Source: Polyangiales bacterium (GTDB lineage Bacteria; Myxococcota_A; Polyangia; Polyangiales; Ga0077539). From it: a stretch of DNA of 64,000 nucleotides. Shown here piece by piece: positions 1-64,000 of the stretch (positions within the stretch are counted from its first letter, which is position 1; the number at the start of each line of letters is the position of its first letter). The position numbers and the translations under genes are program-made. Location of the stretch: positions 293,334-357,333 of the forward strand of contig JAXLYG010000005.1 in assembly GCA_046351535.1 (NCBI GenBank). The letters are read 5' to 3'. Under the pieces are notes generated by a model. That model was not told where the DNA came from, did not search any database, and worked only from the letters and a program-made list of their open reading frames with translations.

Positions 1-2
1 AG

Positions 3-1937
3 AAGCAGAAGGGCATCACGATCACCTCGGCGGCCACCACCGCGCCGTGGACCGTGCGCGACGGCCTCTTCGCGGGGGTCGAGCATCAGCTCACGCTCAT
101 CGACACGCCCGGCCACGTCGACTTCACCATCGAGGTCGAGCGGTCGCTGCGCGTGCTCGACGGCGCCGTGGCCGTGTTCGACGCCTCGCAGGGCGTCGAG
201 CCGCAGAGCGAGACCGTGTGGCGACAGGCCGATCGGTACGGCGTCCCTCGCGTGGCGTTCATCAACAAGATGGACAAGCTGGGCGCGGACTTCGCCATGT
301 CGGTGCGCTCCATCGTGGAGCGCCTCGGCGCCGACGCGCTGCCCGTTCAGCTCCCGCTCGGCGAAGGCAACGAGCACCGCGGCGTCGTGGATCTCATCCG
401 TCGCGTGGCCTACGTGTTCGAAGGCGACCCCACGGGCAGGACCTTCGAAACCGTGGCCGTGCCCGAGGCGATGATCCCCGAGGTCGAGGCCGCGCGCGCG
501 AGGCTCGTCGAGCGCTGCGCCGAGCTCGACGCGACGCTCACTGACAAGTACCTGTCAGAGGGCGCCGCGGCGATCACGGAGCCCGAGCTCGAACGCGCCC
601 TCCGCGTCGGAACGCTCCGCCGCGAGGTGGTGCCCGTGCTCTGCGGCTCTGCGTACAAGAAGCGCGGGGTGCAGATGCTCCTCGACGCGGTGGTGAAGTA
701 CCTCCCGTCGCCCGCCGACGTGCGGCCGGTGGAAGGGCTCACCCCCGCGGGCGAGACCGTCACGCGCGCGCCCGACGATGATGAATCGCTGTGCGCGCTG
801 GCCTTCAAGCTCGTGACGGGACAGAGCGCCGGCGCGCTCACCTTCGTGCGCGTGTACGCCGGTCGCCTCGCGCCGGGCATGCAGGTCTGGAACGCCTCCC
901 GCGGTCGCAGAGAGCGCGTGGGGCGTCTGGTTCGCATGCACGCCGCGGCGATGACCGAGGTGCCGTGCGCGTACGCGGGCGACATCGTGGCGGCCGTGGG
1001 TCTGAGGGACGTTCGCACCGGCGACACGCTCTCGGACCCCGACCGCCCCGTGAGCCTCGGATCGATCACGGTGCCCGAGGCCGTGGTGACGCTGGCCATC
1101 GAGGCGAAGGCCGCGGGCGAGACCGACCGTCTCTCTGCGGCGCTCGCGAAGATGTCCGTCGAAGACCCGTCGTTGCGCGTCGGCGTCGACGACGAGACCG
1201 GGCAGACCCTGCTCCGCGGCGTGGGTGAGCTGCACCTCGAGATCGTGGTCGAGCGGCTTCGAAGCGAGCACCGCGTCGAGGCCCGCACGGGTCGTCCTCG
1301 CGTGGCCTTTCGCGAGGCCCTCGTGGGAACGGCGCGCGTCGAGCACACGCTGTCGCGTCAGAACGGCGGCGTCGGGCTCTATGCGCGCGTGGTGATCGAG
1401 GTCTCGCCCGCGCCGCGCGACGCGGGGCTGGTGTTCGAAGACCTGACCCGCGGCGGCGTCGTCACCGCGGAGTACGCGCAGGCCGTCCGTCGCGGCGTCG
1501 CGGGCGCCATGTCGAAGGGCCTCCGCGGCGGTCGCCCCGTGGTCGACGCGCAGGTGAAGCTCGTCGACGGCGCGATGCACGCCGTGGATTCGAGCGCGAT
1601 GGCCTTCGAGCTCGCGGGCTCGATGGCGTTTCAGGAGGCCGCGCTCGAAGCGGGCCTCGCGGTGCTCGAGCCCGTGATGTCCGTCGAGGTCGTCACGCCC
1701 GAGGTCCATCTCGGTGAGGCGCTCGGGTCCATTCAGTCACGTCGCGGCACGGTGCGCGACGTGAGCGCGCGCGGCAACGCGTCGGTGGTCGACGCCGACG
1801 TCCCGCTGGCGGCGCTGTTCGGTTACGTGGGCGACCTGCGCGGTCGCACCCACGGCCGCGCGTCTGCGTCGATGCGCTTCTCGCGCTACGAGCTCGTCCC
1901 CGCGGCGATCGAGCGCGAGGTGCTCGCGTCGGCGTAG
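3..1937 (+). CDS. fusA: Elongation factor G paralog (translational GTPase), 5' end outside window
   Basis: Frame 3 reads KQKGITITSAATT...LIDTPGHVDFTIEVERSLRVLDGAV from the first base, giving the G1-G3 GTPase motifs and EF-G domains II-V. The ORF track shows only the part after an internal Met at 54. Stop TAG at 1935-1937. Divergent from canonical EF-G, so probably an EF-G2 paralog. Confidence 0.85.
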   Translation, partial: KQKGITITSAATTAPWTVRDGLFAGVEHQLTLIDTPGHVDFTIEVERSLRVLDGAVAVFDASQGVEPQSETVWRQADRYGVPRVAFINKMDKLGADFAMSVRSIVERLGADALPVQLPLGEGNEHRGVVDLIRRVAYVFEGDPTGRTFETVAVPEAMIPEVEAARARLVERCAELDATLTDKYLSEGAAAITEPELERALRVGTLRREVVPVLCGSAYKKRGVQMLLDAVVKYLPSPADVRPVEGLTPAGETVTRAPDDDESLCALAFKLVTGQSAGALTFVRVYAGRLAPGMQVWNASRGRRERVGRLVRMHAAAMTEVPCAYAGDIVAAVGLRDVRTGDTLSDPDRPVSLGSITVPEAVVTLAIEAKAAGETDRLSAALAKMSVEDPSLRVGVDDETGQTLLRGVGELHLEIVVERLRSEHRVEARTGRPRVAFREALVGTARVEHTLSRQNGGVGLYARVVIEVSPAPRDAGLVFEDLTRGGVVTAEYAQAVRRGVAGAMSKGLRGGRPVVDAQVKLVDGAMHAVDSSAMAFELAGSMAFQEAALEAGLAVLEPVMSVEVVTPEVHLGEALGSIQSRRGTVRDVSARGNASVVDADVPLAALFGYVGDLRGRTHGRASASMRFSRYELVPAAIEREVLASA

Positions 1938-1980
1938 CGCCTCCCCTTCCCCATCCTGCCCACAAGCAGTCCCCCAGCGC

Positions 1981-2848
1981 CTCCGCTCACGCGTCGCCCG
2001 CGTGGGCCTTGTAGCGCTGCGCGATCTCCGCGGCCGTGCGCAGGGTGGTACCCCTCACCGCCCGCTTCCGCGCGCCCTTTCCCCGCCAGCGCCCGCAAGG
2101 GCTGCGTCGCGGTGATCGTCGGCCGACCGCGTGGCGGACGCGCGGCGCCACCGCTTCCGTCGCGCGCGCCCTTGCCCCGCGTGAGTCTGACCGCCATTGG
2201 GGAGTTGACAGCGCCAGACGCTTCCCGTCGCGCCTGGGGTTCGGCCCGCGTGAGAGGGACGCGCGTGACGCGCCCAGGGCGATACGCGCGTGACGCGCCC
2301 GGGCGATACGCGCGTGACGCGCCCAGGGCGATACGCGCGTGAGGCGCCCAGGGCGATACGCGCGTGACGCGCCCAGGGTTCGCCCCCAAGGGATGTACAC
2401 GATCGGGGGCTCAGCCTGGGCTATGACGAGGCACGGATCACCCTCTTCGAGGGTTCAGCAGAGAGAGCCTCGCCATGCCTTCTGAACCGGTCGAAGACCG
2501 GTGATCCGTGCCTTGATGAAGCCCAGGCCGAGCCCCCGATCGCGTACATCCCTTGGGGGGCGAGCCCTGGGCGCGTCACGCGCGTATCGCCCTGGGCGCG
2601 TCACGCGCGTCCCTCTCACGCGGGCCGAACCCCAGGCGCGACGGGAAGCGTCTGGCGCTGTCAACTCCCCAATGGCGGTCAGACTCGACTGGCGGGGAAA
2701 GGGCGCGCGGAAGCGGGGTGAGGGGTACCACCCTGCGCGCCGCCGCAACCTCGCGCGCCGAACCCCAGGCGATCCCCGTCGAGCACCACCGCCTCCGCTC
2801 ACGCGTCGCCCGCGTGGGCCTTGTAGCGCTGCGCGATCTCCGCGGCCG
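1981..2848. repeat. Complex palindromic repeat region made of segments A, B, C, D, a centre, D', B', E and A
   Basis: A direct repeat of a 63-bp gene 3' end lies at 1981-2043 and 2783-2848. Inverted arms at 2044-2090 vs 2690-2735 and at 2184-2395 vs 2560-2690 are near-exact reverse complements. The centre (2396-2560) is itself an extended palindrome. Arm copy number of an internal 25-bp repeat differs (about 4.5 vs 2). Confidence 0.8.
2266..2395. repeat. Tandem 25-bp repeat (gcgcgtgacgcgcccagggcgatac), about 4.5 copies; two inverted copies at 2566-2615
   Basis: Read directly from the sequence. Each unit contains the near-palindrome gcgcgtgacgcgc. Confidence 0.85.
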
Positions 2849-3275
2849 TGCGCAGCACGAACTCCGACGCGTCGGCGTGCACCATGAGCTGCAACCCCGG
2901 CATCAGCGTCACGTGCACCCAGCGCTCGCCTGTCACGCCCTCGGCGCGCGCCACCGCCGCCACGGGAGCCTCCGCGGGCTTCGTCGTCGGCGGGAGCAGC
3001 GCCTTCAGCGCGGCGTCGCTCGCGCCTCGCACCTTCGGAACGATCACGTCGAAGCGCATCCCGGCGGCGCGCATCTGCGCGATCGCACGCACCTGAAGCA
3101 CCGCGCGCGGGGAGTAGAAGGTGTTCACCCCGTGGTCCTCGGCGCGCTCGACGAGGCCCGCCTCGATCCACTTGCGCAGCGTGCGGTCCTTGATGTTGCC
3201 CAGGCGGCAGAGCGGACGCGTGCGCATCCATCCTTCGGGCGGCGCGGGGAGCTTCGGAGGCGGTCGTCTCGTCAT
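2799..3275 (-). CDS. MerR-family HTH transcriptional regulator (small, about 158 aa)
   Basis: The N-terminal segment LCRLGNIKDRTLRKWIEAGLV followed by YSPRAVLQVRAIAQMRAAGMRFDVI fits the MerR HTH plus wing pattern. The last 19 codons are duplicated as a fragment at 1981-2043. Confidence 0.6.
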   Translation of the reverse strand: MTRRPPPKLPAPPEGWMRTRPLCRLGNIKDRTLRKWIEAGLVERAEDHGVNTFYSPRAVLQVRAIAQMRAAGMRFDVIVPKVRGASDAALKALLPPTTKPAEAPVAAVARAEGVTGERWVHVTLMPGLQLMVHADASEFVLRTAAEIAQRYKAHAGDA

Positions 3276-3330
3276 CGGGTGCGCCGAAGCGTCTCAAGAC
3301 CCCGGCACCGAATCAACAAGACCACGGTAA

Positions 3331-3520
3331 TGATCGCCCTCCGTACGGCCCCGAATGACACACATTGCGGCATCGGAGGCCCTCCATACGGCCCCGAGTC
3401 ACGTACCAGGGCCGGATGGAGGGCTTCGGTCCGGCCCCGTTGGCTGCGCGTACGGCAATGGAGACCCTCCGTACGGCCCCGAAACCGTTTCGGTGCTGGA
3501 CCGAAAGGCTCCCCACGGCC
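3331..3520. repeat. Degenerate tandem repeat array, about 5 copies of a roughly 44-bp unit with conserved core ccctccgtacggccccga
   Basis: Core copies at about 3335, 3378 and 3467, with diverged copies between. The array is intergenic, between the asparaginase stop and the MerR-like gene start. Confidence 0.6.
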
Positions 3521-3536
3521 CCGCTTCGCGTTGCGG

Positions 3537-4526
3537 TCAGGCTTCTCCGGCCCACGGGGCCGTGAAGGCGTCTCTCGCGGCGTCGACGCGGGCTCCCGTG
3601 GCGCGTCCGAGGGCCACCATGAGCTTCGCGAGGGCCGCTTCGGAGGTCATCGTGCCCGCGCCGATCGCGCCCGCGTGGGCCGCAGCGGAGCCTCCCTGAT
3701 AGCGCGAGAGGTCGACGGCGCCGCGCGCGCACTGGCTCGCGATCACCACGGGGATGTCTCGCTCCGTGGCCTCTTCGATCACGGGGACCAGCGAGTTCTC
3801 GAGGTGCGGGACGTTGCCTGCGCCGAAGGCTTCGAGCACCACACCACGGACGCCCGTTCGAAGCGCGCCCGCGAGGAGCCTCGGGTCGAGGCCGGGGAAG
3901 ACGCGCGCCGCCAGCACGCGCGGCTCGATGCGTCGGTCGAAGGGAACGCGCGTGCGCGGAGGGAGCACGTGGGCGGCGATCTCGACGGTGACCCCGAGCT
4001 CGACGAGGGGCGCGCACGAGGGCGTGCCGAAGGCGTTCATGCCCCACGCGTCGAGCTTGGTCGCGCGGCAGCCGCGGAGGAGCTTCGAACCGAAGGCGAT
4101 CCCCACTTCGGGGACGGGCATCGTCGCGAGCATGCACGCGTCGACGAGGTTGGCGCGCGCGTCGGTGCGCACCTCGACGAGCGGACGCTGCGCGCCCGTG
4201 AGCACCACCGGGCGGTCGAGGCCCGGGAGCAGGAACGCCAGGGCGCTCGCGGTGTAGGCCATCGTGTCGGTGCCGTGCACCACCACCACGCCGTCGTAGC
4301 TCGGGAGCGCGTCGTGGACGACGGCCGCGAGCTCGACCCAGTGGTGCGGCTGCATGTCCGACGAGTCGAGGTTGAAGAGGATCCGACTCTCGATCTCGGC
4401 GACCTTGCGGAGCACGGGGAGCTCGGCGAGGAGGTCCGAGGTGTACACGTCGGGGGCGAGGGGAGACGGGTCTCCGCCTCGCATCATGAGCGTCCCTCCG
4501 GTGTGGAGGATGAGCACGTTCTTCAC
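3537..4526 (-). CDS. ansA: L-asparaginase, type I family
   Basis: N-terminal ILHTGGTLMM (the TGGT active-site motif), DGVVVVHGTDTMAYTASAL and 329 aa length are typical of cytoplasmic asparaginase. Confidence 0.85.
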   Translation of the reverse strand: MKNVLILHTGGTLMMRGGDPSPLAPDVYTSDLLAELPVLRKVAEIESRILFNLDSSDMQPHHWVELAAVVHDALPSYDGVVVVHGTDTMAYTASALAFLLPGLDRPVVLTGAQRPLVEVRTDARANLVDACMLATMPVPEVGIAFGSKLLRGCRATKLDAWGMNAFGTPSCAPLVELGVTVEIAAHVLPPRTRVPFDRRIEPRVLAARVFPGLDPRLLAGALRTGVRGVVLEAFGAGNVPHLENSLVPVIEEATERDIPVVIASQCARGAVDLSRYQGGSAAAHAGAIGAGTMTSEAALAKLMVALGRATGARVDAARDAFTAPWAGEA

Positions 4527-4542
4527 GGCGCGTTCTGTGGGG

Positions 4543-5520
4543 CTATGCCGGGTCTTCGACGGCGCGCACGGTCTCTCGCAGCGAGCGCAGCGGGCGGTAG
4601 CCCATGAGCGTGCGCGCGCGCTTGTCGTCGACCATGCACACGTACCGGATGTGATCGAGCTCCGGCGCGGGGAAGCTCGAGGGGCGGTACCTGAAGAGGT
4701 CCGTGAGGAGCTTGCGGCCGAAGGTGTGCGGCACGGGGAGGATGGGCCGCCCGAGCATCTTGATGATGCGCGTGAGGGGCGCGGGCTCGGGGCCCGCGAT
4801 GTTGAAGATCCCTCGCACGCCGGGCTGGAGCGCGAGCTCGATGGCGCGCGTCACGTCGGACTGGTGCACCACCTGGATCATCGGGTCGAAGCCCATGAGC
4901 GTGGGCACCACCGGGAGGCGCAGGTAGTTGCTCGGCGCGTTGCGCACGCTCCCGAGGATGTGCGTCGGCCGGAGGATCACGGTCTCGGTCTTCGTCGCGC
5001 GCCAGAAGAAGCTCTGCGCGAGCATGTCGATCTCGATGAGGTCGCGGATCTCGCTGAACTCCTGGCTCCCGAGGAGCGGCGCCTCCTCCGTGATGAACTG
5101 CGGGTTGTCGGGGCGCGGGCCGTAGATGTTGGCGCTCGACAGCACGACGAGCTTCTCGACGCCGTACTGGGCCATGAACTCCAGCATCTTGCCGAAGCCG
5201 ACGACGTTCCACGTGTGGTGGTCGTGGGCGCTGGCGCGGGGGTCGTGCATGACGCCGAGGTGCACGACGGCGCGCACGTTGCCGTGGCGAAACACGTCGC
5301 GGAGCTTCTTTCGCCGCACGTCGAACTGGTGGTGCACCACGTCGCGGGGCTTGTCCGCGAAGTCTCGCCGGTCGACGCCGATCACCGTCGCGCGGCGGTG
5401 GAGCACGCGACACACCTGCTTGCCCAGGCGCCCGACGATGCCCGTGATGACGATGGAGCCCTCATCGCTCGCGGGTCGCGCGCTGCGCGGTGCGGTCTCG
5501 TCGTGGACGCTCTCGCTCAT
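4543..5520 (-). CDS. NAD-dependent epimerase/dehydratase (extended SDR family)
   Basis: Rossmann motif ITGIVGRLG near the N-terminus, with the length and architecture of an SDR epimerase. Confidence 0.7.
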   Translation of the reverse strand: MSESVHDETAPRSARPASDEGSIVITGIVGRLGKQVCRVLHRRATVIGVDRRDFADKPRDVVHHQFDVRRKKLRDVFRHGNVRAVVHLGVMHDPRASAHDHHTWNVVGFGKMLEFMAQYGVEKLVVLSSANIYGPRPDNPQFITEEAPLLGSQEFSEIRDLIEIDMLAQSFFWRATKTETVILRPTHILGSVRNAPSNYLRLPVVPTLMGFDPMIQVVHQSDVTRAIELALQPGVRGIFNIAGPEPAPLTRIIKMLGRPILPVPHTFGRKLLTDLFRYRPSSFPAPELDHIRYVCMVDDKRARTLMGYRPLRSLRETVRAVEDPA

Positions 5521-5560
5521 CGCGGCGGATCGTCGTCGCCGTGGGGTGTCGGTGTCAATC

Positions 5561-6982
5561 TCAGCGCGGCGCGAACGCGACGCTGCGGTACGTGGTGTTG
5601 AGCGGCGCCGTGGCGACGGCCGTGAGCGACGCGGTGGCCGACGTGACCGAGACGTCGAGGCGGAGCAGCCGCGCGCGCGACTCCGTGGTGGTGGCGTAGA
5701 GCACGTAGTCCGAGCCGTTGGTGCGCCCCGTGAGGCCGCGGAGGCCGTTCGTGAGGCCCGTCACGGTGAGGGGCTGCATGGTCCAGGTGCCGCCCACGAG
5801 GCGCCAGTAGAGCAGTCCGCCGCCCGAGGCGGGGGTGCGGTCGTCGGCGACGAAGAGCACGTCGGCGGCGCCGTTTCCGTCGCGGTCGAAGGCCGCCACG
5901 CCGTAGGGCGAGAGGGTCATCGTGGTGGGGAAGCCCGGCGCCACCGAGAGCGTCGCGCCCGCCGCGCGAGGCAGCGGCGAGGTGGTGAACACGCCCGAGC
6001 CCGCGGGCGTGGAGCCCGTGACGAAGAGCTGCGTGCCGAAGGCCGAGACCCAGCGGTACACGTTGGTCGTGAGCAGGGGGATGCCCGCCGTCGCGCCGCC
6101 GTAGGGCGTGTAGAAGAGGTTCCCGTCGCTCACGAGCGCGTGGATCGACCAGAACTCGCTGCCGTCGACGGTGGCGACGGAGCGCATCGCGAGGCGGTCG
6201 GCCATGGCGCCGACGGTGGTGCGCGTGTCGACCACGCCCGCGGCGTTGATGCGCGCGATCACGCGCGGTCCGCTCGTGGAGTTGGGCGTCGTCGTGCCGA
6301 CGGGGATGCCGTAGCCGCCGAGCACCACGTAGGCGCCGTTGACCGAGCGGAAGAGCGCCCCCTCGGCCGTCGCGTTGCCCGTGATCGTGAGGATGTTGTT
6401 GGCCCCCGAAGGCGCCGTGGGGAGCGCGATGGGCGTGCCCACGGGCGTCGCCGTCGCGCCGTTGTAGATCTCGATGTTCACGGGCGCCGCCGTGGCCGCG
6501 AGCGAGGCGACGCCGTCTCCGACGCGGAGCACCCAGATCGTGTCGTTCCCCGTGACGGGCACGTCGGGGGTGACGGGCACGTCGGGCGTGACGGGCACAT
6601 CGGGCGTGACCGGAACGTCGGGCCTCACGGGCACATCGGGCGCCACGGGGATGTCGGGCGTCACGGGGATGTCCATCGTGACGGGCACATCGGGCGTGAC
6701 CGGAACGTCGGGCACGACGGGCACATCCATCGTGACGGGAACGTCCATCGCGACGGGCGCATCGGGGGTGACGGGCGCGTCGGGGGTGACGGGCGCGTCG
6801 GGCGTGACGGGGGTGTCGGTGGCGACGGGGACGTCGTCGGTGACGGGCGTGTCGGGCGTCGAGGGCGTGTCGTTGACCGCGGCGTCGTCGGTGGGCGTCG
6901 AGCCTCCACCCGTGTTGCCGCGCGCGGAGCACGCCATCGAGAGAAGCATCGCGAGAAGGAGGGGCTGCGGTCGGAAGCTCAT
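5561..6982 (-). CDS. Secreted lipoprotein with a Pro/Thr/Asp-rich tandem linker (PVTPDV x about 20) and an unknown C-terminal domain
   Basis: Signal peptide and lipobox (LLSMACSARG). An 18-nt tandem coding repeat at about 6500-6850 encodes the repeated D(T/V/A)PVTPD units. Confidence 0.6.
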   Translation of the reverse strand: MSFRPQPLLLAMLLSMACSARGNTGGGSTPTDDAAVNDTPSTPDTPVTDDVPVATDTPVTPDAPVTPDAPVTPDAPVAMDVPVTMDVPVVPDVPVTPDVPVTMDIPVTPDIPVAPDVPVRPDVPVTPDVPVTPDVPVTPDVPVTGNDTIWVLRVGDGVASLAATAAPVNIEIYNGATATPVGTPIALPTAPSGANNILTITGNATAEGALFRSVNGAYVVLGGYGIPVGTTTPNSTSGPRVIARINAAGVVDTRTTVGAMADRLAMRSVATVDGSEFWSIHALVSDGNLFYTPYGGATAGIPLLTTNVYRWVSAFGTQLFVTGSTPAGSGVFTTSPLPRAAGATLSVAPGFPTTMTLSPYGVAAFDRDGNGAADVLFVADDRTPASGGGLLYWRLVGGTWTMQPLTVTGLTNGLRGLTGRTNGSDYVLYATTTESRARLLRLDVSVTSATASLTAVATAPLNTTYRSVAFAPR

Positions 6983-7090
6983 GGGGGTGGTTTCCTACAA
7001 CACCCCGGGCGAGGACGAAACTCCGCGACGGACCGCCTCGACGGCGCGGTGGACATTCTCTCGCCGGTAGCCGACAACCGCGGACCCCCG

Positions 7091-7639
7091 ATGGCACTCA
7101 CCGCGACCGTGTACCGCATTCTCATCGACCTCTCCGACGTCGACCGCGGCGTCTACGAGGCGCTCGATCTGCGCGTCGCGCGGCACCCCTCCGAGACGCT
7201 GCGGTACATGCTCCTCCGCACGCTCGCGTACTGCCTCTGCCACGCCGAGGGGATCGCGTTTTCGAAGGGCCTCTTCTCCACCGACGAGCCCGCGGTGTGG
7301 ATCCGTCAGCCCGACGGGCGCGTGGATCTCTGGGTCGACATCGGGCGCCCCGCCATCGAGCGGCTCCACAAAGCCAGCAAGCTCTCGGGGCGCGTCGAGG
7401 TCTTCACCCACGACGACCCCGAGCTCCTCCGCCGCGAGGCGCGCGGCGCGAAGCTCCATCGCGGGAGCGAGATCATGGTGAGCTCCGTCGACGCGGCCCT
7501 CCTCGACGCGCTCGAAGCGAAGATCGACCGCAACACCAGCCTCACGCTGGTGCGCAACGACGGGCACCTCTACGTCACGCTCGGCGCCGTGAGCCTCGAA
7601 GGCGCGATCACGCGGCGCCCCCTCGTCGACGCGGAGTGA
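7091..7639 (+). CDS. yaeQ: YaeQ family protein
   Basis: MALTATVYRILIDLSDVDRGVYEALDLRVARHPSETLRYMLLRTLAYCL is collinear with E. coli YaeQ. ATG at 7091 within the long antisense-artefact ORF 5126..7639. Confidence 0.8.
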   Translation: MALTATVYRILIDLSDVDRGVYEALDLRVARHPSETLRYMLLRTLAYCLCHAEGIAFSKGLFSTDEPAVWIRQPDGRVDLWVDIGRPAIERLHKASKLSGRVEVFTHDDPELLRREARGAKLHRGSEIMVSSVDAALLDALEAKIDRNTSLTLVRNDGHLYVTLGAVSLEGAITRRPLVDAE

Positions 7640-7640
7640 C

Positions 7641-8534
7641 TCACCGCGCGACGCGGTTTCGGCCCCCGTGCTTGGCGGCGTAGAGCGCGCGATCGGCCCT
7701 CGCAACGAGCGCCTCGGCGGAGACTCCCTCGTCACCTGGGACGAGCTCCGCCGCGGAGGCGATGCCGAGGCTGACGGTGACGCTCACGGGGCTGCCCTTG
7801 GGGCGCAACTCGATGGTCGAGATCGCGCGGCGGATGCGCTCCGCGACGATCTCGGCCTGATCGGCCGTGGTGTCTGGGAGCACGAGGGCGAGCTCCTCGC
7901 CGCCGTACCGGCACGCCGCGTCGGAGCCGCGCGAGTTCGCCGCGAGGGTCTCTCCGATGCGCTGGAGCACGAGGTCGCCGAAGGGGTGACCGTAGTCGTC
8001 GTTCACGCGCTTGAAGTGGTCGACGTCGATGAGCACGAGCGACAGGTCGCGGCCGTGCCGTCGGTACCCGCTGATCTCGTCGGCGAGGCGCTGGTTGAAG
8101 TACCCGCGGTTCCAGAGGCCCGTGAGCCCGTCGACGCGGGCGCAGGCCGAGAGCATGTCTTGAAAGCGCTTGGTGCGGAGCGCGGCGCGGACCCTGGCGC
8201 GCAGCTCCGCGGCGTCGAAGGGCTTGGTCACGTAGTCGACGGCGCCGAGGTCGAAGCCTCGCACCTTCACCTCGACGGACTCGGCGCCCGTGAGAAAGAT
8301 CACCGGCACCATCGTGGTGACGGGGTCGGCCTTGAGGTACGAGCACACCTCCATGCCGCTCATCCCCGGCATCTCGACGTCGAGCAGGATGAGGTCTGGC
8401 GGGTTCTCGGTGGCCTGCGAGATGCCCTCGACGGCGCCGAGCGCGTGCTTCACCGTGAGGTTCTCGGGGCGCAGCCGCACGTCGAGGAGCGCGTGGATCT
8501 CTGGCGAATCATCGATGGCGAGTACGGTCTGCAT
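7641..8534 (-). CDS. Response regulator with receiver and GGDEF (diguanylate cyclase) domains
   Basis: REC domain (LDVEMPGMSGMEV...KPF) followed by GGDEF with the RYGGEEL active-site motif and DVDHFKRVND. Confidence 0.85.
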   Translation of the reverse strand: MQTVLAIDDSPEIHALLDVRLRPENLTVKHALGAVEGISQATENPPDLILLDVEMPGMSGMEVCSYLKADPVTTMVPVIFLTGAESVEVKVRGFDLGAVDYVTKPFDAAELRARVRAALRTKRFQDMLSACARVDGLTGLWNRGYFNQRLADEISGYRRHGRDLSLVLIDVDHFKRVNDDYGHPFGDLVLQRIGETLAANSRGSDAACRYGGEELALVLPDTTADQAEIVAERIRRAISTIELRPKGSPVSVTVSLGIASAAELVPGDEGVSAEALVARADRALYAAKHGGRNRVAR

Positions 8535-8568
8535 GGCGGGTGACTCCTCGGGTCTCTGCTTCGCGGGT

Positions 8569-10917
8569 TCACATCGCGGCGGCGAGCGGTTCGATGGCGC
8601 GGGCGCGGGCGCACACCACGACGAGGCGGTCGGCGCTCTCCCGCACGCGCTCCGCGGTGTCGCGGCGGAGGAGGCACAGCTCGAGCTCTCCCGCGGCGAC
8701 GGTGATGGGGGCGAAGCCGTAGCCCCCGGCGGCGCCCTTGAGCTGGTGGGCGAGGCGCTTGAGGTCGTCGTAGCGCCCCTCGGCCATCGCGACGCGCAGC
8801 GACGACGCGCGCTCGGGGAGGCTCGCGACGAAGGTGTTCACGATGTCGACCATGTCGGGGTCGTCGGCGAACTCCGAGTCGATGGGCTCGTCTTGCAGGT
8901 TCGCGGGGCGCATCGAGGGCGGCGCCGGGGCGGGCGACGGCGCGGGGAGGATGGAGATCGGGTGCGACACGGGCGCGGGCTCCGTCGATGGGCGCAGCAC
9001 CACGGGGCCGTTGCTCTGGCGCTTCGTGGCCCAGCGACGGATGGTCTCGATGAGCCGGATCTTGTGGATGGGCTTGGTGAGGTAGTCGTCGCAGCCCGCG
9101 GCGGTGCAGCGCTCGCGGTCGCCGGCCATCGCGTGGGCGGTGAGCGCGACGATGGGGCCCTCGTAGCCGCGCGCGCGGAGCTTCGCGGCGGCGCCGTAGC
9201 CGTCGAGCTCGGGCATCTGCATGTCCATGAGCACCACGTCGAAGGGGGCGCCCGACACGGCCGCGGCGAGGGCGCGCTCGACGGCGACGCGCCCGTTCTC
9301 GGCGATGACCACCGAGGCGCCCGCGCGGCGGAGCATGGTCGAGATGAGGAGCTGGTTGTCGATGCCGTCTTCGGCCAGGAGGATCGCGCAGCGCAGGGGC
9401 TCGTTGCTCGCCTCCTCGCGCACGCTGAGGGAGCCGCCCTCTGGGATGGCCGCTTCGAAGAGCCCGTCGAACATCTTCACGCCGTCGAGGCGGCCGGTCT
9501 CGACGGAGAGGATGAACGAGCTGCCGCGGCCCGCGAGGCTCTCGACCTCGATGTCGCCACCGAGCATGTGGGCGAGGCGGCGGCAGATCACGAGGCCGAG
9601 GCCCGTGCCGCCGTACTTGCGCGTGGTGCTGTTGTCGGCCTGCTCGAAGGGCTTGAAGAGCCGGAGCTGCTGGTCGCGGGTGAGGCCCACGCCGGTGTCG
9701 GCCACTTCGAACACGAGGCGCGGCCACGGGCCCTCGGGGTCTTCGCAGCGGGCGAGGATGCGCACGCTGCCGCGGTGCGTGAACTTGATGGCGTTGCCCA
9801 CGAGGTTGAGCAGCACCTGACGGAGCCGCGTGGGGTCGCTCAAGATGGTCTCGGGCACGGGCGTGACGAACTCGACTTCGAAGTCGAGGGACTTGTCCTT
9901 GGCGCGGGCGCGCATGAGCGAGCACACGTCGGCGATGACCTGGCAGGGCGAGCAGGGGACGCGCTCGACGACCATCTTGCCGGCCTCGATCTTCGAGAGG
10001 TCGAGGATCTCGTTGATGAGCGAGAGGAGGTGCTCGCTGTTGCGACGGATCGTCTGGACGTGCTCGATGCGCTCGCTCGCGGTGATGCCCGGGTCGAGGA
10101 GGAGGTCGGCGTACCCGATGACCGCGGTCATGGGCGTGCGGATCTCGTGCGACATGTTGGCGAGGAAGTCGCTCTTGGCGCGGCTGGCCTCGTTGGCGAT
10201 GGCGAGGAGGTCGGCCTCGCGCTCGCGGGCCTCTTCGAGGCGGGCCTGGCGCTCGCGGTCGTCTTCGGCGCGGGCCTGGCGGAGCGAGACGAGGCGCATC
10301 TCGGCGTCGGCGCGGGCGCACGAGGTCATGAGAAAGAGGTCGGTGAAGAGCAGCCAGCCCGCGTGCTCGAGGGAGCGGGCGAGGGTCGGGGCGGCCACGC
10401 CGTAGACGCTCATGGGGGCGAAGAGTCCGCGGCCGAGGTGGTCGAGCGCGGTGACGATCGAGGCCGTGAGCAGCACGCGCCAGTCGCGGTAGAACGCGAG
10501 GAAGGCCAGCGAGCCGAAGACGTGAAAGTGCGTCTCGATGCGGCCGCCGCTGAGGTGGATGAGCAGCCCCGAGTAGCCGAGCTGTCCGGCGGCGATCATG
10601 TGGCGGGTGATGGGCGCGCCGGGGCGGAGCAGGGCCATCGCGATGGGGGGCGCGGCGAGGAGCGTCCCGACGAGCAGGGCGCCGAGGACGTGGGGGTGGG
10701 CCCCCGGCCAGACGTGGGGAGAGAGCGTGAGGGCGAGCGCGATCGAGGCGGCCCACTCGAGGGCGAGGAGCGCCGCGAACGTGCGGTCGGTGCCCTTCAC
10801 CACGGCCGACGCGTCGGCCTCGTAGAGCTCCCTCGCGCGGGCCTGGAGCGCCGGGTCATCGGGCGCCGTACAGACCGTCGATTCCTGAGATGCCGTGGTG
10901 GGCTCCGCTCGCTGCAT
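8569..10917 (-). CDS. Hybrid sensor histidine kinase (membrane sensor, HisKA, HATPase_c, REC and a C-terminal HPt-like domain)
   Basis: Hydrophobic N-terminal segments. H-box MSHEIRTPM. The G boxes GTGLGL. A receiver domain (VLMDMQMPELDGY). C-terminal LKGAAGGYGF is HPt-like. Confidence 0.85.
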   Translation of the reverse strand: MQRAEPTTASQESTVCTAPDDPALQARARELYEADASAVVKGTDRTFAALLALEWAASIALALTLSPHVWPGAHPHVLGALLVGTLLAAPPIAMALLRPGAPITRHMIAAGQLGYSGLLIHLSGGRIETHFHVFGSLAFLAFYRDWRVLLTASIVTALDHLGRGLFAPMSVYGVAAPTLARSLEHAGWLLFTDLFLMTSCARADAEMRLVSLRQARAEDDRERQARLEEAREREADLLAIANEASRAKSDFLANMSHEIRTPMTAVIGYADLLLDPGITASERIEHVQTIRRNSEHLLSLINEILDLSKIEAGKMVVERVPCSPCQVIADVCSLMRARAKDKSLDFEVEFVTPVPETILSDPTRLRQVLLNLVGNAIKFTHRGSVRILARCEDPEGPWPRLVFEVADTGVGLTRDQQLRLFKPFEQADNSTTRKYGGTGLGLVICRRLAHMLGGDIEVESLAGRGSSFILSVETGRLDGVKMFDGLFEAAIPEGGSLSVREEASNEPLRCAILLAEDGIDNQLLISTMLRRAGASVVIAENGRVAVERALAAAVSGAPFDVVLMDMQMPELDGYGAAAKLRARGYEGPIVALTAHAMAGDRERCTAAGCDDYLTKPIHKIRLIETIRRWATKRQSNGPVVLRPSTEPAPVSHPISILPAPSPAPAPPSMRPANLQDEPIDSEFADDPDMVDIVNTFVASLPERASSLRVAMAEGRYDDLKRLAHQLKGAAGGYGFAPITVAAGELELCLLRRDTAERVRESADRLVVVCARARAIEPLAAAM

Positions 10918-11087
10918 GACGCTCCGGCGAGGTCGCGAGGCGCTCGGATCACCCGTTGAAGGGATGCAGAGCCTCTGATCTCACCCGGTCTAACGGTCGA
11001 GCTACGGCCGAGCTTGAGCGAAGAAATAGGGGTGACGAAGTTTTTCTGTCTGGTTTACCCGAATCCCGGTCTTCGCTGAACGAGTGA

Positions 11088-11696
11088 TCAGAAGTCGCCG
11101 AAGAGGTCTTGGATGCGGGCGTCGAGGGCGACGGCGATCTTGTAGAGCGACGAGATGCTGGCCGACGACTCGGCGCGCTCGATCTGCGAGAGGAGCGAGA
11201 CCGAGAGGCCCGTGCGCTTGGCCATCTGCTTGAGGGTGAGCGAGCGCTCCTTGCGGAGGTTTCGGATGGTCTCGCCGATGACCCGGTGGAGCTGCTCCTC
11301 GGGGGTGCGCGAGAGGCCCTTCTTCTTGAGCACGCGCTCGACGACGGTGCGGAGGTCTTCGACGGTGAAGGGCTTTCGCAGGTAGTCGAGGGCGTCGAGC
11401 TTCATGGCCTGCACGGCCGTGTCGAGCGAGGGGTAGCCCGTGACCATGACCACGGCGAGGTCCTTGTCGACCTTGCGGATCTTGCGGAGGGTCTCAACCC
11501 CGTCCTGGCCGGGCATCATGATGTCGAGCAGGCAGAGGTGGAACTTGCCCGCCCGCACCTCGGCGTCGGCCTTCGTCGGGTCATCGAGGGTGGTGACCTC
11601 GTAGCCGTCCTTTCGGAGCACGGTCTCGAGGAGGTCTCGGATGGCCGCGTCGTCGTCGACGACCAGCACGCGAATGGACTGAACAGCGCTGGACAT
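11088..11696 (-). CDS. Response regulator with receiver and XRE-type HTH domains
   Basis: MSSAVQSIRVLVVDDD...LDIMMPGQDG...KPF (REC), then LTLKQMAKRTGLSVSLLSQIER (HTH). The start was located by counting back from the stop. ATG at 11696 lies within a long artefact ORF. Confidence 0.8.
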   Translation of the reverse strand: MSSAVQSIRVLVVDDDAAIRDLLETVLRKDGYEVTTLDDPTKADAEVRAGKFHLCLLDIMMPGQDGVETLRKIRKVDKDLAVVMVTGYPSLDTAVQAMKLDALDYLRKPFTVEDLRTVVERVLKKKGLSRTPEEQLHRVIGETIRNLRKERSLTLKQMAKRTGLSVSLLSQIERAESSASISSLYKIAVALDARIQDLFGDF

Positions 11697-11879
11697 GGCG
11701 TCCGCGACTCTAACGGACTTCGCGCCGGGGTTGGAAATACCGCGCAGAAGTGCGCGCCCCCGGGCGCCGCGGCCGCCGAGGGACCCCATCGACGCAACCG
11801 GGCGTTCCGCGACTGTGGGGCTTCCGCCCCCGGCCTCGCAGACCGACACTGTGCCCGCAGAAGGGATACGCACCCCACG

Positions 11880-12578
11880 ATGTTGCAGATCCGACTCGCC
11901 TCCGACCGCGGCAGCGCCGACCACGGCTGGCTCGACACGCGCCACACGTTCTCCTTCGCGGACTACTACGACCCGAAGCACATGGGCTTCCGTGCGCTGC
12001 GGGTCATCAATGATGATCGCGTCGCGCCGGGCCGCGGCTTCGGCACGCACCCGCACCGCGACATGGAGATCATCTCGTACGTGCTCTCGGGGGCGCTCGC
12101 GCACCGCGACTCCATGGGCAACGGGTCGGAGATCCGCCCCGGCGACGTGCAGCGCATGACCGCGGGGACGGGCGTCACCCACAGCGAGTTCAACGCCTCG
12201 CGCGACGCGCTCGTGCGCTTCCTTCAGATCTGGATCGTTCCGGAGAAGAAGAACCTCGAGCCGGGCTACGAGCAGGCCCACTTCTCCGACGCCGAGCGCC
12301 GCGCGCGGCTGCGCCTCGTGGCCTCGCGCGACGGCCGCGACGGGTCCGTCACCGTGCACCAGGACGTGTCGCTCTACGCGGGGCTCTTCGAAGCCGGGGA
12401 GCGCGCGCGCCACGAGCTCGCCCTCGGTCGCCACGCGTGGGTCCAGATCGCCCGCGGCCGCGCCCGCATCAACGGCAGGGAGCTCTCCGAGGGAGACGGC
12501 GCCGCGCTCACCGACGAGGCCGGCGTCGACATCGAAGGCATCGAGGGCGCCGAGGTGCTCGTCTTCGACCTCGGGTGA
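11880..12578 (+). CDS. Pirin family protein (bicupin)
   Basis: GFGTHPHRDMEIISYVL and the second cupin half are typical of pirin/YhhW. Confidence 0.8.
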   Translation: MLQIRLASDRGSADHGWLDTRHTFSFADYYDPKHMGFRALRVINDDRVAPGRGFGTHPHRDMEIISYVLSGALAHRDSMGNGSEIRPGDVQRMTAGTGVTHSEFNASRDALVRFLQIWIVPEKKNLEPGYEQAHFSDAERRARLRLVASRDGRDGSVTVHQDVSLYAGLFEAGERARHELALGRHAWVQIARGRARINGRELSEGDGAALTDEAGVDIEGIEGAEVLVFDLG

Positions 12579-12617
12579 TCTGTCACCTCGCGCGGCTCCC
12601 TCTTGCGACCGCGCGCG

Positions 12618-13664
12618 ATGTACCCGCACACTCTGCTGGTGAAGCGCTACGCATGGATCCTCGCGCTGGCCCTTCTCGGGGGGTGCGCCGAGGGCAACGA
12701 GGTCATCGGCAGCTCCGACGCCGCGGATGACCTCGTCACCGACGACACCGTCACCACCGACGACGCCCCCGAAGTCGCGCCCCCCGACGCCGCAGACGAG
12801 AGCCCCATCGACGCGGTGATTCCCGACGCGGTGAGCGACACGGCGATGGACCTCGCGCCCGACGTCGCGCCCGATGTGACCGTCGATGTGACCGTCGACG
12901 CGGTCGAAGACACGGGCCTCGTGTGTGACGCGGGTCGCTCGGTGTGCAGCGGGCGCTGCGTGCTCGTCGCGAGCGATCCGGCCAACTGCGGACGCTGCGG
13001 AAACGCCTGTCCCGCAGGGCTCGCGTGCGTGGGCGGCGCCTGCGCGTGCCCGTCGCCCCTCACGCTCTGCGACGGCGCGTGCGTCGACACCCGCGTCGCG
13101 CCGACCCACTGCGGACGCTGCGGCAACGCGTGCCCCGTGGGCGCCGCGTGCTCGGCGGGCGCGTGCACGTGCGCCGTCGGATCGCTCTGCGGCTCCACCT
13201 GCATCGACACGCGCAGCAGCAACACCAACTGCGGCGCGTGCGGCAACGCGTGCCCCGCGGGCGAGGCCTGCTCCGCGGGCGCGTGCGTGTGCGGCGCCAC
13301 GCAGATGCGCTGCAGCGGCGTCTGCGTCGACACGCGCACGAGCGCCACCAACTGCGGCGCGTGCGGGCGGGCCTGCACCGCGGGCCAGAGCTGCATCTCG
13401 GGCGCGTGCGCGTGTGCGTCGGGGTCCACCATCTGCTCGGGCGCGTGCGTGAACACCTTCGCCGATCGAATGAACTGCGGCGGCTGCGATCGGTATTGCG
13501 GTGGGGACTGTGTGGGCGGCACCTGCCTCCCCGCGTGCAACCCCGGTCAGACGCGTTGCGGGAGCGTGTGCGACAACCTCTCAACCAGCGTCTACAACTG
13601 CGGTCGCTGCGGGAACATGTGCGGCGGGACGCGGCTCTGCGTCGGCGGTACGTGTACGCCGTAA
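12618..13664 (+). CDS. Secreted lipoprotein built of about 7 Cys-rich tandem repeats (myxobacterial Cys-rich repeat type)
   Basis: Signal plus lipobox (LALLGGCAEG). Repeats of C-x-G-x-C...CVDTR...NCG(A/R)CGNACP.G.AC every about 40 aa. Confidence 0.65.
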   Translation: MYPHTLLVKRYAWILALALLGGCAEGNEVIGSSDAADDLVTDDTVTTDDAPEVAPPDAADESPIDAVIPDAVSDTAMDLAPDVAPDVTVDVTVDAVEDTGLVCDAGRSVCSGRCVLVASDPANCGRCGNACPAGLACVGGACACPSPLTLCDGACVDTRVAPTHCGRCGNACPVGAACSAGACTCAVGSLCGSTCIDTRSSNTNCGACGNACPAGEACSAGACVCGATQMRCSGVCVDTRTSATNCGACGRACTAGQSCISGACACASGSTICSGACVNTFADRMNCGGCDRYCGGDCVGGTCLPACNPGQTRCGSVCDNLSTSVYNCGRCGNMCGGTRLCVGGTCTP

Positions 13665-13708
13665 CGGCTTGAAAATAGCCCTCTCGCGCACCACAACCCT
13701 CACACCCC

Positions 13709-14494
13709 ATGTGCACCATCGTCGCGATGCGGAACGTCCACCGGGAGTTTCCGCTGGTGATCGCCGCGAACCGCGACGAGTTCTATCGACGCCCCGCGCT
13801 CGCGCCGCACACGCTCTCCGAGAGCCCGCGCATCATCGCCGGGCAGGACCGCGACCGCGGCGGAACCTGGATGGGCGTGAGCCACGGAGGCTTCTTCGTC
13901 GGCGTCACCAACCAGCGCACGTGGAAGGCCGCCAACAGCGCCCTCCGATCGCGCGGCGAGGTCGTGCTCGCGTGCCTCGCAGACGGATCGCTCGAAGCCG
14001 TCACCGAGCGCCTCTCGCGCCTCGACGCGCGGGCCTACAACCCCTTCAACCTCATGTTCGGCGACGTCACCGCGATGCGCGTGGCCTACGTGCGTCACGA
14101 CGCTCCCCACGTGCGCTTCGAAGACCTCGGCGACGGGGTGCGCGCGCTCGCCAACGATCACCTCGGGTCACCGCACTTCCCCAAGACCGAGCGGGTCGAG
14201 TCGAGGCTCCGCGACCCCGCCCTCGCGACGCTCTCGTGGGACGATCTCCAGCCGCACCTCGCGGCCGCGCTCGGAGACCACAAGCTCCCTGACAAAGACC
14301 TCCTCGAAGACCCGCCCGCGGGGGCGCTCTTCCCGAAGTTCCTCGCGCGACGGCTCCAGGCGCTGTGCGTTCACACCCCCGCGTACGGGACCGTCTCGTC
14401 GACCCTCATGGCCTTCACCGCGCAGGGCGTGGCCCGCTACCTCTACGCCGACGGTCACCCCTGCGAGAGCCCGTTCTCGCCCGTGGTTTTGTGA
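13709..14494 (+). CDS. NRDE family protein (DUF833, TANGO2-like)
   Basis: N-terminal MCTIV..., an IAANRDEF motif and GTWMG. Confidence 0.75.
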   Translation: MCTIVAMRNVHREFPLVIAANRDEFYRRPALAPHTLSESPRIIAGQDRDRGGTWMGVSHGGFFVGVTNQRTWKAANSALRSRGEVVLACLADGSLEAVTERLSRLDARAYNPFNLMFGDVTAMRVAYVRHDAPHVRFEDLGDGVRALANDHLGSPHFPKTERVESRLRDPALATLSWDDLQPHLAAALGDHKLPDKDLLEDPPAGALFPKFLARRLQALCVHTPAYGTVSSTLMAFTAQGVARYLYADGHPCESPFSPVVL

Positions 14495-14551
14495 GCTGAC
14501 CGCGCGACGCGTTGATGACATTCGGCCGCGCTTCTGGCACGCAAACGGGCC

Positions 14552-16480
14552 ATGAGTGACGGCGTCGAGACCCCGCAGACCGAAGACCCCGAGCAGAAGT
14601 GGCTCCGTGAGGTGTACCAGGGCGACGACGCCCGGCAGCTCACCATCCGGGCCGCCGTGCTCGGGATGTTCCTCGGCGGCGTGATGTCGTTCTCGAACCT
14701 CGTCATCGCCCTGAAGACGGGGTGGAGCTTCGGCGTCACCATCACCGCGGGCATCCTCGCGTTCGTCATCTCGAAGGGCCTCCACCGCATCGGGATCTTC
14801 AAGGCCCCCTTCGGGATGCTCGAGAACAACGCGATGCAGTCCGTGGCCTCGGCCGCGGGCTACATGACCGGCGGCGGCACCGCGGCGGCCATCCCCGCGC
14901 TGATGATGGTCAACCACGCGTCGATCCCGGGGCACGTGATGTTCCTCTGGATCACCACCATCGCGATGCTCGGCGTGTTCATGGCCATCCCCATGAAGCG
15001 CCAGATGATCAATCAGGAGGGGCTGAAGTTCCCCTCGGGCATCGCGGCGGCGGAGACTCTCAGAGGCTTGTATCCCGCCGAGGCCGCGGCCCTCGACGCG
15101 CGCAAGCACCAGCACATCAAGGTCGGCGAGGGCGTCCACCGCGAGGCCACCGTCAGCGTGCAGGAGTCGACCGAGGCCGCCGCCGCGGGCCGCTGGCTCA
15201 TCAACGCGATGGGCGTCGGCGCGCTCTGGACGTGGCTCCGCGAGGCGAAGGCGCCGTGGCGCTTCTGGTTCAGCCTCCCCGAATCGCTGGAGTTCCCGGG
15301 GCTCAAGATCCACGGTGTCCTCGCGAAGAAGTGGTCGGTCTACTTCGACACGAGCCTCCTGCTCATGGCCGCGGGCGCCATCATGGGCTGGCGCTCGGCG
15401 TGGACGATGATGATCGGCGCGACGGCGAACTACTTTCTCCTCGCGCCCTACGGCCACTCGCTCGGGGCCTTCACCGAGATCAAGTACAAGAACATCGTCG
15501 CGTGGACCGTGTGGCTCGGCTCGCCGATGCTCCTCACGTCGGGCCTCCTCGCGTTCGCGTTCTCGTGGCGCCAGGTGGCGCGCGCCTTCAGCGACCTCGG
15601 GCGACTCTTCGGCAAGAAGACCGACTCGAGCGACCCGATGACCCGCGTCGAGGTGCCGATGGCGTGGTTCCTCGGCGGCGTCGTGGCGCTCACGCCCTTC
15701 GTCGCCCTCTTCGGCTTTCTCTTCTTCGGCATCGCGTGGTGGATGAGCCTCCTCTGCGTCGCGCTGAGCTTCTTCATCGCCATCGTCGCGAGCCGCGCCA
15801 CGGGCGAGACCGACATCACCCCCACGGGCGCCCTCGCCAAGATCACGCAGATCGTCTCGGGCGTGCTCGCGCCGGGCTCGGTCACCACCAACCTCATGAC
15901 CGCGTCGATGGGCTCGGGCGTCGCCATCCACGCGGCCGACCTGCTCACCGACCTCAAGTCGGGATACCTCCTCGGGGCGAAGCCGCGGCAGCAGTTCCTC
16001 GCGCAGTTCTTCGGGGTGATGGCGGGCTCGGTCTGCGTCGTGTGGGCCTTTCAGCAGATGGTCCCCGACTGGACCGTGCTCGGCACCGACCGCATCCCCG
16101 CGCCCGGCGCCATCTCGTGGAAGGCCGTCTCCGAGGTGCTCTCGCAGGGCATCGGTCGGCTCCCCGAGAGCGCGCGCGTGCTGGCCGTGATCGGCGCCAT
16201 CGCGGGCGTGGTGCTCGTGCTCGTGGAGCGCGCGCTGCCCCCCAAGGCCAAGAAGTACATGCCCTCGGCCACGGGGCTCGGGCTCGCGTTCACGCTGCCC
16301 TTCTCGAACGCGCTCTCGATGTTCCTCGGCGCCCTCATCGCCCTCCTCATCGAGAAGAAATACTCGAAGGATCAGGCCGAGCGCTGGCTCATCCCGATCA
16401 GCTCCGGGATCATCGCGGGCGAGAGCCTCATGGAGATCGTGGTGCGTGTGCTCGTGAACTTCCACGTGCTGGCGGAGTGA
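14552..16480 (+). CDS. OPT-family oligopeptide transporter
   Basis: 642 aa with many TM helices. The N-terminal region ...QLTIRAAVLGMFLGGVMSFSNLVIALKTGWSFGVTITAGILAF is typical of the bacterial OPT family. Confidence 0.75.
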   Translation: MSDGVETPQTEDPEQKWLREVYQGDDARQLTIRAAVLGMFLGGVMSFSNLVIALKTGWSFGVTITAGILAFVISKGLHRIGIFKAPFGMLENNAMQSVASAAGYMTGGGTAAAIPALMMVNHASIPGHVMFLWITTIAMLGVFMAIPMKRQMINQEGLKFPSGIAAAETLRGLYPAEAAALDARKHQHIKVGEGVHREATVSVQESTEAAAAGRWLINAMGVGALWTWLREAKAPWRFWFSLPESLEFPGLKIHGVLAKKWSVYFDTSLLLMAAGAIMGWRSAWTMMIGATANYFLLAPYGHSLGAFTEIKYKNIVAWTVWLGSPMLLTSGLLAFAFSWRQVARAFSDLGRLFGKKTDSSDPMTRVEVPMAWFLGGVVALTPFVALFGFLFFGIAWWMSLLCVALSFFIAIVASRATGETDITPTGALAKITQIVSGVLAPGSVTTNLMTASMGSGVAIHAADLLTDLKSGYLLGAKPRQQFLAQFFGVMAGSVCVVWAFQQMVPDWTVLGTDRIPAPGAISWKAVSEVLSQGIGRLPESARVLAVIGAIAGVVLVLVERALPPKAKKYMPSATGLGLAFTLPFSNALSMFLGALIALLIEKKYSKDQAERWLIPISSGIIAGESLMEIVVRVLVNFHVLAE

Positions 16481-16484
16481 CGCG

Positions 16485-17831
16485 ATGGGCGACGAGCGAC
16501 CGCTGCCTCGGGCGAGCGAGGTGCCCTTCTTCGGCTCGTCGCTCCACTACGTGCGCGACCCGCTGGGCTTTCTGGAGCGCACCGCGCGCAAGGGCGACCT
16601 CGTGGCGATGCGCTTCATGCAGCACCGCGCGTGGCTCGCGAGCGACCCCGACGACATCGAGCAGGTGCTCGTCAAGAACGCCTCGAAGTTCCAGAAAGAC
16701 GTCTTTCTCCGCGACCTGAAGCGCCTCCTCGGCGAAGGCCTCCTCACGGCCGAGGGCGCGAAATGGAAGCGCCAGCGGAGGCTCATCCAGCCCGCGTTTC
16801 ACCGCGAGAAGATCGCGGGCTACGGCCGCACGATGGTCGAGCACACGGCGCGCATGCTCGACGGGTGGCGCGACGGCACCACCCTCGACATGCACCACGC
16901 GATGATGCTCCTCACGGCCGACATCGTGACGGGCGCCCTCTTCGGCACCGACGTGGGCGACGACGCGCGCGCCGTGGCCGACTGCATCGACGTGCTCATG
17001 GAGCGCTTCTCGGACCCGCTGTTCCTCCTCTTTCCGGGCCTCGACAAGCTGCCGCTGCCGGTGAACAAGCGCTTCGAAGCCGTGGCCGTGAAGCTCGACG
17101 CGATCGTGCGGGGCTTCATCGCGAAGCGCAGGGCCTCGGGCGAGCCCGTCGCGGGCGACGACCTCCTCGCGATGCTCCTCAACGCGCGCGACGAGGACGG
17201 CTCGCGCATGGACGACCAGACCGTGCGCGACGAGGTGCTGGTGCTCTTTCTCGCGGGCCACGAGACCACCGCGCTCAACCTCTCGTGGACTTTCGACCTC
17301 CTCTCGCAGAACCCCGACGCGGAGGCGAAGCTCCACGCCGAGCTCGACGCCGTGCTCGGAGGCCGCGCGCCCACGCTCGAAGACATCCCGAAGCTGGTCT
17401 ACACCGAGCGCGTCGTGAAGGAGTCTCTGCGTCTGAGGCCCCCCGCGTGGGCCCTCGGGCGCGAGGCCCTCGAGCCCTTCGAACTCCGCGGGCGGCGCTT
17501 CGAAGTCGGGTCGTGGATGTGGATGATCCCGTGGGTCGTCCACCGCGATCCGCGCTGGTACCCCGAGCCCGAGAGGTTCTCGCCCGAGCGCTGGGAAGAC
17601 GGCCTCGCGAAGCGGCTCCCGAAGTTCGCGTACCTCCCCTTCGGCGGCGGCCCCCGCATCTGCATCGGGAACCAGTTCGCCATGATGGAGGCCGTGCTGC
17701 TCCTCTCGTCGATCGCGCAGCGCTTCTCGCTTCGCAGGGCGCCCGGCCACAAGGTCGTGCCCGTCCCGTCGGTGACGCTGCGCTTCAAGCACGGCCTCCG
17801 CATGACGCTCACCGCGCGACGGAGGGGCTGA
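16485..17831 (+). CDS. Cytochrome P450
   Basis: Heme-binding loop FGGGPRICIGNQFA. The ETT motif (AGHETT). EXXR (ESLRLRPP). The stop overlaps the next start (CTGACGATG). Confidence 0.9.
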   Translation: MGDERPLPRASEVPFFGSSLHYVRDPLGFLERTARKGDLVAMRFMQHRAWLASDPDDIEQVLVKNASKFQKDVFLRDLKRLLGEGLLTAEGAKWKRQRRLIQPAFHREKIAGYGRTMVEHTARMLDGWRDGTTLDMHHAMMLLTADIVTGALFGTDVGDDARAVADCIDVLMERFSDPLFLLFPGLDKLPLPVNKRFEAVAVKLDAIVRGFIAKRRASGEPVAGDDLLAMLLNARDEDGSRMDDQTVRDEVLVLFLAGHETTALNLSWTFDLLSQNPDAEAKLHAELDAVLGGRAPTLEDIPKLVYTERVVKESLRLRPPAWALGREALEPFELRGRRFEVGSWMWMIPWVVHRDPRWYPEPERFSPERWEDGLAKRLPKFAYLPFGGGPRICIGNQFAMMEAVLLLSSIAQRFSLRRAPGHKVVPVPSVTLRFKHGLRMTLTARRRG

Positions 17832-17833
17832 CG

Positions 17834-18799
17834 ATGTCGCGCATCGAGCACCTCCGCCGACGCGCGGGCGCCGCGATCGCCGACGGCTTCTTCCGCGGAA
17901 TCTCTCGCGCGGGGAGGCTCCACCCCCTCGCGCGCCCCGAGGCGCACCGCGTCGAGGTGCTCGCCGACATCGCGTACGACCCGACGCACCCGACGCGACG
18001 GCTCGACGTGTGGCGCCCCGTCGACAGGCCCGTTGATGCGCTGCTCCCCGTGGTGCTCTACGTCCACGGCGGAGGGTTTCGAATCCTCTCGAAGGACACG
18101 CACTGGGTCATGGCGCTCGCCTTCGCGCGCCGCGGCTACGTGGTCTTCAACATCGACTACAGGCTCGCGCCGGAGCACCCCTTTCCCGCGGCGATCGAGG
18201 ACGCGTGCGAGGCCTACGCGTGGGTCTGCTCGCACGCGGCGCTCTACGGCGGAGACTGCCGTCACATGGTGCTCGCGGGCGAGTCCGCGGGCGCGAACCT
18301 CGTGGCCTCGCTCGCGGCCGCGGCGTGCTTCGAACGCGACGAGCCCTACGCGCGCAAGGTGTTCGAGACGGGGGTGATCCCGAGGGCGGTGCTCCCTGCG
18401 TGCGGGCTGCACCAGGTGACCGACCCGGGGCGGTTTCGACGGCGCAAGCCGCACCTCTCGCGCTTCGTGATCGACCGCATCGAGGAGGTCTCGCACGGCT
18501 ACCTCGGCGACCGCGCGCACGGTGAGACCGAAGGCCTCGCCGACCCGCTGTGCATCTTCGAGAGCGGGCATCCCCTCGCGCGCCCGCTGCCGCCCTTCTT
18601 TCTCACCTGCGGGACGGCCGATCCGATCCTCGACGACACGCGGCGGCTGCACGCGGCCCTCGTCGCGCGGGGCGGAGTCTCGGAGGCGCGGTACTACCCG
18701 GGCGAGCCCCACGCCTTTCACGCGCTGGTGTTCCGCGAGAGCGCGCGGCGCTGCTGGCGCGACACGTTCGACTTCCTCGACCGCTACGCCGCTCGGTGA
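17834..18799 (+). CDS. Alpha/beta hydrolase (HSL-family esterase/lipase)
   Basis: Oxyanion-hole HGGGF, nucleophile elbow GESAGAN and a C-terminal conserved His (EPHAFH). Confidence 0.8.
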   Translation: MSRIEHLRRRAGAAIADGFFRGISRAGRLHPLARPEAHRVEVLADIAYDPTHPTRRLDVWRPVDRPVDALLPVVLYVHGGGFRILSKDTHWVMALAFARRGYVVFNIDYRLAPEHPFPAAIEDACEAYAWVCSHAALYGGDCRHMVLAGESAGANLVASLAAAACFERDEPYARKVFETGVIPRAVLPACGLHQVTDPGRFRRRKPHLSRFVIDRIEEVSHGYLGDRAHGETEGLADPLCIFESGHPLARPLPPFFLTCGTADPILDDTRRLHAALVARGGVSEARYYPGEPHAFHALVFRESARRCWRDTFDFLDRYAAR

Positions 18800-18833
18800 T
18801 TCCTGCGCGGCGTGCTACACAACGGACCCCGTC

Positions 18834-19313
18834 ATGGCCGCGCAGAAGCCCGCAGAGGGCATCACGATGATCTCCGAGAACCGCCGCGCGCTCATGCGCT
18901 ACACCATCGATGAGCGCATCGAGGTGGGCGTCGTGCTGGTGGGCTCCGAGGTCAAGAGCCTCCGCGACGGCAAGATGGAGCTCAACGACGCGTACGGCGT
19001 GGTGCAGAACGGCCAGCTCACGCTCCTCAACGCGTACATCCCCCCGTACCCCTTCGCGACGATGATCAAGCACGAGGAGAAGCGCTCGCGGCGCCTCCTC
19101 GCGCACCGCGCGGAGATCGACCGCATCGAGGGGAAGATCACCCAGCGCGGCTACACGCTCGTCGCGCTGAAGGCTTATTTCAAAGACGGTCGCGTGAAGA
19201 TCGAGCTCGGCCTCGCGCGCGGAAAAGAAGACGTCGACCGCCGCCAGGAGATCAAGAAGCGCGAGGGCGAGCGAGAGGCCCGCGCCGCCATGACGAGGCG
19301 CTTCAAGAGCTGA
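18834..19313 (+). CDS. smpB: SsrA-binding protein SmpB
   Basis: ISENRRALMRYTIDERIEVGVVLVGSEVKSLR...GYTLVALKAYFKDGRVKIELGLARGK is collinear with SmpB. Confidence 0.9.
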   Translation: MAAQKPAEGITMISENRRALMRYTIDERIEVGVVLVGSEVKSLRDGKMELNDAYGVVQNGQLTLLNAYIPPYPFATMIKHEEKRSRRLLAHRAEIDRIEGKITQRGYTLVALKAYFKDGRVKIELGLARGKEDVDRRQEIKKREGEREARAAMTRRFKS

Positions 19314-19322
19314 GGGAGTGCG

Positions 19323-19595
19323 ATGACGGCGACGCGCATCACCTGGACGCCCGACGGAGAGGGCGCGCTCGGCGAGGTCGACGACCTCCACGTGACCGTG
19401 CGCGCCTCGACGCGCGCATACCCGCCCGGGGCCACGGCCTCGGGGACGCTCCACGCGGAGACGCCCACGGCGTTCTCGATGAAGATCGCGGGCTCGCGCC
19501 GCGAGGCCGACGGCTTCGTCGTGCGGGGGCGACTCGTGAACGCCACCGTCGCCATTCGAAGCGCCTTCGCCGCCGCGGGAACCGCGAAGTCCTGA
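19323..19595 (+). CDS. Small hypothetical protein (90 aa)
   Basis: ORF with non-artefact composition, sitting between smpB and tatD. No recognisable motif. Confidence 0.35.
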   Translation: MTATRITWTPDGEGALGEVDDLHVTVRASTRAYPPGATASGTLHAETPTAFSMKIAGSRREADGFVVRGRLVNATVAIRSAFAAAGTAKS

Positions 19596-19598
19596 GCG

Positions 19599-20450
19599 GT
19601 GCTCTTCGACTCGCACTGCCACCTCGACGCGCCCGAGTTCGACGACGACCGCGAGGCCGTGTGGGCGCGCGCACTCTCCGCGGGCGTGTGCGGCGCGCTC
19701 GTTCCCGCGGTGGAGCCCGCGTCGTGGGAGAAGACCCTCGCCACCGCGCGAGACGGTGCGCGCACGGTCGCCCTGGGGATTCACCCGCACTACCTCGCGA
19801 ACCTCGACGCGCCTTCGCTCGACGCCGCGATGGCCTCGCTCGCAGACCGCATTCGAAGCGCGGGCGCGTGCGTGGTGGCCGTCGGCGAGTGCGGCCTCGA
19901 CGGGAGCACCGACGCGCTCCGCGCGACGCTCGACCGACAGCGTGCGGTGTTCGCGGCGCACGTCGAGGTGGCGCGCACGCTCGCGCTGCCGCTCGTGGTT
20001 CACGTCTACAAAGCGCACGGAGAGGCCCTCGCGGCGATGCGCGCGGTGAAGCTCCCAGCGAACCCCGGCGTGATCCACAGCTACTCGGGGAGCGCGGAGC
20101 TCGCGCGCGAGTACCTCGCGATGGGGTGGCACCTCGCGATGGGCGGCGCCGTGACGCGCCCCAACGCGCGGCGCCCCGTCGAGGCCACGCGGGCCGTTCC
20201 GAGAGAGCGGCTCCTGATCGAGACCGACGCGCCCGATCAGACGCCGACGGGCGCGCCCGAGGGCGTGCGACGCTGCGAGCCCGCGCACCTCGCGATCATC
20301 GCGAAGAAGATCGCGGAGGTGCGCGGCGAGTCACGCGACGACGTGGGCGCATACACGCGCGAGAACGCGTCGAGGCTCTTCGGCGCTCACATCCTCACGA
20401 GGCACTCGAGCACGGTGCCGCGCACTCTGGCCCGCCGCACGCAGGAGTAG
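19599..20450 (+). CDS. tatD: TatD-family metal-dependent hydrolase/DNase
   Basis: N-terminal LFDSHCHLD with the later conserved His/Glu/Asp residues. GTG start. Confidence 0.8.
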   Translation: MLFDSHCHLDAPEFDDDREAVWARALSAGVCGALVPAVEPASWEKTLATARDGARTVALGIHPHYLANLDAPSLDAAMASLADRIRSAGACVVAVGECGLDGSTDALRATLDRQRAVFAAHVEVARTLALPLVVHVYKAHGEALAAMRAVKLPANPGVIHSYSGSAELAREYLAMGWHLAMGGAVTRPNARRPVEATRAVPRERLLIETDAPDQTPTGAPEGVRRCEPAHLAIIAKKIAEVRGESRDDVGAYTRENASRLFGAHILTRHSSTVPRTLARRTQE

Positions 20451-21001
20451 CCTTCGAGCATTCCGCTGAAGCGGTGCCAGATCGCGACGCGCGTCCCCGC
20501 GGGGGCGCGGAGGAGCTGCGCCTCGACGAAGGCGACGTCGCCGTCGTGTCGGTCGGCGTTGAGCTCGACGTCGTGGTCGATGCGCTCCTCGTCGGGGAGG
20601 TGGTTCTCGCCGAAGGGGTTGAAGAGATAGAACCCGTCGAAGGCGCCCCAGTCGACGGCGCGCACGTCGCCGCAGACGAAGTCCGCGGTGGTCACGCGGA
20701 GCTTCAGAGACGCCTCGCGCGCCGCCTCGACGAGCCACGGCCGCTGCTCGACGCCGGTGAAGTGTCCGGGTGTGGTGAGGGCGCCCGCGAGGCAGAAGCG
20801 TCCCGCGCCGCTGCCCACGTCGAGCACGCGGGCGTCACCATCGGGCGCGAGCCACGCCGCGGCGCGGGCGCTCACCTCGACGGGCGTCGTGTGCTGCACG
20901 CGAAATCGTCGGAACGCGTCGGGGTACAGCGTATCGAGGAGCTCATCGGCGTCGATGGCGTTCTCTCGGAGGGCCGTGCGCACCGTGTCGGCGTCGATCA
21001 C
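20387..21001 (-). CDS. Class I SAM-dependent methyltransferase
   Basis: Motif I VLDVGSGAGRF. A GTG start at 21001 is inferred because no upstream ATG exists. The 3' end overlaps tatD by 64 nt (convergent). Confidence 0.5.
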   Translation of the reverse strand: MIDADTVRTALRENAIDADELLDTLYPDAFRRFRVQHTTPVEVSARAAAWLAPDGDARVLDVGSGAGRFCLAGALTTPGHFTGVEQRPWLVEAAREASLKLRVTTADFVCGDVRAVDWGAFDGFYLFNPFGENHLPDEERIDHDVELNADRHDGDVAFVEAQLLRAPAGTRVAIWHRFSGMLEGYSCVRRARVRGTVLECLVRM

Positions 21002-22662
21002 CGCACCGCCCCCATGCGCGCGGGTCGTAGCGCGCCGTCGAAGCCCTCGCGCGCGGGCTGCCAGGTCGCGCCGCGGTCGTCGGACCAGAGCGCCGCCGTG
21101 GTGGCGCCCGTCGCGAAGAGCGCGAGCCGATCGCCCGCGGAGAAGAGCCAGAGCGAACGCGCGGAGATTCCGCCGTGCGCGGCGTCGTCGTCGATGGCCG
21201 CGGTGGGCGCGGAGGCGAAGCTCATCGGGTCTCCGTGGCGCACGCGCAGCCCGTCGCCGTCGCGCGCGATCGAGACCATCACGAGCTCGCCGCCGATGCG
21301 CGCGAAGCGTCGCGGGACTTCGAAGGTGAGCGCGGGCGCGCAGCCTCCCTCGCGTCGGCAGCTCTGCGCCGACGAGCCTCCGACGAGGGTCACCCCCTGC
21401 GCGTCGCAAAGAAGTTCGAAGGGCAGTCCGCTCTGCGCCACGTCGCCGAGCTCGCGCGGCGCGTGACCGGCCTCGATGGCGAAGAGGTGCGTGCCCGGCG
21501 CGTCGACCGCGGCCACGTAGCTCACGCCCTCCGCGTTGCAGCTCGCGAGCAGCGTCGAGGGGCTGTGGAGCGCGGTGACGTGCTGAACCTCACCCAACGG
21601 CGCGGGCGCCGCGGGGACGCTCCGCGCGTCGAGCGAGAGCGCGTTCGCCTCACCCGACACGCCCACCCACCACGCGTCGCTCCCCGCGCGAACGAGCACG
21701 GACTCGAGCCGCGACGGCGTACCGAGCGGCGCCTCGACACACGCCCCTCCGCGCGCGCAGCGCTGGAGCACCGCGCGCGGACCGTCGGCCGTGACCGCGA
21801 CGAGCGCGCCATTGGAGACCCTCGCGGCGAGGCTCGGCACGATGGGCTTCGCGAGCGAGAAGACGGGCTGCGTGAGCGCATCGAAGGACGCGAACGCGGC
21901 GGTCCCCGCGGGGCTCTCGACGAGGGTGATGGCCTCGGGGGCGTCGCTCGCGACGAGGTACTGCGGCGCGCCTTCGCGGGCGAAGCGGCGGCACGTCCAC
22001 GACCCGCCGCGGTCGCGAGAGCGGCAGAAGACGCGCTCCCGCGTGGGCTCGATGAAGAGGGCCGAGAGCGTGCCCGCGGCGTGGTTCGAGCCCGCCACGA
22101 CGGAGCCCTGCGCGATGGAGACCGGGATGAGGTCACCGCCGATGGGCGCGAGCGCGGTGGGGAGGTTCGTCTCGCGGGGCCTCTCCCTCCCGCGTCCGTA
22201 GGTGCCCGTGAGGATCGTCGCCTCGACGTGGAGCGCGCGTAGCGCGGTCGCGATCGCGTCGAAGGGGAGGCCCGCGCGACCCTCGCGAAACGCCGCGACC
22301 TCCCCGAGGACGGCGTCGCGGTCGAGGGCCGTCGCGAGCGCCGCGGCCTGCGCGGAGAGCTTCGCGAGGTGCGCCTCGCCGTGGGCCATCTCGACGATCG
22401 CGCGGGCCCTCGCCGCGCAGTTCATGGGCCACACGGCGGGCGTCGCGGGGGCGAGCGCGACGCGCCGCAGCCGCGCGTTCATCGCGGCCACATCGCGGGC
22501 CGACGAGGTCTCTCCCACGACGCAGACCGTGAGCCTCGACGCGAGGGCGTCGGCCAGTTGCGCCGTGGCCCGCGCGTGCGCCGCCCGACGGCGCGAGAGA
22601 AAGAACCACCCCGAGCCCGCGAGGGCCGCCAGGGCGACGATCAGGAACACGCGCGATCTCAT
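20998..22662 (-). CDS. Membrane-anchored hypothetical protein (N-terminal TM, large extracytoplasmic domain)
   Basis: MRSRVFLIVALAALAGSGWFFL signal-anchor. No identifiable domain. Confidence 0.45.
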   Translation of the reverse strand: MRSRVFLIVALAALAGSGWFFLSRRRAAHARATAQLADALASRLTVCVVGETSSARDVAAMNARLRRVALAPATPAVWPMNCAARARAIVEMAHGEAHLAKLSAQAAALATALDRDAVLGEVAAFREGRAGLPFDAIATALRALHVEATILTGTYGRGRERPRETNLPTALAPIGGDLIPVSIAQGSVVAGSNHAAGTLSALFIEPTRERVFCRSRDRGGSWTCRRFAREGAPQYLVASDAPEAITLVESPAGTAAFASFDALTQPVFSLAKPIVPSLAARVSNGALVAVTADGPRAVLQRCARGGACVEAPLGTPSRLESVLVRAGSDAWWVGVSGEANALSLDARSVPAAPAPLGEVQHVTALHSPSTLLASCNAEGVSYVAAVDAPGTHLFAIEAGHAPRELGDVAQSGLPFELLCDAQGVTLVGGSSAQSCRREGGCAPALTFEVPRRFARIGGELVMVSIARDGDGLRVRHGDPMSFASAPTAAIDDDAAHGGISARSLWLFSAGDRLALFATGATTAALWSDDRGATWQPAREGFDGALRPARMGAVR

Positions 22663-22720
22663 CGGCGGCACTTATAAACCGAGGTCCGCACGCGGCCCAT
22701 CGTCGAGTAGAGTTCTTGCC

Positions 22721-23020
22721 GTGCTCGCGCGCCACGCCCTCCTCGCCTCGCTCGCCGCGCTCGTCGCGTGCTCGTCCACGCAGCGCGTTCGAAGCGCCGG
22801 GGCGTACCGCTTTCAGTGCGAGCCCGTCGACGCCCACGTCATCGTCGACGAAGACGACCTGGGGCCCTGCGCGATCTGGTCGTCGCGGTGGCTCGGGCTC
22901 CCCGCGGGCCCCCACCGCGTGCGCATCTACCGCGAGGGATGGCTCCCGCAAGAGTCCGACGTCACCCCCAACGGCGCGCGCGTGACCGTCACCGCGCGGC
23001 TCCGACGCGTCCCCGACTGA
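22721..23020 (+). CDS. Small lipoprotein (about 99 aa)
   Basis: GTG start. ALLASLAALVACSS lipobox. Confidence 0.4.
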   Translation: MLARHALLASLAALVACSSTQRVRSAGAYRFQCEPVDAHVIVDEDDLGPCAIWSSRWLGLPAGPHRVRIYREGWLPQESDVTPNGARVTVTARLRRVPD

Positions 23021-23043
23021 AACCGCCACGCAGAGAGAAGCTG

Positions 23044-24588
23044 ATGCGCTCCACGAAGCACCGCCACGTCGCCCTCGCCACGTCGCTCGCCGCCTCGCTC
23101 GCCTCGACGGCGGCCCTCTCGCAAGACCTCCAGTGCCGCACCTGCGAAGACTGCTCGCAGCTCCTCTCGACGCCCAACGCGCGCGTCGAGCTCGGCACCG
23201 ACCTCGCGCTCCACGGCGCGGGGCCGTGCGTGGTGATCCGCGGCGAGGGCGCTCGCTTCAACGGCCACGGACACGTCATCCTCGCGCAGCCCGCGGGCGG
23301 CGTGGCGCTGCGCGTCGAGGCCGCGAACGCCGTCGCGCGACACCTCAGGGTCACGGGCGCCGACGTGGGCGTCGAGCTCGTGGGCGCCCGCGACGCGACC
23401 CTCTACGACATCACCGCGGAGGCTCGCGCGAAGGGCTTTTCCGTCGAGCGATCGCCGAACGCGCGCTTCGAACGCGTGCACGCGTCGGGCGGTCGCGTGG
23501 GCCTCTCGTTCGGCGCCTCGGCCAACGGGAGCTGCGACGCGAACACCACGATGCAGAGCCCCGGCGCAGTGGTGCTGCGCTCGACCTTCGAACGTGCCAC
23601 GACGGGCATCGCAGCGTGTGACGCGCGCCCCGTGCTCACGGGAAACACCGTGTCGCGCAACGCCGTGGGCGTCGTGCTCGGAGACCCCGCGGCGGGGACG
23701 GGCCCTGGCGGCGCGGCGCCCTACGACGCGTGCGCGTGCGCGCCGACGGTCGAGGCGGTGCATCCCGGCACGGTGGCGGTGTACAGCTCGGGCTGCGGGA
23801 GCTGCCAGGTGCACGAGGGCTGGATGCCCGGTCTGCGACGGCGCGGCGCGGACATCGTGGTGCGCGAGAGCGGCCCCGACACGCAGTCCGCGCAGGAGCG
23901 CTTCGACCGCTTCGGCTGGCGCTGCATGCCCGGCGTGATGGACTCGCTCGGAATCCCCGGCTGCGTGCCCAACTACGCGTGCGTGACGAGCGGAGCTTTT
24001 TCGAAGCGCCGCGAAGGCGACGCGCAGCTCATGGTCGACGTGCCGATCAACGGCGCAGACGACGCGTTCCGCTTCGCGAGCGAGTGCGCCGAGGGGGCGC
24101 GCGGACGCTACGCCCGCGGCGCCCGCTGCGTGCTCCAGGGGCTCGCGGACAACCGCATCTGCGGCAACCGCACGCTCGACCTCAGCGCCGTGGGCGGTGC
24201 TTCACGCGCGGGCGGCGCGCGCGACCGCTGCGATCACGCCGAAGGGTGGAGCGAGGGAGGTCACGCAGGCTGCGCGCTCACCTGCGACGAGGCTGTTCCA
24301 TCGACCGAGGCGCCTCCGCCGAGGGAGCCCGCGCTGATCGAGCCGCAGGCAGGTCCGTCACCGAACGCGATCGTGCCCGACACGACGCAGCCTCCGGCGA
24401 CGCCGCTCGTGCTGCCGACCGCCGCGCCTCCGAGCCCCGCGGGGAGCGTCGCGCCTGCGGTGAGAACGCCGACGCGCACAAGCCCCGCTGCGCAGCGCGC
24501 GCCCTCGGCCGACGAGCCGCTCTACATCGTGGGCGGCATCGTGGCGGCGGTGCTCGTCGGCGCGTGGGCGTTTCGAAAGAAGGGGTGA
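23044..24588 (+). CDS. Secreted protein, probably with a right-handed parallel beta-helix, and a C-terminal TM anchor
   Basis: Signal peptide. Repetitive G/V/A-rich segments with regularly spaced Asn/Gly. A C-terminal hydrophobic helix (IVGGIVAAVLVGAWAF) followed by RKKG. Confidence 0.4.
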   Translation: MRSTKHRHVALATSLAASLASTAALSQDLQCRTCEDCSQLLSTPNARVELGTDLALHGAGPCVVIRGEGARFNGHGHVILAQPAGGVALRVEAANAVARHLRVTGADVGVELVGARDATLYDITAEARAKGFSVERSPNARFERVHASGGRVGLSFGASANGSCDANTTMQSPGAVVLRSTFERATTGIAACDARPVLTGNTVSRNAVGVVLGDPAAGTGPGGAAPYDACACAPTVEAVHPGTVAVYSSGCGSCQVHEGWMPGLRRRGADIVVRESGPDTQSAQERFDRFGWRCMPGVMDSLGIPGCVPNYACVTSGAFSKRREGDAQLMVDVPINGADDAFRFASECAEGARGRYARGARCVLQGLADNRICGNRTLDLSAVGGASRAGGARDRCDHAEGWSEGGHAGCALTCDEAVPSTEAPPPREPALIEPQAGPSPNAIVPDTTQPPATPLVLPTAAPPSPAGSVAPAVRTPTRTSPAAQRAPSADEPLYIVGGIVAAVLVGAWAFRKKG

Positions 24589-24998
24589 CCCTCACCCCGT
24601 CCCTCTCCCGCGAAGCGGGAGAGGGTGCCTGTTGGTAGCTGCCATGCCCTCACCCTGCCCTCCCGGCAGAGCCGGGAGAGGGTGTCAGCGCATCGACGAC
24701 GAAGCGCTCGGTGGTGCCGACGAAGCGCTCGGTGGCGGTGCCGACGAAGCGCTCGGTGGCGGTGCCGACGAAGCGCTCGGTGGCGGTGCCGACGAAGCGC
24801 TCGGTGGCGGTGCCGACGAAGCGCTCGGTGACGGTGCTGACGAAGCGCTCGGTAACGGTGCTGACGAGGATCGACGTCACGCTTCGTCGCCTCGACACCC
24901 TCTCCCGGCTCTGCCGGGAGAGGGCCGGGGTGAGGGCATGGCAGCTACCAACAGGCACCCTCTCCCGCTTCGCGGGAGAGGGACGGGGTGAGGGTCAC
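24584..24998. repeat. Composite element: a perfect roughly 105-bp inverted repeat flanking about 7 tandem 24-bp repeats, between convergent stop codons
   Basis: The left arm (24584-24685) is the exact reverse complement of the right arm (24893-24998), and both include the GGTGA of the flanking genes' stops. Each arm holds two internal hairpins (ccctctcccgcgaagcgggagaggg; ccctcccggcagagccgggagaggg). The centre, at 24700-24870, is tandem copies of gacgaagcgctcggtggcggtgcc. Confidence 0.85.
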
Positions 24999-25996
24999 CA
25001 CGCGAGCACGATCTTGCCGAGCGTGGCGTTGCGCTCCATGAGCGCGTGCGCGTCGCGGATCTGCGACATGGGCATCACCGCGTCGACGACGGCCTTGAGC
25101 TTCCCGCGCGCGAAGAGCGGCAGCACGGAGCGCGAGAACTCCCGCGCGACGCGGGCCTTCTCTTCGAGCGGACGCGCGCGCAGCGTCGTGCCGAAGATCC
25201 GCAGGCGCTTCATGAGAATCGGCGCGAGGGGCACCTCGGCGTGCATTCCGCCCATGAACGCGATGAGCACGAGGCGTCCGAGGGGCGCCATCGCCTGGAG
25301 GTTGTCTTCGAGGTACGAAGCTCCGACGGGGTCGAGCACCACGTCGACGCCGTGGCCGTGCGTGAGGCGGTCGACCTCGGCGGCGAAGCGTCCGTCCTTC
25401 ACGACGACGCCGTCGGCGAAGCCGAGCTTGAGGATGCGATCGAGCTTGTCGGCCGTGCGCACCGTGGCGAGCGCGCGCACCGAGGCCGCGCGACAGAGCT
25501 GCGCCGCGGCCGTTCCCACCCCGCTCGCGGCGGCGTGAATGAGGGCCGTCTCGCCCATCACCGCCTGGGCCTGGTTGAAGAGCGCGTCCCACGCCGTGAG
25601 GAACACCTCGGGGATCGCCGCGGCTTCGGAGAAGGGCATGCCCTCGGGCACGGGCATGAGCTCCCGCGCGTGCGCGACGACGCGCGTACACATCGCGCCG
25701 CCGCCCGTGATCGCCATGACCCTGTCGCCGACGGACCAGTCTCGCACGCCCTCGCCGAGCGCCGTGACGGTGCCCGCGAACTCGAGGCCCGGCACGTCGG
25801 CGGGATAGCCCGGCGGCGCGGGGTAGTAGCCCTTTCTCTGCATGATGTCCGCGCGGTTGAGGCCCGCCGTGGCGACCTCGACGAGCACCTCGCCGGGCCC
25901 CGGGGCGCGCACGGGCACCTCTCCGATCTCGAGCACGTCGAGGTCACCAGACTCACGGATGCGTACGGCCGTCGCGGTCTCGCTCATGGTGCGCAA
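24995..25996 (-). CDS. qor: NADPH:quinone oxidoreductase / zeta-crystallin (MDR superfamily)
   Basis: N-terminal GroES-like domain. Cofactor site AAASGVGTAA. About 330 aa. Confidence 0.8.
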   Translation of the reverse strand: MRTMSETATAVRIRESGDLDVLEIGEVPVRAPGPGEVLVEVATAGLNRADIMQRKGYYPAPPGYPADVPGLEFAGTVTALGEGVRDWSVGDRVMAITGGGAMCTRVVAHARELMPVPEGMPFSEAAAIPEVFLTAWDALFNQAQAVMGETALIHAAASGVGTAAAQLCRAASVRALATVRTADKLDRILKLGFADGVVVKDGRFAAEVDRLTHGHGVDVVLDPVGASYLEDNLQAMAPLGRLVLIAFMGGMHAEVPLAPILMKRLRIFGTTLRARPLEEKARVAREFSRSVLPLFARGKLKAVVDAVMPMSQIRDAHALMERNATLGKIVLAW

Positions 25997-26103
25997 TGGG
26001 TATCACGACGACGCGTCGCGCGGGGCGATACGGCGATGCGGCGTGAGGTCGCCGCGCCCGCGTGCGGAGCGCCACGCGGCTGAGGTAGTCTCCGCGCCCT
26101 CGC

Positions 26104-27195
26104 ATGAAGTGCCCCCGATGTAGCGCCGCGCTCGGCCCCTTCAACACCGAAGAGGGGCTCGTCGTCGACACCTGCAGCACCTGCCGCGCCGTGTGGTTCG
26201 ACCGCGGCGAGCTCGCGCGCATGGTCGGCACGCGCGAGGACCTCCCCGCCCTCGACGCCGCGCAGGAGTACTCGCTCGCGTCTGCGCTCCCGTGCCCGCG
26301 GTGCCTCGGCGCGACGCTCGCGGAGATGCCCTACGCCGTGGGCAACGCCGTCACCATCGCGACGTGCCCGATGTGTCAGGGCGTGCTCTCGTCGCTCTCG
26401 GACCTGCGCGCGATGCGCGAGATCGCGGCCTCGTCGCGCGTCGCGCAGACGACCTCGTCGGCCTTCGCGGGCGCGGGCTTCGCCCAGTCGGGCACCGCGC
26501 AGTCGGGCTTCGCGCAGTCGGGCTTCGCGATCTCGAACAGCACCGAGCTCGCGCGCGCGGGAGAGGTCTCGATCGAGCGCGTCGCGCAGCGCTTCAACGA
26601 CCTCAACCGCCTCACGGTGAAGCAGCGACGGAGCTGGCTCGAGGCGCTCACGGGCTTCGAACAGGCCAACCGCTACACCGTGCTCGGCAACGGGATGGGC
26701 GCGGCCTTCGTGGTGCAGGAGCAGTCCGCGGGCTTTCTGGAGCTGCTCTCGCGGCTCTTTCTCGGCCCGTGGCGGCCCTTCGAGTCGTACGTCGAAGACA
26801 CGCGCCGCGGCACGATCGCGATGAAGCTGCGGCGGCCCTTCCGATGGTTCCTGCCGACGCTGGAGGTGTGCGACCCCGACGGGAACCTCCTCGCGCGCAT
26901 CGAGCGGCGGTGGACGTGGTTCGCCACGCGCTACGAGATCTTCGACGCCGCGGACGCGCTCATCGGAGAGATCCACGGCCCGATGTTTCGCCCGTGGACC
27001 TTCGAGGTGATGGCGAACGGAGCCCGCGTCGCGCTCGTGCAGAAGAAGTGGTCGGGGCTCATCAAGGAGGCCTTCACCGACGCCGACAACTTCGAAGTCA
27101 CCTTCGACCCCGGCGCGCCGCCGAAGTGGAAGCCGCTCGCGCTCGCGTGCGCCGTGCTCATCGACGTGGCGCACTTCGAACGCTCGAACAAGTAG
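26104..27195 (+). CDS. Zinc-ribbon (2 x CxxC...CxxC) N-terminus plus a scramblase/LOR-like C-terminal domain
   Basis: Two TFIIB-type Zn-ribbon signatures (CPRCSA...CSTCRA; CPRCLG...CPMCQG). A Q/S/G/F-rich linker (FAQSGxAQSG repeats). A C-terminal domain with scramblase-like features (EIFD..., FEVTFD, trailing helix). Confidence 0.4.
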   Translation: MKCPRCSAALGPFNTEEGLVVDTCSTCRAVWFDRGELARMVGTREDLPALDAAQEYSLASALPCPRCLGATLAEMPYAVGNAVTIATCPMCQGVLSSLSDLRAMREIAASSRVAQTTSSAFAGAGFAQSGTAQSGFAQSGFAISNSTELARAGEVSIERVAQRFNDLNRLTVKQRRSWLEALTGFEQANRYTVLGNGMGAAFVVQEQSAGFLELLSRLFLGPWRPFESYVEDTRRGTIAMKLRRPFRWFLPTLEVCDPDGNLLARIERRWTWFATRYEIFDAADALIGEIHGPMFRPWTFEVMANGARVALVQKKWSGLIKEAFTDADNFEVTFDPGAPPKWKPLALACAVLIDVAHFERSNK

Positions 27196-27198
27196 CGG

Positions 27199-28656
27199 CT
27201 ACGACTTCGAGAAGCGCAGCGCGCCGTCTTCGAGGGCGCCGCGCCGGAGCGCGAAGCGGTCGAGCGCGTAGTTCTGATAGACCCGCCACGGCGGCCGCGA
27301 GCCCTGCCGCGGAAACTTGTCGATGGAGCGCAGCACGTAGCCCGCCGCGAAGTCGAGCAGCGGGATCTCACGCACCGTCGGGTCGTCGTTGTGCGGTCTG
27401 CACTGGGTGTAGCCGCGCGCGTCCATGTGGTTGAGGATGCGGCACACGTACTCGCAGGTGAGGTCGCATTTGAGCGTCCACGAGGAGTTGGTGTACCCGA
27501 TGGCGAGCGCGAGGTTGGGCACGTCGCTCACCATCATCCCCTTGTAGGCCATGGCCTTCGAGGGCTCGACGACCGCGCCGTCGACGGTGAGCCTCACGCC
27601 GCCGAGGAACTTCAGGTTGAGCCCCGTGGCCGTCACGATGATGTCGGCCTCGAGCTCCCTGCCCGAGCGGAGCCTGATGCCCTTCTCGGTGAAGGCGTCG
27701 ATGTGGTCGGTGACCACCGACGCGCGCCCTTCACGGATGACTTCGAAGAGGTCGCCGTCGGGCACGGCGCAGAGGCGCTGATCCCAGGGGTTGTAGGGCG
27801 GCGTGAAGGCCTCGACGAGCGCGTCGTCGCGGAGCTGCTTCTTCACCTCGCCCACGATGAAGCGCTTGGCGCGCTCGGGGAATCGCCGGCAGAAGTTGTA
27901 GAACGCCATGTTGACGAGGACGTTCTTCCACCGCGTGACGTCGTACGCGACGCTGTCCGAGAGGCGCGCGCGGAGCCAGTTGGCGAGGCGGTCCTGCTCG
28001 GGGAGCGAGAACACGTACGTGGGCGTGCGCTGGAGCATCGTGACGTGCCCCGCGGTCTTCGCCATCGCGGGCACGAGCGTGACCGCCGTCGCGCCGCTGC
28101 CGATCACCACCACGCGCTTGCCCGCGTAGTCGAGGTCCTCGGGCCAGTGCTGGGGATGCACCACGCGGCCCTTGAAATCACCGACGTTCTTGAACTCCGG
28201 CGTGTAGCCCTCTTCGTAGTCGTAGTAGCCCGCGCACGCGTAGAGAAAGCCGCACGTGAGCGTTCGCAGTTCGCCCGTCGCGCCGTCGCGCACCTCGACG
28301 GTCCACCGCGCGGCGTCGCTCGACCAGCTCGCCGACTCGACGCGCTGTCGGTACTGAATGTGACGGTCGATGCCGTAGGTCTCGGCCGTCTCGCGGATGT
28401 ACTGGAGGATCGAAGGGCCGTCGGCGATGGCCTTGGGGTTCGTCCACGGGCGGAACGAGTACCCCAGGGTGAACATGTCGGAGTCGCTGCGGATGCCGGG
28501 GTAGCGGAAGAGGTCCCACGTTCCGCCGAGGCGCTCACGGCCCTCGAGGATCGCGTAGCGCTTCGTGGGACAGTTCTTCTGGAGGTGGTAGGCGGCGCCG
28601 ACGCCCGAGAGGCCAGCGCCGATGATCAGCACGTCGAAGTGGTTCTCGTCGCTCAC
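27199..28656 (-). CDS. Flavin-containing monooxygenase (Baeyer-Villiger type)
   Basis: FAD GxGxxG (VLIIGAGLSGVGAA). BVMO fingerprint FxGxxxHxxxW (FKGRVVHPQHW). Second Rossmann GSGATA. Confidence 0.85.
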   Translation of the reverse strand: MSDENHFDVLIIGAGLSGVGAAYHLQKNCPTKRYAILEGRERLGGTWDLFRYPGIRSDSDMFTLGYSFRPWTNPKAIADGPSILQYIRETAETYGIDRHIQYRQRVESASWSSDAARWTVEVRDGATGELRTLTCGFLYACAGYYDYEEGYTPEFKNVGDFKGRVVHPQHWPEDLDYAGKRVVVIGSGATAVTLVPAMAKTAGHVTMLQRTPTYVFSLPEQDRLANWLRARLSDSVAYDVTRWKNVLVNMAFYNFCRRFPERAKRFIVGEVKKQLRDDALVEAFTPPYNPWDQRLCAVPDGDLFEVIREGRASVVTDHIDAFTEKGIRLRSGRELEADIIVTATGLNLKFLGGVRLTVDGAVVEPSKAMAYKGMMVSDVPNLALAIGYTNSSWTLKCDLTCEYVCRILNHMDARGYTQCRPHNDDPTVREIPLLDFAAGYVLRSIDKFPRQGSRPPWRVYQNYALDRFALRRGALEDGALRFSKS

Positions 28657-28699
28657 GGTGGCGCGGGAGGTTACGCCAATGTGAGCGCCGCCGCGACGC

Positions 28700-30316
28700 T
28701 CAGCGCGCGATCCCGCGGTACGCGGTGATGAGCGAGAGGATCTCGTCGAGCGCCGTGTCGGGGCCCGTGCGCGCGGCGCGTACCGTGCGCTCCGTCGCGT
28801 CGAGGATGGCGTCCGACGACGAGGGGTTGTTCGCGATCTGCTTGAGCGCCTCGGCCCACGCGACGATGGCCCTGCCGCGGCGGAGCGCTTCGTCAGAGCC
28901 TTCGAGGAGCTGGCCGAAGGTCGTGTCGACGGTCTCGACGCCGGGGACGCGACCGCGCGTGGCGTAGGTGGCCCGCGCGACGATGTGGTCGCTCATGTCG
29001 ACGGTCGAGCCGAGGCACGACTGGATCACCTGGTGAAACACCATCGCGTCGTTGGGCGCGAGGTGCTGCGGGTCGATCACGCGCGGGTCGGCGGAGATGG
29101 CCTCGCCGTGGAACTCCGCGACGCGCATGTACCAGGGCAGCGTGAGCTCGAGGCGCACGGCGCGGACGGCGAGGTCCATGGTCTCGGTGAAGCGTCCGCC
29201 GAACATGATGTCGGCCTCGGCGTCGCTGTCGACGAAGACGTAGGCGCCGCGGCCCTTGTCGGTGACGGTGTCCATGAGGGTGTCGTTGAAGCCGTCGCCG
29301 ACGCCGACGGCCACGAGGTAGATCTCCTCGCGCTCGGCGAAGTGCGACGCCTCGGCGATGATGGTCTCGTCGGTCACGCCCACGTTGGCGATGCCGTCGG
29401 AGATGAGCACCACGCGGTTGAGCCGACCTTCGCCGTAGTTGCGCTGCGCGAGCGCGTAGCCCGCCGCGAGTCCGCCCGAGAGGTCCGTGCCGCCGCCCGC
29501 CACGAGGCTCGACGCGAGCGAGAGGAGCGTCGGATCGTTGGGTCCCGTGACGGGGTAGTTCGAGAGCGGCGCGCGCTGCTCGGTGTTCCACGTGACGGCG
29601 GAGACGACGTCGCCCGCGCGGAGCGACGACGCGATGGCGCGCACGACGGCGCGCTCGCGCTCGATGCGCTGGCCCTCGCCCATCGAGCCCGAGGTGTCGA
29701 GCACGAAGGTGATGTTCATCGGGCGGAGGTCTGCGGTGCTGCGGCGCTCCGACGCGATGCCCACCTGGAGCTCGTAGCTCCCCTCGGCGGTGCCCGGTCG
29801 CATCTGCGGCACGACGCGCACGTGATCGGGCGCCGCGGCCTCGTAGGGCACGTTGTAGTAGTTGAGGAACTCGTAGGTCCGCACGATCCCCGCGGGCACG
29901 CGCCGCCCGAGTCGGATCATCCGTCGGGCGATGGCCGGCGAGGCCATGGAGTTCGAATCGTCGGCCGAGAGGTAGAGCGTCACCGGCTCACGCGAAGGGA
30001 TCGCCTCGCACGCCACCCTCGCGTCGGCGGCGTCTGCCGCGTCGGGGCGATCCGCGGAGGCGTCGTACGGTGCGGGCACATCGGGGGATGAGGTCGCGTC
30101 GGTCCTCGCGGCGTCGGAGGGAGCCGCCGCGTCGAGGGGCGTGGGAGAGGGGCGATCGGAGGTCCCTGCGTCGTAGGGGGCGAAGCTCGTCGCGGACGCG
30201 TCGTAGACGCCTGCGTCGTACTCCTCCGACGAGACGTAGTCGCCCTCGGAGTCGCTGCACGCGTCGAGTCCGAGCCCGAATGCGACGAAGAGTGCGAGGT
30301 ACGAAAGCTTGCGCAT
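28700..30316 (-). CDS. VWA (von Willebrand factor A) domain lipoprotein
   Basis: Lipobox LGLDACSDS. MIDAS motif DTSGSM. A D/A/S/P-rich linker. ATG at 30316 preceded by GGAGG. Confidence 0.8.
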   Translation of the reverse strand: MRKLSYLALFVAFGLGLDACSDSEGDYVSSEEYDAGVYDASATSFAPYDAGTSDRPSPTPLDAAAPSDAARTDATSSPDVPAPYDASADRPDAADAADARVACEAIPSREPVTLYLSADDSNSMASPAIARRMIRLGRRVPAGIVRTYEFLNYYNVPYEAAAPDHVRVVPQMRPGTAEGSYELQVGIASERRSTADLRPMNITFVLDTSGSMGEGQRIERERAVVRAIASSLRAGDVVSAVTWNTEQRAPLSNYPVTGPNDPTLLSLASSLVAGGGTDLSGGLAAGYALAQRNYGEGRLNRVVLISDGIANVGVTDETIIAEASHFAEREEIYLVAVGVGDGFNDTLMDTVTDKGRGAYVFVDSDAEADIMFGGRFTETMDLAVRAVRLELTLPWYMRVAEFHGEAISADPRVIDPQHLAPNDAMVFHQVIQSCLGSTVDMSDHIVARATYATRGRVPGVETVDTTFGQLLEGSDEALRRGRAIVAWAEALKQIANNPSSSDAILDATERTVRAARTGPDTALDEILSLITAYRGIAR

Positions 30317-30752
30317 GGTGAAGTCTCCCCTCCGTGACGGCGTTGATTCACCGGAGCACAAAGCAGCGCGCGTGCCGCGGCTAAAACTCACAAAATGCCT
30401 ATATTTAAGCTGTTTTAGCGAGTCGAGCCCGTGTGGCTCGGTCGGCACACCGGGCCGCGAGGGCACAGCGCGAGGTCCGCGGCGCGCTTCGGCGACCTGA
30501 CACGGCGGCCACGCGCGCTCGCGCTGCGGGTCGGTGACGAGCAAGACGAACGACGGACGCGGCGTCGTGCTCGCGGTCGCACGGGCGATGGGAGCGTCGC
30601 GCGAGCGTCAAGATCATGGCGCCAGAGGGACGCTTCGGAGGGGGTGTCGCCAGGGACCGGGTGGGGCGTCCGGGGGGCTGGTGCGCATCGTGCCTTGCTC
30701 CGGGCTTTCAACCCCATGACGTTCGTCATGGTGGGGCCACGAGGAGAGGGCA
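30317..30752. promoter_or_regulatory. Divergent intergenic region with a locally AT-rich segment (30380-30430: aaactcacaaaatgcctatatttaagctgtttt)
   Basis: Only conspicuously AT-rich 50 bp in the window, lying between divergently transcribed VWA and cytochrome genes. Contains a tatattta -10-like hexamer. Confidence 0.35.
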
Positions 30753-33677
30753 ATGGAACGCGGAACTACGAGAAGGATGCTCTACGGAGCAGCGCTGGTC
30801 GCGGCGATCGCGGCATGCGCCGGTGACCCCGGCGCCAACGGAACGAGCTGTACGGTCTCGGCGAATAGCGACGGAACCAGCACGATCCGATGCGGCGACG
30901 GGACGACGGCGACCATCCGCAACGGCGCGGACGGAGGCAACGGCACCAACGGCACCAACGGCACCAACGGCACCAACGGGACCAACGGGACCTCGTGCAC
31001 CGTGTCCGCGGACGATGCCGGGACGCGCACCATTTCGTGCACCGATGGCACGAGCGTCCAGGTGAGCAACGGGACCAACGGGACCTCGTGCACCATCACC
31101 ACGGATGCCGACTCGGGGGTTCGCACGATCCGCTGCGCCGACGGGACTAGCACCCGGATCAACGACGGCGCGCCCGGACTCTCGGCTCGCGTTCTCGACC
31201 ATCACGGCTCGCAGTACCTCGCGACGCACGGCGAGTACGCCAACGGCGCGAAGGTGCTCGGACGCGCGACGATCACGGCCGCCACGGCGGACGCCTCGGG
31301 CCGCGTGACGGTGAACTTCCGCGTGACCGACCAGGCCGGAAGGCCCCTCTCCGACGTCGGCGCCATCGCGGCGAACATCGTGAAGCTCGTCCCGGCGCGC
31401 ACCGGCGAGGCTTCGAACCACTGGGTCGCGTACATCTACCGCACGCAGACCGTGTCGGGCACGGGCTCGTGGCCGGCCCCCTCGGGCACCTCGGCGGTGC
31501 AGGCATACCGTGAGAACAACGGCATGCTCACGAACAACCGCGACGGCACGTACCAGTACGTCTTCGCGACGAACCTCTCGACGGCGATGATGGGCACCAC
31601 GCCCATCACGTACGAGCGCAACCGCACGCACCGCGTCTACATCTCGATGGGCGGTCATAGCGGCACGACGGCCGACGCGTACTTCGACTTCGTGCCCGAC
31701 GGCTCGGCGATCACCGAGCGCAGGGACATCGTGCAGACGGCGACCTGCCAGGGCTGCCACAACACGAACGAGTTCCACGGCCACGGCGGCGACCGCCTGA
31801 CCGTCGAGGGCTGCGGGACGTGTCACCTCCCCGGCAACGTCGACCCGCACAGCGGCCGCAGCCTCGACCTCCCCGAGATGATCCACAAGATCCATGCGGG
31901 CGGCGAGCTCCCCTCGGTGCGCGGCGCCGACGGCATCCTCTATGACGACCCCGCGACCACGGTGAACGAGGCGGCCGACAACGGCACCTACGCGATCTGG
32001 GGCAACGCCAACGCGCGCCAGTCGTGGGAGCACGTGGAGTTCCCCGCCGTTCTCGCGAACTGCACCACCTGCCACCGCGGAACCGGCGCGCAGGTCGACA
32101 ACTGGAACTCTCGTCCTTCGCGCGCCGCCTGCGGCTCGTGCCACGACAACCTCAACTTCGCGACGGGCACCAACCACGGCAACGCGACCCTGATGCCCGG
32201 ACCGCAGCCCGATGACGGCTCGTGCACCACCTGCCACCGCGCCACCGCGGGCATCGCCCCCATCGTCGCAGGCCACGACTTCGTGCGCTCGAACCCGCGG
32301 AACATCGCCGAGTTCAACGCGACGCTCTCGATGACGCCGCCGGCCAACGGTCGCTTCTACGTGGCCGGTGAGGCCCCCGTGGTGAGCATCGTGCTCCGCG
32401 ACGCCGTCACCGGCGCGCTCGTCGATCACACCACGCTCAACGAAGACCCCACGGCCGAAGGCTGCCCGACCACGTCGGCGACCTGCCCGCCCCGCGACGG
32501 CCTGCTCCGCACGGCGTCGCTCTTCGTTCAGGGCCCGCGCGCTCACCGCATGCCGGTGCTCACGACGGCCGCGCGCTCGCAGGTCATCGCCCCCGCGGCG
32601 GGCCCCTACAACCTCTCGGGCACCGGCGTCTCGCTCGTCGTGAAGTTCGACGGCGGCGACGACGTGCACACGGTGAACTCCACCGGCGGCGACGTGCTCC
32701 GCATGGGCCTCGTGACCGTTCCGATGACCACCACGGGCTTCGTGAGCGCGGCCGCCGCGACCACCGCCGAAGTGGTGGCGTGGCTCAATCGCGACGCGGC
32801 CTTCGCGGCGCGCGGCATCGCCTGGGATGAGGGCGGCAGGGTCGCCATCCGCAGCCGCAGCCTCGGCAACATCCACTCGGTGCAGCTCCTCGCGAGCGCC
32901 GCGACGACCGCGGTCTTCGGCGGCGACGTGACCGTGCACATGCCCGCGGGCTTCACGTCGGGCAACACCGTGAGCCGCCGCACGGTGGCCGCGAACAACG
33001 ACCCCAAGGCGTCGTGGAGCGCGGGCTCGATCAACTACCAGCTCGACGCCGTCGACGACCTCGAGCCGGGCACCTACGTGGTCTCCATCGAGTTCGCGGA
33101 CCGCGGCCGCGTCGACGCGGTCAACTACGTCACGCCGACCGTGGCGCGCCTGACCTTCCAGGTGAAGACCGCGACGGAGCAGCTCCTCGTCGCGGGCAAC
33201 TGCAACAGCTGCCACCAGAACGCGACGGGCACGGGCTTCGTGCTCGACTACTCGCGTCACAACAAGCAGTTCGACACGGCCGCGCTCGACCAGTGCGGCG
33301 CCTGCCACGACTACCAGCCCCAGGCCGCCACGGGCCTCGCATGGTCGGGCGCGCGCCCCATCTCTCGCCGCGTCCACGCGATCCACTACGGATCGTCGCT
33401 GACCTATCCGCTCGCGGACGTCGACTACTCGAACGGCGACCCGGTGCCCGGGCGCAACTGGAACATCACGTTCCCCCAGGACGTGCGCAACTGCCAGACC
33501 TGCCACCCGTCGAACACGACGAGCGGGACGTGGGCGACGCGTCCGGCGAGGCTGCCCTGCTCGGGCTGCCACGACGCCGACGCTGCGATGGCGCACATGC
33601 GCATCCAGACCTTCGACCCGACCCCTGCCGATCCGTGGAGCGGTGACGAGCAGGAGTCCTGTCAGACCTGCCACTGA
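30753..33677 (+). CDS. Decaheme c-type cytochrome lipoprotein (974 aa) with N-terminal Gly-X-Y (GTN)8 repeat and 3 Cys-pair modules
   Basis: Lipobox IAACAG. Ten CxxCH motifs (CQGCH, CGTCH, CTTCH, CGSCH, CTTCH, CNSCH, CGACH, CQTCH, CSGCH, CQTCH). RBS aggaga upstream of the ATG. Confidence 0.85.
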   Translation: MERGTTRRMLYGAALVAAIAACAGDPGANGTSCTVSANSDGTSTIRCGDGTTATIRNGADGGNGTNGTNGTNGTNGTNGTSCTVSADDAGTRTISCTDGTSVQVSNGTNGTSCTITTDADSGVRTIRCADGTSTRINDGAPGLSARVLDHHGSQYLATHGEYANGAKVLGRATITAATADASGRVTVNFRVTDQAGRPLSDVGAIAANIVKLVPARTGEASNHWVAYIYRTQTVSGTGSWPAPSGTSAVQAYRENNGMLTNNRDGTYQYVFATNLSTAMMGTTPITYERNRTHRVYISMGGHSGTTADAYFDFVPDGSAITERRDIVQTATCQGCHNTNEFHGHGGDRLTVEGCGTCHLPGNVDPHSGRSLDLPEMIHKIHAGGELPSVRGADGILYDDPATTVNEAADNGTYAIWGNANARQSWEHVEFPAVLANCTTCHRGTGAQVDNWNSRPSRAACGSCHDNLNFATGTNHGNATLMPGPQPDDGSCTTCHRATAGIAPIVAGHDFVRSNPRNIAEFNATLSMTPPANGRFYVAGEAPVVSIVLRDAVTGALVDHTTLNEDPTAEGCPTTSATCPPRDGLLRTASLFVQGPRAHRMPVLTTAARSQVIAPAAGPYNLSGTGVSLVVKFDGGDDVHTVNSTGGDVLRMGLVTVPMTTTGFVSAAAATTAEVVAWLNRDAAFAARGIAWDEGGRVAIRSRSLGNIHSVQLLASAATTAVFGGDVTVHMPAGFTSGNTVSRRTVAANNDPKASWSAGSINYQLDAVDDLEPGTYVVSIEFADRGRVDAVNYVTPTVARLTFQVKTATEQLLVAGNCNSCHQNATGTGFVLDYSRHNKQFDTAALDQCGACHDYQPQAATGLAWSGARPISRRVHAIHYGSSLTYPLADVDYSNGDPVPGRNWNITFPQDVRNCQTCHPSNTTSGTWATRPARLPCSGCHDADAAMAHMRIQTFDPTPADPWSGDEQESCQTCH

Positions 33678-33680
33678 GCC

Positions 33681-34562
33681 ATGAAGCACCTCGCCCTCGC
33701 TCCCCTCTTCGTCTGCGCGGCCTTGTCGCTCTCGTGCAAGGTCGCGCAGCCTCCTCCCGCCACGCCTCATCAACGCGTCGAGGGCGAGGTGATCGCCACG
33801 GTCAACGGGGTCCCGCTCACGCGCCAGGAGCTCCCTCCGAGCGCGCACGGGCAGGGGCCTCGCAGCGCGACGGGACCCGTCGACGCCGACCTCCTCTCAC
33901 GCCTCGTCGAGGACGAGGTGCTCGCGCAGTACGCCACCTCCACGGGTCTCGATCGCGACCCGACGTACCGCGCCGAGCTCGCCCGCGCCGAGGCCGGGTT
34001 CCGCGCGTGGCGGCGCGCGCAGCTCGTCGCCCTCGCCGATCGCGCGCAGTCAAACGGGCTCAACGTCACCGAGGCCGAGGCGCGGAGCTGGTACGAGACC
34101 CACACCGCGCGGGCGCGTGCCGAGGTTCGCGTCGCGCAGATCCTCGTTCGCGACGAGGCCACGGCCAACCAGCTCCTCGCGGAGCTCCGCGCGGGCGCGG
34201 CCTTCGATGACGTCGCCCGCAGGCTCGCGCCCCCGAGCGACGATCCCGCTGCGAAGCCCTGGGAGATGGGCCCGCTGCGCTGGCACCAGCTCCCCGACGC
34301 GTGGCGTGGCCCCGTCGACGCGCTCCAGGTCGGCCAGGTCTCCGCCGTGATCCGCGGACCCAACCGACGCTTCTGGATCGTGAAGCTCCTCGACCGTCGC
34401 GAGAACGCCTCGCTCACGTTCGAGACGACGCGTGACACGATCGTGCAGGTGCTCCGCGACGAGCGCGCCATCGAAGCGCGCGCGCGCCTCCGAGAGACGC
34501 TCCGCCGTGCGGCCCGCGTCGACGTCACCCCGCAGCGCCCCGCCCCCACCGAAACCCGCTGA
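33681..34562 (+). CDS. Parvulin-type peptidyl-prolyl cis-trans isomerase lipoprotein (SurA/PrsA-like)
   Basis: Lipobox LSLSCK. SurA-like N-terminal chaperone region. PpiC domain (EVRVAQILV...WEMGPLRWHQLPDAW...RFWIVK). Confidence 0.7.
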   Translation: MKHLALAPLFVCAALSLSCKVAQPPPATPHQRVEGEVIATVNGVPLTRQELPPSAHGQGPRSATGPVDADLLSRLVEDEVLAQYATSTGLDRDPTYRAELARAEAGFRAWRRAQLVALADRAQSNGLNVTEAEARSWYETHTARARAEVRVAQILVRDEATANQLLAELRAGAAFDDVARRLAPPSDDPAAKPWEMGPLRWHQLPDAWRGPVDALQVGQVSAVIRGPNRRFWIVKLLDRRENASLTFETTRDTIVQVLRDERAIEARARLRETLRRAARVDVTPQRPAPTETR

Positions 34563-34837
34563 TCTCGTCGCCTCGCGCCGCGCGCGGGTCGTCTCGTGCG
34601 CTGTGCCCACGCGACGACGCGCAGTCCGCGCGGCCCCTACGCCCGACGTCGCCCATCTGACGCCCCATGGCGCACGCCATCCACGCACTGCGCGCGTGTA
34701 TGCACCGGGTTCGTTCGCGCTCGCGGTGCCTGCGCGATGTCATATCGCCATGAATCGGGCGTCTCGCGTGCGCAGCGGCGGGCGCGCTCGGCGCGCGGAG
34801 GTGTGGCGCGGGGAATGCTCAATGGGCCTCTTCGAGG

Positions 34838-36949
34838 ATGCAGATGACGGACGCACGACGTTGGGCGCTTGGGGTGATGCTCGTCGCGATGGTGGGATGC
34901 GGCGCGGACGGCGCTCCTGGCGAGCGCGGCCCTGCCGGTCCGGCCGGTGACGCTGGCGCGCAGGGGCCTCAGGGCGAGCGGGGCCCGCAGGGCGATCGCG
35001 GTCCGCAGGGCGAGCCCGGCGACGCGGCGGTGACCGTGGTGTCGGGGAGCTTCCCCGCCGCGGGGCTCACGCTGAACGTCCTCGACGCGACGGTGAGCGC
35101 CTCGGGCGCGGTGTCGGTGCACTTCAACCTCCGCGACGGGCGCTCGCAGGCCCTCACGCCGCGCGACACCGACCTCCTCGGCTTCATGGTGAGCGAGGTG
35201 GTGCTCGACGCGATGGGTCAGCCGCTGCGCTACCGCGCGCTCACGACCTGCCCCGCCGACGCGCCCCACGCCGACGTCCGTCAGTCGTGCATGGAGTGGG
35301 CGATGCGGAGCGGCGCGCTCGCGAGCGACCGCCTCACGCAGCGCGCGGACCTCTCGTGGGACTTCCGTCTCGCGACGGTGGTGCCCGCGTCGACGACGCC
35401 CACGCGCACGCTCTCGATCACCGCGCAGGGTCTCCGCCCCGGTCTGTATGCGTCGGACCCCGCCTCGGTCTCGACGGCGGTCTTCGACTTCGTGCCCGGC
35501 GGCGGCACGCCCGTCTCCGTTCGCGTGGTCGACCCCGCGGGCTGCGAGGGCTGCCACCAGACCGTGCGCGCGCACGGCGGCACCCGCGTCAACGCGACGA
35601 TGTGCGTCCGCTGCCACACCGACGAGCTCTCCGACCCCGACACCGGGAACAGCCTCAGCTTCGGCGTGATGGTTCACAAGATCCACCGCGGCGAGCACCT
35701 GCCGAGCGTCGTGGGCGGCGCGCCCTATCGCATCGTGGGGTACCGCGGCGCGGTCTCGGACTTCAGCGACGTCGCGTACCCGCAGGACCTCCGCAACTGC
35801 GAGTCGTGTCACCGCCCCACCACCGCGGCGCCGGACTCCGTTCGCTTCGCGCAGCGCCCCGCGGAGCGCATCTGCACGAGCTGCCACGACCGCACGTACT
35901 TCAGCGACGGCGCCTTGCCCACGGGCTACACGCGCCACCCGCCGGGGATGGTCGACCCGACGCAGTGCACGACCTGCCACCGCGAGACGGGCGGGCTCAG
36001 CGGCATCCGCGACAAGCACATGCTCCCGTGGCGTCGCCCCGGCGCGCCCACGATCGCGGCCACCATCGAGTCGGTGACGGGGCTCATCCCGAACACCGCG
36101 CCCACGGTGGAGTTCACCCTCCGCTCGCGTGAGGGCACGGCGATCACCGACCTCTCGGCGCTCTCTCGCCTGGGTTTTCTCATCAACGGCCCGACGGCGC
36201 CCGCGTACTCGCTGCCCGGCGTGGTGCTCCAGGCCACGGGGACCGCGGCGGTGGGCGTGACGACGAACCTCGGCGGCGGACGCTACCGCTGGGTGGCGCC
36301 CATGTCGGCCGCGCTGCCTGCGACCGCCTCGGGGACCTGGGCCATCGGCATCGAGGCGCAGCGCACCGAGACCCTCGCGGACATGACCACGTTCCGTCAC
36401 GGCGCGACCAACCCCGTCGCGTACTCGTCGGTGGCGGGCGGGCCCGTCGTGCGACGCCGTCAGGTCGTCGAGATCGCGCGCTGCAACAACTGCCACGGCC
36501 GCCTCGCGCTGCACGGGAACAATCGCATCGACAACCCCGAGTACTGCGTGATGTGCCACACGCCCACGGCGACCGACGTCTCGCAGCGTCCGTCGACGGC
36601 GGGCGCGCCGCAGAGCATCGACTTCGCGAACATGGTCCACCGGATCCACACGGGCGCGAACCTCCCGAGCGTGGCCGAGGGGCGGCCGTACGTGATCTAT
36701 GGCTTCGGCGGGTCGCGCAACGACTTCTCGAACGTGCGCTTCCCGCAGTCGCTCCTGAACTGCTCGGCGTGCCACGCCGACGGGACCACGACGACGCCCT
36801 CGGCGCGCGCCTGCACGGGCTGCCACGACAGCACCGCGACGATCGCGCACGCGCAGATCAACACCACCTCCGCGGGCGTCGAGTCCTGCGCGGCGTGCCA
36901 CGGCGCGGGGCGGACCTTCTCCGTCGCGACGTCGCACCCGGCGCCGTGA
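34838..36949 (+). CDS. Decaheme c-type cytochrome lipoprotein (703 aa) with N-terminal collagen-like Gly-X-Y repeat; paralog of 30753..33677
   Basis: Lipobox VGCGADG. (GPAGPAGDAGAQGPQGERGPQGDRGPQGEPGD) is 11 consecutive Gly-X-Y triplets. Ten CxxCH motifs. Shares the ...CxxCH...HKIH...LPSV... blocks with the upstream cytochrome. Confidence 0.85.
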   Translation: MQMTDARRWALGVMLVAMVGCGADGAPGERGPAGPAGDAGAQGPQGERGPQGDRGPQGEPGDAAVTVVSGSFPAAGLTLNVLDATVSASGAVSVHFNLRDGRSQALTPRDTDLLGFMVSEVVLDAMGQPLRYRALTTCPADAPHADVRQSCMEWAMRSGALASDRLTQRADLSWDFRLATVVPASTTPTRTLSITAQGLRPGLYASDPASVSTAVFDFVPGGGTPVSVRVVDPAGCEGCHQTVRAHGGTRVNATMCVRCHTDELSDPDTGNSLSFGVMVHKIHRGEHLPSVVGGAPYRIVGYRGAVSDFSDVAYPQDLRNCESCHRPTTAAPDSVRFAQRPAERICTSCHDRTYFSDGALPTGYTRHPPGMVDPTQCTTCHRETGGLSGIRDKHMLPWRRPGAPTIAATIESVTGLIPNTAPTVEFTLRSREGTAITDLSALSRLGFLINGPTAPAYSLPGVVLQATGTAAVGVTTNLGGGRYRWVAPMSAALPATASGTWAIGIEAQRTETLADMTTFRHGATNPVAYSSVAGGPVVRRRQVVEIARCNNCHGRLALHGNNRIDNPEYCVMCHTPTATDVSQRPSTAGAPQSIDFANMVHRIHTGANLPSVAEGRPYVIYGFGGSRNDFSNVRFPQSLLNCSACHADGTTTTPSARACTGCHDSTATIAHAQINTTSAGVESCAACHGAGRTFSVATSHPAP

Positions 36950-36960
36950 AGGGGGATGCC

Positions 36961-37503
36961 GTGACGGTCTTCACCACCCACGCGCGCGTCGCAGCGGTCC
37001 TCGCGCTCTCCCTCACGGGCTGCGCCGATCGGCCTCGCGAGATGCGTCCCCCGCCCGACGGGGGCGCGGTGACGGTGATGCCGCGCGTGCCTCACCTCGC
37101 GACGTACCCGTGCATGCAGCGCTGCCACAACGACCGCGCGCCGAACCCCACGCCGCGGGAGATGCGCGAGTTCCACACGGGCCGCGTGCTCCGTCACGGT
37201 CCGACGATTCGCAACTGCGACTTCTGCCACCCCTCGGGCGAGCTCGATCACCTGAGGCTCATCAACGGCGACGCGGTCTCGTTCAACGAGTCGTATCGCC
37301 TCTGCGGCCAGTGCCACGGCGAGAAGCTCCGCGACTGGGAGCACGGCGTCCACGGCTCGCAGTCGGGCTCGTGGGCGGGCGCGAGGCTCCGCCGCGCGTG
37401 CACGGTCTGCCACGACCCGCACGCGCCGCAGCGCCCGCAGTTCGACCCCATCCCGCCGCCGCAACGAGACCGCGCATTCCCCGCTGGAGGACATCACCCG
37501 TGA
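36961..37503 (+). CDS. Small tetraheme cytochrome c lipoprotein (NrfB/c3-like)
   Basis: Lipobox LSLTGCAD. Heme motifs CMQRCH (CX3CH), CDFCH, CGQCH, CTVCH. The GTG start was chosen after a GGGGGA RBS; 36946 is an alternative. Confidence 0.7.
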   Translation: MTVFTTHARVAAVLALSLTGCADRPREMRPPPDGGAVTVMPRVPHLATYPCMQRCHNDRAPNPTPREMREFHTGRVLRHGPTIRNCDFCHPSGELDHLRLINGDAVSFNESYRLCGQCHGEKLRDWEHGVHGSQSGSWAGARLRRACTVCHDPHAPQRPQFDPIPPPQRDRAFPAGGHHP

Positions 37504-38435
37504 GCGAGCACGACGACCCCGAGATCGTAGAGGCGCTCGAGCGAGCGAAGGTCACCCGGCGACGCTTTCTCGCCACCGTGGGCGCCGCCTCGGCCGCCGC
37601 CTGCGCGTCGGGATGCAGCGGCGGCGGCAGCGCCCGCTCCGCGGCCTGGGAGGAGTTCTTTCAGCAGCACTACAAGCGCCTCTCCGACGAGGACAAGCGC
37701 GCCATCTTCGCGCGCCTCGAGGAGAAGGTGCGGCGCAGCCACGGCGTGCGGGTGCACATCTCCGACCCCGCGCCGATGCAGGGCGTCGAGTACGGCTACG
37801 CGCTCAACCTCTCGGCCTGCGTGGGCTGCCGCCGCTGCGAGTACGCGTGCGTGGCGGAGAACAACCAGTCGCGCGATCCCGAGATCCACTACATCAAGAT
37901 CCTTCAGATGGAGAAGGGCTCGATGGACGTCGAGCGCTCGGAGACCCAGTACGAGGGGCCCGTGCCGAGCGAGGGGCACTTCTACATGCCCGTGCAGTGC
38001 CACCAGTGCCGCGAGGCGCCCTGCGTGAAGGCCTGCCCGGTGAACGCCACGTGGACCGAGCCCGACGGGATCACCGTCGTCGACTACAACTGGTGCATCG
38101 GGTGCCGCTACTGCGAGGCCGCGTGCCCGTACTTCGCGCGGCGCTTCAACTTCGCCGAGGGCGACATCAGGCCCTCGGAGATCAACCCCGACCAGGGCTA
38201 CCTCTCGAACCGGCTGAGGCCCGCGGGCGTGGTCGAGAAGTGCACCTTCTGTCTCCACCGCGTGCGGCGGGGAGAGTATCCGGCGTGCCTCGAGGCCTGT
38301 CCGACGGGGGCGCGCAAGTTCGGCAACCTCCTCGATCCGACGAGCGAGGTCCGCCAGGTCATCGACACGAAGCGCGTCTACGTGCTCCACGAAGAGGCCG
38401 GCACGCTGCCGCGCTTCTATTACTTCTTCGACTGA
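37500..38435 (+). CDS. Tat-exported 4x[4Fe-4S] ferredoxin-type subunit (NrfC/PsrB/HybA-like)
   Basis: Twin-arginine signal (TRRRFLATVGAA). Four Cys clusters (CVGCRRCEYAC...CP; CHQCREAPCVKACP; CIGCRYCEAACP; CTFC...CLEACP). GTG start overlaps the upstream stop. Confidence 0.8.
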   Translation: MSEHDDPEIVEALERAKVTRRRFLATVGAASAAACASGCSGGGSARSAAWEEFFQQHYKRLSDEDKRAIFARLEEKVRRSHGVRVHISDPAPMQGVEYGYALNLSACVGCRRCEYACVAENNQSRDPEIHYIKILQMEKGSMDVERSETQYEGPVPSEGHFYMPVQCHQCREAPCVKACPVNATWTEPDGITVVDYNWCIGCRYCEAACPYFARRFNFAEGDIRPSEINPDQGYLSNRLRPAGVVEKCTFCLHRVRRGEYPACLEACPTGARKFGNLLDPTSEVRQVIDTKRVYVLHEEAGTLPRFYYFFD

Positions 38436-38448
38436 GGGGAATGGCGCG

Positions 38449-39699
38449 ATGGGCTCGGTGGCGATGCACGTGCGTGAGCTGTTCGCGTTTGTGAAGGCCT
38501 CGGCGGTCGAGGTCGCGCGCGGCAGCCGCGGGTACTACCGCTGGCTGGCGTTCCTGACGGCGCTGGTGGTCCTCGGCGGCCTCGCGTGGGCGCAGCAGCT
38601 CATGCGCGGGATGACCGTCACGGCGATGACCGACCAGGTCCCGTGGGGGGCCTACATCGCGAACTTCTCGTTCACCGTGGGCCTCGCGTCCGCGGCGCTC
38701 GTGATGGTCGCGCTGGCGTACATCCGTCACGACGAGCGGGCCGCCGAGCTCGTCATCGTGGGGCAGGTGATGGCCATCGCCGCGCTCACGATGGGGATGC
38801 TCTTCGTCGTCGTCGACATCGGCCGCCCCGACCGCGCGTGGCACCTCATGCCGGGCCTCGGGCGCTTCAACTTCCCCATCTCGATGCTGTCGTGGGACGT
38901 GGTCGTCCTCAACGGCTACCTGCTGCTGAACTTCTACCTCGCGACGTACACCCTCCTCGCGCGCTTCCGCGGTAGGCCCATCGACAAGAAGAAGTATCGC
39001 CCCGTGCTCGGCGCCGCGATGGTGTGGGCCGTGTCGATCCACGTGGTCGCCGCGTTCCTCTACTGCGGCCTCGCGGGCAGGCCCCACTGGCACGCCGCGG
39101 TGCTCGCGCCTCGCGTCGTCGCCTCGGCCTTCGGCAGCGGCCCCGCGATGCTCATCATCGTGCTCACGGTCATCCGCGACCGCATGAACGCCCCCGTGCG
39201 CGACGAGACCATCGGGCTCCTCCGCGGGATCGTCACGGCGGCCGTGTACGCCAACCTCTTCCTCCTCGGCGCCGAGCTCTTCACCGAGCTCTACGGCGGC
39301 TCGGTGCACTCGGCGCCGCTGCGCTACCTGCTCTTCGGGCTCCACGGTCACCACCTGCTCGTGCCGTACATGTGGCTCTCGATCGTGCTCGATCTCTTCT
39401 CGGCGACGGTGTTCTCGCTGCCGGGCCTCTTCAACCGCAAGCGCGTGCTCCTCACCGCGTGCGGCACGACCATCGTCGGCATGTGGATCGAGAAGGGCAT
39501 GGGCCACGTCATCCCGGGCTTCATTCCGAGCTCCCTCGGCGAGATCGTCGAGTACAGCCCGTCGCTCACCGAGACGCTCGTCTGCGCGGGCGTGTGGGCC
39601 GCGGGCGGGCTCGTGCTCACCCTGATGCTCAAGGTCGCGATCCCCGTCGAGTTCCACGGGCTCCGCATCGATCGCCCCGAGGCGGGAGGTGCGTCGTGA
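38449..39699 (+). CDS. NrfD/PsrC-family integral membrane quinol-interacting subunit
   Basis: 416 aa with about 10 TM helices. Its size and position after an NrfC-like gene are typical of NrfD/PsrC/ActC. Confidence 0.75.
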   Translation: MGSVAMHVRELFAFVKASAVEVARGSRGYYRWLAFLTALVVLGGLAWAQQLMRGMTVTAMTDQVPWGAYIANFSFTVGLASAALVMVALAYIRHDERAAELVIVGQVMAIAALTMGMLFVVVDIGRPDRAWHLMPGLGRFNFPISMLSWDVVVLNGYLLLNFYLATYTLLARFRGRPIDKKKYRPVLGAAMVWAVSIHVVAAFLYCGLAGRPHWHAAVLAPRVVASAFGSGPAMLIIVLTVIRDRMNAPVRDETIGLLRGIVTAAVYANLFLLGAELFTELYGGSVHSAPLRYLLFGLHGHHLLVPYMWLSIVLDLFSATVFSLPGLFNRKRVLLTACGTTIVGMWIEKGMGHVIPGFIPSSLGEIVEYSPSLTETLVCAGVWAAGGLVLTLMLKVAIPVEFHGLRIDRPEAGGAS

Positions 39700-40346
39700 G
39701 GCGCTTCTTCTTCGGGCTCGCGCTCGCGGTCACCGCGTCGTGCCAGAGCCCCACGCCCACGACGAACGTCGGCGCCGACACGCTCGACCTCGGGCTCACG
39801 CCCGCGGGCGCGGTCTCGGGCGAGCTCGACGGCGCGCGCTTCACGCTGCGTGAGGCGTGGTTCCGCGTCGATCGCAGGGAGCCGCGCGCGCGCGTCGACC
39901 TCATCCTCTCGGAGGGGCGCGCCACACGGCTCTGCGCCACGTCCGATCCGCCGCACGCGCGGCACATCCTCGTGCGCGTCCCGCGCGCGCAGTCGCTCGC
40001 CGTGGGGACCCTGCGTGGCGCGCCGGGCGCCGAGACGCCGGTCTCCGCGAACTTCGAGACCCACGCGTCGGACCACTGGGTCGGGCGACCCGGGAGCGTC
40101 GCCATCGCGATCGACACCTCGACGCCGACGCTCGTCACCGGGCGCATCCGCGCGTGCTTCGGCCCCGGCGCAGAGGGCTGCGTGGCGGGCGCCTTTCAGG
40201 CTCGTCAGTGCGTGACCGAGCTCGACCTCGACGGCCCGCTCACCGGGAACGTGCGCCCCTCGACGGACGACGCGGGCGCGCCCGCCGCCGCCCCCGCCGC
40301 AGGACACGCAGTGCCGCCGACCGAGCACGGAGGCGCGTCGCCGTGA
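39696..40346 (+). CDS. Lipoprotein of unknown function, within the cytochrome operon
   Basis: GTG start after a GGGAGG RBS, overlapping the upstream stop. Lipobox VTASCQS. Confidence 0.5.
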   Translation: MRRFFFGLALAVTASCQSPTPTTNVGADTLDLGLTPAGAVSGELDGARFTLREAWFRVDRREPRARVDLILSEGRATRLCATSDPPHARHILVRVPRAQSLAVGTLRGAPGAETPVSANFETHASDHWVGRPGSVAIAIDTSTPTLVTGRIRACFGPGAEGCVAGAFQARQCVTELDLDGPLTGNVRPSTDDAGAPAAAPAAGHAVPPTEHGGASP

Positions 40347-41926
40347 AGTCTCCAAGGCGTGAGAGAGGGGCTTCGAAGGGCGCTGCCGCGGCGCGCGTCG
40401 CGGGCGTCCTCGCGCTCACGTTGCAGGGCTGCGCCGACGTGCGCGAGACCCCCACGGTCGCCACGCCCGACTGGGAGCTCGACCTGCGCCCCGCGCTCAC
40501 CGCCGCCTGCGCCCGCTGCCACGACGGCGACACCCCCGCGGGTGACTGGGCCGTCAGCCGCTACACCGACGCCGTCTCGTGCTTCGAATCGCTCGACGGC
40601 GGCGTGGGCGTGAGCGTCGCCAATCGACTACGTCGCGCGCTCGGTCGCGACGACCACGCGTCGTACTTCAACGCCGCGCTCCGACGCAGCATCGACGCGT
40701 GGATCACTGGAGGCGCGAGGCCCCGCCGCGGATCGATGCACGAGGGCGGCTTCGTCGACCCGCGCTCCCCGTACTTTCACGGCCGACTGCTCCGCGCGTC
40801 TCGCTGGGCGCAGATGCTCGACGGCACCCGTCAGGACGCCTGCGGACGCTGTCACGACGGCACGCCCTCGCGTCCGAGCACCGTGCGAGAGGGCGCTCCC
40901 GCGGCGGGCGCGACGCCCTGCACCGCGTGTCACACCGCGACCGCGGGCGTGCTCGACTGCTCGACCTGCCACGGCGAGGGCGGACGCGTCTGGCCCGGAC
41001 CGACCTGCCGCATGCTCCCCGCCACGCACGGCGACGCGCACGCGCGACACGTGCTCCCGGGCGCGGCGCTGCTTCAGCCCCTCGCGTGCGCGACCTGTCA
41101 CCCCGCGCGCGACACCAACCTCGCGACGGGCTCGCACGGCGACGGCACCATCGACGTCCGCTTCGACACCGCGATCGTCGGCGCCACGGCGCGCTACGAC
41201 GCGGCCAGCGGGTCGTGCACCGTCTCGTGCCACAGCGCCGACGCGATGAGCCCCACGCCGCACTGGCGCACGCCGTCGTCGGGCCCCACCTGCGCGGGCT
41301 GTCACGGCGCCCCCCCGGCGGGCCACTGGACGCAGCCCTGCACCACCTGTCACTTCGAAGCCAACGCGACGGGTACCGCGCTCGCGCGCGCCGCGCTGCA
41401 CCTCAACGGCCGCGTCGACTTCGGCGACGGCACCAACAACTGCGGCTCGTGCCACGGCAGCAACGGCGACCCGTGGCCGCGCGACGCGACCCACCAGGCC
41501 CACCGCAACGCCAGCGTCACCACGCCGGTGACCTGCGACGAGTGCCACGAGGTCCCCGCCACGATCACCGCCGCGGGGCACCTCGACGATCGCGGCGCGG
41601 GCGACCTGCGCTTCGGCGCGAGGGCGACCGCGCGCGGCGCGAGGCCGTCGTACGTGAGCGGCTCGTGCGTCTCGGTCGCGTGTCACGGCGAGAACCTCAT
41701 CGGGCGCTCCGGCGTGCGCATCGCGTGGCGCGGCGGCTCCGTTGCGGGCAACTGCGTCGGATGTCACGGCGCGCCGCCCGCGCTGCCCCACTCGAACAAC
41801 GGCTCGTGTGAGCTCGTGCTGTGTCACGGCTCCGAGGTCGAGCGCGTCGACGGCGCGCTGCGGATCATCGCGTCTCAGCGCGCCTCGCACATCAACGGCG
41901 TCGTGACCGCGGGGGGTGCGCGATGA
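40343..41926 (+). CDS. 13-heme c-type cytochrome lipoprotein of the Geobacter CX(3-4)CH...CXXCH type
   Basis: Lipobox LTLQGCAD. Ten CxxCH motifs plus CTVSCH (CX3CH), CVSVACH and CELVLCH (CX4CH). GTGA overlap with the upstream gene. Confidence 0.8.
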   Translation: MKSPRRERGASKGAAAARVAGVLALTLQGCADVRETPTVATPDWELDLRPALTAACARCHDGDTPAGDWAVSRYTDAVSCFESLDGGVGVSVANRLRRALGRDDHASYFNAALRRSIDAWITGGARPRRGSMHEGGFVDPRSPYFHGRLLRASRWAQMLDGTRQDACGRCHDGTPSRPSTVREGAPAAGATPCTACHTATAGVLDCSTCHGEGGRVWPGPTCRMLPATHGDAHARHVLPGAALLQPLACATCHPARDTNLATGSHGDGTIDVRFDTAIVGATARYDAASGSCTVSCHSADAMSPTPHWRTPSSGPTCAGCHGAPPAGHWTQPCTTCHFEANATGTALARAALHLNGRVDFGDGTNNCGSCHGSNGDPWPRDATHQAHRNASVTTPVTCDECHEVPATITAAGHLDDRGAGDLRFGARATARGARPSYVSGSCVSVACHGENLIGRSGVRIAWRGGSVAGNCVGCHGAPPALPHSNNGSCELVLCHGSEVERVDGALRIIASQRASHINGVVTAGGAR

Positions 41927-43260
41927 GGCCCGCCGTCGTCATCGTGGCGCTCGTGCTCGTCGTCGAGCGCGGCGACGCCCTCGCGCAGTCGCACGCCGAG
42001 TCGCGCGACGAGTCGCACGTCAGCGTGCGCATCGACAGCGTGTTCCGCGGCGTCCCGCGCTACGTGCTCACCGCGGCCGACGGGCAGGCGAGCGCCGCCG
42101 ACCGATACTGGCGCACCGTCACGCTCGCGCCGATCATGGCGCGCGCAACGCTCGACGCGCGCGGGCTCTCGAACGGTCACCTCGAGGCGCACCTCAACGC
42201 CTGGGGCGCCGTCGACCTCGCCGCGGCGGACCCGCAGGCGTACGCGGCGGGCGACCTCGCCGTCGCGTGGGCGCGCTACGCGGCGGGGCCGTGGGGCGTG
42301 TGGGCCGGGCGACGCTTTCTCCCCTGGGGCTCGCCCGGCGGCGTGCACATCGACGGGATCGGCGGAGAGGTCATCGCGGGCGGCTTCAACGCCGAGGTGA
42401 TGGTCGGACGCCCCGTGACCCCCGCGTACGGCGCGCTGGTCGGCGCGCAGCCCTCGTTCGACGGCGTGACCGTGGCCTACGGCGCGCGCGTCGGGTGGAT
42501 GCAGGCTGGCACCTTCGCGGCCTCGGCGTCGTACCTCGAGCGCTGGGCCTACGGCGTCGCGGGCGTGCGCGCCCTCTCGCTCGACGCGTCGTTCACGCCG
42601 ACGGAGCGCCTCGACCTCCGCGCGGGGATCGCCTTCGACGCGGCCGGCGGCGGCGTCACGCAGGCGAGCGCCGACGTCGACTGGACGCCGGCGTCGTGGG
42701 GGCTCGTCGGCGCGGGCTACGCGCACGTCGACCCGTCGAGGCTCATCCCGAAATGGTCGATCTTGAGCGTGTTCGCGACGCAGGTCTTCGATGAGATGAG
42801 GGCGTCGTTCACGTGGCGTCCCTCGCGCGTGGTGTCGCTGCGCCTCGAGGGCGCCGGGCAGCGCTATGACATCCCCGGTTCGAACGAGGACGCGCGCTGG
42901 GGCTCCCGCGTCGAGGCGATGCTGCGGGTGACCTCTCGCGATCGCTCGCGGCAGGGGACGCTCTCGGCGAGCCGCCGCGATGACGGCGTGCGACCGCTCA
43001 CGCTCGTGCGCATCGCGGGCATGTGGACGCTGCCTCGCAACATCGGGGTCGCGCTCGAAGGCGCCGCGGCGCTCGACGACGACGACCCGAGCTCGCCGCG
43101 CACGTCGCTCTACGCGCGCGCCGCGGTCGACGTCCCCCTCGGACACGGCTGGCGCGTCGGCGCCGCCATCGACGGCGTGCGGTCGCCCATCGCGCTCAGC
43201 GAGCTGCGCGGGCTCGCCCACGGGACCTGGACCTTCGAGAGCCGCGGAGGCGCGCGATGA
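41923..43260 (+). CDS. Putative outer-membrane beta-barrel (porin-like) protein embedded between cytochrome genes
   Basis: Signal peptide (VALVLVVERGDALAQS). Gly/Ala/aromatic-rich with an alternating amphipathic pattern. No heme motif. ATGA overlaps on both sides. Its position matches Pcc-type porin genes. Confidence 0.45.
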   Translation: MRPAVVIVALVLVVERGDALAQSHAESRDESHVSVRIDSVFRGVPRYVLTAADGQASAADRYWRTVTLAPIMARATLDARGLSNGHLEAHLNAWGAVDLAAADPQAYAAGDLAVAWARYAAGPWGVWAGRRFLPWGSPGGVHIDGIGGEVIAGGFNAEVMVGRPVTPAYGALVGAQPSFDGVTVAYGARVGWMQAGTFAASASYLERWAYGVAGVRALSLDASFTPTERLDLRAGIAFDAAGGGVTQASADVDWTPASWGLVGAGYAHVDPSRLIPKWSILSVFATQVFDEMRASFTWRPSRVVSLRLEGAGQRYDIPGSNEDARWGSRVEAMLRVTSRDRSRQGTLSASRRDDGVRPLTLVRIAGMWTLPRNIGVALEGAAALDDDDPSSPRTSLYARAAVDVPLGHGWRVGAAIDGVRSPIALSELRGLAHGTWTFESRGGAR

Positions 43261-44321
43261 GCCGCCTCTTCGTCGTCCTCGCCGCGCTCCTCTTCGCCGT
43301 GAGCTGTCAGCGCGGAGACACCGAGCGGGTGCGCCCCGACGCGATCCGCTTCTCGCACGGCAAGCACCTGCGCGCGGGCGCGACGTGCCCGCAGTGCCAC
43401 GCGCGCGTCGTCGACCCCGCCGCGGACACCGCCCGCACGCGCAACCTCGCGCTCCCCGCGGAGGCGGTATGCACGGGCTGCCACACGCGCCCCGAGGAGC
43501 GCGCGTGCGCCTACTGCCACGCCGAGCCGCGCAACCCTCGCACGTACCTCCGCACCGACCGCGAGCTCAACTTCTCGCACGCGACGCACGTCGCCCGCGA
43601 GCGCGGCGGCTGCGTGTCGTGCCACGGCCTGCGCGCCGACACGTCGACGGTGCGGCCCTTCGAGCCCGAGATCCCGACGATGGCCGGGTGCGCCACGCGC
43701 TGCCACGACGCGGACATGCGCGCGATGAACTGCACCAAGTGTCACCGCAGCCTCGACCGCTACAGCATGGAGGACCTCGCCTTCGTGCGGCACCCCGCGG
43801 GCTTCGCGCGGCGACACGGGACGCAGGCGCGCGCCGAGAGCAACCTCTGCTCGCAGTGTCACGAGCCCAACTTCTGCGCGCGGTGCCACAACCCGAGCGC
43901 GGGCGCGCCGCTGGCCGACCTGGAGCTCATGTCGGTCGCGCGAGATTTCGTGCACCGCGGTGACTTCCAGGCGAGGCACGCCGACGAGGCGCGGCTCACG
44001 CAGAACACCTGCACGCGCTGCCACGCCGTCGAGACCTGCGACGGGTGCCACCGCACGAGCGGCATCGGCGGAGGCGTCGGCCCGAGGGCCACGCACCCCG
44101 TCGGCTGGCTCGACCCCAACTCGCCGCGCAGCCACGCGCGTGAGGCGCGGCGGAACATCCTCGCGTGCGCGTCGTGTCACGAGACCGACGCCGCGCAGGT
44201 CTGCACGCCCTGCCACCGCGAGGGCGGCGGCGCGGGCAACCCCCACCCGCCCGGATTCGCGGCGGGCTTCGATCGAACGCAGCACTCGGTCTGCCTCGTG
44301 TGCCATACACACGCGCCTTGA
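43257..44321 (+). CDS. 13-heme c-type cytochrome lipoprotein
   Basis: Lipobox LFAVSCQR. Twelve CxxCH motifs plus CATRCH (CX3CH). ATGA overlap with the upstream gene. Confidence 0.85.
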   Translation: MSRLFVVLAALLFAVSCQRGDTERVRPDAIRFSHGKHLRAGATCPQCHARVVDPAADTARTRNLALPAEAVCTGCHTRPEERACAYCHAEPRNPRTYLRTDRELNFSHATHVARERGGCVSCHGLRADTSTVRPFEPEIPTMAGCATRCHDADMRAMNCTKCHRSLDRYSMEDLAFVRHPAGFARRHGTQARAESNLCSQCHEPNFCARCHNPSAGAPLADLELMSVARDFVHRGDFQARHADEARLTQNTCTRCHAVETCDGCHRTSGIGGGVGPRATHPVGWLDPNSPRSHAREARRNILACASCHETDAAQVCTPCHREGGGAGNPHPPGFAAGFDRTQHSVCLVCHTHAP

Positions 44322-44346
44322 GACTCCGACGGAGACGTGACTTCCG

Positions 44347-44802
44347 ATGAGCGATCAACAGCGACCCCCGGACCCGAAGCGTCGAAGGCTCCTCGACGGC
44401 GCGCTCGTGGTCGCCTCCTGCGCGGCGGGCGTGTCGGCGGCGTTGCCCGCCGTGCGCTTCGCCACACCCCCGTCGGATGGGGCGACGGGAGCCTCCGCGT
44501 CGGTGCGCCGCACTGAGGTGCTCGCCGCGGGGTCGAAGCTCGTCGAGGTCGCGGGCGACGTGGTGCTCGTGGTCGCGGTGGGCGGCGAGCTCCGCGCCTT
44601 CTCCGCGCGCTGCACGCACCTCGGGTGCACGGTGCGCTACGCCCGCGCCACGGGCGAGATCGAGTGTCCGTGTCACGGCGGCCGCTTCGCCGTCGACGGG
44701 CGGGTGATCGCGGGGCCGCCTCCCGCGCCGCTCCACGAGTACGAGGTGACCGTCGCGGGCGACGACGTCGTGATCGAACGGAGGCGCGCATGGACCGGGT
44801 GA
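44347..44802 (+). CDS. Rieske [2Fe-2S] protein with Tat signal
   Basis: RRRLLDGALVVA twin-arginine signal. CTHLGC ... CPCHGG Rieske boxes. Confidence 0.9.
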   Translation: MSDQQRPPDPKRRRLLDGALVVASCAAGVSAALPAVRFATPPSDGATGASASVRRTEVLAAGSKLVEVAGDVVLVVAVGGELRAFSARCTHLGCTVRYARATGEIECPCHGGRFAVDGRVIAGPPPAPLHEYEVTVAGDDVVIERRRAWTG

Positions 44803-45815
44803 ACCCCACCGACTCGCTCGCGTCGCGCTACCCCACCGACGCCCTGCGGCTCCGCCTCACGGAGGCCCGCGTCGACGGCTCGCGCATGGCGCTGACGCTC
44901 CTGGCCGCGCTCTCCGCGGCGCTCGTCGCCGTCGAGTTCGCGACGGGCGCGCTGCTCGCGCTCTACTACCGCCCCGAGCGCGAGGGCGCCCGCGCGTCGG
45001 TGCAGTTCATCATCTCGCGCGTGGAGTTCGGCGAGCTCGTCCGATCGATCCACGTGTGGGGCTCGCACGCGCTGCTCGCGTCGCTCTTCGCGCTCGTGGG
45101 CGTGGCGCTCTTCGCGGGCGTCCACCGCCGACCGGGCGAGGTCGCCTGGTGCGCGCTGGTCACGGCGTGGTTCCTCGGGCTCGCGTCGGCCTTCACGGGC
45201 GCGATGCTCCCGTGGACGGCGCGCAGCGCGCTCGACGCGACGCTCGCCTCGGAGGCCACGTCGCGGCTGCCGATCCTCGGACCGGGCCTCCGCGCGATCG
45301 TGTTCGGCGCGCCGTCGCAGGGCGTCGACCTCGTGCGCGCGCAGGGGATCCACCTCGGCGCGCTCCCGTCGCTCTGGGGCATCGTGCTGCTCGTGGCGGT
45401 GTTCCACGCGCTCGGTCGCCTCGTGCAGGAGCCGCCGCGCGAGGGGACGCGGGTCTTCCCCGACGTCATGTTCCGCGCCGCGGCCCTCAGCGTCACGGCC
45501 TTCGGCGCCCTCCTCGCGCTCGCCTCGTGGAGGCCCGCGGGCCTCGCCGAGGCGCCGTCGCCCACGCACGCGCTCACGGGCGACCTCCGCCCGACCTGGT
45601 ACCTCGCGCCCATCGACGGTCTGCTCCGCGCCGCGCCGCCTACGATCGTAGGCATCCCCGGCGTGACCGTGCTGGTCTCGCTCGCCGCGGTGGGGGCGCT
45701 CGCCGCGCTCTCGCTGCCCCTCGTCGACCGTGGAGGCGGACGCCTCGGTCAGCGGATCGGACTCGCGCTGTATGCGCTCCTGCTGGGGGTGATGACCTTT
45801 GCGCTCCTTCGCTGA
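44790..45815 (+). CDS. Cytochrome b (bc/b6f-type, fused N- and C-terminal domains)
   Basis: ALYYRPERE...IHVWGSHALLASLF matches the His-ligand helix pattern. About 8 TM helices. Start overlaps the Rieske stop by 13 nt. Confidence 0.75.
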   Translation: MDRVNPTDSLASRYPTDALRLRLTEARVDGSRMALTLLAALSAALVAVEFATGALLALYYRPEREGARASVQFIISRVEFGELVRSIHVWGSHALLASLFALVGVALFAGVHRRPGEVAWCALVTAWFLGLASAFTGAMLPWTARSALDATLASEATSRLPILGPGLRAIVFGAPSQGVDLVRAQGIHLGALPSLWGIVLLVAVFHALGRLVQEPPREGTRVFPDVMFRAAALSVTAFGALLALASWRPAGLAEAPSPTHALTGDLRPTWYLAPIDGLLRAAPPTIVGIPGVTVLVSLAAVGALAALSLPLVDRGGGRLGQRIGLALYALLLGVMTFALLR

Positions 45816-47031
45816 CATCGCCCTCGCGCTCGCGGTCGCGCTCGCATCGACGGCCGTCGCCGCCGAGGAGCACTGCGGCCAGTGCCACGCCACCCTCCGC
45901 GAGGCGCGCCTGCGCACGCCCGCCGAGGCCCTTCGAGAGAGCGTCCACGACGCGCCTCGCGTGGGCTGCTCGGGCTGCCACGGCGGTCGCGCCTCGGAGG
46001 CCACCACGGCCGCCCACGACGCCGCCGCGGGCTTCGTCGCGCGCCCCGACCTCGCCGTCACCTCCGAGCGCTGCGGCGCCTGCCACGCCGACGCGCGCTT
46101 CATCCGCCGCGCGAGCGCGACGCTCCAGGTCGATCAGCTCGCGCTCTTTCGCGCCGACGCGCACGGCCACGCCGTCGCCGACGGCCGCGTGCGCGCGCCC
46201 TCGTGCGCCTCGTGTCACGGCGCCCACGACATCCGTCACGTCGCCGACCCCTCGTCGCCCGTAAACCCGCTGCACGTCGCAGAGACCTGCGGACGCTGCC
46301 ACGAAGGACCCACCGCGATCCGCGGCGCGCGCCCCGCGAACGAGCCTCCCTCCGCGTGGAGGGCGAGCGTCCACGGCCGGGCGCGCGTCGAGCGCGGCGA
46401 CGAGAACGCCCCCACCTGCGCGAGCTGCCACGGCGCGCACGGCGAGTTCCGCGAAGCGGGCGGACCCGACGCGCGCTGCGGGAGCTGTCACCGCGACGAG
46501 GCCGAGGCCTTCACGCGCAGCCCCCACGCGGCGCCCTTCGCGCGCCTCGGCTTCTCGGGGTGCGTGCAGTGCCACGGGTCGCACGGCGTCGGCGAGGCCG
46601 GCGGCGCGCTCCTCGGGAGCGGCTCGAGCAACGTCTGCGGTCGTTGCCACGACGGCGCGCAGAAGGCCCTCGAGACGGCCTCACGCCTCGACGCCGCCCG
46701 CGCCGGCGCGCTCCGCGCCGTCGACGAAGCGGCGGACCTCATGCGCCGCGCCGATCGCGCGGGGCTCTCGATTCCAGAAGGCGCTTCGAAGCTCGAAGAG
46801 GCCCGCGCGGCGCAGCAGCGCCTCGACGTGGCCCTCCACACGCTCGACGAGCGCGTGGTCGCGGGCGCGGTGCGCGAGGTGACGAGCGCCGCGACGGCCT
46901 CGCAGCGCGCGGCGCGCCGGACCCTCGGCCTCCGTGACCGTCAGCGTCGGGCGTGGCTCCCCGTGGTGGGCCTGCTCTTCGCGCTCGGAGCCCTGCTGGC
47001 GCTCCGCTCTCGCAACGGGGGCGACCGGTGA
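45799..47031 (+). CDS. Nonaheme c-type cytochrome with signal peptide and C-terminal TM anchor
   Basis: Nine CxxCH motifs. C-terminal WLPVVGLLFALGALLAL. A TTG start is inferred because there is no in-frame ATG; it overlaps cytochrome b by 17 nt. Confidence 0.75.
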   Translation: MRSFADIALALAVALASTAVAAEEHCGQCHATLREARLRTPAEALRESVHDAPRVGCSGCHGGRASEATTAAHDAAAGFVARPDLAVTSERCGACHADARFIRRASATLQVDQLALFRADAHGHAVADGRVRAPSCASCHGAHDIRHVADPSSPVNPLHVAETCGRCHEGPTAIRGARPANEPPSAWRASVHGRARVERGDENAPTCASCHGAHGEFREAGGPDARCGSCHRDEAEAFTRSPHAAPFARLGFSGCVQCHGSHGVGEAGGALLGSGSSNVCGRCHDGAQKALETASRLDAARAGALRAVDEAADLMRRADRAGLSIPEGASKLEEARAAQQRLDVALHTLDERVVAGAVREVTSAATASQRAARRTLGLRDRQRRAWLPVVGLLFALGALLALRSRNGGDR

Positions 47032-49301
47032 ACGAGGAGCCGTCGACCGCGCGCGCACGCCCGAGGCTGCGTCCGTCATGGGGCGTCCTCGCGGCCGTGG
47101 CGCTCGCGCTCGTGGCGCTCTTCGCGGGCGCCGAGCGCGCCACCCGCTCGGATGACTTCTGCGCGTCGTGCCACGCGAGCTCGCGCGCGCACCTCCGCGG
47201 TCATCAGGGCACCCGCTGCGACGCGTGCCACGCCGCGAAGACCGCGGAGCGCCTCGGGCTCCTCGCGCGCTCGATCACGCACACCGCCGCGAGCCGCCAC
47301 CACGCCGCCGTCGACCCGACGACCTGCGTCTCGTGCCACCAGGACCGCGCGGGCTCGTGGCGCAGGCTGATGTCGACCGAGGGGCACGCGTCGCACACGA
47401 CGGGCGCGCGCAAGACCGACTGCGTGCGCTGCCACGGGCCCTCGCTCCACGACAAGCCCGACCCCGGCGCGCGCTGCGTCGCGTGTCACGCGAGCACGCC
47501 CATGCGCTCCGAGCCGCGCGACGAGGGCTCGTGCGTGCGCTGCCACGCCTTCGGCGCGCGCCCCGCGGCGCTCGCCCGCCAGGTGCCCTCGGCCCACGGG
47601 CCCCGCGTCGACGGATCGCGCATCCACGGCGCCGTCGACTGCCGGAGCTGCCACGACCCGCACCGCGACACCAACGACCGCGGCACGCACGACGGCAACG
47701 ACTGCGTGCGCTGCCACCGCGGGAGCATCGCGTCCGAGGTGGCCGCCGGGCCGCGCGGTCACCGCGAGTGCCTCGGGTGTCACTCCGCGCACGCCGAGAG
47801 AGGCCGCGCGGGCATCGACTGCGGACGCTGCCACGAGCCGCCTCCGCCGCGCTCGACGCACCAGGCGGAGCCGTCGCGCAGGCAGCCCGCGGCCCGGGTG
47901 ACGCCGTGGGTGACCTTCGCGTCTGGAACGACCACCGCGGTCCCCGACGCGCGCACCCCCAACGCCCCCACCGCGCGCCCCGCGCACACCGACTGGACGC
48001 TCACGGGCGTCTGCTCGACCTGCCACCGCCCGCACACGTGGACGGCGCACACCGACGACTGCCGCACGTGCCACGCCGGCCCCTCGACGTCGCTCCCGCG
48101 CGACGGTCGAGGCCACAACGAGTGCGTCGGCTGCCACGACCCGCACGCGCCCGTCCCCAACGCAGACACCTGCGCGACGTGCCACCAGAACATCGCGGCC
48201 GCGACCCATCAGGCGCCGCCCACGCCGCACCAGGACTGCCTCTCGTGTCACGCGCAGCACGACCCGCGGCGCCCCACGGCGTCGACGTGCGAGCACTGCC
48301 ACGCAGCGCCCACGGCGGGCGTCGCGCACGGCCCCGACGAGCACCGCAACTGCCTGTCGTGCCACGAGCAGCACGGTCCGCCCGCGGCCAACGCCGAGCG
48401 CTGCGCGCGCTGCCACGCGGCCGAGGTGTCGTCGACCGCGACGCGCGCGACGTCGCTCTCGGGCGTGCACCAGCGCTGCGAGAGCTGCCACACGCCGCAC
48501 GAGTTCGAACGCGCCAACGCGCGGACCGCGTGCGTCCACTGCCACGAGCGCGCCGCCGCGCCCACGTCGAACCACCGCGGGACGTGTACGCAGTGCCACG
48601 CGCCCCACGCGAACATCAACGCCCGCGGGACCGACTGCGCGACGTGCCACGCGGGCGTCCGCGCGGTGGGCTCGGAGCGTCCCGGCTCGGCGCACGCGCG
48701 CTGTCAGTCGTGTCACACGCCGCACACGGCCGCGCGCGGCGCCCTCCAGCGGTGCCCGACGTGTCACGCGCGGCAGGTCTCCGTCGCGCGCACGTGGCCC
48801 GCGGAGTCTCCGCACGCGGGCCGCTGCGAGTCGTGCCACGACATGCACGGACCGACGCCGCGGGTGGCCTGCGCGAGCTGCCACGCGCCGCAGAACAACG
48901 CGTCGCACATGGGACGCCACACCGACTGCGTGGGCTGCCACGCGCCGCACCAGGACCGCCCCTCCGGCGGCGCCTCGGCGTGGTGGAACCGCTGCGCCAC
49001 CTGCCACACGCAGCAGGCGACCGCGGCGCAGACCGGCGCCGTCGCGCACCGGGCGTGTTCGAACTGCCACCAGCGCCCGGGCTTGCGGGCGCCGACCTGC
49101 GCGACCTGCCACGCCCAGGCCGCGGGCACGCTGCTCCACGGTCACCCCGCGCACGCCAACTGCGCCGGGTGCCACCCCCCGCACGGCACTGGAATCCCCG
49201 AGCGGGCGCAGTGCGTCGCGTGTCACCAGAACCGGGCGCAGCACTTCCCCGATGCGCCGCGTTGCCAGTCGTGCCATCCCTTCGGCACGCAGGGACGATG
49301 A
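47028..49301 (+). CDS. Giant (~33-heme) c-type cytochrome with N-terminal signal-anchor
   Basis: 33 CxxCH motifs counted across 757 aa, almost all in a C-x2-CH-x(8-20)-H periodicity. N-terminal VLAAVALALVALFAGA. GTGA overlap with the upstream gene. Confidence 0.85.
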   Translation: MNEEPSTARARPRLRPSWGVLAAVALALVALFAGAERATRSDDFCASCHASSRAHLRGHQGTRCDACHAAKTAERLGLLARSITHTAASRHHAAVDPTTCVSCHQDRAGSWRRLMSTEGHASHTTGARKTDCVRCHGPSLHDKPDPGARCVACHASTPMRSEPRDEGSCVRCHAFGARPAALARQVPSAHGPRVDGSRIHGAVDCRSCHDPHRDTNDRGTHDGNDCVRCHRGSIASEVAAGPRGHRECLGCHSAHAERGRAGIDCGRCHEPPPPRSTHQAEPSRRQPAARVTPWVTFASGTTTAVPDARTPNAPTARPAHTDWTLTGVCSTCHRPHTWTAHTDDCRTCHAGPSTSLPRDGRGHNECVGCHDPHAPVPNADTCATCHQNIAAATHQAPPTPHQDCLSCHAQHDPRRPTASTCEHCHAAPTAGVAHGPDEHRNCLSCHEQHGPPAANAERCARCHAAEVSSTATRATSLSGVHQRCESCHTPHEFERANARTACVHCHERAAAPTSNHRGTCTQCHAPHANINARGTDCATCHAGVRAVGSERPGSAHARCQSCHTPHTAARGALQRCPTCHARQVSVARTWPAESPHAGRCESCHDMHGPTPRVACASCHAPQNNASHMGRHTDCVGCHAPHQDRPSGGASAWWNRCATCHTQQATAAQTGAVAHRACSNCHQRPGLRAPTCATCHAQAAGTLLHGHPAHANCAGCHPPHGTGIPERAQCVACHQNRAQHFPDAPRCQSCHPFGTQGR

Positions 49302-49579
49302 AACTCGACGCGGACACTCGCTCGTTACAGTTCTCCTCCGAAGAAGAGCTTCAGCGCTTTCACGACGACCTCACGGAGCTCATCCGCGTGGCCACCGTGA
49401 GCGTCACGAAGAACGTCGAGGTCGAGGTCGCCACCGAGCGCGCGCGGGAGCTCATGCGCCGCCACGCCACGGTGCTGCGCTGCCTCAACCAGCTCCGGCG
49501 CGTGCTCCCGCGCCACGCCTCGGGCGTCGACGACCACAAGGTCGCCCCCGAGCGAGGCGACCCCCCCGACGAGACCTGA
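49298..49579 (+). CDS. Small acidic hypothetical protein (93 aa), last gene of the cytochrome operon
   Basis: ATGA overlap with the cytochrome stop. Coherent, non-Arg-rich composition. Confidence 0.4.
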   Translation: MKLDADTRSLQFSSEEELQRFHDDLTELIRVATVSVTKNVEVEVATERARELMRRHATVLRCLNQLRRVLPRHASGVDDHKVAPERGDPPDET

Positions 49580-49588
49580 TCGCCTCGC

Positions 49589-51328
49589 TCAGGTGATGAC
49601 GTCGCGGCGCAGGTCGCGCCAGAGCACCGCCGCGCACGCGGCGGCGCCCGCGAGGAGCGCGAGGCCCTTCGGAGCCTCGTGGAGCAGCACCTTCCCGACG
49701 CCGAAGAGCGTGAGGTAGATCATCGCGCAGCCGAGCACCCAGTCGCGCAGGCGCACGCCCACCGTGGGCCCCGCGCTCCCCACGTCGGGGAGCTCCCTCG
49801 CGATGGGCGCCCAGCCCGAGCCCGCGGGGCGCACGCGCGCGTAGAAGCTCATGAGCGTCTCGACGGGCTCGGGCTTCGTGGCGTACGTGGCCGCGACCCA
49901 CGACACCGTGGTGATCGCGAGCGTGCCGAGCATCAGGTGGGCGAAGCCCCGCGGCGTCGACGGGTCGAGGCCGACGACGTGCTGGAGCACCAGCGACGCG
50001 ATGAGCGACGCGGCCATCGCGACGATCTCGCTCCACGCGTTGATGCGCCACCAGTACCAGCGGAGAATGAGCACGAGCCCCGTGCCCGCGCCCATCGAGA
50101 GGAGGATCTTCCACGCGCCCTCGACGGAGCCGAGCATGAGGGTCACGGCGCCCGCGAGGAGCATCGTGAGCACCGTGGCCGCGCGCGACGCGTTGACGTA
50201 GTGCGCCTCGCTCTGACCGGGCTTGAGAAAGCGCGCGTAGAGGTCGCGCACCAGATACGACGCGCCCCAGTTGAGGTGCGTCGCGACGGTCGACATGTAC
50301 GCCGCGATGAAGCCCGCCATCATCAGCCCGCGGAGGCTCGGCGGGAGGTGGTCGATCATCACGCGCACGTAGGCCCCCTCGGGGTCGCGGTCGGTGCCGT
50401 CGCGCAGGCCGGGATAGAGCGCGTACGCGGCGAGCGCCGTGAGCACCCAGGGCCAGCTTCGAACGCAGTAGTGCGCGACGTTGAACCACAGCGTCGCGAG
50501 CACGCCGTCGCGCTCGGTGCGGGCCGCGAAGATGCGCTGCGCCACGTAGCCGCCGCCGCCGGGCTCGGCGCCCGGATACCACGCGGCCCACCACTGCACG
50601 CCGAGGTACACCGCGAGGGCCTCATAGGGCATCCACTCGGCGCCCGCCGGCGGGAGCACCGCGAGTCGCTCCGCGGGGATGGCCGCGCGGATGCCGTCGA
50701 TGCCGCCCGCCGCGTCGACGGCGTAGAACGCGAGCGCGATGGTGCACCCGAGCTTCACGACGAACTGGAGCACGTCGGCCCAGAGCACGCCCCAGAGCCC
50801 CGAGACCGACACGTAGAGCCCCGTCACGAGGAGGCACACGGCCACCGCGGGCCCCTTCGGGAGCCCCAGCGTGAGCCCGAGGATCTTCGCCATCGCGAGG
50901 TTCACCCACCCCAGGATCACGCAGTTGATCGGCAGCGCGAGGTAGGCCGCGCGAAAGGCTCGCAGGGCCGCGGCGGGGCGTCCGGCGTAGCGCAGCTCGA
51001 TGAGCTCGACGTCGGTCATCACGCCCGCGCGACGCCACAGCGAGGCGAAGAAGAAGACCGTGAGCATCCCGCTGGCGACGGCGTTCCACCACAGCCAGTT
51101 GCCCGCGACGCCGTGCGAGACCACGAGGCCCGTCACCACGAGCGGCGTGTCGGCCGAGAAGGTCGTCGCCACCATCGACGTGCCCGCGAGCCACCACGGC
51201 ACGTCGCGGCCCGAGACGAAGAACTCGCTGAGGCTCGATTTCGCGCGCCGCCCGAACGCGAGCCCGAGGCCGACGTTCAGCGCGAAGAAGGCCACCATCA
51301 CCGCCCAGTCGAGCCCCGTGAGTCGCAT
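49589..51328 (-). CDS. Sodium:solute symporter family transporter
   Basis: 579 aa, about 13 TM helices. The N-terminal region (AVMVAFFALNVGLGLAFGRRAKSSLSEFFVSGRDVPWWLAGTSMVATTFSADTPL) is typical of the SSS family. Confidence 0.75.
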   Translation of the reverse strand: MRLTGLDWAVMVAFFALNVGLGLAFGRRAKSSLSEFFVSGRDVPWWLAGTSMVATTFSADTPLVVTGLVVSHGVAGNWLWWNAVASGMLTVFFFASLWRRAGVMTDVELIELRYAGRPAAALRAFRAAYLALPINCVILGWVNLAMAKILGLTLGLPKGPAVAVCLLVTGLYVSVSGLWGVLWADVLQFVVKLGCTIALAFYAVDAAGGIDGIRAAIPAERLAVLPPAGAEWMPYEALAVYLGVQWWAAWYPGAEPGGGGYVAQRIFAARTERDGVLATLWFNVAHYCVRSWPWVLTALAAYALYPGLRDGTDRDPEGAYVRVMIDHLPPSLRGLMMAGFIAAYMSTVATHLNWGASYLVRDLYARFLKPGQSEAHYVNASRAATVLTMLLAGAVTLMLGSVEGAWKILLSMGAGTGLVLILRWYWWRINAWSEIVAMAASLIASLVLQHVVGLDPSTPRGFAHLMLGTLAITTVSWVAATYATKPEPVETLMSFYARVRPAGSGWAPIARELPDVGSAGPTVGVRLRDWVLGCAMIYLTLFGVGKVLLHEAPKGLALLAGAAACAAVLWRDLRRDVIT

Positions 51329-51382
51329 CGCGCGACTCTAGATCACAGCGCCCGAACGAAGAACGCCGTTGCGCGCGGCGAC

Positions 51383-52693
51383 CTACGGGAGCTGGATGCG
51401 CCGCATGCGGTGAAAGGGCTCGCCGGTCCCGCGGTTGCCGTCGGGGAGGTAGAGGATCCCGTCGTCGGGCGAGATCGCGATGCCCTCGAGGCCGTAGAAC
51501 TCGGCCTCTTCGAGGGGGCCGTCGACGCAGCCCGCGTTGCCGTTGCCCGCGAGCGTCGCGACGACGCCCTCGGCGTCGATGGTGCGCACGTGGTGGCCGT
51601 CGGCCTCGCTCACGTACACGAGCCCGCGCGAGTCGATGGTGATGCCCTGCGGGCCGCTGAACTGGGCCATCGCGCCGGGGCCGTCGAGGGAGCCCGCGGT
51701 GCCGCTCCCGGCGAGGGTGCTCACCTCGCCCTCGGGGGTCACGAGGCGGATGCGCTGGTTGCCCTGGTCGGCGATGAGGAGGTTCCCGTCGGCGCGGAGC
51801 ACCACGCCGTAGGGGCGCATGAAGCGGGCGGCGGTGCCGGGGCCGTCGACGAAGCCCGAGCGGCTGCGCGCGCCCGCGAGCACGGTGACCGTGCCGTCGG
51901 TGAGGTCGAGCGTCTCGACGACGTGGAGCACGTAGTCGGTCATCGCGAGGCGCCCGTCGGGGAGCACGACGAGGCCGCGGGGGCGCCCGATGTCGCGCGC
52001 GACGACGGTGGCGGTGTGCTCTCCCGGCGCGACGCGCCAGATGGTCCCCGTGGTGTTGGTGCGGCCGCCGCGGTCGTTGGCGTCGGTCTCGATGTAGAGC
52101 GTCCCGTCGGGGGTGAACGCGAGGCCGAAGGGCGCTTCGAAGTTCGCCTGTCGAATGAGCGTGGTGACCCACCCGTCGGGCTCGATCCTGCGGACGGCGT
52201 TGTTGTTGAAGTCGGCGACGTAGACGTTGCCGTCGGGGCTCACGACCACGTTCACGGGGTTGTTGAAGCGCGCGTCGGTGCGCAGCCCGTCGGCGAAGCC
52301 CGGGTCGCCCGCGCCCGCGAAGGTCACCACGCCCTCTTCGAAGGGAGGCACGTCGTCGGGGTGCACGAGGTCGATGGCGATGTCGCTGAGCGCCGACTCG
52401 TCGTCGACGTCGGTCGTCGGAGCGATGTCTCCCTGCGCGACGTCGGCGATGATGTCGCTCGTCGCGTCGCGCACGTCGACGCGCGCGTCGGCCACGTCGC
52501 TTCGAACGTCGACGCGCGCGTCGGCGACGTCGCTCCGAACGTCGCTTCGAACGTCGACGCGCGCGTCAGCGCGGGCGTCGAGGCCCGCGTCTGAAGGCGC
52601 TCCCGAGTCGCCGCAACCCGCCGCGATCACCGCGACGAGCGCCGCGCATGGCGCGGAGCAGCGCCAGCGACGAGCGACAATCCAAGTGCTCAT
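51383..52693 (-). CDS. NHL-repeat beta-propeller lipoprotein
   Basis: Lipobox VIAAGCGD. N-terminal (DARVDVRSDV)n repeats. NHL blocks (YVADFNNNAVRRIEPDG; LLIADQGNQRIRLV; VYVSEADGHHVRTID). Start found by counting back from the stop. Confidence 0.7.
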   Translation of the reverse strand: MSTWIVARRWRCSAPCAALVAVIAAGCGDSGAPSDAGLDARADARVDVRSDVRSDVADARVDVRSDVADARVDVRDATSDIIADVAQGDIAPTTDVDDESALSDIAIDLVHPDDVPPFEEGVVTFAGAGDPGFADGLRTDARFNNPVNVVVSPDGNVYVADFNNNAVRRIEPDGWVTTLIRQANFEAPFGLAFTPDGTLYIETDANDRGGRTNTTGTIWRVAPGEHTATVVARDIGRPRGLVVLPDGRLAMTDYVLHVVETLDLTDGTVTVLAGARSRSGFVDGPGTAARFMRPYGVVLRADGNLLIADQGNQRIRLVTPEGEVSTLAGSGTAGSLDGPGAMAQFSGPQGITIDSRGLVYVSEADGHHVRTIDAEGVVATLAGNGNAGCVDGPLEEAEFYGLEGIAISPDDGILYLPDGNRGTGEPFHRMRRIQLP

Positions 52694-52859
52694 GCCGCGA
52701 CCGTAGAGCGTCTCAGCGAACAAGTGAATTGTGGCGAAACCACCACAAGGAGAGGCGTTTGGTGCACACGACGTGAGGCGCGAAAGACGCTCTCCACGCC
52801 GCTGTGCAATTGTCGTTTGCCGACGTGCACGCGGCCGCACATCGCGCGTGAGCGAGCGC

Positions 52860-53363
52860 TCAATCACCCAGATCGAGTTCCCAGAATCCCACGTCGTGCC
52901 ACGCGGCGAACTTGTATCCGACGGCGTGAAAGGTCCCGACGTGACGGAAGCCGAGCGCCTCGTGGAGCCGCACGGAAGGCTCATTGGGCATGGTGATTCC
53001 CGCGACGACGACCCTGAATCCACCGAGCTTCAAGCGACCGAGGAGCACCCCGTAGAGCGCGCTCGCGACGCCCGTCCTCCGCGCCTCGGGTGCGACGTAG
53101 ATGCCCGTCTCGACGGTGCGCGCATACGCGTCTCGCTCTCGCCAACGACCCGCCTTGCAGTACCCCGCGAAGCGACCGTCGATGTCAGCCGCGACCCAGG
53201 GAAAACGCCGATCGCGTCGCTCCCAGGCCGCGGCGAAGTCCTCCTCGGAGGCTGGCGTCTCACCGAAGTGCACGGTGGTGTGCACGATGAAGTGGTTGGT
53301 GAGCGCGCACGCGGGCGCGATGTCGCGCGCTTCGAAGTCCCTCACGATCAGCTCGGAGCTCAT
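52860..53363 (-). CDS. GNAT N-acetyltransferase (phosphinothricin acetyltransferase-like)
   Basis: ETGIYVAPEARRTGVASALYGVLLGRLKLGGF is the GNAT A motif. 167 aa. Confidence 0.75.
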   Translation of the reverse strand: MSSELIVRDFEARDIAPACALTNHFIVHTTVHFGETPASEEDFAAAWERRDRRFPWVAADIDGRFAGYCKAGRWRERDAYARTVETGIYVAPEARRTGVASALYGVLLGRLKLGGFRVVVAGITMPNEPSVRLHEALGFRHVGTFHAVGYKFAAWHDVGFWELDLGD

Positions 53364-53395
53364 GCGCCGAGACGATCAGCGCGCGGCACCGACTG

Positions 53396-54017
53396 TCAAC
53401 GTCCCCGCGGAGCTCCGCCGTCGTAGAGGAGCGAGACGTTGGGCGTCGCGACCGTCGGCGCGATCGCGTGCGTGGGCGTCGATCGGCGCGTGAACGCCAG
53501 CGCGACGCCGAGCGTGACGACCACCAGCGCGAGCGCGAGCAGCGACCCGAGCACCACGCCGCTCGACGTGCCGCGACGCGAGGCCGAGCGGTCGCGCGCG
53601 GGCGCCTCCTCCGTCGTGCGATGACGCGGCGGCGGCAGCGGAGGCAGCGCGTACGTGGGCTGCGCGTACGCGGGCGGCGCGTACGCACGGCGAAGCGTAC
53701 GCGGGCGACGCGGGACACTCGGGCGGAGGGAGCGTGACGGGCTCCTCGACGTCGTCGGCGACGACCACCGACGGAGGCTGCGAGGGCGCGCGAGACGGCT
53801 TCGTCACGGGGGGACGCGTCGAGGGCGCGCTTCCGCGGATCGTCCGTCGCGCGCCGCTCGGCGGTCGCGAGCGCGTCGCCTCGGGCGCGGGCGTCGCCAT
53901 CGATCGCGCGGGATACGAGGCGGGTTCACGACGGATCGTGGGCGCGTCGTCGTGGCCGGGCCCCTCGGGCGACCCGTGGACCAGCGTCGGAACGCTGCGC
54001 TTCGGCGCTTCATCCAT
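53396..54017 (-). pseudogene. Pro-rich single-pass membrane protein gene with an apparent +1 frameshift
   Basis: Frame A (53376..54017) gives a coherent Pro-rich N-terminus ending ...PASPAYASP. Frame B then continues with AYAPPAYAQPTYALPPLPPP, a TM helix (VVLGSLLALALVVVTLGVALAF) and a stop at 53396. The frame switch lies in a gcgtacgc-repeat tract near 53660-53690. Confidence 0.5.
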
Positions 54018-54074
54018 CGCGACGCGATCGTCCCCCGGCGCGCACGTCGGCGCAAGGCGCGGGGCGCGGTGACG

Positions 54075-54539
54075 TCACCCGAGGCGCTTCTCGTAGAGGT
54101 TGTCCTCCCAGTCGTTGTCGACGCGCTCGAGGAGCGTGAAGCCGTTGCGCTCATAGAGCCTGTGGGCCTTGCCGAAGCGCCGCGACGAGTCGAGCCAGAT
54201 CGCCTCGTAGCCCGCGCGCCGCGCGAAAGCCTCGGCGTGATCGTAGAGCCGCTGACCGAGGCCCGAACCCCTCCGTTGGGGGTGGAGGTAGAGCCGCTTG
54301 AACTCGCAGGTGCGGCCCTCCTTCGGTCTGATCGCGACGGTGCCGACGACGACGCCGTCCTCCGCGACCGCGACCCAGAAGCCCGCGCCCTCGGCGCCGT
54401 AGCGCGTCGCGATCTCCGCGAGGTCGCGCTCCACGCCGCCGACGGCGTGGCCGAAGCCGAACTCCGTGAGCACGGCCGCGACGAGCGCGCGCACGGCGTC
54501 GCGGTCTTCATCCCGATAGGGCCTGATGGAGACGCTCAC
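54075..54539 (-). CDS. GNAT family N-acetyltransferase
   Basis: VGTVAIRP...RLYLHPQRRGSGLGQRLYDHAEAFARRAGYE is a GNAT acetyl-CoA binding motif. Confidence 0.8.
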   Translation of the reverse strand: MSVSIRPYRDEDRDAVRALVAAVLTEFGFGHAVGGVERDLAEIATRYGAEGAGFWVAVAEDGVVVGTVAIRPKEGRTCEFKRLYLHPQRRGSGLGQRLYDHAEAFARRAGYEAIWLDSSRRFGKAHRLYERNGFTLLERVDNDWEDNLYEKRLG

Positions 54540-54546
54540 GGTCGGA

Positions 54547-57500
54547 TCAGCTCCCCGAGGCGGCGGTCCACACGTAGCCCGCGAGGCCCTCGTTGGCGTA
54601 GCCGCTGCGAAGGGCCGAGTCTCGCTCGGCCACGCTCGTGGTGTAGAGGTGGTCGTTCGAACCGCCCTGATAGAGCCGATAGAGCGGGACGGCGCCGCAC
54701 ACGGGCGACGACGCGATGTAGCCCATGACGCCCTCGTTGGTGCCCGGCACGAGCCCCTCGCAGTTGCTCGCCGTCGTGTAGAAGTGCTTTCCGTACGACA
54801 TGTAGCAGCGGTAGAAGGGCACCAGGCCCGGGGCCGGGGCCGCGTAGAGGTAGTAGTAGGGCGAGAACTCCACGCGGAAGCCGCAGCACGACGCCTCCGC
54901 GGCGCTGGCCGTGTAGAAGTGCTCGCCGCTCGCGTGATACGAGCGCGAGATGGCGACGCGGCAGCCGCCGCGGTCGTCGCAGACGCCGTTGCAGTTGTCG
55001 TCGGCGAGGTTGCACGCCTCCGCAGGAACCGACCCGCACGCGCCGCAGTTCGAGGGGTCCGTGCGGAGGTTCGACTCGCAGCCGTCGGCCGCGGCGCCGT
55101 TGCAGTTCCCGTAGCCCGACACGCACGAGACGACGGTGCAGCCGCCGCTCGCGCAGCCCGTCGCGGCGGTGTTGGCGAGGGCGCACGCGCGGCCGCACGC
55201 GCCGCAGTTCGACGGGTCGCTCGCGGTGCTCACCTCGCAGCCGTCGGCGGGGTTGCCGTTGCAGTTCGCGAAGCCCGCGTTGCAAGACGCCACGGCGCAG
55301 CGCCCGGAGGCGCACGCCGCCGTGGCGTTCGAGAGCGCGCAGCGCATCCCGCAGCCGCCGCAGTTCGAAGCGTCGGTGCCGAGCGACGCCTCGCAGCCGT
55401 CGGAGGCCGCGCCGTTGCAGTCGCCGAAGCCCGTGTTGCACGCCACGACGGTGCAGCGGCCCGACGCGCACACGCCCGCCCCGTTCGACGGCGCGCAGCG
55501 CACGCCGCAGCCGCCGCAGTTCGACTCGTCGCTCGACGTGAAGACCTCGCAGCCGTTGGCGGGGTTGCCGTCGCAGTCGGCGAAGCCCGCGTTGCAAGAC
55601 GCCACGGCGCAGCGCCCGCCGACGCAGGTCGCCGTGGCGCTCGGGAGCGAGCAGGCCGTGCCGCACGCGCCGCAGTTGCGCGCGTCGGAGGCGAGCGTGA
55701 CCTCGCAGCCGTTGGTGGGGTTGCCGTCGCAGTCGGCGCGCCCCGCGTCGCACGCGGCGATGTCGCAGCGCGCGCCCGTGCACGCGGGCGTTCCGCCGGG
55801 CGTGGCGCAGCGCACGCCGCAGCCGTTGCAGTTCGAAGGATCGCTGCGGGTGTTGACCTCGCAGCCGTTGGCGGGGTTGCCGTCGCAGTCGGCGAAGCCC
55901 GCGTTGCAAGACGCCACGGCGCAGCGCCCGCCCGCGCACGACGCGGTGCCGTTGGTGATCGCGCAGCCCATGCCGCAGGCGCCGCAGTTGCGCACGTCGG
56001 TGGCGAAGGTGGCCTCGCAGCCGTTGGAGGAGTCGCCGTCGCAGTCGCCGAGGCCCGCGGCGCACGAGGCGATGCGGCAGCTCCCGCGCTCACACGCCGC
56101 CGACGAGCCGGGGAAGGAGCACGCGTTGCCGCAGCGTCCGCAGTGCGAGGTGCTCGTCGCGAGGTTCACCTCGCAGCCGTTGGAGGCGACCATGTCGCAG
56201 TCGGCGAAGCCCGCATCGCAGGTCGCAATGGCGCAGCGTCCCGTCGCGCACGCCGCCGTGGCGTTGGGGAGCGAGCAGGCCGTGCCGCACGCGCCGCAGT
56301 TGCGCGCGTCGGAGGCGAGGTCGACCTCGCAGCCGTTCGAGGCCGTGGCGTCGCAGTCGGCGCGGCCCGTCATGCACGCGGCGATGTCGCAGCGGCCCGC
56401 CATGCACGCGGGCGTTCCGCCGGGCGTGGCGCAGCGCATGCCGCAGCCGTTGCAGTTCGCGGCGTCGCTGAGGGTGTTCACCTCGCAGCCGTTCGAAGGG
56501 TCCATGTCGCAGTCGGCGAAGTTCGCCTCGCACGCGGTGATCGCGCAGCGGCCCAACGCGCAGGCGCCCGTGGCGTGGGCCGGCGCGCAGGCGCGGTCGC
56601 AGGCGCCGCAGTTGCGCGCGTCGGCGCGCACGTCGACCTCGCAGCCGTTGTCGGCGTTGCCGTCGCAGTCTTGAAAGCCCATCACGCACGACGTCACGCA
56701 GCGCCCGCCGAGGCAGCCGGGGAAGGCGTTGGGCCGCGACGGGCACGCCGTTCCGCAGCGTCCGCAGTGCGAGACGGCGGTGTTGGTGTCGACCTCGCAG
56801 CCGTTGGTGGGGTTGCCGTCGCAGTCGCCGAAGCCCGTCGCGCACGAGGCCACGGCGCACCGCCCCATCGCGCACGAAGGCACCGCGTTGGGCGGATTGC
56901 ACGCCGCCCTGCACGCGCCGCAGCTCGTCTCGTCGGCGTTGAGGTCGACCTCGCAGCCGTTGTCGGCGTTGCCGTCGCAGTCGGCGAAGCCCGCCTCGCA
57001 CGCGAACTCGCAGCGGCCCGACGAGCACGACGAGCGCGCGTGGGGCCGCGCGGGGCAGGCGCTCCCGCAGGCGCCGCAGTTCGAGGCGTCAGTGAGCGTG
57101 TTGGTCTCGCAGCCGCTGGCCGCGGCGCGGTCGCAGTCGGCGAAGGGCGCCGTGCACGCGCCCACGGCGCACATGCCGTTCATGCACGCGGCGGTGGCGT
57201 TGGGCGCGGCGCAGCGGTTGTCGCAGCGGCCGCAGTGGGCGAGGTTCGACACGTTGTCGACGCACGCGCCGCCGCAGCACGAGAGCGTGCCGGGGCAGGG
57301 GCGCGACGCGGTGCAGCCCATCACGCAGGTGCTCCCGACGCAGAGCATCCCCGCGGGGCAGTGGTCGTCGGTGACGCACTCCACGCAGGCGCGGGTCGTA
57401 CGGTCGCAGCGCCTCGCCAGCGGGATCGCGCTCCCCGCGTCGACGCCCGCGTCGCCGAGCAGCGCCGCGCAGCCCTCGTCGTCGCGGCAGCCGGGGAGGC

Positions 57501-57894
57501 AGGTGTTGCCCGTGGGGTCGCAGAAGCGTCCCGCGGGGCAGGTGTCGCGCGTCGCGAGGCAGCCCACGCAGCGCCCGGTGGTCGTGTCGCACACGGGGCC
57601 CGCGGGGTCGCTCGCGCAGTCGCCGTCGCTGGCGCAGCGCGTCGGTCCGTCGGGGGTGTCGGTGGCGTCGGTGACGTCGGCCGCGTCGGAGGCGTCGTCG
57701 GCGTCGGTGACGTCCGCGGCGTCGCGCGCGTCGGCGTCGAGGTCCGGCGCGTCGGTGACGTCCGGGGCGTCGGTGACCTCCGACGCGTCTTCTGGCGATC
57801 CGTCGGCGAGGCCGCCGACGACGGGGCGACCGGAGCACGCGGCGAGCGCGAAGAGCGCGAACAGCGCAGCGAGGCGGGCGATGTGACGCTTCAC
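54547..57894 (-). CDS. Giant secreted Cys-rich repeat lipoprotein (about 1115 aa; about 14 tandem 46-aa Cys repeats and a C-terminal triple HFYT repeat domain)
   Basis: GTG start after a GGGGAG RBS. Lipobox LFALAACSG. Repeats of ...C..G.C...C..GFADCDGN..NGCEV....D..NCG.CG..C.... A C-terminal domain carrying EHFYT / KHFYTT / DHLYTT. Confidence 0.7.
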   Translation of the reverse strand: MKRHIARLAALFALFALAACSGRPVVGGLADGSPEDASEVTDAPDVTDAPDLDADARDAADVTDADDASDAADVTDATDTPDGPTRCASDGDCASDPAGPVCDTTTGRCVGCLATRDTCPAGRFCDPTGNTCLPGCRDDEGCAALLGDAGVDAGSAIPLARRCDRTTRACVECVTDDHCPAGMLCVGSTCVMGCTASRPCPGTLSCCGGACVDNVSNLAHCGRCDNRCAAPNATAACMNGMCAVGACTAPFADCDRAAASGCETNTLTDASNCGACGSACPARPHARSSCSSGRCEFACEAGFADCDGNADNGCEVDLNADETSCGACRAACNPPNAVPSCAMGRCAVASCATGFGDCDGNPTNGCEVDTNTAVSHCGRCGTACPSRPNAFPGCLGGRCVTSCVMGFQDCDGNADNGCEVDVRADARNCGACDRACAPAHATGACALGRCAITACEANFADCDMDPSNGCEVNTLSDAANCNGCGMRCATPGGTPACMAGRCDIAACMTGRADCDATASNGCEVDLASDARNCGACGTACSLPNATAACATGRCAIATCDAGFADCDMVASNGCEVNLATSTSHCGRCGNACSFPGSSAACERGSCRIASCAAGLGDCDGDSSNGCEATFATDVRNCGACGMGCAITNGTASCAGGRCAVASCNAGFADCDGNPANGCEVNTRSDPSNCNGCGVRCATPGGTPACTGARCDIAACDAGRADCDGNPTNGCEVTLASDARNCGACGTACSLPSATATCVGGRCAVASCNAGFADCDGNPANGCEVFTSSDESNCGGCGVRCAPSNGAGVCASGRCTVVACNTGFGDCNGAASDGCEASLGTDASNCGGCGMRCALSNATAACASGRCAVASCNAGFANCNGNPADGCEVSTASDPSNCGACGRACALANTAATGCASGGCTVVSCVSGYGNCNGAAADGCESNLRTDPSNCGACGSVPAEACNLADDNCNGVCDDRGGCRVAISRSYHASGEHFYTASAAEASCCGFRVEFSPYYYLYAAPAPGLVPFYRCYMSYGKHFYTTASNCEGLVPGTNEGVMGYIASSPVCGAVPLYRLYQGGSNDHLYTTSVAERDSALRSGYANEGLAGYVWTAASGS

Positions 57895-58102
57895 GAAGAG
57901 ACTCCCCGGGCGGTGCGGTGGTGGAACGGCGCGACGGCGACGACGATACACGCGCCGCGGCCCGCCGCGACGGGCGCCGCATGGGCCGTTTGTCTCACGC
58001 CCATTTCTCTCGCGAAGCGCGCGGCGGGCGCGGCGCGCAAAGCACGACGCGCGATGCGGCTGCGCGGGGCGCACGAAACGTAGTAACGTCGCGTCCCTTT
58101 CG

Positions 58103-59143
58103 ATGGCTTCCCGCTTCCCCGACGCTGCGCTGATGATGCCGAGCCTTGGCGCGAAGCTCGACGAGGCCGCCGAGCGAAACCTCACGCCCGCGCTCATCAC
58201 CGTGGCGCGCGGCGCCGACGCGCGTGCCCCGCTCCCCGCGCGGACCGTGCGCCTCTGCGCCGCCCTCGGCGAGCTCGCCGGCGCCGTCTACGACGCCCTC
58301 GCGCCGCAGCCCGACGAAGACCTCCGCGCGCGCGTCACCGAGGCCGCCGCGGCGCTCGCGCTGCTCACCCGCGTCGACGACCAGGTGATCGACGGGCGTC
58401 ACTTTCACGGCGGCGCGAAGGCCCCGCGCGACGGGCTCCGGCGCACGGTCACGGCGTACCTCGCGCCCACGCTCGACTCGCTCCGCGCGGCGCGTCCGCG
58501 CTACGACGAGGCCCGCTGCGCGCTCGCGGCCTTCACGGGGCAGCGCCTCCGCGCGCTCGCCGTCGACGAGGCGCGCATCGCCTCGCAGCACGCCATCATC
58601 GCCCGCGGCTGGGACACGCAGGTCGACACCGTCGCGACGCTCTCGGCGCACCCCTCGACGGTCACCGCGCACCGCGTGGCGAGCGTGTCGACGCGAAGCT
58701 CCGCGCTGTGGCTCGGCATGGTCGCGTCGGTGGGCGCGCTCCCGTTCCGCGAGCCCGTCGCGGCGCGCCCGCGGTGGCGTCGGGGGATGCTCCTCTGGGG
58801 CCGCTGGATCCAGCGCGCCGACGCGCTCGCCGACCTCGCGCGCGACCTCGACGACGGGCTCCTCTCGACGGTCGTCGCGCGGGCCCTGTGGGAGCGCGCG
58901 CCGCACGCCGTCGACGAGGCCATGCGCCGACGCGACGCGCCCGCGCTCTTTCGCCTCATTGCCGCGTACGGCGTCGACACGATGATGCTCCCGCCGCCGG
59001 GCGCGCTCGCGCGGGCGACGCGCGACCTCGCGGGCCTCGGAGACCTCGCCGCGCACCTCGCGTGGATCCACGCGTATCACCTCGGTCGCTACGAGTCGAA
59101 CCCGCTGCGCGCCGCTGCGGGAGAGCGCAACCCGACGCCGTGA
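58103..59143 (+). CDS. Hypothetical protein with a DDxxD motif (possible isoprenoid-synthase fold)
   Basis: Helical, Ala/Leu-rich. DDQVID at about residue 93 and a later acidic cluster DLARDLDDG. Family assignment is uncertain. Confidence 0.35.
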   Translation: MASRFPDAALMMPSLGAKLDEAAERNLTPALITVARGADARAPLPARTVRLCAALGELAGAVYDALAPQPDEDLRARVTEAAAALALLTRVDDQVIDGRHFHGGAKAPRDGLRRTVTAYLAPTLDSLRAARPRYDEARCALAAFTGQRLRALAVDEARIASQHAIIARGWDTQVDTVATLSAHPSTVTAHRVASVSTRSSALWLGMVASVGALPFREPVAARPRWRRGMLLWGRWIQRADALADLARDLDDGLLSTVVARALWERAPHAVDEAMRRRDAPALFRLIAAYGVDTMMLPPPGALARATRDLAGLGDLAAHLAWIHAYHLGRYESNPLRAAAGERNPTP

Positions 59144-59313
59144 TTCCGCGCCGCGCGCGCGCTCGTCCGCGCCGTCGCCGCTGATTCCGCCTGCCGCTCG
59201 GGGGCGGAGGGTGTATGGTGCGCGCCCTGCGAAACACGAGTGCCTTCTCACCTCTTCGATGGTCGACGACGCGAGGACGCAGATCTCGTTCAACGCATCG
59301 AAAGAGGCTCCGA

Positions 59314-59504
59314 TGAGCAGTCAGGGAAGACCGTCGTTCGCGAAGCGACAAAAAGAACAGGCCCGCGCCGAGAAGCAGCGCGAGAAGGCCGCCGAGCGCG
59401 CCCGCCGCGCCGTGGACCGCAAGAACAAGCCCGAGGGCGAGCCCGGCGTCGACCCCGACATCGCGGGCGTGATCCCCGGGCCCCAGCCCGTCGTCGAGGA
59501 TTGA
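59314..59504 (+). CDS. Small basic protein (63 aa; KRQKEQARAEKQREKAAERARRA)
   Basis: ATG preceded by aaagaggct. Lys/Arg/Glu-rich helix. Confidence 0.4.
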
Positions 59505-59528
59505 CCGCCGCGCCGTTGAGAGGACGCG

Positions 59529-60755
59529 GTGACACGCCGCCCGCCGCCCGCTGAGGGCGTACGCTCCCCCGCCGTGAACCGCGCGCTCCGTTTCGTCTCC
59601 GCGCTCGCTCTGTCGCTCCCCGCGTGCCGCGCCCGACCGCCGCGCGCACCGACCGCGACCGCCGCGCCCGTGAGCTCCGACTGCCGCCGCGCGATCGCGT
59701 CGGAGCTCGCGTCGACGCCGCTCGACGACACGGTCACCTGGACCTGCGGCGACGCGTCGACGTGCTGCCCCGCGCGCGCGTCCGACGGGCGGATCGCCCT
59801 CGCGCTCGTGGCCGTGAGCGATCCCCCCGGCGAGTGGTCGCACATGCTCTCGGGCGCGTGGTTCGACCGCGCGCGCGACGCGTATCTGGCCGTGCGCGAC
59901 AACGACCCCGGCGTCGTGTGGATGCGCCCCGATCCGACCTTCTCCCATTGGACGGGCGGCTTCACGGGGATCGCGGTGTGGCCCCACGGCTCGCTCGAAG
60001 CGATCTCGGGCCTCGGCGACGGCCTCGTCATCGCCGACGAGGAGGAGGGCAACGTCACCCCCGCGGGGCCTCACCTCTTCACCACGACCCTCGCAGACGC
60101 GGGGCTCGACGCGTCGGCGAGGCCCCTCCTGCGCGTCCCCGAGAGGCTCGCGCGAGCCTGTGAAAACAGCGGTCTGGAGTCGGTCTCGGTCACGCCCGAC
60201 GGTCGCACGCTCGTCGCCTCGATGGAGCGCGCGCTCTCGGGCGACGCGCCCGGCGTCGCGCGCGTGCTCGTCTCGGACCTCGCCTCGGGGACGCAGCGGC
60301 AGCGCGCGTGGCGCCTCGGCCCCGACTGCTGGAACGACGACCGTCCGAGCGACCTCGGCGTCTCGGAGCTCGTGGCGCTCTCGGCCGACCGCGCGCTCGT
60401 GCTCGAGCGCTCGTGGCGTCGCGCGGGCGGTAGCTGCGCCCGCATCTACCTCGCGGACCTCGCGCGCGGCGACGACGTGACCGACGTGACGGCCCTCACG
60501 CGCGAGACGCGCGCGATCCCCAAGCGGCTCGTGCTCGACCTCTCGACGCTGCCGCGCGACGCGGGCCTCGAACCCGCCGCGGGGCAGACCCACCCCGTGC
60601 TCGGCAACTACGAGGGAATGGCCCTCGGGCCGTGCATGGCCGACGGACGGCGCGCGGTGCTGCTGGTCACCGACGACAACGACGACTCGGTGCGGGCGCG
60701 CGGCGGACCTCCGCAGGCGAGGCGCGCGCTGGTGCTCGCCGCGACGGGTCTCTGA
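59529..60755 (+). CDS. Secreted hypothetical protein, possibly phytase-like/esterase-like
   Basis: Signal peptide (VSALALSLPACRA), GTG start, and a C-terminal NYEGMALG block. No firm family. Confidence 0.35.
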   Translation: MTRRPPPAEGVRSPAVNRALRFVSALALSLPACRARPPRAPTATAAPVSSDCRRAIASELASTPLDDTVTWTCGDASTCCPARASDGRIALALVAVSDPPGEWSHMLSGAWFDRARDAYLAVRDNDPGVVWMRPDPTFSHWTGGFTGIAVWPHGSLEAISGLGDGLVIADEEEGNVTPAGPHLFTTTLADAGLDASARPLLRVPERLARACENSGLESVSVTPDGRTLVASMERALSGDAPGVARVLVSDLASGTQRQRAWRLGPDCWNDDRPSDLGVSELVALSADRALVLERSWRRAGGSCARIYLADLARGDDVTDVTALTRETRAIPKRLVLDLSTLPRDAGLEPAAGQTHPVLGNYEGMALGPCMADGRRAVLLVTDDNDDSVRARGGPPQARRALVLAATGL

Positions 60756-60826
60756 TCGCGCCGCGGCGCGCTTCACCGCTTCCCACGGGGCGTGTGTGTG
60801 GTGATACTCCGCGCCCCCGAAACGCC

Positions 60827-61381
60827 ATGAGCACCGCACGACGCAGAGGCCCCGCCGTCACCGACGCCACCTGGCGCCTCCTCGCGCGCGCCGCCGAGAA
60901 GGCCCGCCGCCGCGCCCACGCGCCCTACTCGGGCTACCACGTCGGCGCCGCGCTGCTCACCACGCGGGGGCTCATCACGGGCTGCAACGTCGAGAACGCG
61001 TCGTACCCGCTCTGCATCTGCGCCGAAGCCGCCGCCGTCGTCGGCGCCGTCAGCAAGGGGTGGAAGCGCTGGAAGGCCATCGCCGTCGCCACCGAGGGCC
61101 CCGTCGCAGGCACCCCCTGCGGCGCGTGCCGACAGATCCTCGCGGAGTTCGGAAAGGACCTCCCCGTCGGGCTCGTCGTCGGTGGAAAGGTGCTGCGCGT
61201 GGTGACGGTGGCCGAGCTCCTCCCCTTCGCCTTCGACGCCGACGTGCTGGCCGAGAGCACCGCGCCCGCAAGAGCAGGGGCTCATAAAACAGCGACCGTG
61301 AAGACGTCGGGGACCACGAAGCCCGCGCGCAAACCGGCACGCGCGAAGACGCCCGGCACGGAGCCCGCGCGCGACGGGTGA
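60827..61381 (+). CDS. cdd: Cytidine deaminase with a Lys/Ala/Pro-rich C-terminal tail
   Basis: HAPYSGYHVGAAL, the CAE zinc motif (ICAEAAAV) and PCGACRQ. Confidence 0.85.
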   Translation: MSTARRRGPAVTDATWRLLARAAEKARRRAHAPYSGYHVGAALLTTRGLITGCNVENASYPLCICAEAAAVVGAVSKGWKRWKAIAVATEGPVAGTPCGACRQILAEFGKDLPVGLVVGGKVLRVVTVAELLPFAFDADVLAESTAPARAGAHKTATVKTSGTTKPARKPARAKTPGTEPARDG

Positions 61382-61402
61382 TATAACCCTCGGCCGACCA
61401 CC

Positions 61403-64000
61403 ATGACCGCCTGCGTCGGACGGGAGCGCGAGCTCGCCTGGATCACATCGCGACTCGAGTCGACGGGCGCGAGCGGCACCGCGATGGTCGTCGTCACGGG
61501 CACCGCGGGCGTGGGCAAGTCGCGCCTCTGCGACGAGCTCCGCGAGCAGTGCCGCACGGCGGGGTTCACCGTGCTCGAAGGCTGGTGCGTGCGCAACGCC
61601 GCCTACGCGCCCTTCGTCTCCATCGCGGCGCAGGCCCTCGCGTGGCTGCGCGCCCGCTCCGAGCAGGACCAGCTCTCGCCCTCGGACCTCGACGCCCTCG
61701 CGCCCCTCGTGAGCGGACGCTCGATGCGCGGCGCCGACGCGCTCCCGCACGACGACGACGACGAGGCCGCCATCGGCTTCATCGAGGCCGTCTCGCGCAT
61801 GCTCGCCGCCGTCGGACGGCTGCGCCCCGTGCTCGTGCTCCTGCGCGGATGGTCGCGCGCCGACGACGCCTCGCGCTCGCTCGTGCGCTCGCTCCTCGAC
61901 GCCGCGGGACCCCTCGGCGAGCCCACGCCCGGCGCCCCCGCGTCGCTCTTCGTCGCGGGCGTTCGGAGCACCGAGCTCGGCGACCAGCTCGACCATCCGC
62001 GCACCGAGAAGCTCGAGCTCGAAGGGCTCTCCGTCGACGGCGTGCGGCGCATCCTCGCCGACGAGACCGTGGTCGGGCGCCTCCACGCCGCCACGTCGGG
62101 CAACCCCGAGGCGCTCCTCGCGACGCTCGCGAGGCTCCCGCCGCCGCGCGAGGCCGACATCGCGGAGCGCCTCGACGAGCTCGGCGACCTCCCGAGGCGG
62201 CTCGTGGCCGTGCTCGCGGCGGCCGACCGACCGCTCCCCACGCACGTGCTCGGCGCGGCGCTCGACCTCGACGCGCAGTCGGTCACGCGCGCGATCCCTT
62301 CGCTCACGGGGCCCGGCGTCGCGTGGCGCGCGCTCGACGCGACCGTGGGCGACGTGGTGATCGGCCTCGCCCGTCACGACGACGGCGTCACGGCCCTCGC
62401 GCGGCTCTCGCCCGAGGAGCGAAGGAGCCTCCACGCGGCGCTCGGCGCGGCCCTCGACGCGTGGGGCAGGGCCTCGCCCGAAGAGGTGCTGCGCCATCGG
62501 CTCGAAGGCCATCCCACGCCCGAGGCCGCCGACGACACCGCGAAGGTCGCCCGCGCGCTGCTTCGTCGACACGCGCCCGCGTCGGCGCTCGCGCTCGCCC
62601 GCGAGGCCGCGCCCCACGCCGCGCCCGCGACGTTGCGCGCGCTGGCCCGCATCGCGTCGAGCGCCGCGCGCGCGATCGGAGCGCCCGCGGAGGCCCGTCA
62701 GGTCGTCGCCACGGCGAGCCTCGCGCTGCCCGACGACCCCGAGCTCGCGCGCCTCGACGCGACGCTGTGCCTCGCGCTCGGTGACTGGAGCGAGACGGCG
62801 TCTGCGCTCGACCGCGCCGACGGGCTCACGCGCGACGAAGATCATCCCCAGCGCGCGGCCAACGCGGCGACGCGCGCCGAGCTCTCGTATCAGCGCGGGA
62901 TGCTCGACGAGACCGAGCGCCTCGCGCGCCTCGCGATCGAGCTCGCGGTCGACGACAGCCCCGTGGTGACGCAGGCGCGCAACACGCTCACGAAGGTCTT
63001 TCTCGCGCGTCGCGACCTCGACCGCGGCTGGGAGTGGTCGCGCGAGAGCCTCGAGCGCGCGCGGGCGAGGGGGGCGAGCACCGAGATCCTGCGCGGGCTC
63101 ATCAACCTCGGCGTGGTGGCGATCTGGCGTGGTGATCTCGACGAGGCGGTGCGTCAGCTCGGCGCGGCGCGCGCGGTGGCCGAGCACGGCGGGTCGATGA
63201 TGCTCCGCGGCGTGCTGCGCGAGAACGAGGCCGTGGTGGCGCACCTCCAGGGCCGCTTCGGCGACGCGCTCCAGTGCTACCAGGAGGCCCTCGGGATCCT
63301 CACGCGCGTCGGCAATCGGCGCTTCCTCGCGCGCGTGGCGAACAACCTCGGCGAGCTCTACGTGCACGTGGGCGAGGTGGCGCGCGCGCGTCGTCTCTGC
63401 GAGTACGCGGTGCAGGTCGCGCGAGGGCTCACGGGGCAGCTCGCGGCCGAGGGGTTGATGCTCCGCGCGCAGGTCGAGGTGGCCGACGCGCGCACCGAGG
63501 CGGCCCGCGCCGCGCTCACGCAGGCCCTCGCGATCTACGTCGCCACGGGAGACACCGAGCGTCAGTCGAACGCGCGGCTCCTCCTGGCGCGCGCGGCGCT
63601 GGTCGACGGAGACCTCCCGCGCGCGGCGACGGAGCTCGCGCAGGTGCTCGACGACGAGTCGGTGTCCGCGAGGCTCCGCGCCGAGCGCGCGCTGGCCGAG
63701 GCCGAGCTCGCGCGCAGCCGCGGCGTCGACGCGTTCTCGCACGCGCGCAAGGCCCTCGAACTCGCCGAGCAGATGAACGACCTCGACCTGCGCTTTCACG
63801 CGCACGTCGCCGTCGCACTCAGCCTCGCGGAGCGCGGCGACGCGCCCGCCGCGAAGCGCCACGCGGAGCTCGCCGAGGCGCTTCGAACGGAGCTCCTCTC
63901 GCGCGTGCCCGAGGGGCTGCGCGTGTCGTACGGCGCGCAGCTCGCGCGCTCAGGCATCAGCCAGCTCGGCGCGCGCCTCGAGGTGCTGGTCACGGGAGCC
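61403..64000 (+). CDS. STAND/AAA-type NTPase with C-terminal TPR-like repeats (3' end outside window)
   Basis: Absent from the ORF track because no stop falls in the window. Frame 2 reads MTACVGRERELAWITSRLESTGASGTAMVVVTGTAGVGKSRL (Walker A) and continues coherently to the end of the window with TPR-like helices. Confidence 0.6.
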   Translation, partial: MTACVGRERELAWITSRLESTGASGTAMVVVTGTAGVGKSRLCDELREQCRTAGFTVLEGWCVRNAAYAPFVSIAAQALAWLRARSEQDQLSPSDLDALAPLVSGRSMRGADALPHDDDDEAAIGFIEAVSRMLAAVGRLRPVLVLLRGWSRADDASRSLVRSLLDAAGPLGEPTPGAPASLFVAGVRSTELGDQLDHPRTEKLELEGLSVDGVRRILADETVVGRLHAATSGNPEALLATLARLPPPREADIAERLDELGDLPRRLVAVLAAADRPLPTHVLGAALDLDAQSVTRAIPSLTGPGVAWRALDATVGDVVIGLARHDDGVTALARLSPEERRSLHAALGAALDAWGRASPEEVLRHRLEGHPTPEAADDTAKVARALLRRHAPASALALAREAAPHAAPATLRALARIASSAARAIGAPAEARQVVATASLALPDDPELARLDATLCLALGDWSETASALDRADGLTRDEDHPQRAANAATRAELSYQRGMLDETERLARLAIELAVDDSPVVTQARNTLTKVFLARRDLDRGWEWSRESLERARARGASTEILRGLINLGVVAIWRGDLDEAVRQLGAARAVAEHGGSMMLRGVLRENEAVVAHLQGRFGDALQCYQEALGILTRVGNRRFLARVANNLGELYVHVGEVARARRLCEYAVQVARGLTGQLAAEGLMLRAQVEVADARTEAARAALTQALAIYVATGDTERQSNARLLLARAALVDGDLPRAATELAQVLDDESVSARLRAERALAEAELARSRGVDAFSHARKALELAEQMNDLDLRFHAHVAVALSLAERGDAPAAKRHAELAEALRTELLSRVPEGLRVSYGAQLARSGISQLGARLEVLVTGA

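What the first reader, a model, noticed from the sequence alone, without database searches (positions are those of the whole stretch)
34883..34990. Collagen-like Gly-X-Y triple-helix-type repeat at the N-terminus of a decaheme cytochrome, mirrored by (GTN)8 in its paralog at 30886-31000
Right after the lipobox Cys the protein reads GPAGPAGDAGAQGPQGERGPQGDRGPQGEPGD, which is 11 uninterrupted Gly-X-Y triplets rich in Pro and Gln. The paralogous cytochrome instead has NGADGGNGTNGTNGTNGTNGTNGTS, also Gly at every third position. A collagen-like stalk on a surface lipoprotein cytochrome could trimerise the protein or hold the heme domain away from the membrane. That would be an unusual way to present an extracellular electron-transfer protein. 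Alternatively, the N-G-T repeats could be glycosylation sequons.
Basis: partly seen in the sequence, partly recalled or inferred. Interest (0 to 1): 0.6.

Follow-up and report, generated by a model that had tools for sequence, protein, structure and literature searches.

The report
Collagen-like stalk on lipoprotein decaheme cytochromes
Two surface-type ten-heme cytochromes of a myxobacterium are tied to their lipid anchor by collagen-like Gly-X-Y stalks that hundreds of relatives share; this points to an undescribed way of holding electron-transfer proteins off the membrane, but whether the stalk forms a true triple helix is untested.

Summary
ORF B (34838-36949, +) is an OmcA/MtrC-family decaheme lipoprotein. 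Directly after lipobox Cys21 it carries 14, not 11, uninterrupted Gly-X-Y triplets (nt 34901-35026). Pfam Collagen (PF01391) accepts this segment above its curated threshold.

It is not strain-specific slippage. Of 107 full-length homologs (Myxococcota, some Chloroflexi), 105 have 4-25 triplets at the same place. Gly is 96-100% conserved at every third column while X and Y vary. Shewanella OmcA and MtrF carry a 5-6-triplet version there, so this is an expanded ancestral tether. Close relatives differ by in-frame 18-nt units (14, 16 and 18 triplets).

Paralog A (30753-33677) is different. Its stalk has three Cys-pair modules of the "collagen-flanked surface repeat" type (PF19079/TIGR04203), joined by Gly-X-Y linkers. 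The (GTN)5 tract is a recent 9-nt slippage array. It has no PF01391 hit and low triple-helix propensity. Asn swaps freely with Asp in homologs, which weakens the glycosylation idea.

The AlphaFold2 monomer model places both stalks outside the globular heme fold. Most likely they are extended spacers between lipid anchor and heme domain. Trimerisation is plausible for B (about 45%) but untested. I found no paper describing this fusion. It is a new variant of known kinds, of moderate interest.

The parts
34838..36949 (+). Gene B: OmcA/MtrC-family decaheme c-type cytochrome lipoprotein (703 aa)
   Evidence: TIGR03507 scores 350 bits against a cut-off of 209. PF22113 is found twice. There are 10 CxxCH motifs. 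The AlphaFold2 model has mean pLDDT 90, and Foldseek matches OmcA 4lmh at E=5.6e-28, plus UndA, MtrC and MtrF.
34838..34900 (+). Signal peptide with lipobox M-V-G-C; Cys21 (34898-34900) is the predicted lipidated N-terminus
   Evidence: Read directly from the sequence. Cys21 is invariant in the 80-sequence alignment A2. Homologs show classical lipoboxes such as LAAC and LSGC.
34901..35026 (+). Collagen-like segment: 14 uninterrupted Gly-X-Y triplets (aa 22-63)
   Evidence: PF01391 scores 31.3 bits, above the gathering score of 27.2. It also gives weak hits to the Scl1, Scl2 and Lcl collagen regions. Every third column is 96-100% Gly across 80 homologs. The AlphaFold2 monomer model shows coil with pLDDT 39-61.
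34955..35015 (+). 18-nt tandem-repeat part of the collagen-like segment (GERGPQ-type units, 3.4 copies, 81% matches); site of length variation
   Evidence: Detected by Tandem Repeats Finder. The 88%-identical locus L002 carries one extra in-frame 18-nt unit here.
35045..36946 (+). Globular four-domain decaheme body of B (about aa 70-703)
   Evidence: The AlphaFold2 blocks from aa 71 onward are nearly all at pLDDT 89-98, with the first beta strand at aa 78. Foldseek TM-scores to OmcA, MtrC and MtrF are about 0.6.
30753..33677 (+). Gene A: paralogous OmcA/MtrC-family decaheme lipoprotein (974 aa), lipobox Cys22 at 30816-30818
   Evidence: TIGR03507 scores 299 bits. There are 10 CxxCH motifs. It is 28-32% identical to B. 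Cys22 is invariant in alignment A1.
30822..31178 (+). N-terminal stalk of A (aa 24-142): Gly-X-Y x3, module 1 (C33-N57), Gly-X-Y x8, module 2 (C82-N106), Gly-X-Y x2, module 3 (C113-N137), then DGAPG
   Evidence: Read from the sequence. AlphaFold2 models each module as three short beta strands (pLDDT 56-70) and the linkers at pLDDT below 50. The modules are homologous to CFSR/TIGR04203 repeats: phmmer links them to P0247 at E=3.7e-39, and P0247 scores 80 bits on TIGR04203 and E=1.4e-13 on PF19079.
30924..30995 (+). Linker 1 of A: GAD GGN (GTN)5 GTS, 8 triplets; a 9-nt slippage array
   Evidence: Tandem Repeats Finder gives CAACGGCAC x6.1 at 97%. Pfam reports no PF01391 hit for A. In homologs this linker ranges from 3 to 11 triplets with different sequences.
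33681..34562 (+). PpiC/parvulin-type peptidyl-prolyl isomerase lipoprotein between the two cytochrome genes; a conserved partner of A-type genes, whose role in the stalk story is unproven
   Evidence: PF13145 Rotamase_2, E=2e-13. The same gene pair is found in L005, L006 and L002.

Best explanation
Residues 22-63 of cytochrome B are a true collagen-like (Gly-X-Y)14 segment kept by selection. They form the tether between the lipid-modified Cys21 and the globular decaheme body. The segment is the expanded form of a short Gly-X-Y tether that belongs to the OmcA/MtrC family as a whole. It changes length by in-frame gain and loss of 9- or 18-nt units.

Its job is to act as an extended stalk. Fully extended, as a polyproline-II chain or a triple helix, it would be about 12 nm long (42 residues at about 0.29 nm each; inferred). 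That would hold the heme domain away from the membrane surface, for example beyond lipopolysaccharide or matrix, toward minerals or partner cytochromes.

Only a triple helix is known to require Gly at every third residue without exception. I therefore think it moderately likely (about 45%) that three lipoprotein chains wind into a short homotrimeric helix that starts at the membrane anchor. This step is inferred, not shown.

Paralog A uses a related but distinct stalk: three small disulfide-type beta modules (collagen-flanked surface repeats) strung on Gly-X-Y linkers. Its (GTN)5 tract is one hypervariable linker of that stalk.
For: Shown:
- PF01391 hits aa 22-62 above the curated threshold.
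- Of the 120 best homologs, 105 have 4-25 triplets (median 11), usually starting 0-1 residue after the lipobox Cys. Of the 15 without, 13 are N-terminally truncated gene calls.
- In an 80-sequence alignment at 33-69% identity, every third column over aa 25-61 is 96-100% Gly, and the X and Y columns hold at most 5% Gly and are variable.
- The 105 homologs hold 1336 triplets in uninterrupted runs, and 78% of the triplets within a protein are distinct. The periodicity is therefore not just recent DNA amplification.
- Composition is that of triple-helix formers: X is Pro 40%, Asp 13%, Ala 11%, Glu 10%; Y is Pro 29%, Ala 23%, Gln 10%.
- B's own triplets (GPQ, GER, GDR, GPA) score a mean of 38.8 on the host-guest scale, where GPO is 47.3 (scale values recalled from memory).
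- Close relatives have 14, 16 and 18 triplets and differ by whole in-frame units.
- Shewanella OmcA (GSDGKDGEDGKPGVVGVN) and MtrF (GSDGDDGSPGEPGKP) align to the same position.
- In the AlphaFold2 monomer model the segment lies outside the confident globular fold, which starts near aa 70.
- Other lipoproteins in the same window use other kinds of tether: DA-rich, TP/TD-rich or PPP. The Gly-X-Y tether is therefore specific to the cytochromes.
- For A, stalks of 0-4 CFSR modules plus Gly-X-Y linkers, or Gly-X-Y alone, occur across 97 homologs.

Inferred: the membrane-proximal triplets are the most Pro-rich and the most conserved (consensus C-E-GPA-GPx-GPx). That would suit helix nucleation at the anchor.
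Against: - No trimerisation domain was found next to the segment, and OmcA/MtrC proteins are not known to be trimers (established knowledge).
- Fourteen triplets without hydroxyproline is short. Bacterial collagens shown to fold, such as Scl2 (Tm about 36 C, PMC8968730), are several times longer and have a trimerisation domain.
- The AlphaFold2 monomer model gives only low-confidence coil. That is uninformative, not negative.
- Cell-surface location is inferred from the family, not shown for this organism.
- Part of the segment is repetitive DNA, so mutation bias contributes to the pattern.
- A's linkers fail PF01391 and have low predicted helix propensity.
Confidence: 0.72

Rival explanations
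1. The segment is only a flexible or polyproline-II-like monomeric tether. The Gly-X-Y periodicity is a by-product of slippage of 9- and 18-nt units, with weak selection for a Gly/Pro-rich, protease-resistant, non-folding linker. No triple helix ever forms.
For: - Part of B's segment, and all of A's (GTN)5, is tandem-repeat DNA.
- Length varies between close relatives by whole units.
- No trimerisation domain was detected, and the monomer model shows coil.
- The Shewanella versions have only 5-6 triplets, too short for a stable helix.
- About 67 of the 760 residues of OmcA 4lmh and about 76 of the 669 of MtrF 3pmq are not modelled in the crystals (lengths). This is consistent with a disordered N-terminus.
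Against: - The 105 homologs hold 1336 triplets in uninterrupted runs (4-25, median 11, per protein), although 78% of the triplets within a protein are distinct. Gly columns are 96-100% conserved at 33-69% overall identity.
- A linker without a packing constraint should accumulate Gly substitutions and out-of-phase indels.
- The X/Y composition matches triple-helix formers.
Confidence: 0.35
2. The N-G-T repeats of paralog A, and possibly Thr or Asn in other stalks, are glycosylation sites. The repeat exists to carry glycans.
For: (GTN)5 creates five overlapping N-G-T sequons. GTN is the commonest triplet in A-family stalks, 94 of 1067. Collagen-like BclA of Bacillus is glycosylated (PMC8968730).
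Against: - Across homologs the Y position is Asp 24% against Asn 22%. GTD, GAD, GQD and GAA replace GTN freely, so Asn is not conserved.
- The sequon has no acidic residue at position -2, which PglB-type enzymes need (established knowledge).
- No N-glycosylation system is known to me in Myxococcota, and none was looked for here.
- B's segment has no sequon at all.
Confidence: 0.07
3. The conserved post-lipobox motif (C-E-G-P-A-G-P...) and the Gly-X-Y run are mainly a sorting or export signal that directs the lipoprotein to the cell surface.
For: The first two or three triplets after the Cys are the best-conserved part of the segment. Residues just after the lipidated Cys are sorting determinants in other bacteria (established knowledge).
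Against: - A signal would not need 6-25 triplets of variable length and sequence.
- In Shewanella, MtrF lacking residues 22-182 is still secreted by the type II system (PMC6929479).
- The window's own B lacks the CEGPAGP consensus; it reads C-GAD-GAP.
Confidence: 0.1

Closest known systems
Shewanella outer-membrane decaheme cytochromes OmcA, MtrC and MtrF (TIGR03507; PDB 4lmh, 4lm8, 3pmq)
   Same: Same family by HMM and by fold. They share ten CxxCH motifs and an N-terminal lipobox. OmcA and MtrF also have a short Gly-X-Y run (6 and 5 triplets) at the same place, between the lipidated Cys and domain I.
   Different: The run here is 14 triplets (up to 25 in relatives) and passes the collagen HMM. 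No MtrA or MtrB homolog was recognised in the cluster. The neighbours are instead DsrO/DsrP-like (NrfC/NrfD-type) proteins, Rieske/cytochrome b, other multihemes and an unassigned 445-aa secreted protein.
Bacterial collagen-like surface proteins (Streptococcus Scl1/Scl2, Bacillus BclA, Legionella Lcl, Burkholderia Bucl8)
   Same: They share an uninterrupted Gly-X-Y region without hydroxyproline, Pro-rich at X and polar or charged elsewhere. In these proteins the region acts as a stalk that projects a functional domain from the cell surface, and its length varies by repeat-unit changes (PMC8968730). Weak HMM hits to the collagen regions of Scl1, Scl2 and Lcl were found.
   Different: Those proteins have much longer collagen regions, each with a dedicated trimerisation or trimeric domain, and their triple helices have been shown by experiment. 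Here the stalk is short, is anchored by a lipid at its N-terminus, and carries a redox enzyme not known to trimerise. All whole-protein scores to those families are far below cut-off (31 against 325 bits), so this is not a member.
Collagen-flanked surface repeat proteins (Pfam PF19079 CFSR / TIGR04203)
   Same: Paralog A's stalk alternates Gly-X-Y linkers with modules of about 25-30 aa containing two Cys (SCTV..DGT.TI.C.DGT..I.NG). It finds 977 representative proteins with the same architecture. The best hits are bona fide CFSR/TIGR04203 proteins.
   Different: The window's own modules score below the curated cut-offs (TIGR04203 20-24 bits against 60; PF19079 not reported). Most CFSR proteins are not cytochromes.
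Geobacter PgcA, a lipoprotein triheme cytochrome with (Pro-Thr-x)n repeats (PMC5732950)
   Same: It is an extracellular lipoprotein multiheme cytochrome in which low-complexity Pro-rich tandem repeats act as tethers or spacers around the heme domains.
   Different: The repeats are PTx, not Gly-X-Y. They lie between the heme motifs rather than between the anchor and the body. Circular dichroism showed no unusual secondary structure. The cytochrome family is unrelated.

Membership tests
Collagen triple-helix repeat proteins (Pfam PF01391; bacterial collagen-like proteins) | Uninterrupted (Gly-X-Y)n run | tested here: met
   B has 14 triplets at aa 22-63. A has 8 triplets at aa 58-81, plus shorter runs.
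Collagen triple-helix repeat proteins (Pfam PF01391; bacterial collagen-like proteins) | PF01391 HMM score above the gathering threshold | tested here: met
   B scores 31.3 bits against 27.2, E=1.7e-7. Paralog A gives no PF01391 hit at E<=1, so this is met for B only.
Collagen triple-helix repeat proteins (Pfam PF01391; bacterial collagen-like proteins) | X/Y composition compatible with a stable triple helix (Pro at X; Pro, Gln, Arg or Ala at Y; charged residues) | tested here: met
   In the B family, X is Pro 40%, Asp 13%, Glu 10% and Y is Pro 29%, Ala 23%, Gln 10%. B's mean host-guest score is 38.8 (scale recalled from memory). A's GTN triplets score 19.2, so this is not met for A.
Collagen triple-helix repeat proteins (Pfam PF01391; bacterial collagen-like proteins) | Adjacent trimerisation or registration domain | tested here: inconclusive
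   Pfam and NCBIfam recognise no such domain. The flanks are a lipidated Cys and an OmcA-like beta-barrel domain. The membrane anchor might substitute for one, but this is not testable here.
Collagen triple-helix repeat proteins (Pfam PF01391; bacterial collagen-like proteins) | Actual homotrimeric triple helix (circular dichroism at 220-225 nm, cooperative melting, protease resistance) | not testable with these tools
   Only monomer AlphaFold2 was available. It gave coil with pLDDT 39-61.
OmcA/MtrC family decaheme c-type cytochromes (TIGR03507) | Family HMM above the curated cut-off | tested here: met
   B scores 349.9 bits and A scores 298.7 bits against a cut-off of 209.3.
OmcA/MtrC family decaheme c-type cytochromes (TIGR03507) | Ten CxxCH heme-binding motifs | tested here: met
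   There are 10 in each protein. All are invariant in alignments A1 and A2.
OmcA/MtrC family decaheme c-type cytochromes (TIGR03507) | Four-domain fold of OmcA, MtrC and MtrF | tested here: met
   The model of B has pLDDT 90. Foldseek gives 4lmh at E=5.6e-28, and 3ucp, 6qyc, 4lm8 and 3pmq between E=1e-20 and 1e-26, with TM about 0.6. The fold of A was not searched.
OmcA/MtrC family decaheme c-type cytochromes (TIGR03507) | Lipoprotein signal peptide | tested here: met
   The lipoboxes are MVGC (B) and IAAC (A). The Cys is invariant in both alignments.
OmcA/MtrC family decaheme c-type cytochromes (TIGR03507) | Cell-surface exposure and docking on an MtrAB-type porin-cytochrome module | not testable with these tools
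   No MtrA or MtrB family hit was found among the neighbours scanned. An unassigned 445-aa secreted protein at 41923-43260 is a candidate barrel only.
Collagen-flanked surface repeat (PF19079 / TIGR04203), for paralog A | Repeat HMM above the curated cut-off | tested here: not met
   On the window's own sequence TIGR04203 scores 20-24 bits against 60, and PF19079 is not reported. Homology is supported indirectly: phmmer links it to P0247 at E=3.7e-39, and P0247 scores 80 bits on TIGR04203. PF19079 hits also occur in A-family homologs such as P0144.
Collagen-flanked surface repeat (PF19079 / TIGR04203), for paralog A | Tandem two-Cys modules of about 30 aa flanked by Gly-X-Y runs, in a secreted or surface protein | tested here: met
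   There are three modules (C33-C47, C82-C96, C113-C128), flanked by 3, 8 and 2 triplets, after a lipobox. Each module is modelled as three beta strands.
Bacterial N-glycosylation sequon arrays (PglB type) | D/E-X-N-X-S/T sequon with conserved Asn | tested here: not met
   In the window's (GTN)5 tract the -2 residue is Gly (G-T-N-G-T), so the acidic residue is missing. Asn alternates with Asp at the same position in homologs: 22% against 24%.

The most novel reading that the evidence does not exclude
Three copies of the lipoprotein wind their N-terminal Gly-X-Y segments into a membrane-anchored collagen triple helix. The nine acyl chains would set the register. The result would be a stalk of about 12 nm carrying a 30-heme head above the outer membrane. 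This would be the first use of a collagen triple helix in a respiratory or extracellular electron-transfer machine. By extension, the short Gly-X-Y tether of Shewanella OmcA and MtrF would be a vestige or minimal form of the same device. Stalk length, tuned by repeat slippage (6-25 triplets), would then set the reach of the cytochrome beyond lipopolysaccharide or matrix.
Probability: 0.4. Interest if true: 0.72.

Novelty: new variant of a known kind. Interest (0 to 1): 0.48.

Why it matters
Outer-surface multiheme cytochromes are the contact points between bacteria and minerals or electrodes. How far they stand from the membrane, and whether they cluster, governs electron hopping and reach.

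A collagen-like stalk that is kept by selection and tunable in length, on hundreds of OmcA/MtrC homologs from Myxococcota and Chloroflexi, suggests that spacing, and perhaps trimeric clustering, is a designed property of these proteins. It also draws attention to the overlooked Gly-X-Y tether of the Shewanella model proteins.

It offers a natural template for "cytochrome on a stick" constructs in bioelectronics. It would also be a new functional context for bacterial collagens, which so far are known mainly as adhesins and spore filaments.

If the stalk is only a flexible tether, the finding is a modest annotation point.

Tried and rejected
- **Chance or compositional artefact.** Rejected. The one-phase probability is 5.7e-11, and the coding frame is supported by GC3 of 0.94.
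- **Other Gly-X-Y runs in the window (6557-6835, + strand).** Rejected as the antisense reading of the real minus-strand gene 5561-6982.
- **Strain-specific slippage.** Rejected for B, because the feature is family-wide. It is true only of the exact (GTN)5 tract of A.
- **PPIase as collagen-folding helper.** The neighbouring PPIase gene is a conserved partner of A-type genes, but A's stalk is Pro-poor. A distant B-type locus (L003) has no PPIase. No support, so this was demoted to a side note.
- **Literature.** Eight full-text searches combined collagen or collagen-like with multiheme, decaheme, OmcA, Myxococcota, extracellular electron transfer, lipoprotein, or CFSR. None found a description of this fusion. 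Absence from this library is not proof of absence.
- **Trimer prediction.** Not possible. Only monomer AlphaFold2 was offered, and foreign or concatenated sequences are not accepted.
- **Genome-collection scan.** It returned only two loci, MAGs of Polyangiales and Myxococcota. The source organism is therefore placed only as Myxococcota, probably Polyangiales-like.
- **Host-guest stability numbers.** They use scale values recalled from memory and are only a relative guide.
Full report
**1. Observation**

The window has 72.4% G+C. ORF B is 34838-36949 (+), 703 aa, with GC3 of 0.94. It begins MQMTDARRWALGVMLVAMVGC. Directly after Cys21 it reads GAD GAP GER GPA GPA GDA GAQ GPQ GER GPQ GDR GPQ GEP GDA.

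That is 14 uninterrupted Gly-X-Y triplets, aa 22-63, nt 34901-35026. The probability that the 14 Gly of a 42-residue stretch all fall in one phase is 5.7e-11.

ORF A is 30753-33677 (+), 974 aa, with lipobox Cys22. It contains GAD GGN (GTN)5 GTS at nt 30924-30995. That is eight triplets, of which five are GTN, not eight.

Both proteins have ten CxxCH motifs. Both pass the OmcA/MtrC decaheme model TIGR03507 at 350 and 299 bits against a cut-off of 209. They are distant paralogs, 28-32% identical. The other Gly-X-Y runs in the six-frame scan (6557-6835, + strand) are the antisense reading of a real minus-strand gene.

**2.

Yes. Pfam Collagen (PF01391) matches aa 22-62 with 31.3 bits against a gathering score of 27.2, E=1.7e-7. 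The collagen regions of the Scl1, Scl2 and Lcl models give weak local hits, far below whole-protein cut-offs.

Paralog A gets no PF01391 hit.

At the DNA level only the second half of B's segment is repetitive: an 18-nt unit, 3.4 copies, 81% matches, at 34955-35015. A's tract is a nearly perfect 9-nt array: CAACGGCAC x6.1, 97%.

**3. Is it strain-specific?**

No. A search of 5.8 billion proteins gave 665 homologs of B. Many of the best 120 carry a precomputed PF01391 hit. Reading their N-termini gave the following:
- 105 of 120 have at least 4 triplets (range 4-25, median 11).
- The run usually starts 0-1 residue after the lipobox Cys, with consensus ..AAC-E-GPA-GPx-G...
- Of the 15 without a run, 13 are N-terminally truncated gene calls that start inside domain I.
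- Only two homologs have a signal peptide and no Gly-X-Y run.

In an 80-sequence alignment at 33-69% identity to B, each third column over aa 25-61 is 96-100% Gly. X and Y columns hold at most 5% Gly and are variable. The 105 homologs hold 1336 triplets in uninterrupted runs, and 78% of the triplets within a protein are distinct. The periodicity is therefore maintained by selection on Gly, not only produced by recent amplification.

Source names place the homologs in Polyangiales, Kofleriaceae, other Myxococcota and some Chloroflexi MAGs.

Two genome loci show length change by whole units:
- L002, a Myxococcota MAG at 88% identity, has 16 triplets.
- L001, a Polyangiales MAG at 71% identity, has 18 triplets.
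- The window and L002 differ by one in-frame 18-nt unit.

**4. Relation to the model proteins**

A sequence search of the PDB aligns B's last triplets with two Shewanella proteins at the same position, between the lipobox and domain I:
- OmcA 4lmh: GSDGKDGEDGKPGVVGVN, six triplets.
- MtrF 3pmq: GSDGDDGSPGEPGKP, five triplets.

The segment is therefore an expansion of a tether that belongs to the whole family. From memory, not tested here, MtrC of S. oneidensis has a similar CGGSDGNNGNDGSDG.

In Shewanella, MtrF lacking residues 22-182 is still secreted through the type II system (PMC6929479). The tether is therefore not the export signal there.

**5. Structure**

AlphaFold2 with the family alignment gives a confident model of B, with mean pLDDT 90 and pTM 0.83. 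The globular fold starts near aa 70. Residues 1-67 are coil at pLDDT 39-61. This is what a monomer model of a tether or a triple-helix segment would look like, so it is uninformative about trimerisation.

Foldseek against the PDB returns OmcA (E=5.6e-28), UndA, MtrC and MtrF, with TM about 0.6.

Fully extended, 42 residues at about 0.29 nm each would span about 12 nm (inference).

**6. Triple-helix propensity**

Family composition is X = Pro 40%, Asp 13%, Ala 11%, Glu 10% and Y = Pro 29%, Ala 23%, Gln 10%. Pro is also the commonest X residue in bacterial collagens (PMC8968730).

I used the host-guest Tm scale, with values recalled from memory and therefore approximate:
- B's triplets average 38.8, where GPO is 47.3.
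- The family averages 36.4 +/- 2.0.
- GTN scores 19.2.

B therefore has helix-competent triplets and A's linker does not.

Against a stable helix:
- Fourteen triplets without hydroxyproline is short.
- No trimerisation domain was found.
- OmcA/MtrC proteins are not known trimers.
- Proven bacterial collagens are longer and have such domains (PMC8968730).

For a helix:
- Only the triple helix is known to demand Gly at every third residue without exception.
- The most conserved and Pro-rich triplets sit next to the lipid anchor. The anchor could concentrate and register three chains (inference).

**7. Paralog A**

Its N-terminus (aa 24-142) runs as follows:
- Gly-X-Y x3
- module 1 (C33-N57)
- Gly-X-Y x8
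- module 2 (C82-N106)
- Gly-X-Y x2
- module 3 (C113-N137)

AlphaFold2 models each module as three short beta strands (pLDDT 56-70) and the linkers at pLDDT below 50.

Among 97 A-family homologs with a recognisable stalk, 0-4 modules occur (44 have three). Longest linkers range from 3 to 24 triplets. Some homologs have Gly-X-Y only and then hit PF01391.

A full HMMER scan with aa 22-159 found 977 representative proteins at E<=0.001. Most are non-cytochrome lipoproteins with up to 12 module copies alternating with Gly-X-Y. Top hits are bona fide members of Pfam PF19079 ("Collagen-flanked surface repeat") and TIGR04203. For example, P0247 scores 80 bits against a cut-off of 60. The window's own modules score below cut-off, at 20-24 bits.

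Linker 1 varies from 3 to 11 triplets in close homologs and has different sequences. For example, the 83%-identical P0121 has GQN GSN GGN GMN GSN GTD GRS. The (GTN)5 tract is thus a recent homogenisation of a hypervariable linker.

**8. Glycosylation idea**

In A-family stalks the Y position is Asp 24%, Asn 22%, Ala 14% and Ser 12%. The top triplets are GTN 94, GTD 62, GPA 50 and GAD 49. Asn is therefore not conserved. The G-T-N-G-T context also lacks the acidic -2 residue of PglB-type sequons. B has no sequon. I rate this low, about 7%, but it is not excluded.

**9. Context**

The gene order is:
- VWA lipoprotein (minus strand)
- A
- PpiC-type PPIase lipoprotein
- B
- four-heme lipoprotein (36955-37503)
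- DsrO-like FeS protein
- DsrP/NrfD-like membrane protein
- multiheme (40340-41926)
- unassigned 445-aa secreted protein (41923-43260)
- triheme-type cytochrome
- Rieske protein
- cytochrome b
- multiheme (45799-47031)

The B-side cluster is conserved around a 49%-identical homolog (L003). This fits a trans-envelope electron conduit, but surface exposure is inferred from the family only.

The other lipoproteins here use non-Gly-X-Y tethers. The collagen-like tether is therefore specific to the cytochromes.

**10. Comparison and novelty**

B is a member of the OmcA/MtrC family; all tested features are met. It contains a PF01391-positive segment. It is not a member of the Scl, Lcl or BclA families.

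It works most like the collagen stalks of bacterial surface proteins, and like the repeat tethers of Geobacter PgcA (PMC5732950).

Eight full-text searches found no description of a collagen-like segment on OmcA/MtrC cytochromes. Databases already hold the automatic PF01391 hits.

I class this as a new variant of known kinds. My estimates:
- About 0.85 that the segment is a selected spacer.
- About 0.45 that it forms a triple helix.
- Overall interest 0.48, rising to about 0.7 if trimeric 30-heme heads on collagen stalks are shown.

Noticed in passing
window 33681-34562 (+); L005 10889-11818; L006 10863-11732; L002 713-1594: A PpiC/parvulin-type PPIase lipoprotein gene (PF13145) directly follows the A-type decaheme gene. 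The pair is conserved in genomes whose A-type protein is only 55-59% identical, outside the B cluster. It may be a dedicated folding helper for the A-type cytochrome. A's stalk is Pro-poor, so a link to collagen folding is not supported.
   Followed up: partly
window 41923-43260 (+); L003 19165-20502: A 445-aa protein with a signal peptide has no Pfam or NCBIfam hit. A called gene of the same length, also without a Pfam hit, sits at the same position between multiheme cytochrome genes in L003. I judged its sequence by eye, without a test, to look like alternating beta strands. It is a candidate outer-membrane barrel of a porin-cytochrome conduit with no similarity to MtrB.
   Followed up: partly
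window 36955-39699 (+) and 44347-45815 (+): Two quinol-linked modules sit in one cluster with at least five multiheme cytochromes. One is a four-heme lipoprotein plus a DsrO-like FeS protein (160 bits, below the cut-off of 200) plus a DsrP-like NrfD protein (350.7 bits against a cut-off of 350). The other is a Rieske protein plus cytochrome b. The Chloroflexi-like homolog locus L004 instead pairs the collagen-stalk cytochrome with a molybdopterin oxidoreductase, an FeS protein and an NrfD protein.
   Followed up: partly
window 6557-6835 (+ frames), gene 5561-6982 (-): Long Gly-X-Y-looking runs (GTSGVT..., GRDGHV...) appear on the + strand. They are the antisense reading of a minus-strand lipoprotein gene with a TP/TD-rich repeat (DTPVT...). 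This is a trap for collagen scans in high-GC genomes.
   Followed up: yes
homologs P0034-P0120 (alignment A2, columns for aa 21-33): The motif C-E-G-P-A-G-P directly after the lipobox is conserved in homologs that are only about 35% identical overall. The window's own B lacks it and reads C-GAD-GAP. It could be a helix-nucleation site or a lipoprotein-sorting determinant.
   Followed up: no
P0241-P0390, e.g. P0265, P0246, P0256: The Cys-pair module plus Gly-X-Y stalk is widespread, with 977 representative clusters. It is fused to very different heads, such as an SRCR domain in P0265 and a 2716-aa protein, P0246. Some hits (P0256, P0259, P0264, P0268) share a different N-terminal motif and module spacing and may come from another phylum. 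The stalk looks like a general modular surface-display device.
   Followed up: partly
window 28700-30313 (-): A divergently transcribed VWA-domain lipoprotein has a long Asp/Ala/Pro-rich low-complexity tether after its lipobox. Its role next to the cytochrome genes is unknown.
   Followed up: no

What the first reader, a model, noticed from the sequence alone, without database searches (positions are those of the whole stretch)
36946..45815. Two different quinol-interacting modules in one operon: NrfB/C/D-like and Rieske-cytochrome b
NrfD-family subunits and cytochrome b/Rieske complexes both exchange electrons with the menaquinone pool. Here they are co-transcribed with the same set of periplasmic and outer cytochromes. 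This could be a bifurcated or reversible (uptake versus export) electron route, which I infer is unusual.
Basis: inference. Interest (0 to 1): 0.55.

Follow-up and report, generated by a model that had tools for sequence, protein, structure and literature searches.

The report
Paired NrfD and Rieske–cytochrome b respiratory unit
An uncultured soil/freshwater myxobacterium (Polyangiales) carries one long operon for moving electrons to the cell surface in which two different membrane quinol enzymes are always inherited together, and one of them has lost a haem ligand usually treated as invariant, which suggests an undescribed respiratory complex.

Summary
Positions 36946-45815 hold nine translationally coupled + strand genes. 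They are a 4-haem cytochrome c, a Tat-exported 4x[4Fe-4S] protein, an NrfD-family membrane protein, an orphan lipoprotein, a porin-cytochrome trio, a Rieske protein and a cytochrome b. They sit inside a 14-gene, 18.5 kb cluster (30753-49301) with about 90 haem-binding motifs.

The NrfD module is not ACIII, NrfBCD or Dsr. It belongs to a widespread family that sits next to NapAB in 50 of 74 other loci, so it is probably a quinol dehydrogenase.

The pairing is not a local accident. Eight genes (lipoprotein, c4, FeS, NrfD, Rieske, cytochrome b, a 9-haem and a 33-haem cytochrome) recur in four different gene orders. Every cytochrome b-seeded locus with a close relative and enough flank has NrfD-module genes (35 of 56; none of the rest is informative). 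The lipoprotein occurs only with the pairing.

An additional finding: cytochrome b of the window's clade lacks the helix-B histidine of haem bH, and its cytoplasmic half has diverged preferentially. A canonical Q cycle is therefore unlikely.

The likeliest role is outward electron transfer with two coupled menaquinol-oxidising modules. Bifurcation or reversal remains untested. This is a new variant of known kinds.

The parts
30753..33677 (+). g1: 974-aa lipoprotein, an MtrC/OmcA-like decahaem surface cytochrome with a (G-X-Y)8 'GTN' repeat at nt 30924-30995
   Evidence: PF22113 E 5e-37. 10 CxxCH. Repeat coordinates.
33681..34562 (+). g2: PpiC-type peptidyl-prolyl isomerase lipoprotein, probably a folding helper
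   Evidence: PF13145 E 2e-13. Also present in L001.
34838..36949 (+). g3: 703-aa MtrC-like decahaem lipoprotein with 14 collagen-like G-X-Y triplets (nt 34901-35026)
   Evidence: PF22113 E 4e-45 and Collagen PF01391 E 2e-7..
36946..37503 (+). g4 (c4): 185-aa tetrahaem cytochrome c lipoprotein, the periplasmic haem subunit of the NrfD module
   Evidence: CMQRCH, CDFCH, CGQCH and CTVCH motifs. Weak c7/c3 Pfam hits. Four haem motifs in all 7 homologues examined.
37500..38435 (+). g5 (FeS): 311-aa Tat-exported protein with four [4Fe-4S] motifs, NrfC/PsrB/DsrO type
   Evidence: Fer4_11 E 9e-19. DsrO 160 bits, ArrB 144, QrcC 136, NrfC 108, all below their cutoffs. Solved relatives are ArrB, PsrB and the C-terminal part of ActB. 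RRRF signal and 16 cluster Cys.
38449..39699 (+). g6: 416-aa NrfD-family integral membrane quinone-site subunit with about 10 hydrophobic segments
   Evidence: PF03916 E 1.4e-34. NCBIfam DsrP 350.7 bits (cutoff 350), QrcD 34, TtrC 26. PDB hits only to ActC, at E 1e-4. Hydropathy.
39696..40346 (+). g7: 216-aa orphan lipoprotein, found only where the NrfD module is paired with Rieske/cytochrome b
40343..41926 (+). g8: 527-aa multihaem lipoprotein with the Geobacter-type CxxxxCH/CxxCH domain, a porin-cytochrome component
   Evidence: TIGR01904 75.6 bits (cutoff 27). 10 CxxCH and 2 CxxxxCH.
41923..43260 (+). g9: 445-aa secreted protein without haem motifs or internal TM helices, a putative outer-membrane beta-barrel porin (inferred from context)
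   Evidence: No family hit. Conserved between the two cytochromes in all type-A loci at 47-70% identity. The single-sequence AF2 model was uninformative, pLDDT 30.
43257..44321 (+). g10: 354-aa lipoprotein with 12 CxxCH, a c7-type multihaem cytochrome
   Evidence: Cytochrome_C7 E 1e-12..
44347..44802 (+). g11: 151-aa Rieske [2Fe-2S] protein of b6f (PetC) type, with a Tat signal/TM anchor and box II CPCHGGRF
   Evidence: PF00355 E 4e-15. PetC models 71-74 bits, below their cutoffs. Best PDB matches are b6f Rieske proteins.
44790..45815 (+). g12: 341-aa cytochrome b (b6 fused to a subunit-IV-like part). Both haem bL histidines are present (H88, H188). The helix-B bH histidine is replaced by Leu102 and the helix-D histidine is shifted to +18 (H206). 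The Qo motif is PTWY.
   Evidence: PF00033 E 1.4e-18. Gap-free alignment to spinach b6. Family alignments.
45799..47031 (+). g13 (MHC-A): 410-aa cytochrome with 9 CxxCH, a signal peptide and a C-terminal TM anchor, taking the place of cytochrome c1/f
   Evidence: 9 haem motifs in all 5 homologues examined and a hydrophobic C-terminal segment in each.
47028..49301 (+). g14 (MHC-B): 757-aa cytochrome with 33 CxxCH and an N-terminal TM anchor, probably a periplasm-spanning haem wire
   Evidence: Exactly 33 CxxCH in all 5 homologues examined, at about 50% identity.

Best explanation
The flagged region is the inner-membrane core of a 14-gene extracellular-electron-transfer operon of a Polyangiales (Myxococcota) bacterium.

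Two menaquinone-interacting modules flank a porin-cytochrome conduit:
- N module: tetrahaem c, a periplasmic protein with four [4Fe-4S] clusters, an NrfD-type membrane subunit, and a dedicated lipoprotein.
- R module: a low-potential-type Rieske protein, cytochrome b, a C-terminally anchored 9-haem cytochrome in place of c1/f, and an N-terminally anchored 33-haem cytochrome.

Together with the lipoprotein these form a conserved eight-gene unit that is inherited together, so they act as one functional unit rather than as two independent enzymes.

The most likely mechanism has these steps:
1. Both modules oxidise menaquinol at sites facing the periplasm.
2. They pass electrons into membrane-anchored multihaem chains.
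3. The chains deliver electrons through the porin-cytochrome complex to two MtrC/OmcA-type surface decahaems, which probably reduce Fe(III)/Mn(IV) minerals or other extracellular acceptors.

In the window's clade cytochrome b keeps the Qo/haem bL half but has lost canonical ligation of haem bH. This R module therefore probably does not run a classical Q cycle, and the second electron must leave by another route.

Shown: gene content, motifs, conservation, co-occurrence, and loss of the ligand. Inferred: direction of electron flow, physical association, and the fate of the bL electron.
For: - Gene content and motifs.
- Tight coupling of the genes.
- Same 11-gene order in other genomes at 56-60% cytochrome b identity.
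- Same eight genes in divergent, compact and lipoprotein-first orders.
- Cytochrome b-seeded metagenome search: 35 of 56 loci carry N-module genes. The other 21 each have under 1.2 kb upstream, or (L138, L145) carry only a distant cytochrome b at 32-39% identity.
- The g7 lipoprotein was detected only in loci that also carry Rieske/cytochrome b genes, apart from two truncated contigs.
- NrfD and cytochrome b pairwise identities co-vary, r = 0.82 over 406 pairs.
- Haem counts of 9 and 33 are invariant across clades.
- The N-module family acts as a quinol dehydrogenase elsewhere: NapAB is adjacent in 50 of the 74 relatives that lack Rieske/cytochrome b.
- Outward direction is suggested by two MtrC/OmcA-family surface cytochromes and a Geobacter-type CxxxxCH cytochrome next to a putative porin.
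- Precedents for each module in extracellular electron transfer: Geobacter Cbc4 and Cbc6/Ext, Shewanella SirCD.
- bH ligand loss. Of residues conserved in canonical relatives, 36 of 81 are kept on the periplasmic side against 9 of 47 on the cytoplasmic side, Fisher p = 0.004. Only three histidines are invariant in the clade.
Against: - There are no expression, biochemical or physiological data, and the organism is uncultured.
- A Rieske centre (typically above +100 mV with menaquinol, general knowledge) is a poor donor to low-potential multihaem chains, which is why bc-type complexes are not established EET enzymes in Geobacter.
- The Qo motif lacks the acidic residue (PTWY, PSWF, PPWY). Kao and Hunte (PMC4122944) record this in A. 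ferrooxidans (PPWY), whose complex is known to run in reverse (my own knowledge), and in a Geobacter metallireducens complex (APWY) proposed to reduce menaquinone by a reversed Q cycle.
- Co-transcription leaves no room for the acceptor-dependent regulation seen for ImcH, CbcL and CbcBA.
- Why two quinol oxidases should be obligately linked is not explained by simple parallel operation.
- The porin assignment of g9 is contextual only.
Confidence: 0.5

Rival explanations
1. Hybrid supercomplex with a 'split' Q cycle or a true bifurcation. The Qo site sends one electron through Rieske into the 9- and 33-haem chain. The second electron goes through haem bL to the periplasmic FeS/tetrahaem chain of the N module, which docks with help from the g7 lipoprotein. 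From there it either re-reduces menaquinone at the NrfD site, with protons taken through NrfD's channel so that the N module replaces bH/Qi, or it reduces low-potential acceptors.
For: - The eight genes are obligately linked in four gene orders, and one lipoprotein is specific to the pairing.
- The helix-B bH ligand is absent in two separate cytochrome b groups, both within this NrfD-linked family (Leu/Ala/Thr in type A, Gln in type C).
- The cytoplasmic half of cytochrome b has diverged preferentially in type A.
- Cytochrome b has diverged much faster than NrfD between types A and B: 31% against 55% identity.
- Dsr and Hmc complexes already combine an NrfD-like and a b-haem membrane subunit under a shared periplasmic FeS protein (Calisto and Pereira, for Dsr; Hmc composition from my own knowledge).
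- CbcS-type tetrahaems titrate near -140 mV, which is compatible with accepting electrons from haem bL.
Against: - The commonest arrangement (type B, at least 16 loci) keeps all four canonical histidines, so the pairing predates the ligand loss and does not depend on it.
- The N-module family elsewhere works with NapAB, meaning it oxidises quinol.
- No gene fusions or structural data link the modules.
- g7 has no cofactor motif and no informative fold match.
Confidence: 0.2
2. Electron-uptake route (Fe(II), Mn(II), reduced humics or a cathode). Electrons enter through the surface cytochromes and porin. One or both membrane modules then run in reverse, using the proton-motive force to reduce menaquinone, as the PetI bc1 complex does in Acidithiobacillus ferrooxidans and as proposed for ACIII in neutrophilic iron oxidisers.
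For: - Qo motifs without an acidic second residue also occur in the A. ferrooxidans complex (PPWY) and in a Geobacter metallireducens complex (APWY) proposed to run a reversed Q cycle (PMC4122944).
- NrfD-type complexes can work as quinone reductases, as Qrc does.
- The window also encodes a P450 and a flavin monooxygenase, which suggests an oxygen-using host.
Against: - MtrC/OmcA-family surface decahaems and OmcB-like CxxxxCH cytochromes are hallmarks of metal reducers (general knowledge).
- No terminal oxidase, cupredoxin, Cyc2 or small soluble cytochrome c is encoded in the cluster or the window.
- The N-module relatives serve NapAB, which is the quinol-oxidising direction.
Confidence: 0.15
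3. Two independent, functionally redundant quinol:cytochrome c oxidoreductases that are merely collected in an EET genomic island. They would resemble ImcH, CbcL and CbcBA in Geobacter, each suited to a different acceptor potential, with no physical or mechanistic coupling.
For: - Relatives also carry CbcL-like (multihaem c plus Ni_hydr_CYTB) and ImcH-like (Cytochrom_NNT, about 515 aa) genes in the same neighbourhood.
- Geobacter has several such complexes working in parallel.
- In type B the two modules are separate transcription units.
Against: - The eight genes stay together through at least four rearrangements, whereas the CbcL- and ImcH-like genes come and go.
- No informative locus has this cytochrome b family without the N module.
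- The g7 lipoprotein is specific to the pairing.
- The two modules co-diverge, r = 0.82.
Confidence: 0.12

Closest known systems
Geobacter sulfurreducens Cbc4 (CbcSTU, GSU0068-0070)
   Same: Three-part architecture of a tetrahaem cytochrome c, a periplasmic protein with four [4Fe-4S] clusters, and an integral membrane subunit. It is proposed to be a menaquinol:cytochrome c oxidoreductase feeding extracellular electron transfer, and its physiological role is still unknown.
   Different: CbcS is a TM-anchored NapC/NirT-type cytochrome. g4 is a lipoprotein with no Cytochrom_NNT match. Cbc4 has no g7-like lipoprotein and is not linked to a Rieske/cytochrome b. Orthology could not be tested because no Geobacter sequence was retrieved.
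Geobacter Cbc6 / ExtMNOPQS next to ExtHIJKL (GSU2930-2940)
   Same: A Rieske protein and cytochrome b encoded with large multihaem cytochromes (10 and 12 haems) beside an outer-membrane porin. It is conserved across Geobacter and its function is unproven.
   Different: The ExtP equivalog model scores only 93 bits against a cutoff of 290. Geobacter cytochrome b is split (ExtP plus ExtQ), whereas here it is a single 341-aa protein. There is no NrfD module in the Geobacter cluster. Here the partner cytochromes have 9 and 33 haems, and cytochrome b lacks a bH ligand.
DsrMKJOP and HmcABCDEF of sulfur-metabolising bacteria
   Same: Complexes that unite an NrfD-like subunit (DsrP, HmcC), a periplasmic FeS protein (DsrO, HmcB), a cytochrome c (DsrJ, HmcA) and a b-haem membrane subunit (DsrM, HmcE) (for Dsr; Hmc composition from my own knowledge). 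g6 and g5 score best against the DsrP and DsrO models.
   Different: The b-haem subunit there is NarI-type and pairs with a cytoplasmic HdrD-like protein. Here it is a bc1/b6f-type cytochrome b with a Rieske protein, and no cytoplasmic subunit is encoded.
NrfBCD (E. coli) and SirCD (Shewanella) quinol dehydrogenases; Nap-linked c4-FeS-NrfD trios
   Same: An NrfD-type quinol site passes electrons through a periplasmic FeS protein to c-type haems and on to a periplasmic reductase. SirCD can replace CymA for ferric citrate, fumarate and DMSO reduction. 50 of 74 close relatives of g4-g6 sit beside NapAB.
   Different: The NrfC equivalog is far below its cutoff (108 against 378), and g6 has about 10 hydrophobic segments where NrfD has 8 TM helices. 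No NrfA or NapA is present here.
Alternative complex III (ActABCDEF)
   Same: Contains an NrfD-like quinol-oxidising subunit, a periplasmic FeS domain and a multihaem cytochrome c. ActC is the only solved structure that g6 detects.
   Different: ActB is 930-1040 aa with a molybdopterin-like domain, whereas g5 is 311 aa and aligns only to the C-terminal FeS part of ActB. There is no second NrfD-like subunit (ActF) and no ActD or ActE.
Pyrobaculum cytochrome b lacking a haem bH histidine
   Same: A natural lineage of Rieske-associated cytochrome b that systematically lacks one bH ligand (Kao and Hunte 2014).
   Different: That lineage is archaeal and unrelated. The missing ligand there is the second bH histidine. 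There is no NrfD association. The same survey discarded sequences lacking any of the four histidines, so bacterial cases like this one would have been filtered out.

Membership tests
Alternative complex III | ActB: a large (about 950-1040 aa) subunit with a molybdopterin-like domain fused to the FeS domain | tested here: not met
   g5 is 311 aa. It aligns only to ActB residues about 680-1020. No Molybdopterin Pfam hit.
Alternative complex III | Two NrfD-like subunits (ActC and ActF) plus ActD and ActE | tested here: not met
   Only one NrfD-family gene lies in 30753-49301. The gene after it is an orphan lipoprotein.
NrfABCD nitrite reductase system | NrfC and NrfD equivalogs together with the pentahaem proteins NrfA and NrfB | tested here: not met
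   NrfC TIGR03149 scores 108 bits against a cutoff of 378. There is no NrfD-equivalog hit and no Cytochrom_C552 protein. g4 has 4 haem motifs rather than 5.
DsrMKJOP | DsrP and DsrO equivalog scores above the curated cutoffs | tested here: inconclusive
   DsrP scores 350.7 against a cutoff of 350, which is borderline. DsrO scores 159.8 against 200, which is below.
DsrMKJOP | Presence of DsrM (NarI-type dihaem b), DsrK (HdrD-like) and the trihaem DsrJ | tested here: not met
   None is encoded in the cluster or the window. Relatives that PGAP names 'DsrP' sit beside NapAB.
Rieske/cytochrome b (bc1/b6f) complexes | Rieske protein with CxH...CxxH cluster boxes and a membrane anchor | tested here: met
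   CTHLGC and CPCHGG are present. PF00355 E 4e-15. There is a weak TM_PetC anchor hit.
Rieske/cytochrome b (bc1/b6f) complexes | Four invariant histidines in cytochrome b helices B and D that ligate haems bL and bH | tested here: not met
   H88 and H188 are present. Position 102 is Leu, in a gap-free alignment anchored by RSIH and RPxExxW. The helix-D histidine lies at +18 instead of +14 or +15. The same pattern is seen in all 10 type-A loci.
Rieske/cytochrome b (bc1/b6f) complexes | Qo-site P-E/D-W-Y motif in the ef loop | tested here: inconclusive
   Pro and Trp are conserved, but the motif is PTWY here, and PSWF, PSWY or PPWY in relatives. The acidic residue is absent.
Geobacter Cbc6 / ExtOP | ExtP equivalog (NF040969) above its cutoff | tested here: not met
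   93 bits against a cutoff of 290. The architecture is analogous, but g12 is not an orthologue by that criterion.
Geobacter Cbc4 (CbcSTU) | Tetrahaem c, a protein with four [4Fe-4S] clusters, and an integral membrane subunit in one operon | tested here: met
   g4, g5 and g6 have these features. Sequence orthology to CbcS, CbcT and CbcU was not tested.
Porin-cytochrome (Pcc/Ext-type) conduit | Outer-membrane beta-barrel gene flanked by multihaem cytochrome genes, one of them OmcB-like with a CxxxxCH motif | tested here: inconclusive
   g8 matches TIGR01904 (75.6 bits, cutoff 27) and g10 has 12 haem motifs. The barrel nature of g9 is unproven: it has no family hit and the AF2 model had pLDDT 30.
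MtrC/OmcA surface decahaem cytochromes | Lipoprotein with 10 CxxCH and MtrC/MtrF domain II/IV | tested here: met
   g1 and g3 hit PF22113 at E 5e-37 and 4e-45. Each has 10 CxxCH and a lipobox.

The most novel reading that the evidence does not exclude
The eight conserved genes encode a single hybrid respiratory supercomplex. In it a Rieske/cytochrome b Qo site and an NrfD quinone site are wired together on the periplasmic side through the FeS, tetrahaem and multihaem subunits, with the g7 lipoprotein as the pairing-specific subunit. In the window's clade the classical bH/Qi branch has been abandoned. The low-potential electron from haem bL then leaves through the periplasmic chain, either back to menaquinone at NrfD (a Q cycle split over two enzymes) or to low-potential extracellular acceptors (a natural quinol-based electron bifurcation feeding a 33-haem wire).
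Probability: 0.2. Interest if true: 0.85.

Novelty: new variant of a known kind. Interest (0 to 1): 0.62.

Why it matters
How electrons leave the quinone pool is the least understood step of extracellular electron transfer. Even in Geobacter the roles of the NrfD-type (Cbc4) and Rieske/cytochrome b-type (Cbc6) complexes are unknown.

An obligate, rearrangement-proof pairing of the two enzyme types gives a concrete and testable system. It comes with a pairing-specific subunit, invariant 9- and 33-haem partners, and repeated loss of the haem bH ligand. It could answer three questions:
- Can a Rieske/cytochrome b Qo site work without a Q cycle?
- Can NrfD modules substitute for the Qi branch?
- How do such complexes connect to a periplasm-spanning haem wire?

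The result extends candidate mineral or electrode respiration to Polyangiales-type Myxococcota, which are usually regarded as aerobic heterotrophs. It also flags probable mis-annotation of Nap-linked NrfD proteins as 'DsrP'.

Tried and rejected
Approaches that did not help:
- Sigma-70 promoter and intrinsic terminator scans of 30000-49900 were uninformative: 0 promoters, and terminator-like sites at the shuffled level.
- A single-sequence AlphaFold model of the putative porin g9 failed (pLDDT 30).
- The afdb50 fold library was unavailable.
- Six full-text literature searches found no description of a linked NrfD plus Rieske/cytochrome b unit or of this Myxococcota cluster.
- The tRNA scan of the window found nothing.

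Interpretations rejected:
- ACIII: no ActB-type subunit and no second NrfD subunit.
- True NrfBCD: scores far below cutoffs and no NrfA.
- A Dsr complex: no DsrMK.
- Pseudogene or sequencing error as the cause of the missing histidine: the same substitution pattern is conserved in 10 independent loci across two subclades that share about 40% identity.

The neighbour-joining trees have no support values. I used them only descriptively.

Full report
**What is there.** The window has about 72% G+C, so raw ORF lists are noisy. I therefore called genes by third-position GC and checked start codons by hand. Between 30753 and 49301 there are 14 consecutive + strand genes.
- g1: a 974-aa MtrC/OmcA-like decahaem lipoprotein.
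- g2: a PpiC-type isomerase.
- g3: a 703-aa MtrC-like decahaem with a collagen-like N-terminus.
- g4 (36946-37503): a tetrahaem cytochrome c lipoprotein.
- g5 (37500-38435): a Tat-exported protein with four [4Fe-4S] motifs.
- g6 (38449-39699): an NrfD-family membrane protein.
- g7 (39696-40346): an orphan lipoprotein.
- g8: a multihaem lipoprotein with the Geobacter CxxxxCH/CxxCH domain.
- g9: a putative porin.
- g10: a 12-haem lipoprotein.
- g11 (44347-44802): a Rieske protein.
- g12 (44790-45815): cytochrome b.
- g13: a 9-haem cytochrome with a C-terminal membrane anchor.
- g14: a 33-haem cytochrome with an N-terminal anchor.

These assignments rest. Most junctions are 4-nt overlaps. The only sizeable spacer is 275 nt, upstream of g3. 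No promoter-like site was found, and terminator-like sites were no more frequent than in shuffled sequence. Flanking genes lie on the other strand and are unrelated: a VWA protein and a solute symporter. The rest of the window is housekeeping. Identical proteins occur in a 712-kb contig annotated as a Polyangiales bacterium MAG.

**What the NrfD module is.** It groups with none of them.
- g6 scores 350.7 bits on the NCBIfam DsrP model (cutoff 350), against 34 for QrcD and 26 for TtrC.
- g5 scores best on DsrO (160 bits, cutoff 200), then ArrB, QrcC, TtrB and NrfC (108 bits, cutoff 378).
- Among solved structures, g6 detects only ACIII ActC, and weakly (E 1e-4). g5 aligns to ArrB, to PsrB and to the C-terminal FeS part of ActB only.
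- No DsrM/K, ActB-type, ActD/E/F, NrfA or molybdopterin subunit is present.

A genome-collection search seeded with an NrfD alignment returned 80 loci, mostly from Myxococcota, Verrucomicrobiota and Planctomycetota. The c4-FeS-NrfD trio is conserved in essentially all of them. Of the 74 loci without a Rieske/cytochrome b, 50 have NapAB next door. The family is therefore best read as a periplasm-facing menaquinol dehydrogenase that serves periplasmic reductases. Its architecture is analogous to Geobacter Cbc4 (CbcSTU) and its role to Shewanella SirCD. A 2023 MAG study had already noted this cluster type beside nap genes and judged that it matched no described NrfD complex. Two of those MAGs, OFTM8 and OFTM33, are among my loci.

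**The pairing is conserved, and this is the main result.**
- Cytochrome b homologues at 57-60% identity lie in loci with the same 11-gene order, from c4 to the 33-haem protein.
- NrfD homologues at 53-55% identity lie in loci where c4-FeS-NrfD-lipoprotein and Rieske-cytochrome b-MHC-MHC are transcribed divergently from a shared intergenic region of roughly 300-430 bp.
- tblastn with all cluster proteins against every fetched locus resolves four arrangements of the same eight genes:
  - A: colinear, with the porin-cytochrome trio in between (the window plus nine loci).
  - B: divergent (at least 16 loci).
  - C: compact, with NrfD directly followed by Rieske (5 loci).
  - D: divergent, with the lipoprotein gene first (4 loci).
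- In a metagenome search seeded with cytochrome b, 35 of 56 loci carry N-module genes. The other 21 either have less than 1.2 kb upstream or (L138 and L145, about 3 kb upstream) carry only a distant cytochrome b at 32-39% identity.
- Conversely, only 6 of the 80 NrfD-seeded loci have a Rieske/cytochrome b. g7-like lipoproteins were detected only in loci that also carry Rieske/cytochrome b genes, apart from two truncated contigs (L008, L146).
- NrfD and cytochrome b pairwise identities co-vary, with r = 0.82 over 406 non-independent pairs.
- The partner cytochromes keep exactly 9 and 33 CxxCH motifs at about 50% identity, and each keeps a hydrophobic terminal segment.

Gene order has been shuffled repeatedly while the gene set has not. 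That is the classical signature of a functional unit.

**An unexpected property of cytochrome b.** The alignment to spinach b6 is gap-free through helix B. It is anchored by RSIH on one side and RPxExxW on the other.
- The haem bL ligand is present (H88), but the bH ligand position (b6 His100) is Leu102.
- In helix D the bL ligand H188 is present. The next histidine lies at +18 rather than +14 or +15.
- All 10 type-A loci share this pattern, across two subclades that are only about 40% identical to each other (Leu, Ala or Thr at the helix-B position).
- Type C has Gln at the helix-B position in four of five loci. All type-B loci and three of the four type-D loci keep the canonical four histidines.
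- Only H88, H188 and H206 are invariant potential haem ligands in type A.
- Of residues conserved in type B, type A keeps 36 of 81 on the periplasmic side but only 9 of 47 on the cytoplasmic side (Fisher p = 0.004; region boundaries are approximate).
- Cytochrome b has diverged far more than NrfD between types A and B: 31% against 55% identity.

The Qo/bL half is therefore preserved, with Pro and Trp of the PEWY motif invariant and the Rieske boxes intact. The bH/Qi half has been remodelled. Kao and Hunte (PMC4122944) treat the four histidines as invariable and removed deviating sequences from their survey. They report one natural exception, Pyrobaculum. A canonical Q cycle is thus unlikely in the window's enzyme. 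Whether haem bH is absent or ligated differently cannot be decided from sequence. From established mutagenesis knowledge, the Rieske box II sequence CPCHGGRF lacks the Ser and Tyr hydrogen-bond donors of high-potential Rieske proteins. That fits a low-potential, menaquinol-type centre; this is an inference.

**Mechanism.** The best-supported reading is an outward electron-transfer pathway.
- Two MtrC/OmcA-type surface decahaems and an OmcB-like CxxxxCH cytochrome beside a putative porin form the exit.
- The 33-haem, membrane-anchored g14 is long enough in principle to bridge the periplasm. This is an inference from haem count.
- The N and R modules are two menaquinol-oxidising entry points that work as one unit.

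The direction of the N module is supported by its family's association with NapAB. Three points count against simple parallel operation. The linkage is obligate. A lipoprotein is specific to the pairing. The bH ligand is missing in two separate groups within this NrfD-linked family.

These points motivate the more novel alternative, in which the two modules are electrically coupled on the periplasmic side. The N module would then take the low-potential electron from haem bL, giving a split Q cycle or a bifurcation. However, the commonest arrangement (B) keeps a canonical cytochrome b, so the coupling cannot depend on loss of bH.

A reverse, electron-uptake role is also not excluded. The Qo motif lacks its acidic residue. 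Kao and Hunte record this in A. ferrooxidans and in a Geobacter metallireducens complex proposed to run a reversed Q cycle. That the A. ferrooxidans complex runs in reverse is my own knowledge.

Relatives also carry CbcL-like and ImcH-like genes nearby. A loose 'EET island' explanation therefore has some support, but those genes are not constant partners.

**Comparison with known systems and novelty.**
- Each module has a named analogue in Geobacter: Cbc4 for N, and Cbc6/ExtMNOPQS beside the ExtI porin for R. The roles of both remain unknown, and they lie at separate loci.
- Complexes that unite an NrfD-like and a b-haem membrane subunit do exist (DsrMKJOP; Hmc, from my own knowledge). Their b subunit is NarI-type and they carry a cytoplasmic HdrD-like partner.
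- I found no description of a conserved NrfD plus Rieske/cytochrome b unit. The searchable library excludes most subscription-journal papers, so absence there is not proof.

I classify this as a new variant of known kinds.

**Limits.** All functional statements are inferences from sequence and context. Gene starts are predicted. Loci were classified by tblastn with coverage thresholds of 40-60%. The trees are neighbour-joining without support values. g9 is called a porin from context only. g7 has a confident all-beta model but no informative structural relative.

Noticed in passing
window 34901-35026 (g3) and 30924-30995 (g1); also the last gene of L004 (20622-21266): The MtrC/OmcA-like surface decahaem cytochromes carry collagen-like G-X-Y repeats just after the lipobox: 14 triplets in g3 (Pfam Collagen E 2e-7) and 8 'GTN'-type triplets in g1. 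A relative in L004 also shows Collagen plus an MtrC domain. This hints at trimeric, stalk-mounted surface cytochromes.
   Followed up: partly
window 47028-49301 (g14); L001 12233-14452, L002 12233-14446, L004 2804-5140, L005 2073-4346, L007 2784-5066: A membrane-anchored cytochrome with exactly 33 CxxCH motifs in about 750 residues (one haem per about 23 aa). The haem count is identical in all five homologues examined, despite only about 50% identity. It is a candidate periplasm-spanning haem wire.
   Followed up: partly
L090 8001-9281 (P0085) and P0061: Relatives of g6 in Phycisphaerales/Planctomycetota MAGs are named 'sulfate reduction electron transfer complex DsrMKJOP subunit DsrP' by their source. 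The P0085 locus, however, carries NapAB and no dsr genes. The DsrP model cutoff (350 bits) appears to capture this Nap-linked family, so the name is probably wrong.
   Followed up: partly
L004 1-2577; L005 11904-15473; tblastn matches in L013, L107, L120, L127, L140: Many type-B relatives also encode a multihaem c plus Ni_hydr_CYTB pair (CbcL-like) and a Cytochrom_NNT protein of about 515 aa (ImcH-like) next to the eight-gene unit. One neighbourhood can therefore hold four different classes of quinol:cytochrome c oxidoreductase.
   Followed up: partly
L001 14665-20112 (- strand); a 58%-identical match in L010 near 2523: Directly downstream of the cluster in one relative lies a molybdopterin oxidoreductase operon: a 991-aa catalytic subunit, a Fer4_11 protein, a Nitrate_red_del chaperone and a small MtrC-like cytochrome, with an Rrf2 regulator. 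It is absent from the window and its substrate is unknown.
   Followed up: no
window 36946-37503 (g4), residues 56-61: The first haem motif of the tetrahaem cytochrome is CxxxCH (CMQRCH) in the type-A sequences examined (window, L001, L002). It is a normal CxxCH in the type-B and Nap-linked relatives examined.
   Followed up: partly
P0061 and P0113 (NrfD homologues); L007 15846-16511: Some NrfD homologues of this family are fused to a hemerythrin domain (PF01814), and a separate hemerythrin gene lies near the unit in L007. This may be an O2/NO or redox-sensing link.
   Followed up: no
L005 15567-16274, L006 15593-16300, L007 2072-2752: YceI-family genes (polyisoprenoid/quinone-binding lipocalin-like proteins) recur beside the unit in type-B loci. 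The g7 model's weak, non-significant structural matches were also to lipocalin-like barrels.
   Followed up: no
window 16485-17831 and 27199-28656: The host contig encodes a cytochrome P450 and a flavin-containing monooxygenase. Both are oxygen-dependent enzymes, which suggests a facultative rather than strictly anaerobic lifestyle for an organism with a large EET cluster.
   Followed up: no

What the first reader, a model, noticed from the sequence alone, without database searches (positions are those of the whole stretch)
40343..44321. Lipoprotein cytochrome / beta-barrel / lipoprotein cytochrome trio resembling a porin-cytochrome (Pcc) trans-outer-membrane conduit
A 13-heme lipoprotein cytochrome (40343..41926) and a second 13-heme lipoprotein cytochrome (43257..44321) flank a 445-aa heme-free, Gly/Ala/aromatic-rich secreted protein. 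ATGA overlaps on both sides imply 1:1:1 co-translation. This is the gene grammar of Geobacter OmaB-OmbB-OmcB-type complexes.
Basis: inference. Interest (0 to 1): 0.65.

Follow-up and report, generated by a model that had tools for sequence, protein, structure and literature searches.

The report
Barrel-and-cytochrome outer-membrane electron conduit
Three overlapping genes of an uncultured myxobacterium encode a hollow 22-strand outer-membrane barrel flanked by two lipid-anchored 13-haem cytochromes, most likely a wire carrying respiratory electrons through the outer membrane. It is an unannotated variant of a known kind of system, not a new principle.

Summary
Gene A (40343-41926) encodes a 527-aa lipoprotein with 13 haem motifs (10 CxxCH, 1 CxxxCH, 2 CxxxxCH). 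Gene B (41923-43260) encodes a 445-aa protein with no Cys and no haem motif. Gene C (43257-44321) encodes a 354-aa lipoprotein with 13 motifs (12 CxxCH, 1 CxxxCH). Both junctions are ATGA overlaps.

The trio is conserved in all 15 related Myxococcota MAG loci, with identical haem counts and lipobox cysteines. It recurs in relatives where B is only about 26% identical. B and C are always adjacent, usually with a 4-nt overlap, whereas A moves or is missing. This suggests C is the barrel-inserted cytochrome and A the surface one.

The trio sits in a 14-gene, 92-haem-motif cluster. That cluster also holds two MtrC/OmcA-type decahaems, a NrfD/FeS/tetrahaem quinol module, a Rieske/cytochrome b module and a 33-haem membrane-anchored cytochrome.

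B belongs to no Pfam or NCBIfam family, and it is not MtrB/PioB. Homology to the Geobacter Pcc/Ext proteins could not be tested. Verdict: new variant of a known kind, moderately interesting, function inferred only.

The parts
40343..41926 (+). Gene A: 527-aa lipoprotein cytochrome c with 13 haem motifs (10 CxxCH, 1 CxxxCH, 2 CxxxxCH). Proposed surface-side cytochrome of the conduit.
   Evidence: Motifs and GTG start behind GGAGG. TIGR01904 CxxxxCH/CxxCH domain, E 1.9e-21, 75.6 bits against a cutoff of 27. Cytochrome c7 domain. Lipobox Cys conserved. 10+1+2 count in 14 of 15 orthologues. Its position relative to B-C varies in distant relatives.
41923..43260 (+). Gene B: 445-aa haem-free, Cys-free secreted protein predicted to form a plug-less 22-strand outer-membrane beta-barrel.
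43257..44321 (+). Gene C: 354-aa lipoprotein cytochrome c with 13 haem motifs (12 CxxCH, 1 CxxxCH), about 27 aa per haem. Proposed barrel-inserted, periplasm-side cytochrome.
   Evidence: Motifs. 12 of the 13 haem sites and 11 further His are invariant in 50 homologues; the third CxxCH (C84-H88) is not on the invariant list. 12+1 count in 15 of 15 loci. Lipobox Cys conserved. Always directly downstream of B, with a 4-nt overlap in the six loci where gene calls were read.
39696..40346 (+). N5: 216-aa haem-free lipoprotein of no known family, with a GTGA overlap onto gene A. Always precedes A in the Myxococcota cluster. Possible fourth subunit or assembly factor; role unknown.
   Evidence: No Pfam, NCBIfam or PDB match. 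Conserved position and lipobox Cys in the 14 loci that include this region.
30753..33677 (+). Context: 974-aa lipoprotein, MtrC/OmcA-like decahaem with an N-terminal (Gly-Thr-Asn)n repeat. Candidate extracellular terminal cytochrome.
   Evidence: PF22113 4.9e-37, OmcA-like_N. 10 CxxCH and lipobox AIAAC.
33681..34562 (+). Context: PpiC-type peptidyl-prolyl isomerase lipoprotein (Lys at +2). Possible folding helper.
   Evidence: PF13145 2.1e-13. N-terminus. The same gene follows the 974-aa cytochrome in L001.
34838..36949 (+). Context: 703-aa OmcA/MtrC-family decahaem lipoprotein with a 13-triplet collagen-like Gly-X-Y stalk at its N-terminus.
   Evidence: TIGR03507 349.9 bits against a cutoff of 209.3. 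PF22113 3.7e-45 and Collagen PF01391. Gly-X-Y run. Homologues lie next to the trio in L002 and L021.
36946..39699 (+). Context: inner-membrane quinol module. It comprises a small lipoprotein cytochrome (3 CxxCH + 1 CxxxCH; 36946-37503), a Tat-signal 4Fe-4S protein (37500-38435) and a NrfD-type membrane subunit (38449-39699).
   Evidence: Fer4_11 and NrfD Pfam hits. DsrO-like 7.3e-47 and DsrP-like 1e-104. Conserved order.
44347..45815 (+). Context: Rieske [2Fe-2S] protein (44347-44802) and cytochrome b (44790-45815), a second quinol-oxidising module.
   Evidence: PF00355 4.1e-15 and PF00033 1.4e-18. CTHLGC...CPCHG motif. Absent from the two most divergent loci, L017 and L018.
45799..49301 (+). 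Context: a 9-haem cytochrome with a C-terminal membrane anchor (45799-47031) and a 33-haem cytochrome with an N-terminal anchor (47028-49301). Candidate periplasm-spanning wire.
   Evidence: Haem counts. 33 motifs conserved in 12 of 14 loci. Pfam c3/c7 hits.

Best explanation
A, B and C form a porin-cytochrome-type electron conduit through the outer membrane of an uncultured Myxococcota bacterium. B is a hollow 22-strand barrel with no plug and only short loops. C is a very haem-dense 13-haem cytochrome tethered by a lipid to the inner leaflet, and it is threaded into the barrel from the periplasmic side. A is a 13-haem CxxxxCH-type lipoprotein that caps the barrel on the cell surface and passes electrons to the two MtrC/OmcA-type decahaems encoded upstream. 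Electrons would be supplied by the co-operonic quinol-oxidising modules (NrfD/FeS/tetrahaem and Rieske/cytochrome b) through the membrane-anchored 9-haem and 33-haem cytochromes. Shown: gene structure, haem motifs, lipoboxes, barrel fold prediction, conservation and synteny. Inferred: complex formation, which cytochrome lies on which side, and the direction of flow. I favour outward flow, meaning reduction of extracellular metal oxides, humics or a partner, at roughly 60:40.
For: B is a confident barrel model whose neighbours are all outer-membrane barrels. Its sequence shows transmembrane beta periodicity and canonical turn/loop alternation. It has no plug domain, and its longest loop is 18 aa. 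An open 22-strand pore would be leaky unless a partner filled it (inference). B-C adjacency holds in all 15 Myxococcota loci and in distant relatives with B at about 26% identity, and a 4-nt overlap is seen wherever gene calls were read. A moves instead: it is upstream in the window, downstream in L024, on the opposite strand in L020 and absent in L025. This is the same pattern as in Geobacter Pcc, where the porin and periplasmic cytochrome co-evolve and the outer cytochrome does not (PMC4245776). Haem counts of 13+13 are conserved, atypical motifs included. Atypical CX3-4CH motifs are a hallmark of Pcc outer-membrane cytochromes (PMC4245776), and A carries three plus the TIGR01904 domain. The neighbours supply every other step of an envelope-spanning chain, and 8 of the 11 junctions within 34838-49301 are overlaps. 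In L019/L020 the same module sits beside a different quinol module (Mo-pterin/FeS/NrfD), and in L021 beside another collagen-stalked MtrC-like decahaem. Both fit a portable conduit.
Against: Nothing is experimental and all the organisms are MAGs. No complex model could be made. The AF2 model of C is poor (pLDDT 68) and matched nothing. C is a predicted lipoprotein and has a conserved CxxxCH motif, whereas known barrel-inserted cytochromes (MtrA, OmaB, ExtA) are soluble and lack atypical motifs. The A/C orientation could therefore be the reverse. The barrel has 22 strands against 26 in MtrB, so the fit of a 13-haem protein is assumed rather than shown. No sequence link to any validated conduit was found. 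The Rieske/cytochrome b module is also compatible with inward (oxidative) electron flow.
Confidence: 0.72

Rival explanations
1. The physical conduit is the same but it runs inward. The complex would take electrons from extracellular Fe(II), Mn(II), reduced humics, a cathode or a partner cell and feed them to the quinone pool or an oxidase. The Rieske/cytochrome b complex would work 'uphill', as in iron oxidisers.
For: A Rieske/cytochrome b module lies inside the operon. Two different quinone-interacting modules would suit a split downhill/uphill flow (inference). Conduits such as MtoAB/PioAB are structurally like MtrAB but oxidative (PMC4245776). The carriers are not known anaerobic metal reducers.
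Against: Two OmcA/MtrC-family decahaems are co-encoded, and this family is typical of reducers and usually missing from oxidisers. The Rieske/cytochrome b genes are dispensable, being absent in L017 and L018. No Cyc2, carbon-fixation or oxidase genes were seen in the cluster.
Confidence: 0.2
2. B is an ordinary solute or substrate channel, for example for a chelated metal, polysulfide or organic acceptor. A and C would be periplasm-facing outer-membrane lipoprotein reductases that act on what enters, with no electron transfer through the barrel.
Against: A 22-strand barrel with no plug and loops of 18 aa or fewer would be an unusually wide, unselective hole. The strict, translationally coupled B-C pairing over deep divergence argues for a physical complex. 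Surface-type MtrC/OmcA cytochromes in the same operon need an electron supply across the membrane.
Confidence: 0.05
3. B is a dedicated translocon or assembly factor that moves the lipoprotein cytochromes (A, C and the MtrC-like proteins) to the cell surface, functionally like Slam, and is not a permanent part of an electron path.
For: Five lipoproteins (N5, A, C and both decahaems) are co-encoded, some of which must reach the surface. A role of porin-cytochrome barrels in cytochrome secretion has been discussed but remains speculative (PMC12307469).
Against: B has no periplasmic domain and no similarity to DUF560/Slam or any translocon family. Two-gene B-C clusters with a non-lipoprotein C exist (L025). 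A 1:1 pairing with one specific cytochrome fits a stable complex better.
Confidence: 0.03

Closest known systems
Geobacter sulfurreducens Pcc complex OmbB-OmaB-OmcB (and OmbC-OmaC-OmcC)
   Same: [quoted passage not shown] The genes are clustered. The barrel is smaller than MtrB (PMC4245776; PMC4282303 abstract).
   Different: The order here is cytochrome-barrel-cytochrome. Both cytochromes are lipoproteins with 13 haem motifs each, against 8 and 12. The putative inner cytochrome has an atypical CxxxCH motif, said never to occur in Pcc periplasmic cytochromes. A fourth haem-free lipoprotein is present.
Geobacter Ext clusters (ExtABCD, ExtEFG, ExtHIJKL)
   Same: They are defined by the same three elements. 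The barrels have 18-21 predicted strands, the periplasmic cytochromes are dodecahaems, and the outer lipoproteins are variable and exchangeable while the barrel and periplasmic partner are conserved (PMC6148476). This mirrors the mobile gene A and fixed B-C pair seen here. FeGenie-type ExtABC hits have been reported in lake Myxococcota MAGs (bioRxiv 10.1101/2022.03.26.485925).
   Different: The Ext periplasmic cytochromes are soluble. None is reported inside a single operon with two quinol modules and MtrC/OmcA homologues. Homology of B and C to ExtB and ExtA was not tested.
Shewanella MtrCAB (structure 6R2Q)
   Different: B is not an MtrB/PioB family member: there is no PF11854 or TIGR03509 hit for it or for 64 relatives. 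It has 22 strands, not 26. C is not an MtrA/DmsE family member and has 13 haems plus a lipid anchor.
Anaeromyxobacter two-gene pcc clusters (e.g. Adeh_3392 and its porin; Pcc group IV)
   Same: They come from the same phylum. A porin-like protein is paired with a 338-344-aa cytochrome bearing 12-14 haem motifs (PMC4245776). That is close to C (354 aa, 13 motifs) and to the two-gene B-C pair in L025.
   Different: No outer cytochrome is encoded there. No Anaeromyxobacter protein appeared among the named homologues of B or C, so homology is a lead from the literature, not a result.

Membership tests
Porin-cytochrome (Pcc/Ext-type) outer-membrane conduit cluster, architectural definition (PMC6148476; PMC4245776) | Integral outer-membrane beta-barrel protein, 18-22 predicted strands | tested here: met
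Porin-cytochrome (Pcc/Ext-type) outer-membrane conduit cluster, architectural definition (PMC6148476; PMC4245776) | Multihaem periplasmic c-type cytochrome encoded next to the barrel and co-evolving with it | tested here: inconclusive
   C is multihaem (13 motifs) and always adjacent to B, with a 4-nt overlap wherever gene calls were read. However, it carries a conserved lipobox rather than a plain signal peptide. Its side of the membrane cannot be determined in silico here.
Porin-cytochrome (Pcc/Ext-type) outer-membrane conduit cluster, architectural definition (PMC6148476; PMC4245776) | [quoted passage not shown] | tested here: met
   A has a conserved lipobox Cys, 13 haem motifs and the TIGR01904 domain. 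Two lipoprotein MtrC/OmcA decahaems are also present.
Porin-cytochrome (Pcc/Ext-type) outer-membrane conduit cluster, architectural definition (PMC6148476; PMC4245776) | Demonstrated electron transfer across a membrane by the complex | not testable with these tools
   This needs purification and proteoliposome or genetic assays.
Geobacter OmbB / ExtB / ExtE / ExtI and OmaB / ExtA sequence families | Detectable sequence or profile homology to the Geobacter proteins | not testable with these tools
   Pfam and NCBIfam have no HMM for them, and no reference sequences were reachable. None of the named homologues of B or C is from Geobacter.
MtrB/PioB decahaem-associated outer-membrane protein family (PF11854, TIGR03509) | Match to the family HMM; 26-strand barrel | tested here: not met
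   There is no hit for B at E<=0.1 in Pfam or NCBIfam. None of 64 family members hits it, with only weak LptD in 3 and OMP_b-brl in 1. The model has 22 strands.
MtrA/DmsE decahaem family (TIGR03508) | Match to the family HMM; 10 haems; soluble periplasmic protein | tested here: not met
   C has no TIGR03508 hit, has 13 motifs and has a lipobox.
CxxxxCH/CxxCH-domain c-type cytochromes (TIGR01904 / PF09698) | Repeated CxxxxCH...CxxCH units scoring above the curated cutoff | tested here: met
   A scores 75.6 bits against a cutoff of 27, E 1.9e-21, over 3 stretches. The A-like partners in L001, L002, L019 and L021 also carry PF09698.

The most novel reading that the evidence does not exclude
B, C and A may define an independent and widespread lineage of trans-outer-membrane conduits. 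B's profile family has at least 782 clusters at 50% identity, and all named members are 'hypothetical'. Under this reading the lineage is unrelated to MtrAB and to the Geobacter Omb/Ext barrels. Both the inner and outer 13-haem cytochromes are lipid-anchored, and the conduit serves as the docking station for collagen-stalked MtrC/OmcA-type decahaems. In these Myxococcota it would be hard-wired in one operon to two alternative quinol oxidoreductases and a 33-haem periplasmic wire. That would make it a complete 92-haem-motif inner-membrane-to-surface pathway in a phylum better known for aerobic predation.
Probability: 0.3. Interest if true: 0.7.

Novelty: new variant of a known kind. Interest (0 to 1): 0.5.

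Why it matters
Only the Mtr conduit has a solved structure, and none of the three proteins here has a solved relative. Geobacter-type porin-cytochrome complexes are defined by architecture rather than homology, so each well-delimited new family widens the rules used to recognise extracellular electron transfer in genomes.

This family is invisible to Pfam and NCBIfam, yet it is large and strictly cytochrome-linked. It could therefore be turned into a marker HMM for surveys that currently score such Myxococcota clusters only as 'novel'.

It also shows MtrC/OmcA-type surface cytochromes paired with a non-Mtr barrel. That bears on how modular these systems are. The organisation offers a compact operon, roughly 14.5-18.5 kb, that encodes a whole envelope-spanning pathway and could be tested by heterologous expression.

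Ecologically, it suggests that uncultured Polyangiales-like myxobacteria from groundwater, lakes and activated sludge exchange electrons with minerals, humics or partners.

Tried and rejected
- **Structure of C.** The AF2 model from a 50-sequence alignment was poor (pLDDT 68, pTM 0.46). Foldseek against the PDB gave no meaningful match, so there is no structural assignment of C to MtrA-like folds.
- **AlphaFold DB search.** A fold search of B against afdb50, which would have named Geobacter or Anaeromyxobacter neighbours, was not available.
- **Word-indexed profile search with A2.** It added few members and no names. A cluster look-up of 10 distant B relatives returned only 'hypothetical protein' or nothing.
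- **PDB sequence searches.** B's profile gave only LptD at E about 0.6-1. C gave weak c7/ACIII ActA-type matches. A gave c7 at E 0.3. N5 gave nothing.
- **Promoter and terminator scan of 30000-49900.** It found 0 promoter-like sites and 5 terminator-like sites against 2.9 expected, which is uninformative in this 72-77% GC DNA.
- **tblastn of B and C against 72,556 plasmids.** No match.
- **Literature searches.** Searches for this cluster in Myxococcota found only generic surveys.
- **Rejected readings.** B as a soluble periplasmic protein. B as MtrB/PioB. The ORFs as high-GC frame artefacts, given conservation of motifs and order across 15 loci.
Full report
**1. Observation**

The three ORFs exist as described, on the + strand of a 72-77% GC window.
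- **A (40343-41926)** starts at GTG, 7 nt after a GGAGG site, and is 527 aa. It has 10 CxxCH, one CxxxCH and two CxxxxCH motifs.
- **B (41923-43260)** is 445 aa with no Cys and no haem motif.
- **C (43257-44321)** is 354 aa with 12 CxxCH and one CxxxCH.

'13 haems' is therefore right for both cytochromes only if atypical motifs count. Both junctions are ATGA overlaps, and the preceding gene overlaps A by GTGA.

Comparison with orthologues shows this is not chance.
- The counts 10+1+2 (14 of 15 loci) and 12+1 (15 of 15) are kept down to about 40% identity.
- Twelve of the 13 haem sites of C, plus 11 other His, are invariant across 50 homologues. The third CxxCH (C84-H88) is not on the invariant list.
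- The lipobox cysteines of A, C and the upstream protein N5 are conserved in every locus. B instead keeps an Ala-x-Ala|Gln signal-peptidase-I site.

**2. What B is**

B has no Pfam or NCBIfam family. Its 37 word-indexed homologues are all 'hypothetical'.

AlphaFold2 on a 28-sequence alignment gave pLDDT 84 and pTM 0.74. The model is an all-beta protein of 22 antiparallel strands with no plug domain.

Evidence independent of the model agrees. Within the predicted strands, hydrophobicity alternates with period 2 (z = 4.2 against within-strand shuffles). The connections alternate between turns of 5 residues or fewer and loops of 2-18 residues, which is the canonical topology with both termini in the periplasm.

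With an assumed shear number of about 24, standard barrel geometry gives a Cα diameter near 40 Å. This is my calculation, not a measurement. A pore that wide, with no plug and no long loops, must be filled by something. That is the logic of the porin-cytochrome model.

**3. Conservation and the unit of selection**

A full HMMER profile search found 782 representative clusters (50% identity) at E<=1e-3, and 213 at E<=1e-30. The family is large but unnamed.

All are from Myxococcota MAGs: Polyangiales, 'Myxococcaceae', Sandaracinaceae and 'Deltaproteobacteria' from groundwater, lakes and sludge. The best, 'Myxococcota bacterium MAG_1', is 97% identical in B.

tblastn shows the same gene order in every locus long enough to judge: small cytochrome, FeS, NrfD, N5, A, B, C, Rieske, cytochrome b, 9-haem, 33-haem. 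An OmcA/MtrC-type decahaem lies nearby. Rieske/cytochrome b is missing in the two most divergent loci, and NrfD is missing in two (gene calls).

More distant relatives, with B at about 26% identity, still have the module:
- **L021:** A'(13 motifs, lipoprotein)-B'-C'(13 CxxCH, lipoprotein), followed by a collagen-stalked MtrC-like decahaem.
- **L020:** A' on the opposite strand, then B'-C', next to a Mo-pterin/FeS/NrfD module.
- **L024 (Polyangiaceae):** order B-C-A.
- **L025:** only B-C, with a non-lipoprotein C.

B and C are always adjacent, with a 4-nt overlap wherever gene calls were read. A is mobile or dispensable. Shi et al. reported the same asymmetry for Geobacter-type Pcc clusters: the porin and periplasmic cytochrome co-evolve, while the outer cytochrome does not (PMC4245776).

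**4. Most likely mechanism**

I propose that C is the barrel-inserted cytochrome. It has about 27 residues per haem and is lipid-tethered to the inner leaflet.

A would be the surface cytochrome. It matches TIGR01904 at 75.6 bits against a cutoff of 27, and it has three atypical motifs of the kind so far seen only in Pcc outer-membrane cytochromes.

The surroundings supply the rest of a path from 30753 to 49301:
- two MtrC/OmcA-type decahaem lipoproteins, one matching TIGR03507 at 349.9 bits
- a PpiC isomerase lipoprotein
- a tetrahaem/FeS/NrfD quinol module, DsrO- and DsrP-like
- a Rieske/cytochrome b pair
- a 9-haem and a 33-haem membrane-anchored cytochrome

These make 14 genes. Eight of the 11 junctions within 34838-49301 are overlaps, and the cluster holds 92 haem motifs in all.

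Gene content, motifs, fold prediction and synteny are shown. Complex formation, orientation and direction are inferred. I favour outward flow because of the MtrC/OmcA proteins and because the Rieske/cytochrome b genes are dispensable. An oxidative role remains a serious rival.

**5. Comparison with known systems**

By the architectural criteria used for Geobacter (barrel, adjacent multihaem cytochrome, redox lipoprotein; PMC6148476) this is a porin-cytochrome conduit cluster.

By sequence it is not an Mtr system. B and 64 relatives do not hit MtrB_PioB, and C does not hit the MtrA/DmsE model.

Homology to OmbB/ExtB/ExtE/ExtI, or to the Anaeromyxobacter porin and 12-14-haem pair (338-344 aa, close to C in size), could not be tested. 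No reference sequences or HMMs were reachable.

It differs from every described conduit in five ways:
- both cytochromes are lipoproteins with 13 motifs each
- the presumed inner cytochrome has an atypical CxxxCH site
- there is an extra haem-free lipoprotein (N5)
- MtrC/OmcA homologues are paired with a non-Mtr barrel
- the conduit is fused into one operon with two quinol modules and a 33-haem cytochrome

No relative of A, B or C has a solved structure. The searchable literature mentions Myxococcota only as rich in 'novel' multihaem clusters.

**6. Verdict**

It is a new variant of a known kind. The interest is moderate: the barrel family is large and unannotated, and the operon is unusually complete, but the principle is established and nothing here is experimental.

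Noticed in passing
window 34838-36949 (+); also L002 3264-5390 and L021 4687-7077: An OmcA/MtrC-family decahaem lipoprotein carries 13 collagen-like Gly-X-Y triplets directly after its lipobox (Pfam Collagen 1.7e-7). The same arrangement recurs next to distant copies of the trio. This suggests a trimeric stalk that holds the cytochrome away from the cell surface.
   Followed up: partly
window 47028-49301 (+): A 757-aa cytochrome with 33 CxxCH motifs (about 23 aa per haem) has an N-terminal membrane anchor. The count of 33 is conserved in 12 of 14 orthologues. It is long enough in principle to bridge the periplasm.
   Followed up: partly
window 36946-39699 and 44347-45815 (+): One operon holds two different quinol-interacting modules: tetrahaem/FeS/NrfD and Rieske/cytochrome b. 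The Rieske/cytochrome b pair is absent in L017 and L018, and NrfD is absent in L002 and L018. They may be alternative entry points for acceptors of different potential.
   Followed up: partly
window 30753-33677 (+): A 974-aa MtrC/OmcA-like decahaem lipoprotein has an N-terminal (Gly-Thr-Asn)n run and repeated 'GTSCT(V/I)S' units before the haem domains. The repeats are of unknown role, possibly a linker or glycosylation region.
   Followed up: no
window 39696-40346 (+): A 216-aa lipoprotein with five Cys and no family or PDB match always precedes gene A with an overlapping stop/start. It may be a fourth conduit subunit or an assembly factor. No structure prediction slot was left to examine it.
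   Followed up: partly
window 33681-34562 (+): A PpiC-type prolyl isomerase lipoprotein with Lys at +2 lies between the two MtrC-like genes and is conserved in L001. From my own knowledge, Lys at +2 is the reported inner-membrane retention signal in Myxococcus. It is possibly a dedicated folding helper for the cytochromes.
   Followed up: no
window 51383-53023 (-): An NHL-repeat beta-propeller protein is encoded just downstream of the cluster on the opposite strand, beside a sodium:solute symporter. From my own recollection, NHL-repeat proteins accompany cytochromes in the Desulfovibrio ferrophilus 'DFE' clusters. No link was tested here.
   Followed up: no
L019/L020 8001-10318 and flanks: A distant copy of the barrel and 13-haem pair occurs in about 60% GC DNA. 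It sits next to H-NOX/histidine-kinase signalling genes and an alternative-complex-III-like Mo-pterin/FeS/NrfD cluster. The conduit module therefore combines with different inner-membrane partners, and possibly occurs in another lineage.
   Followed up: partly
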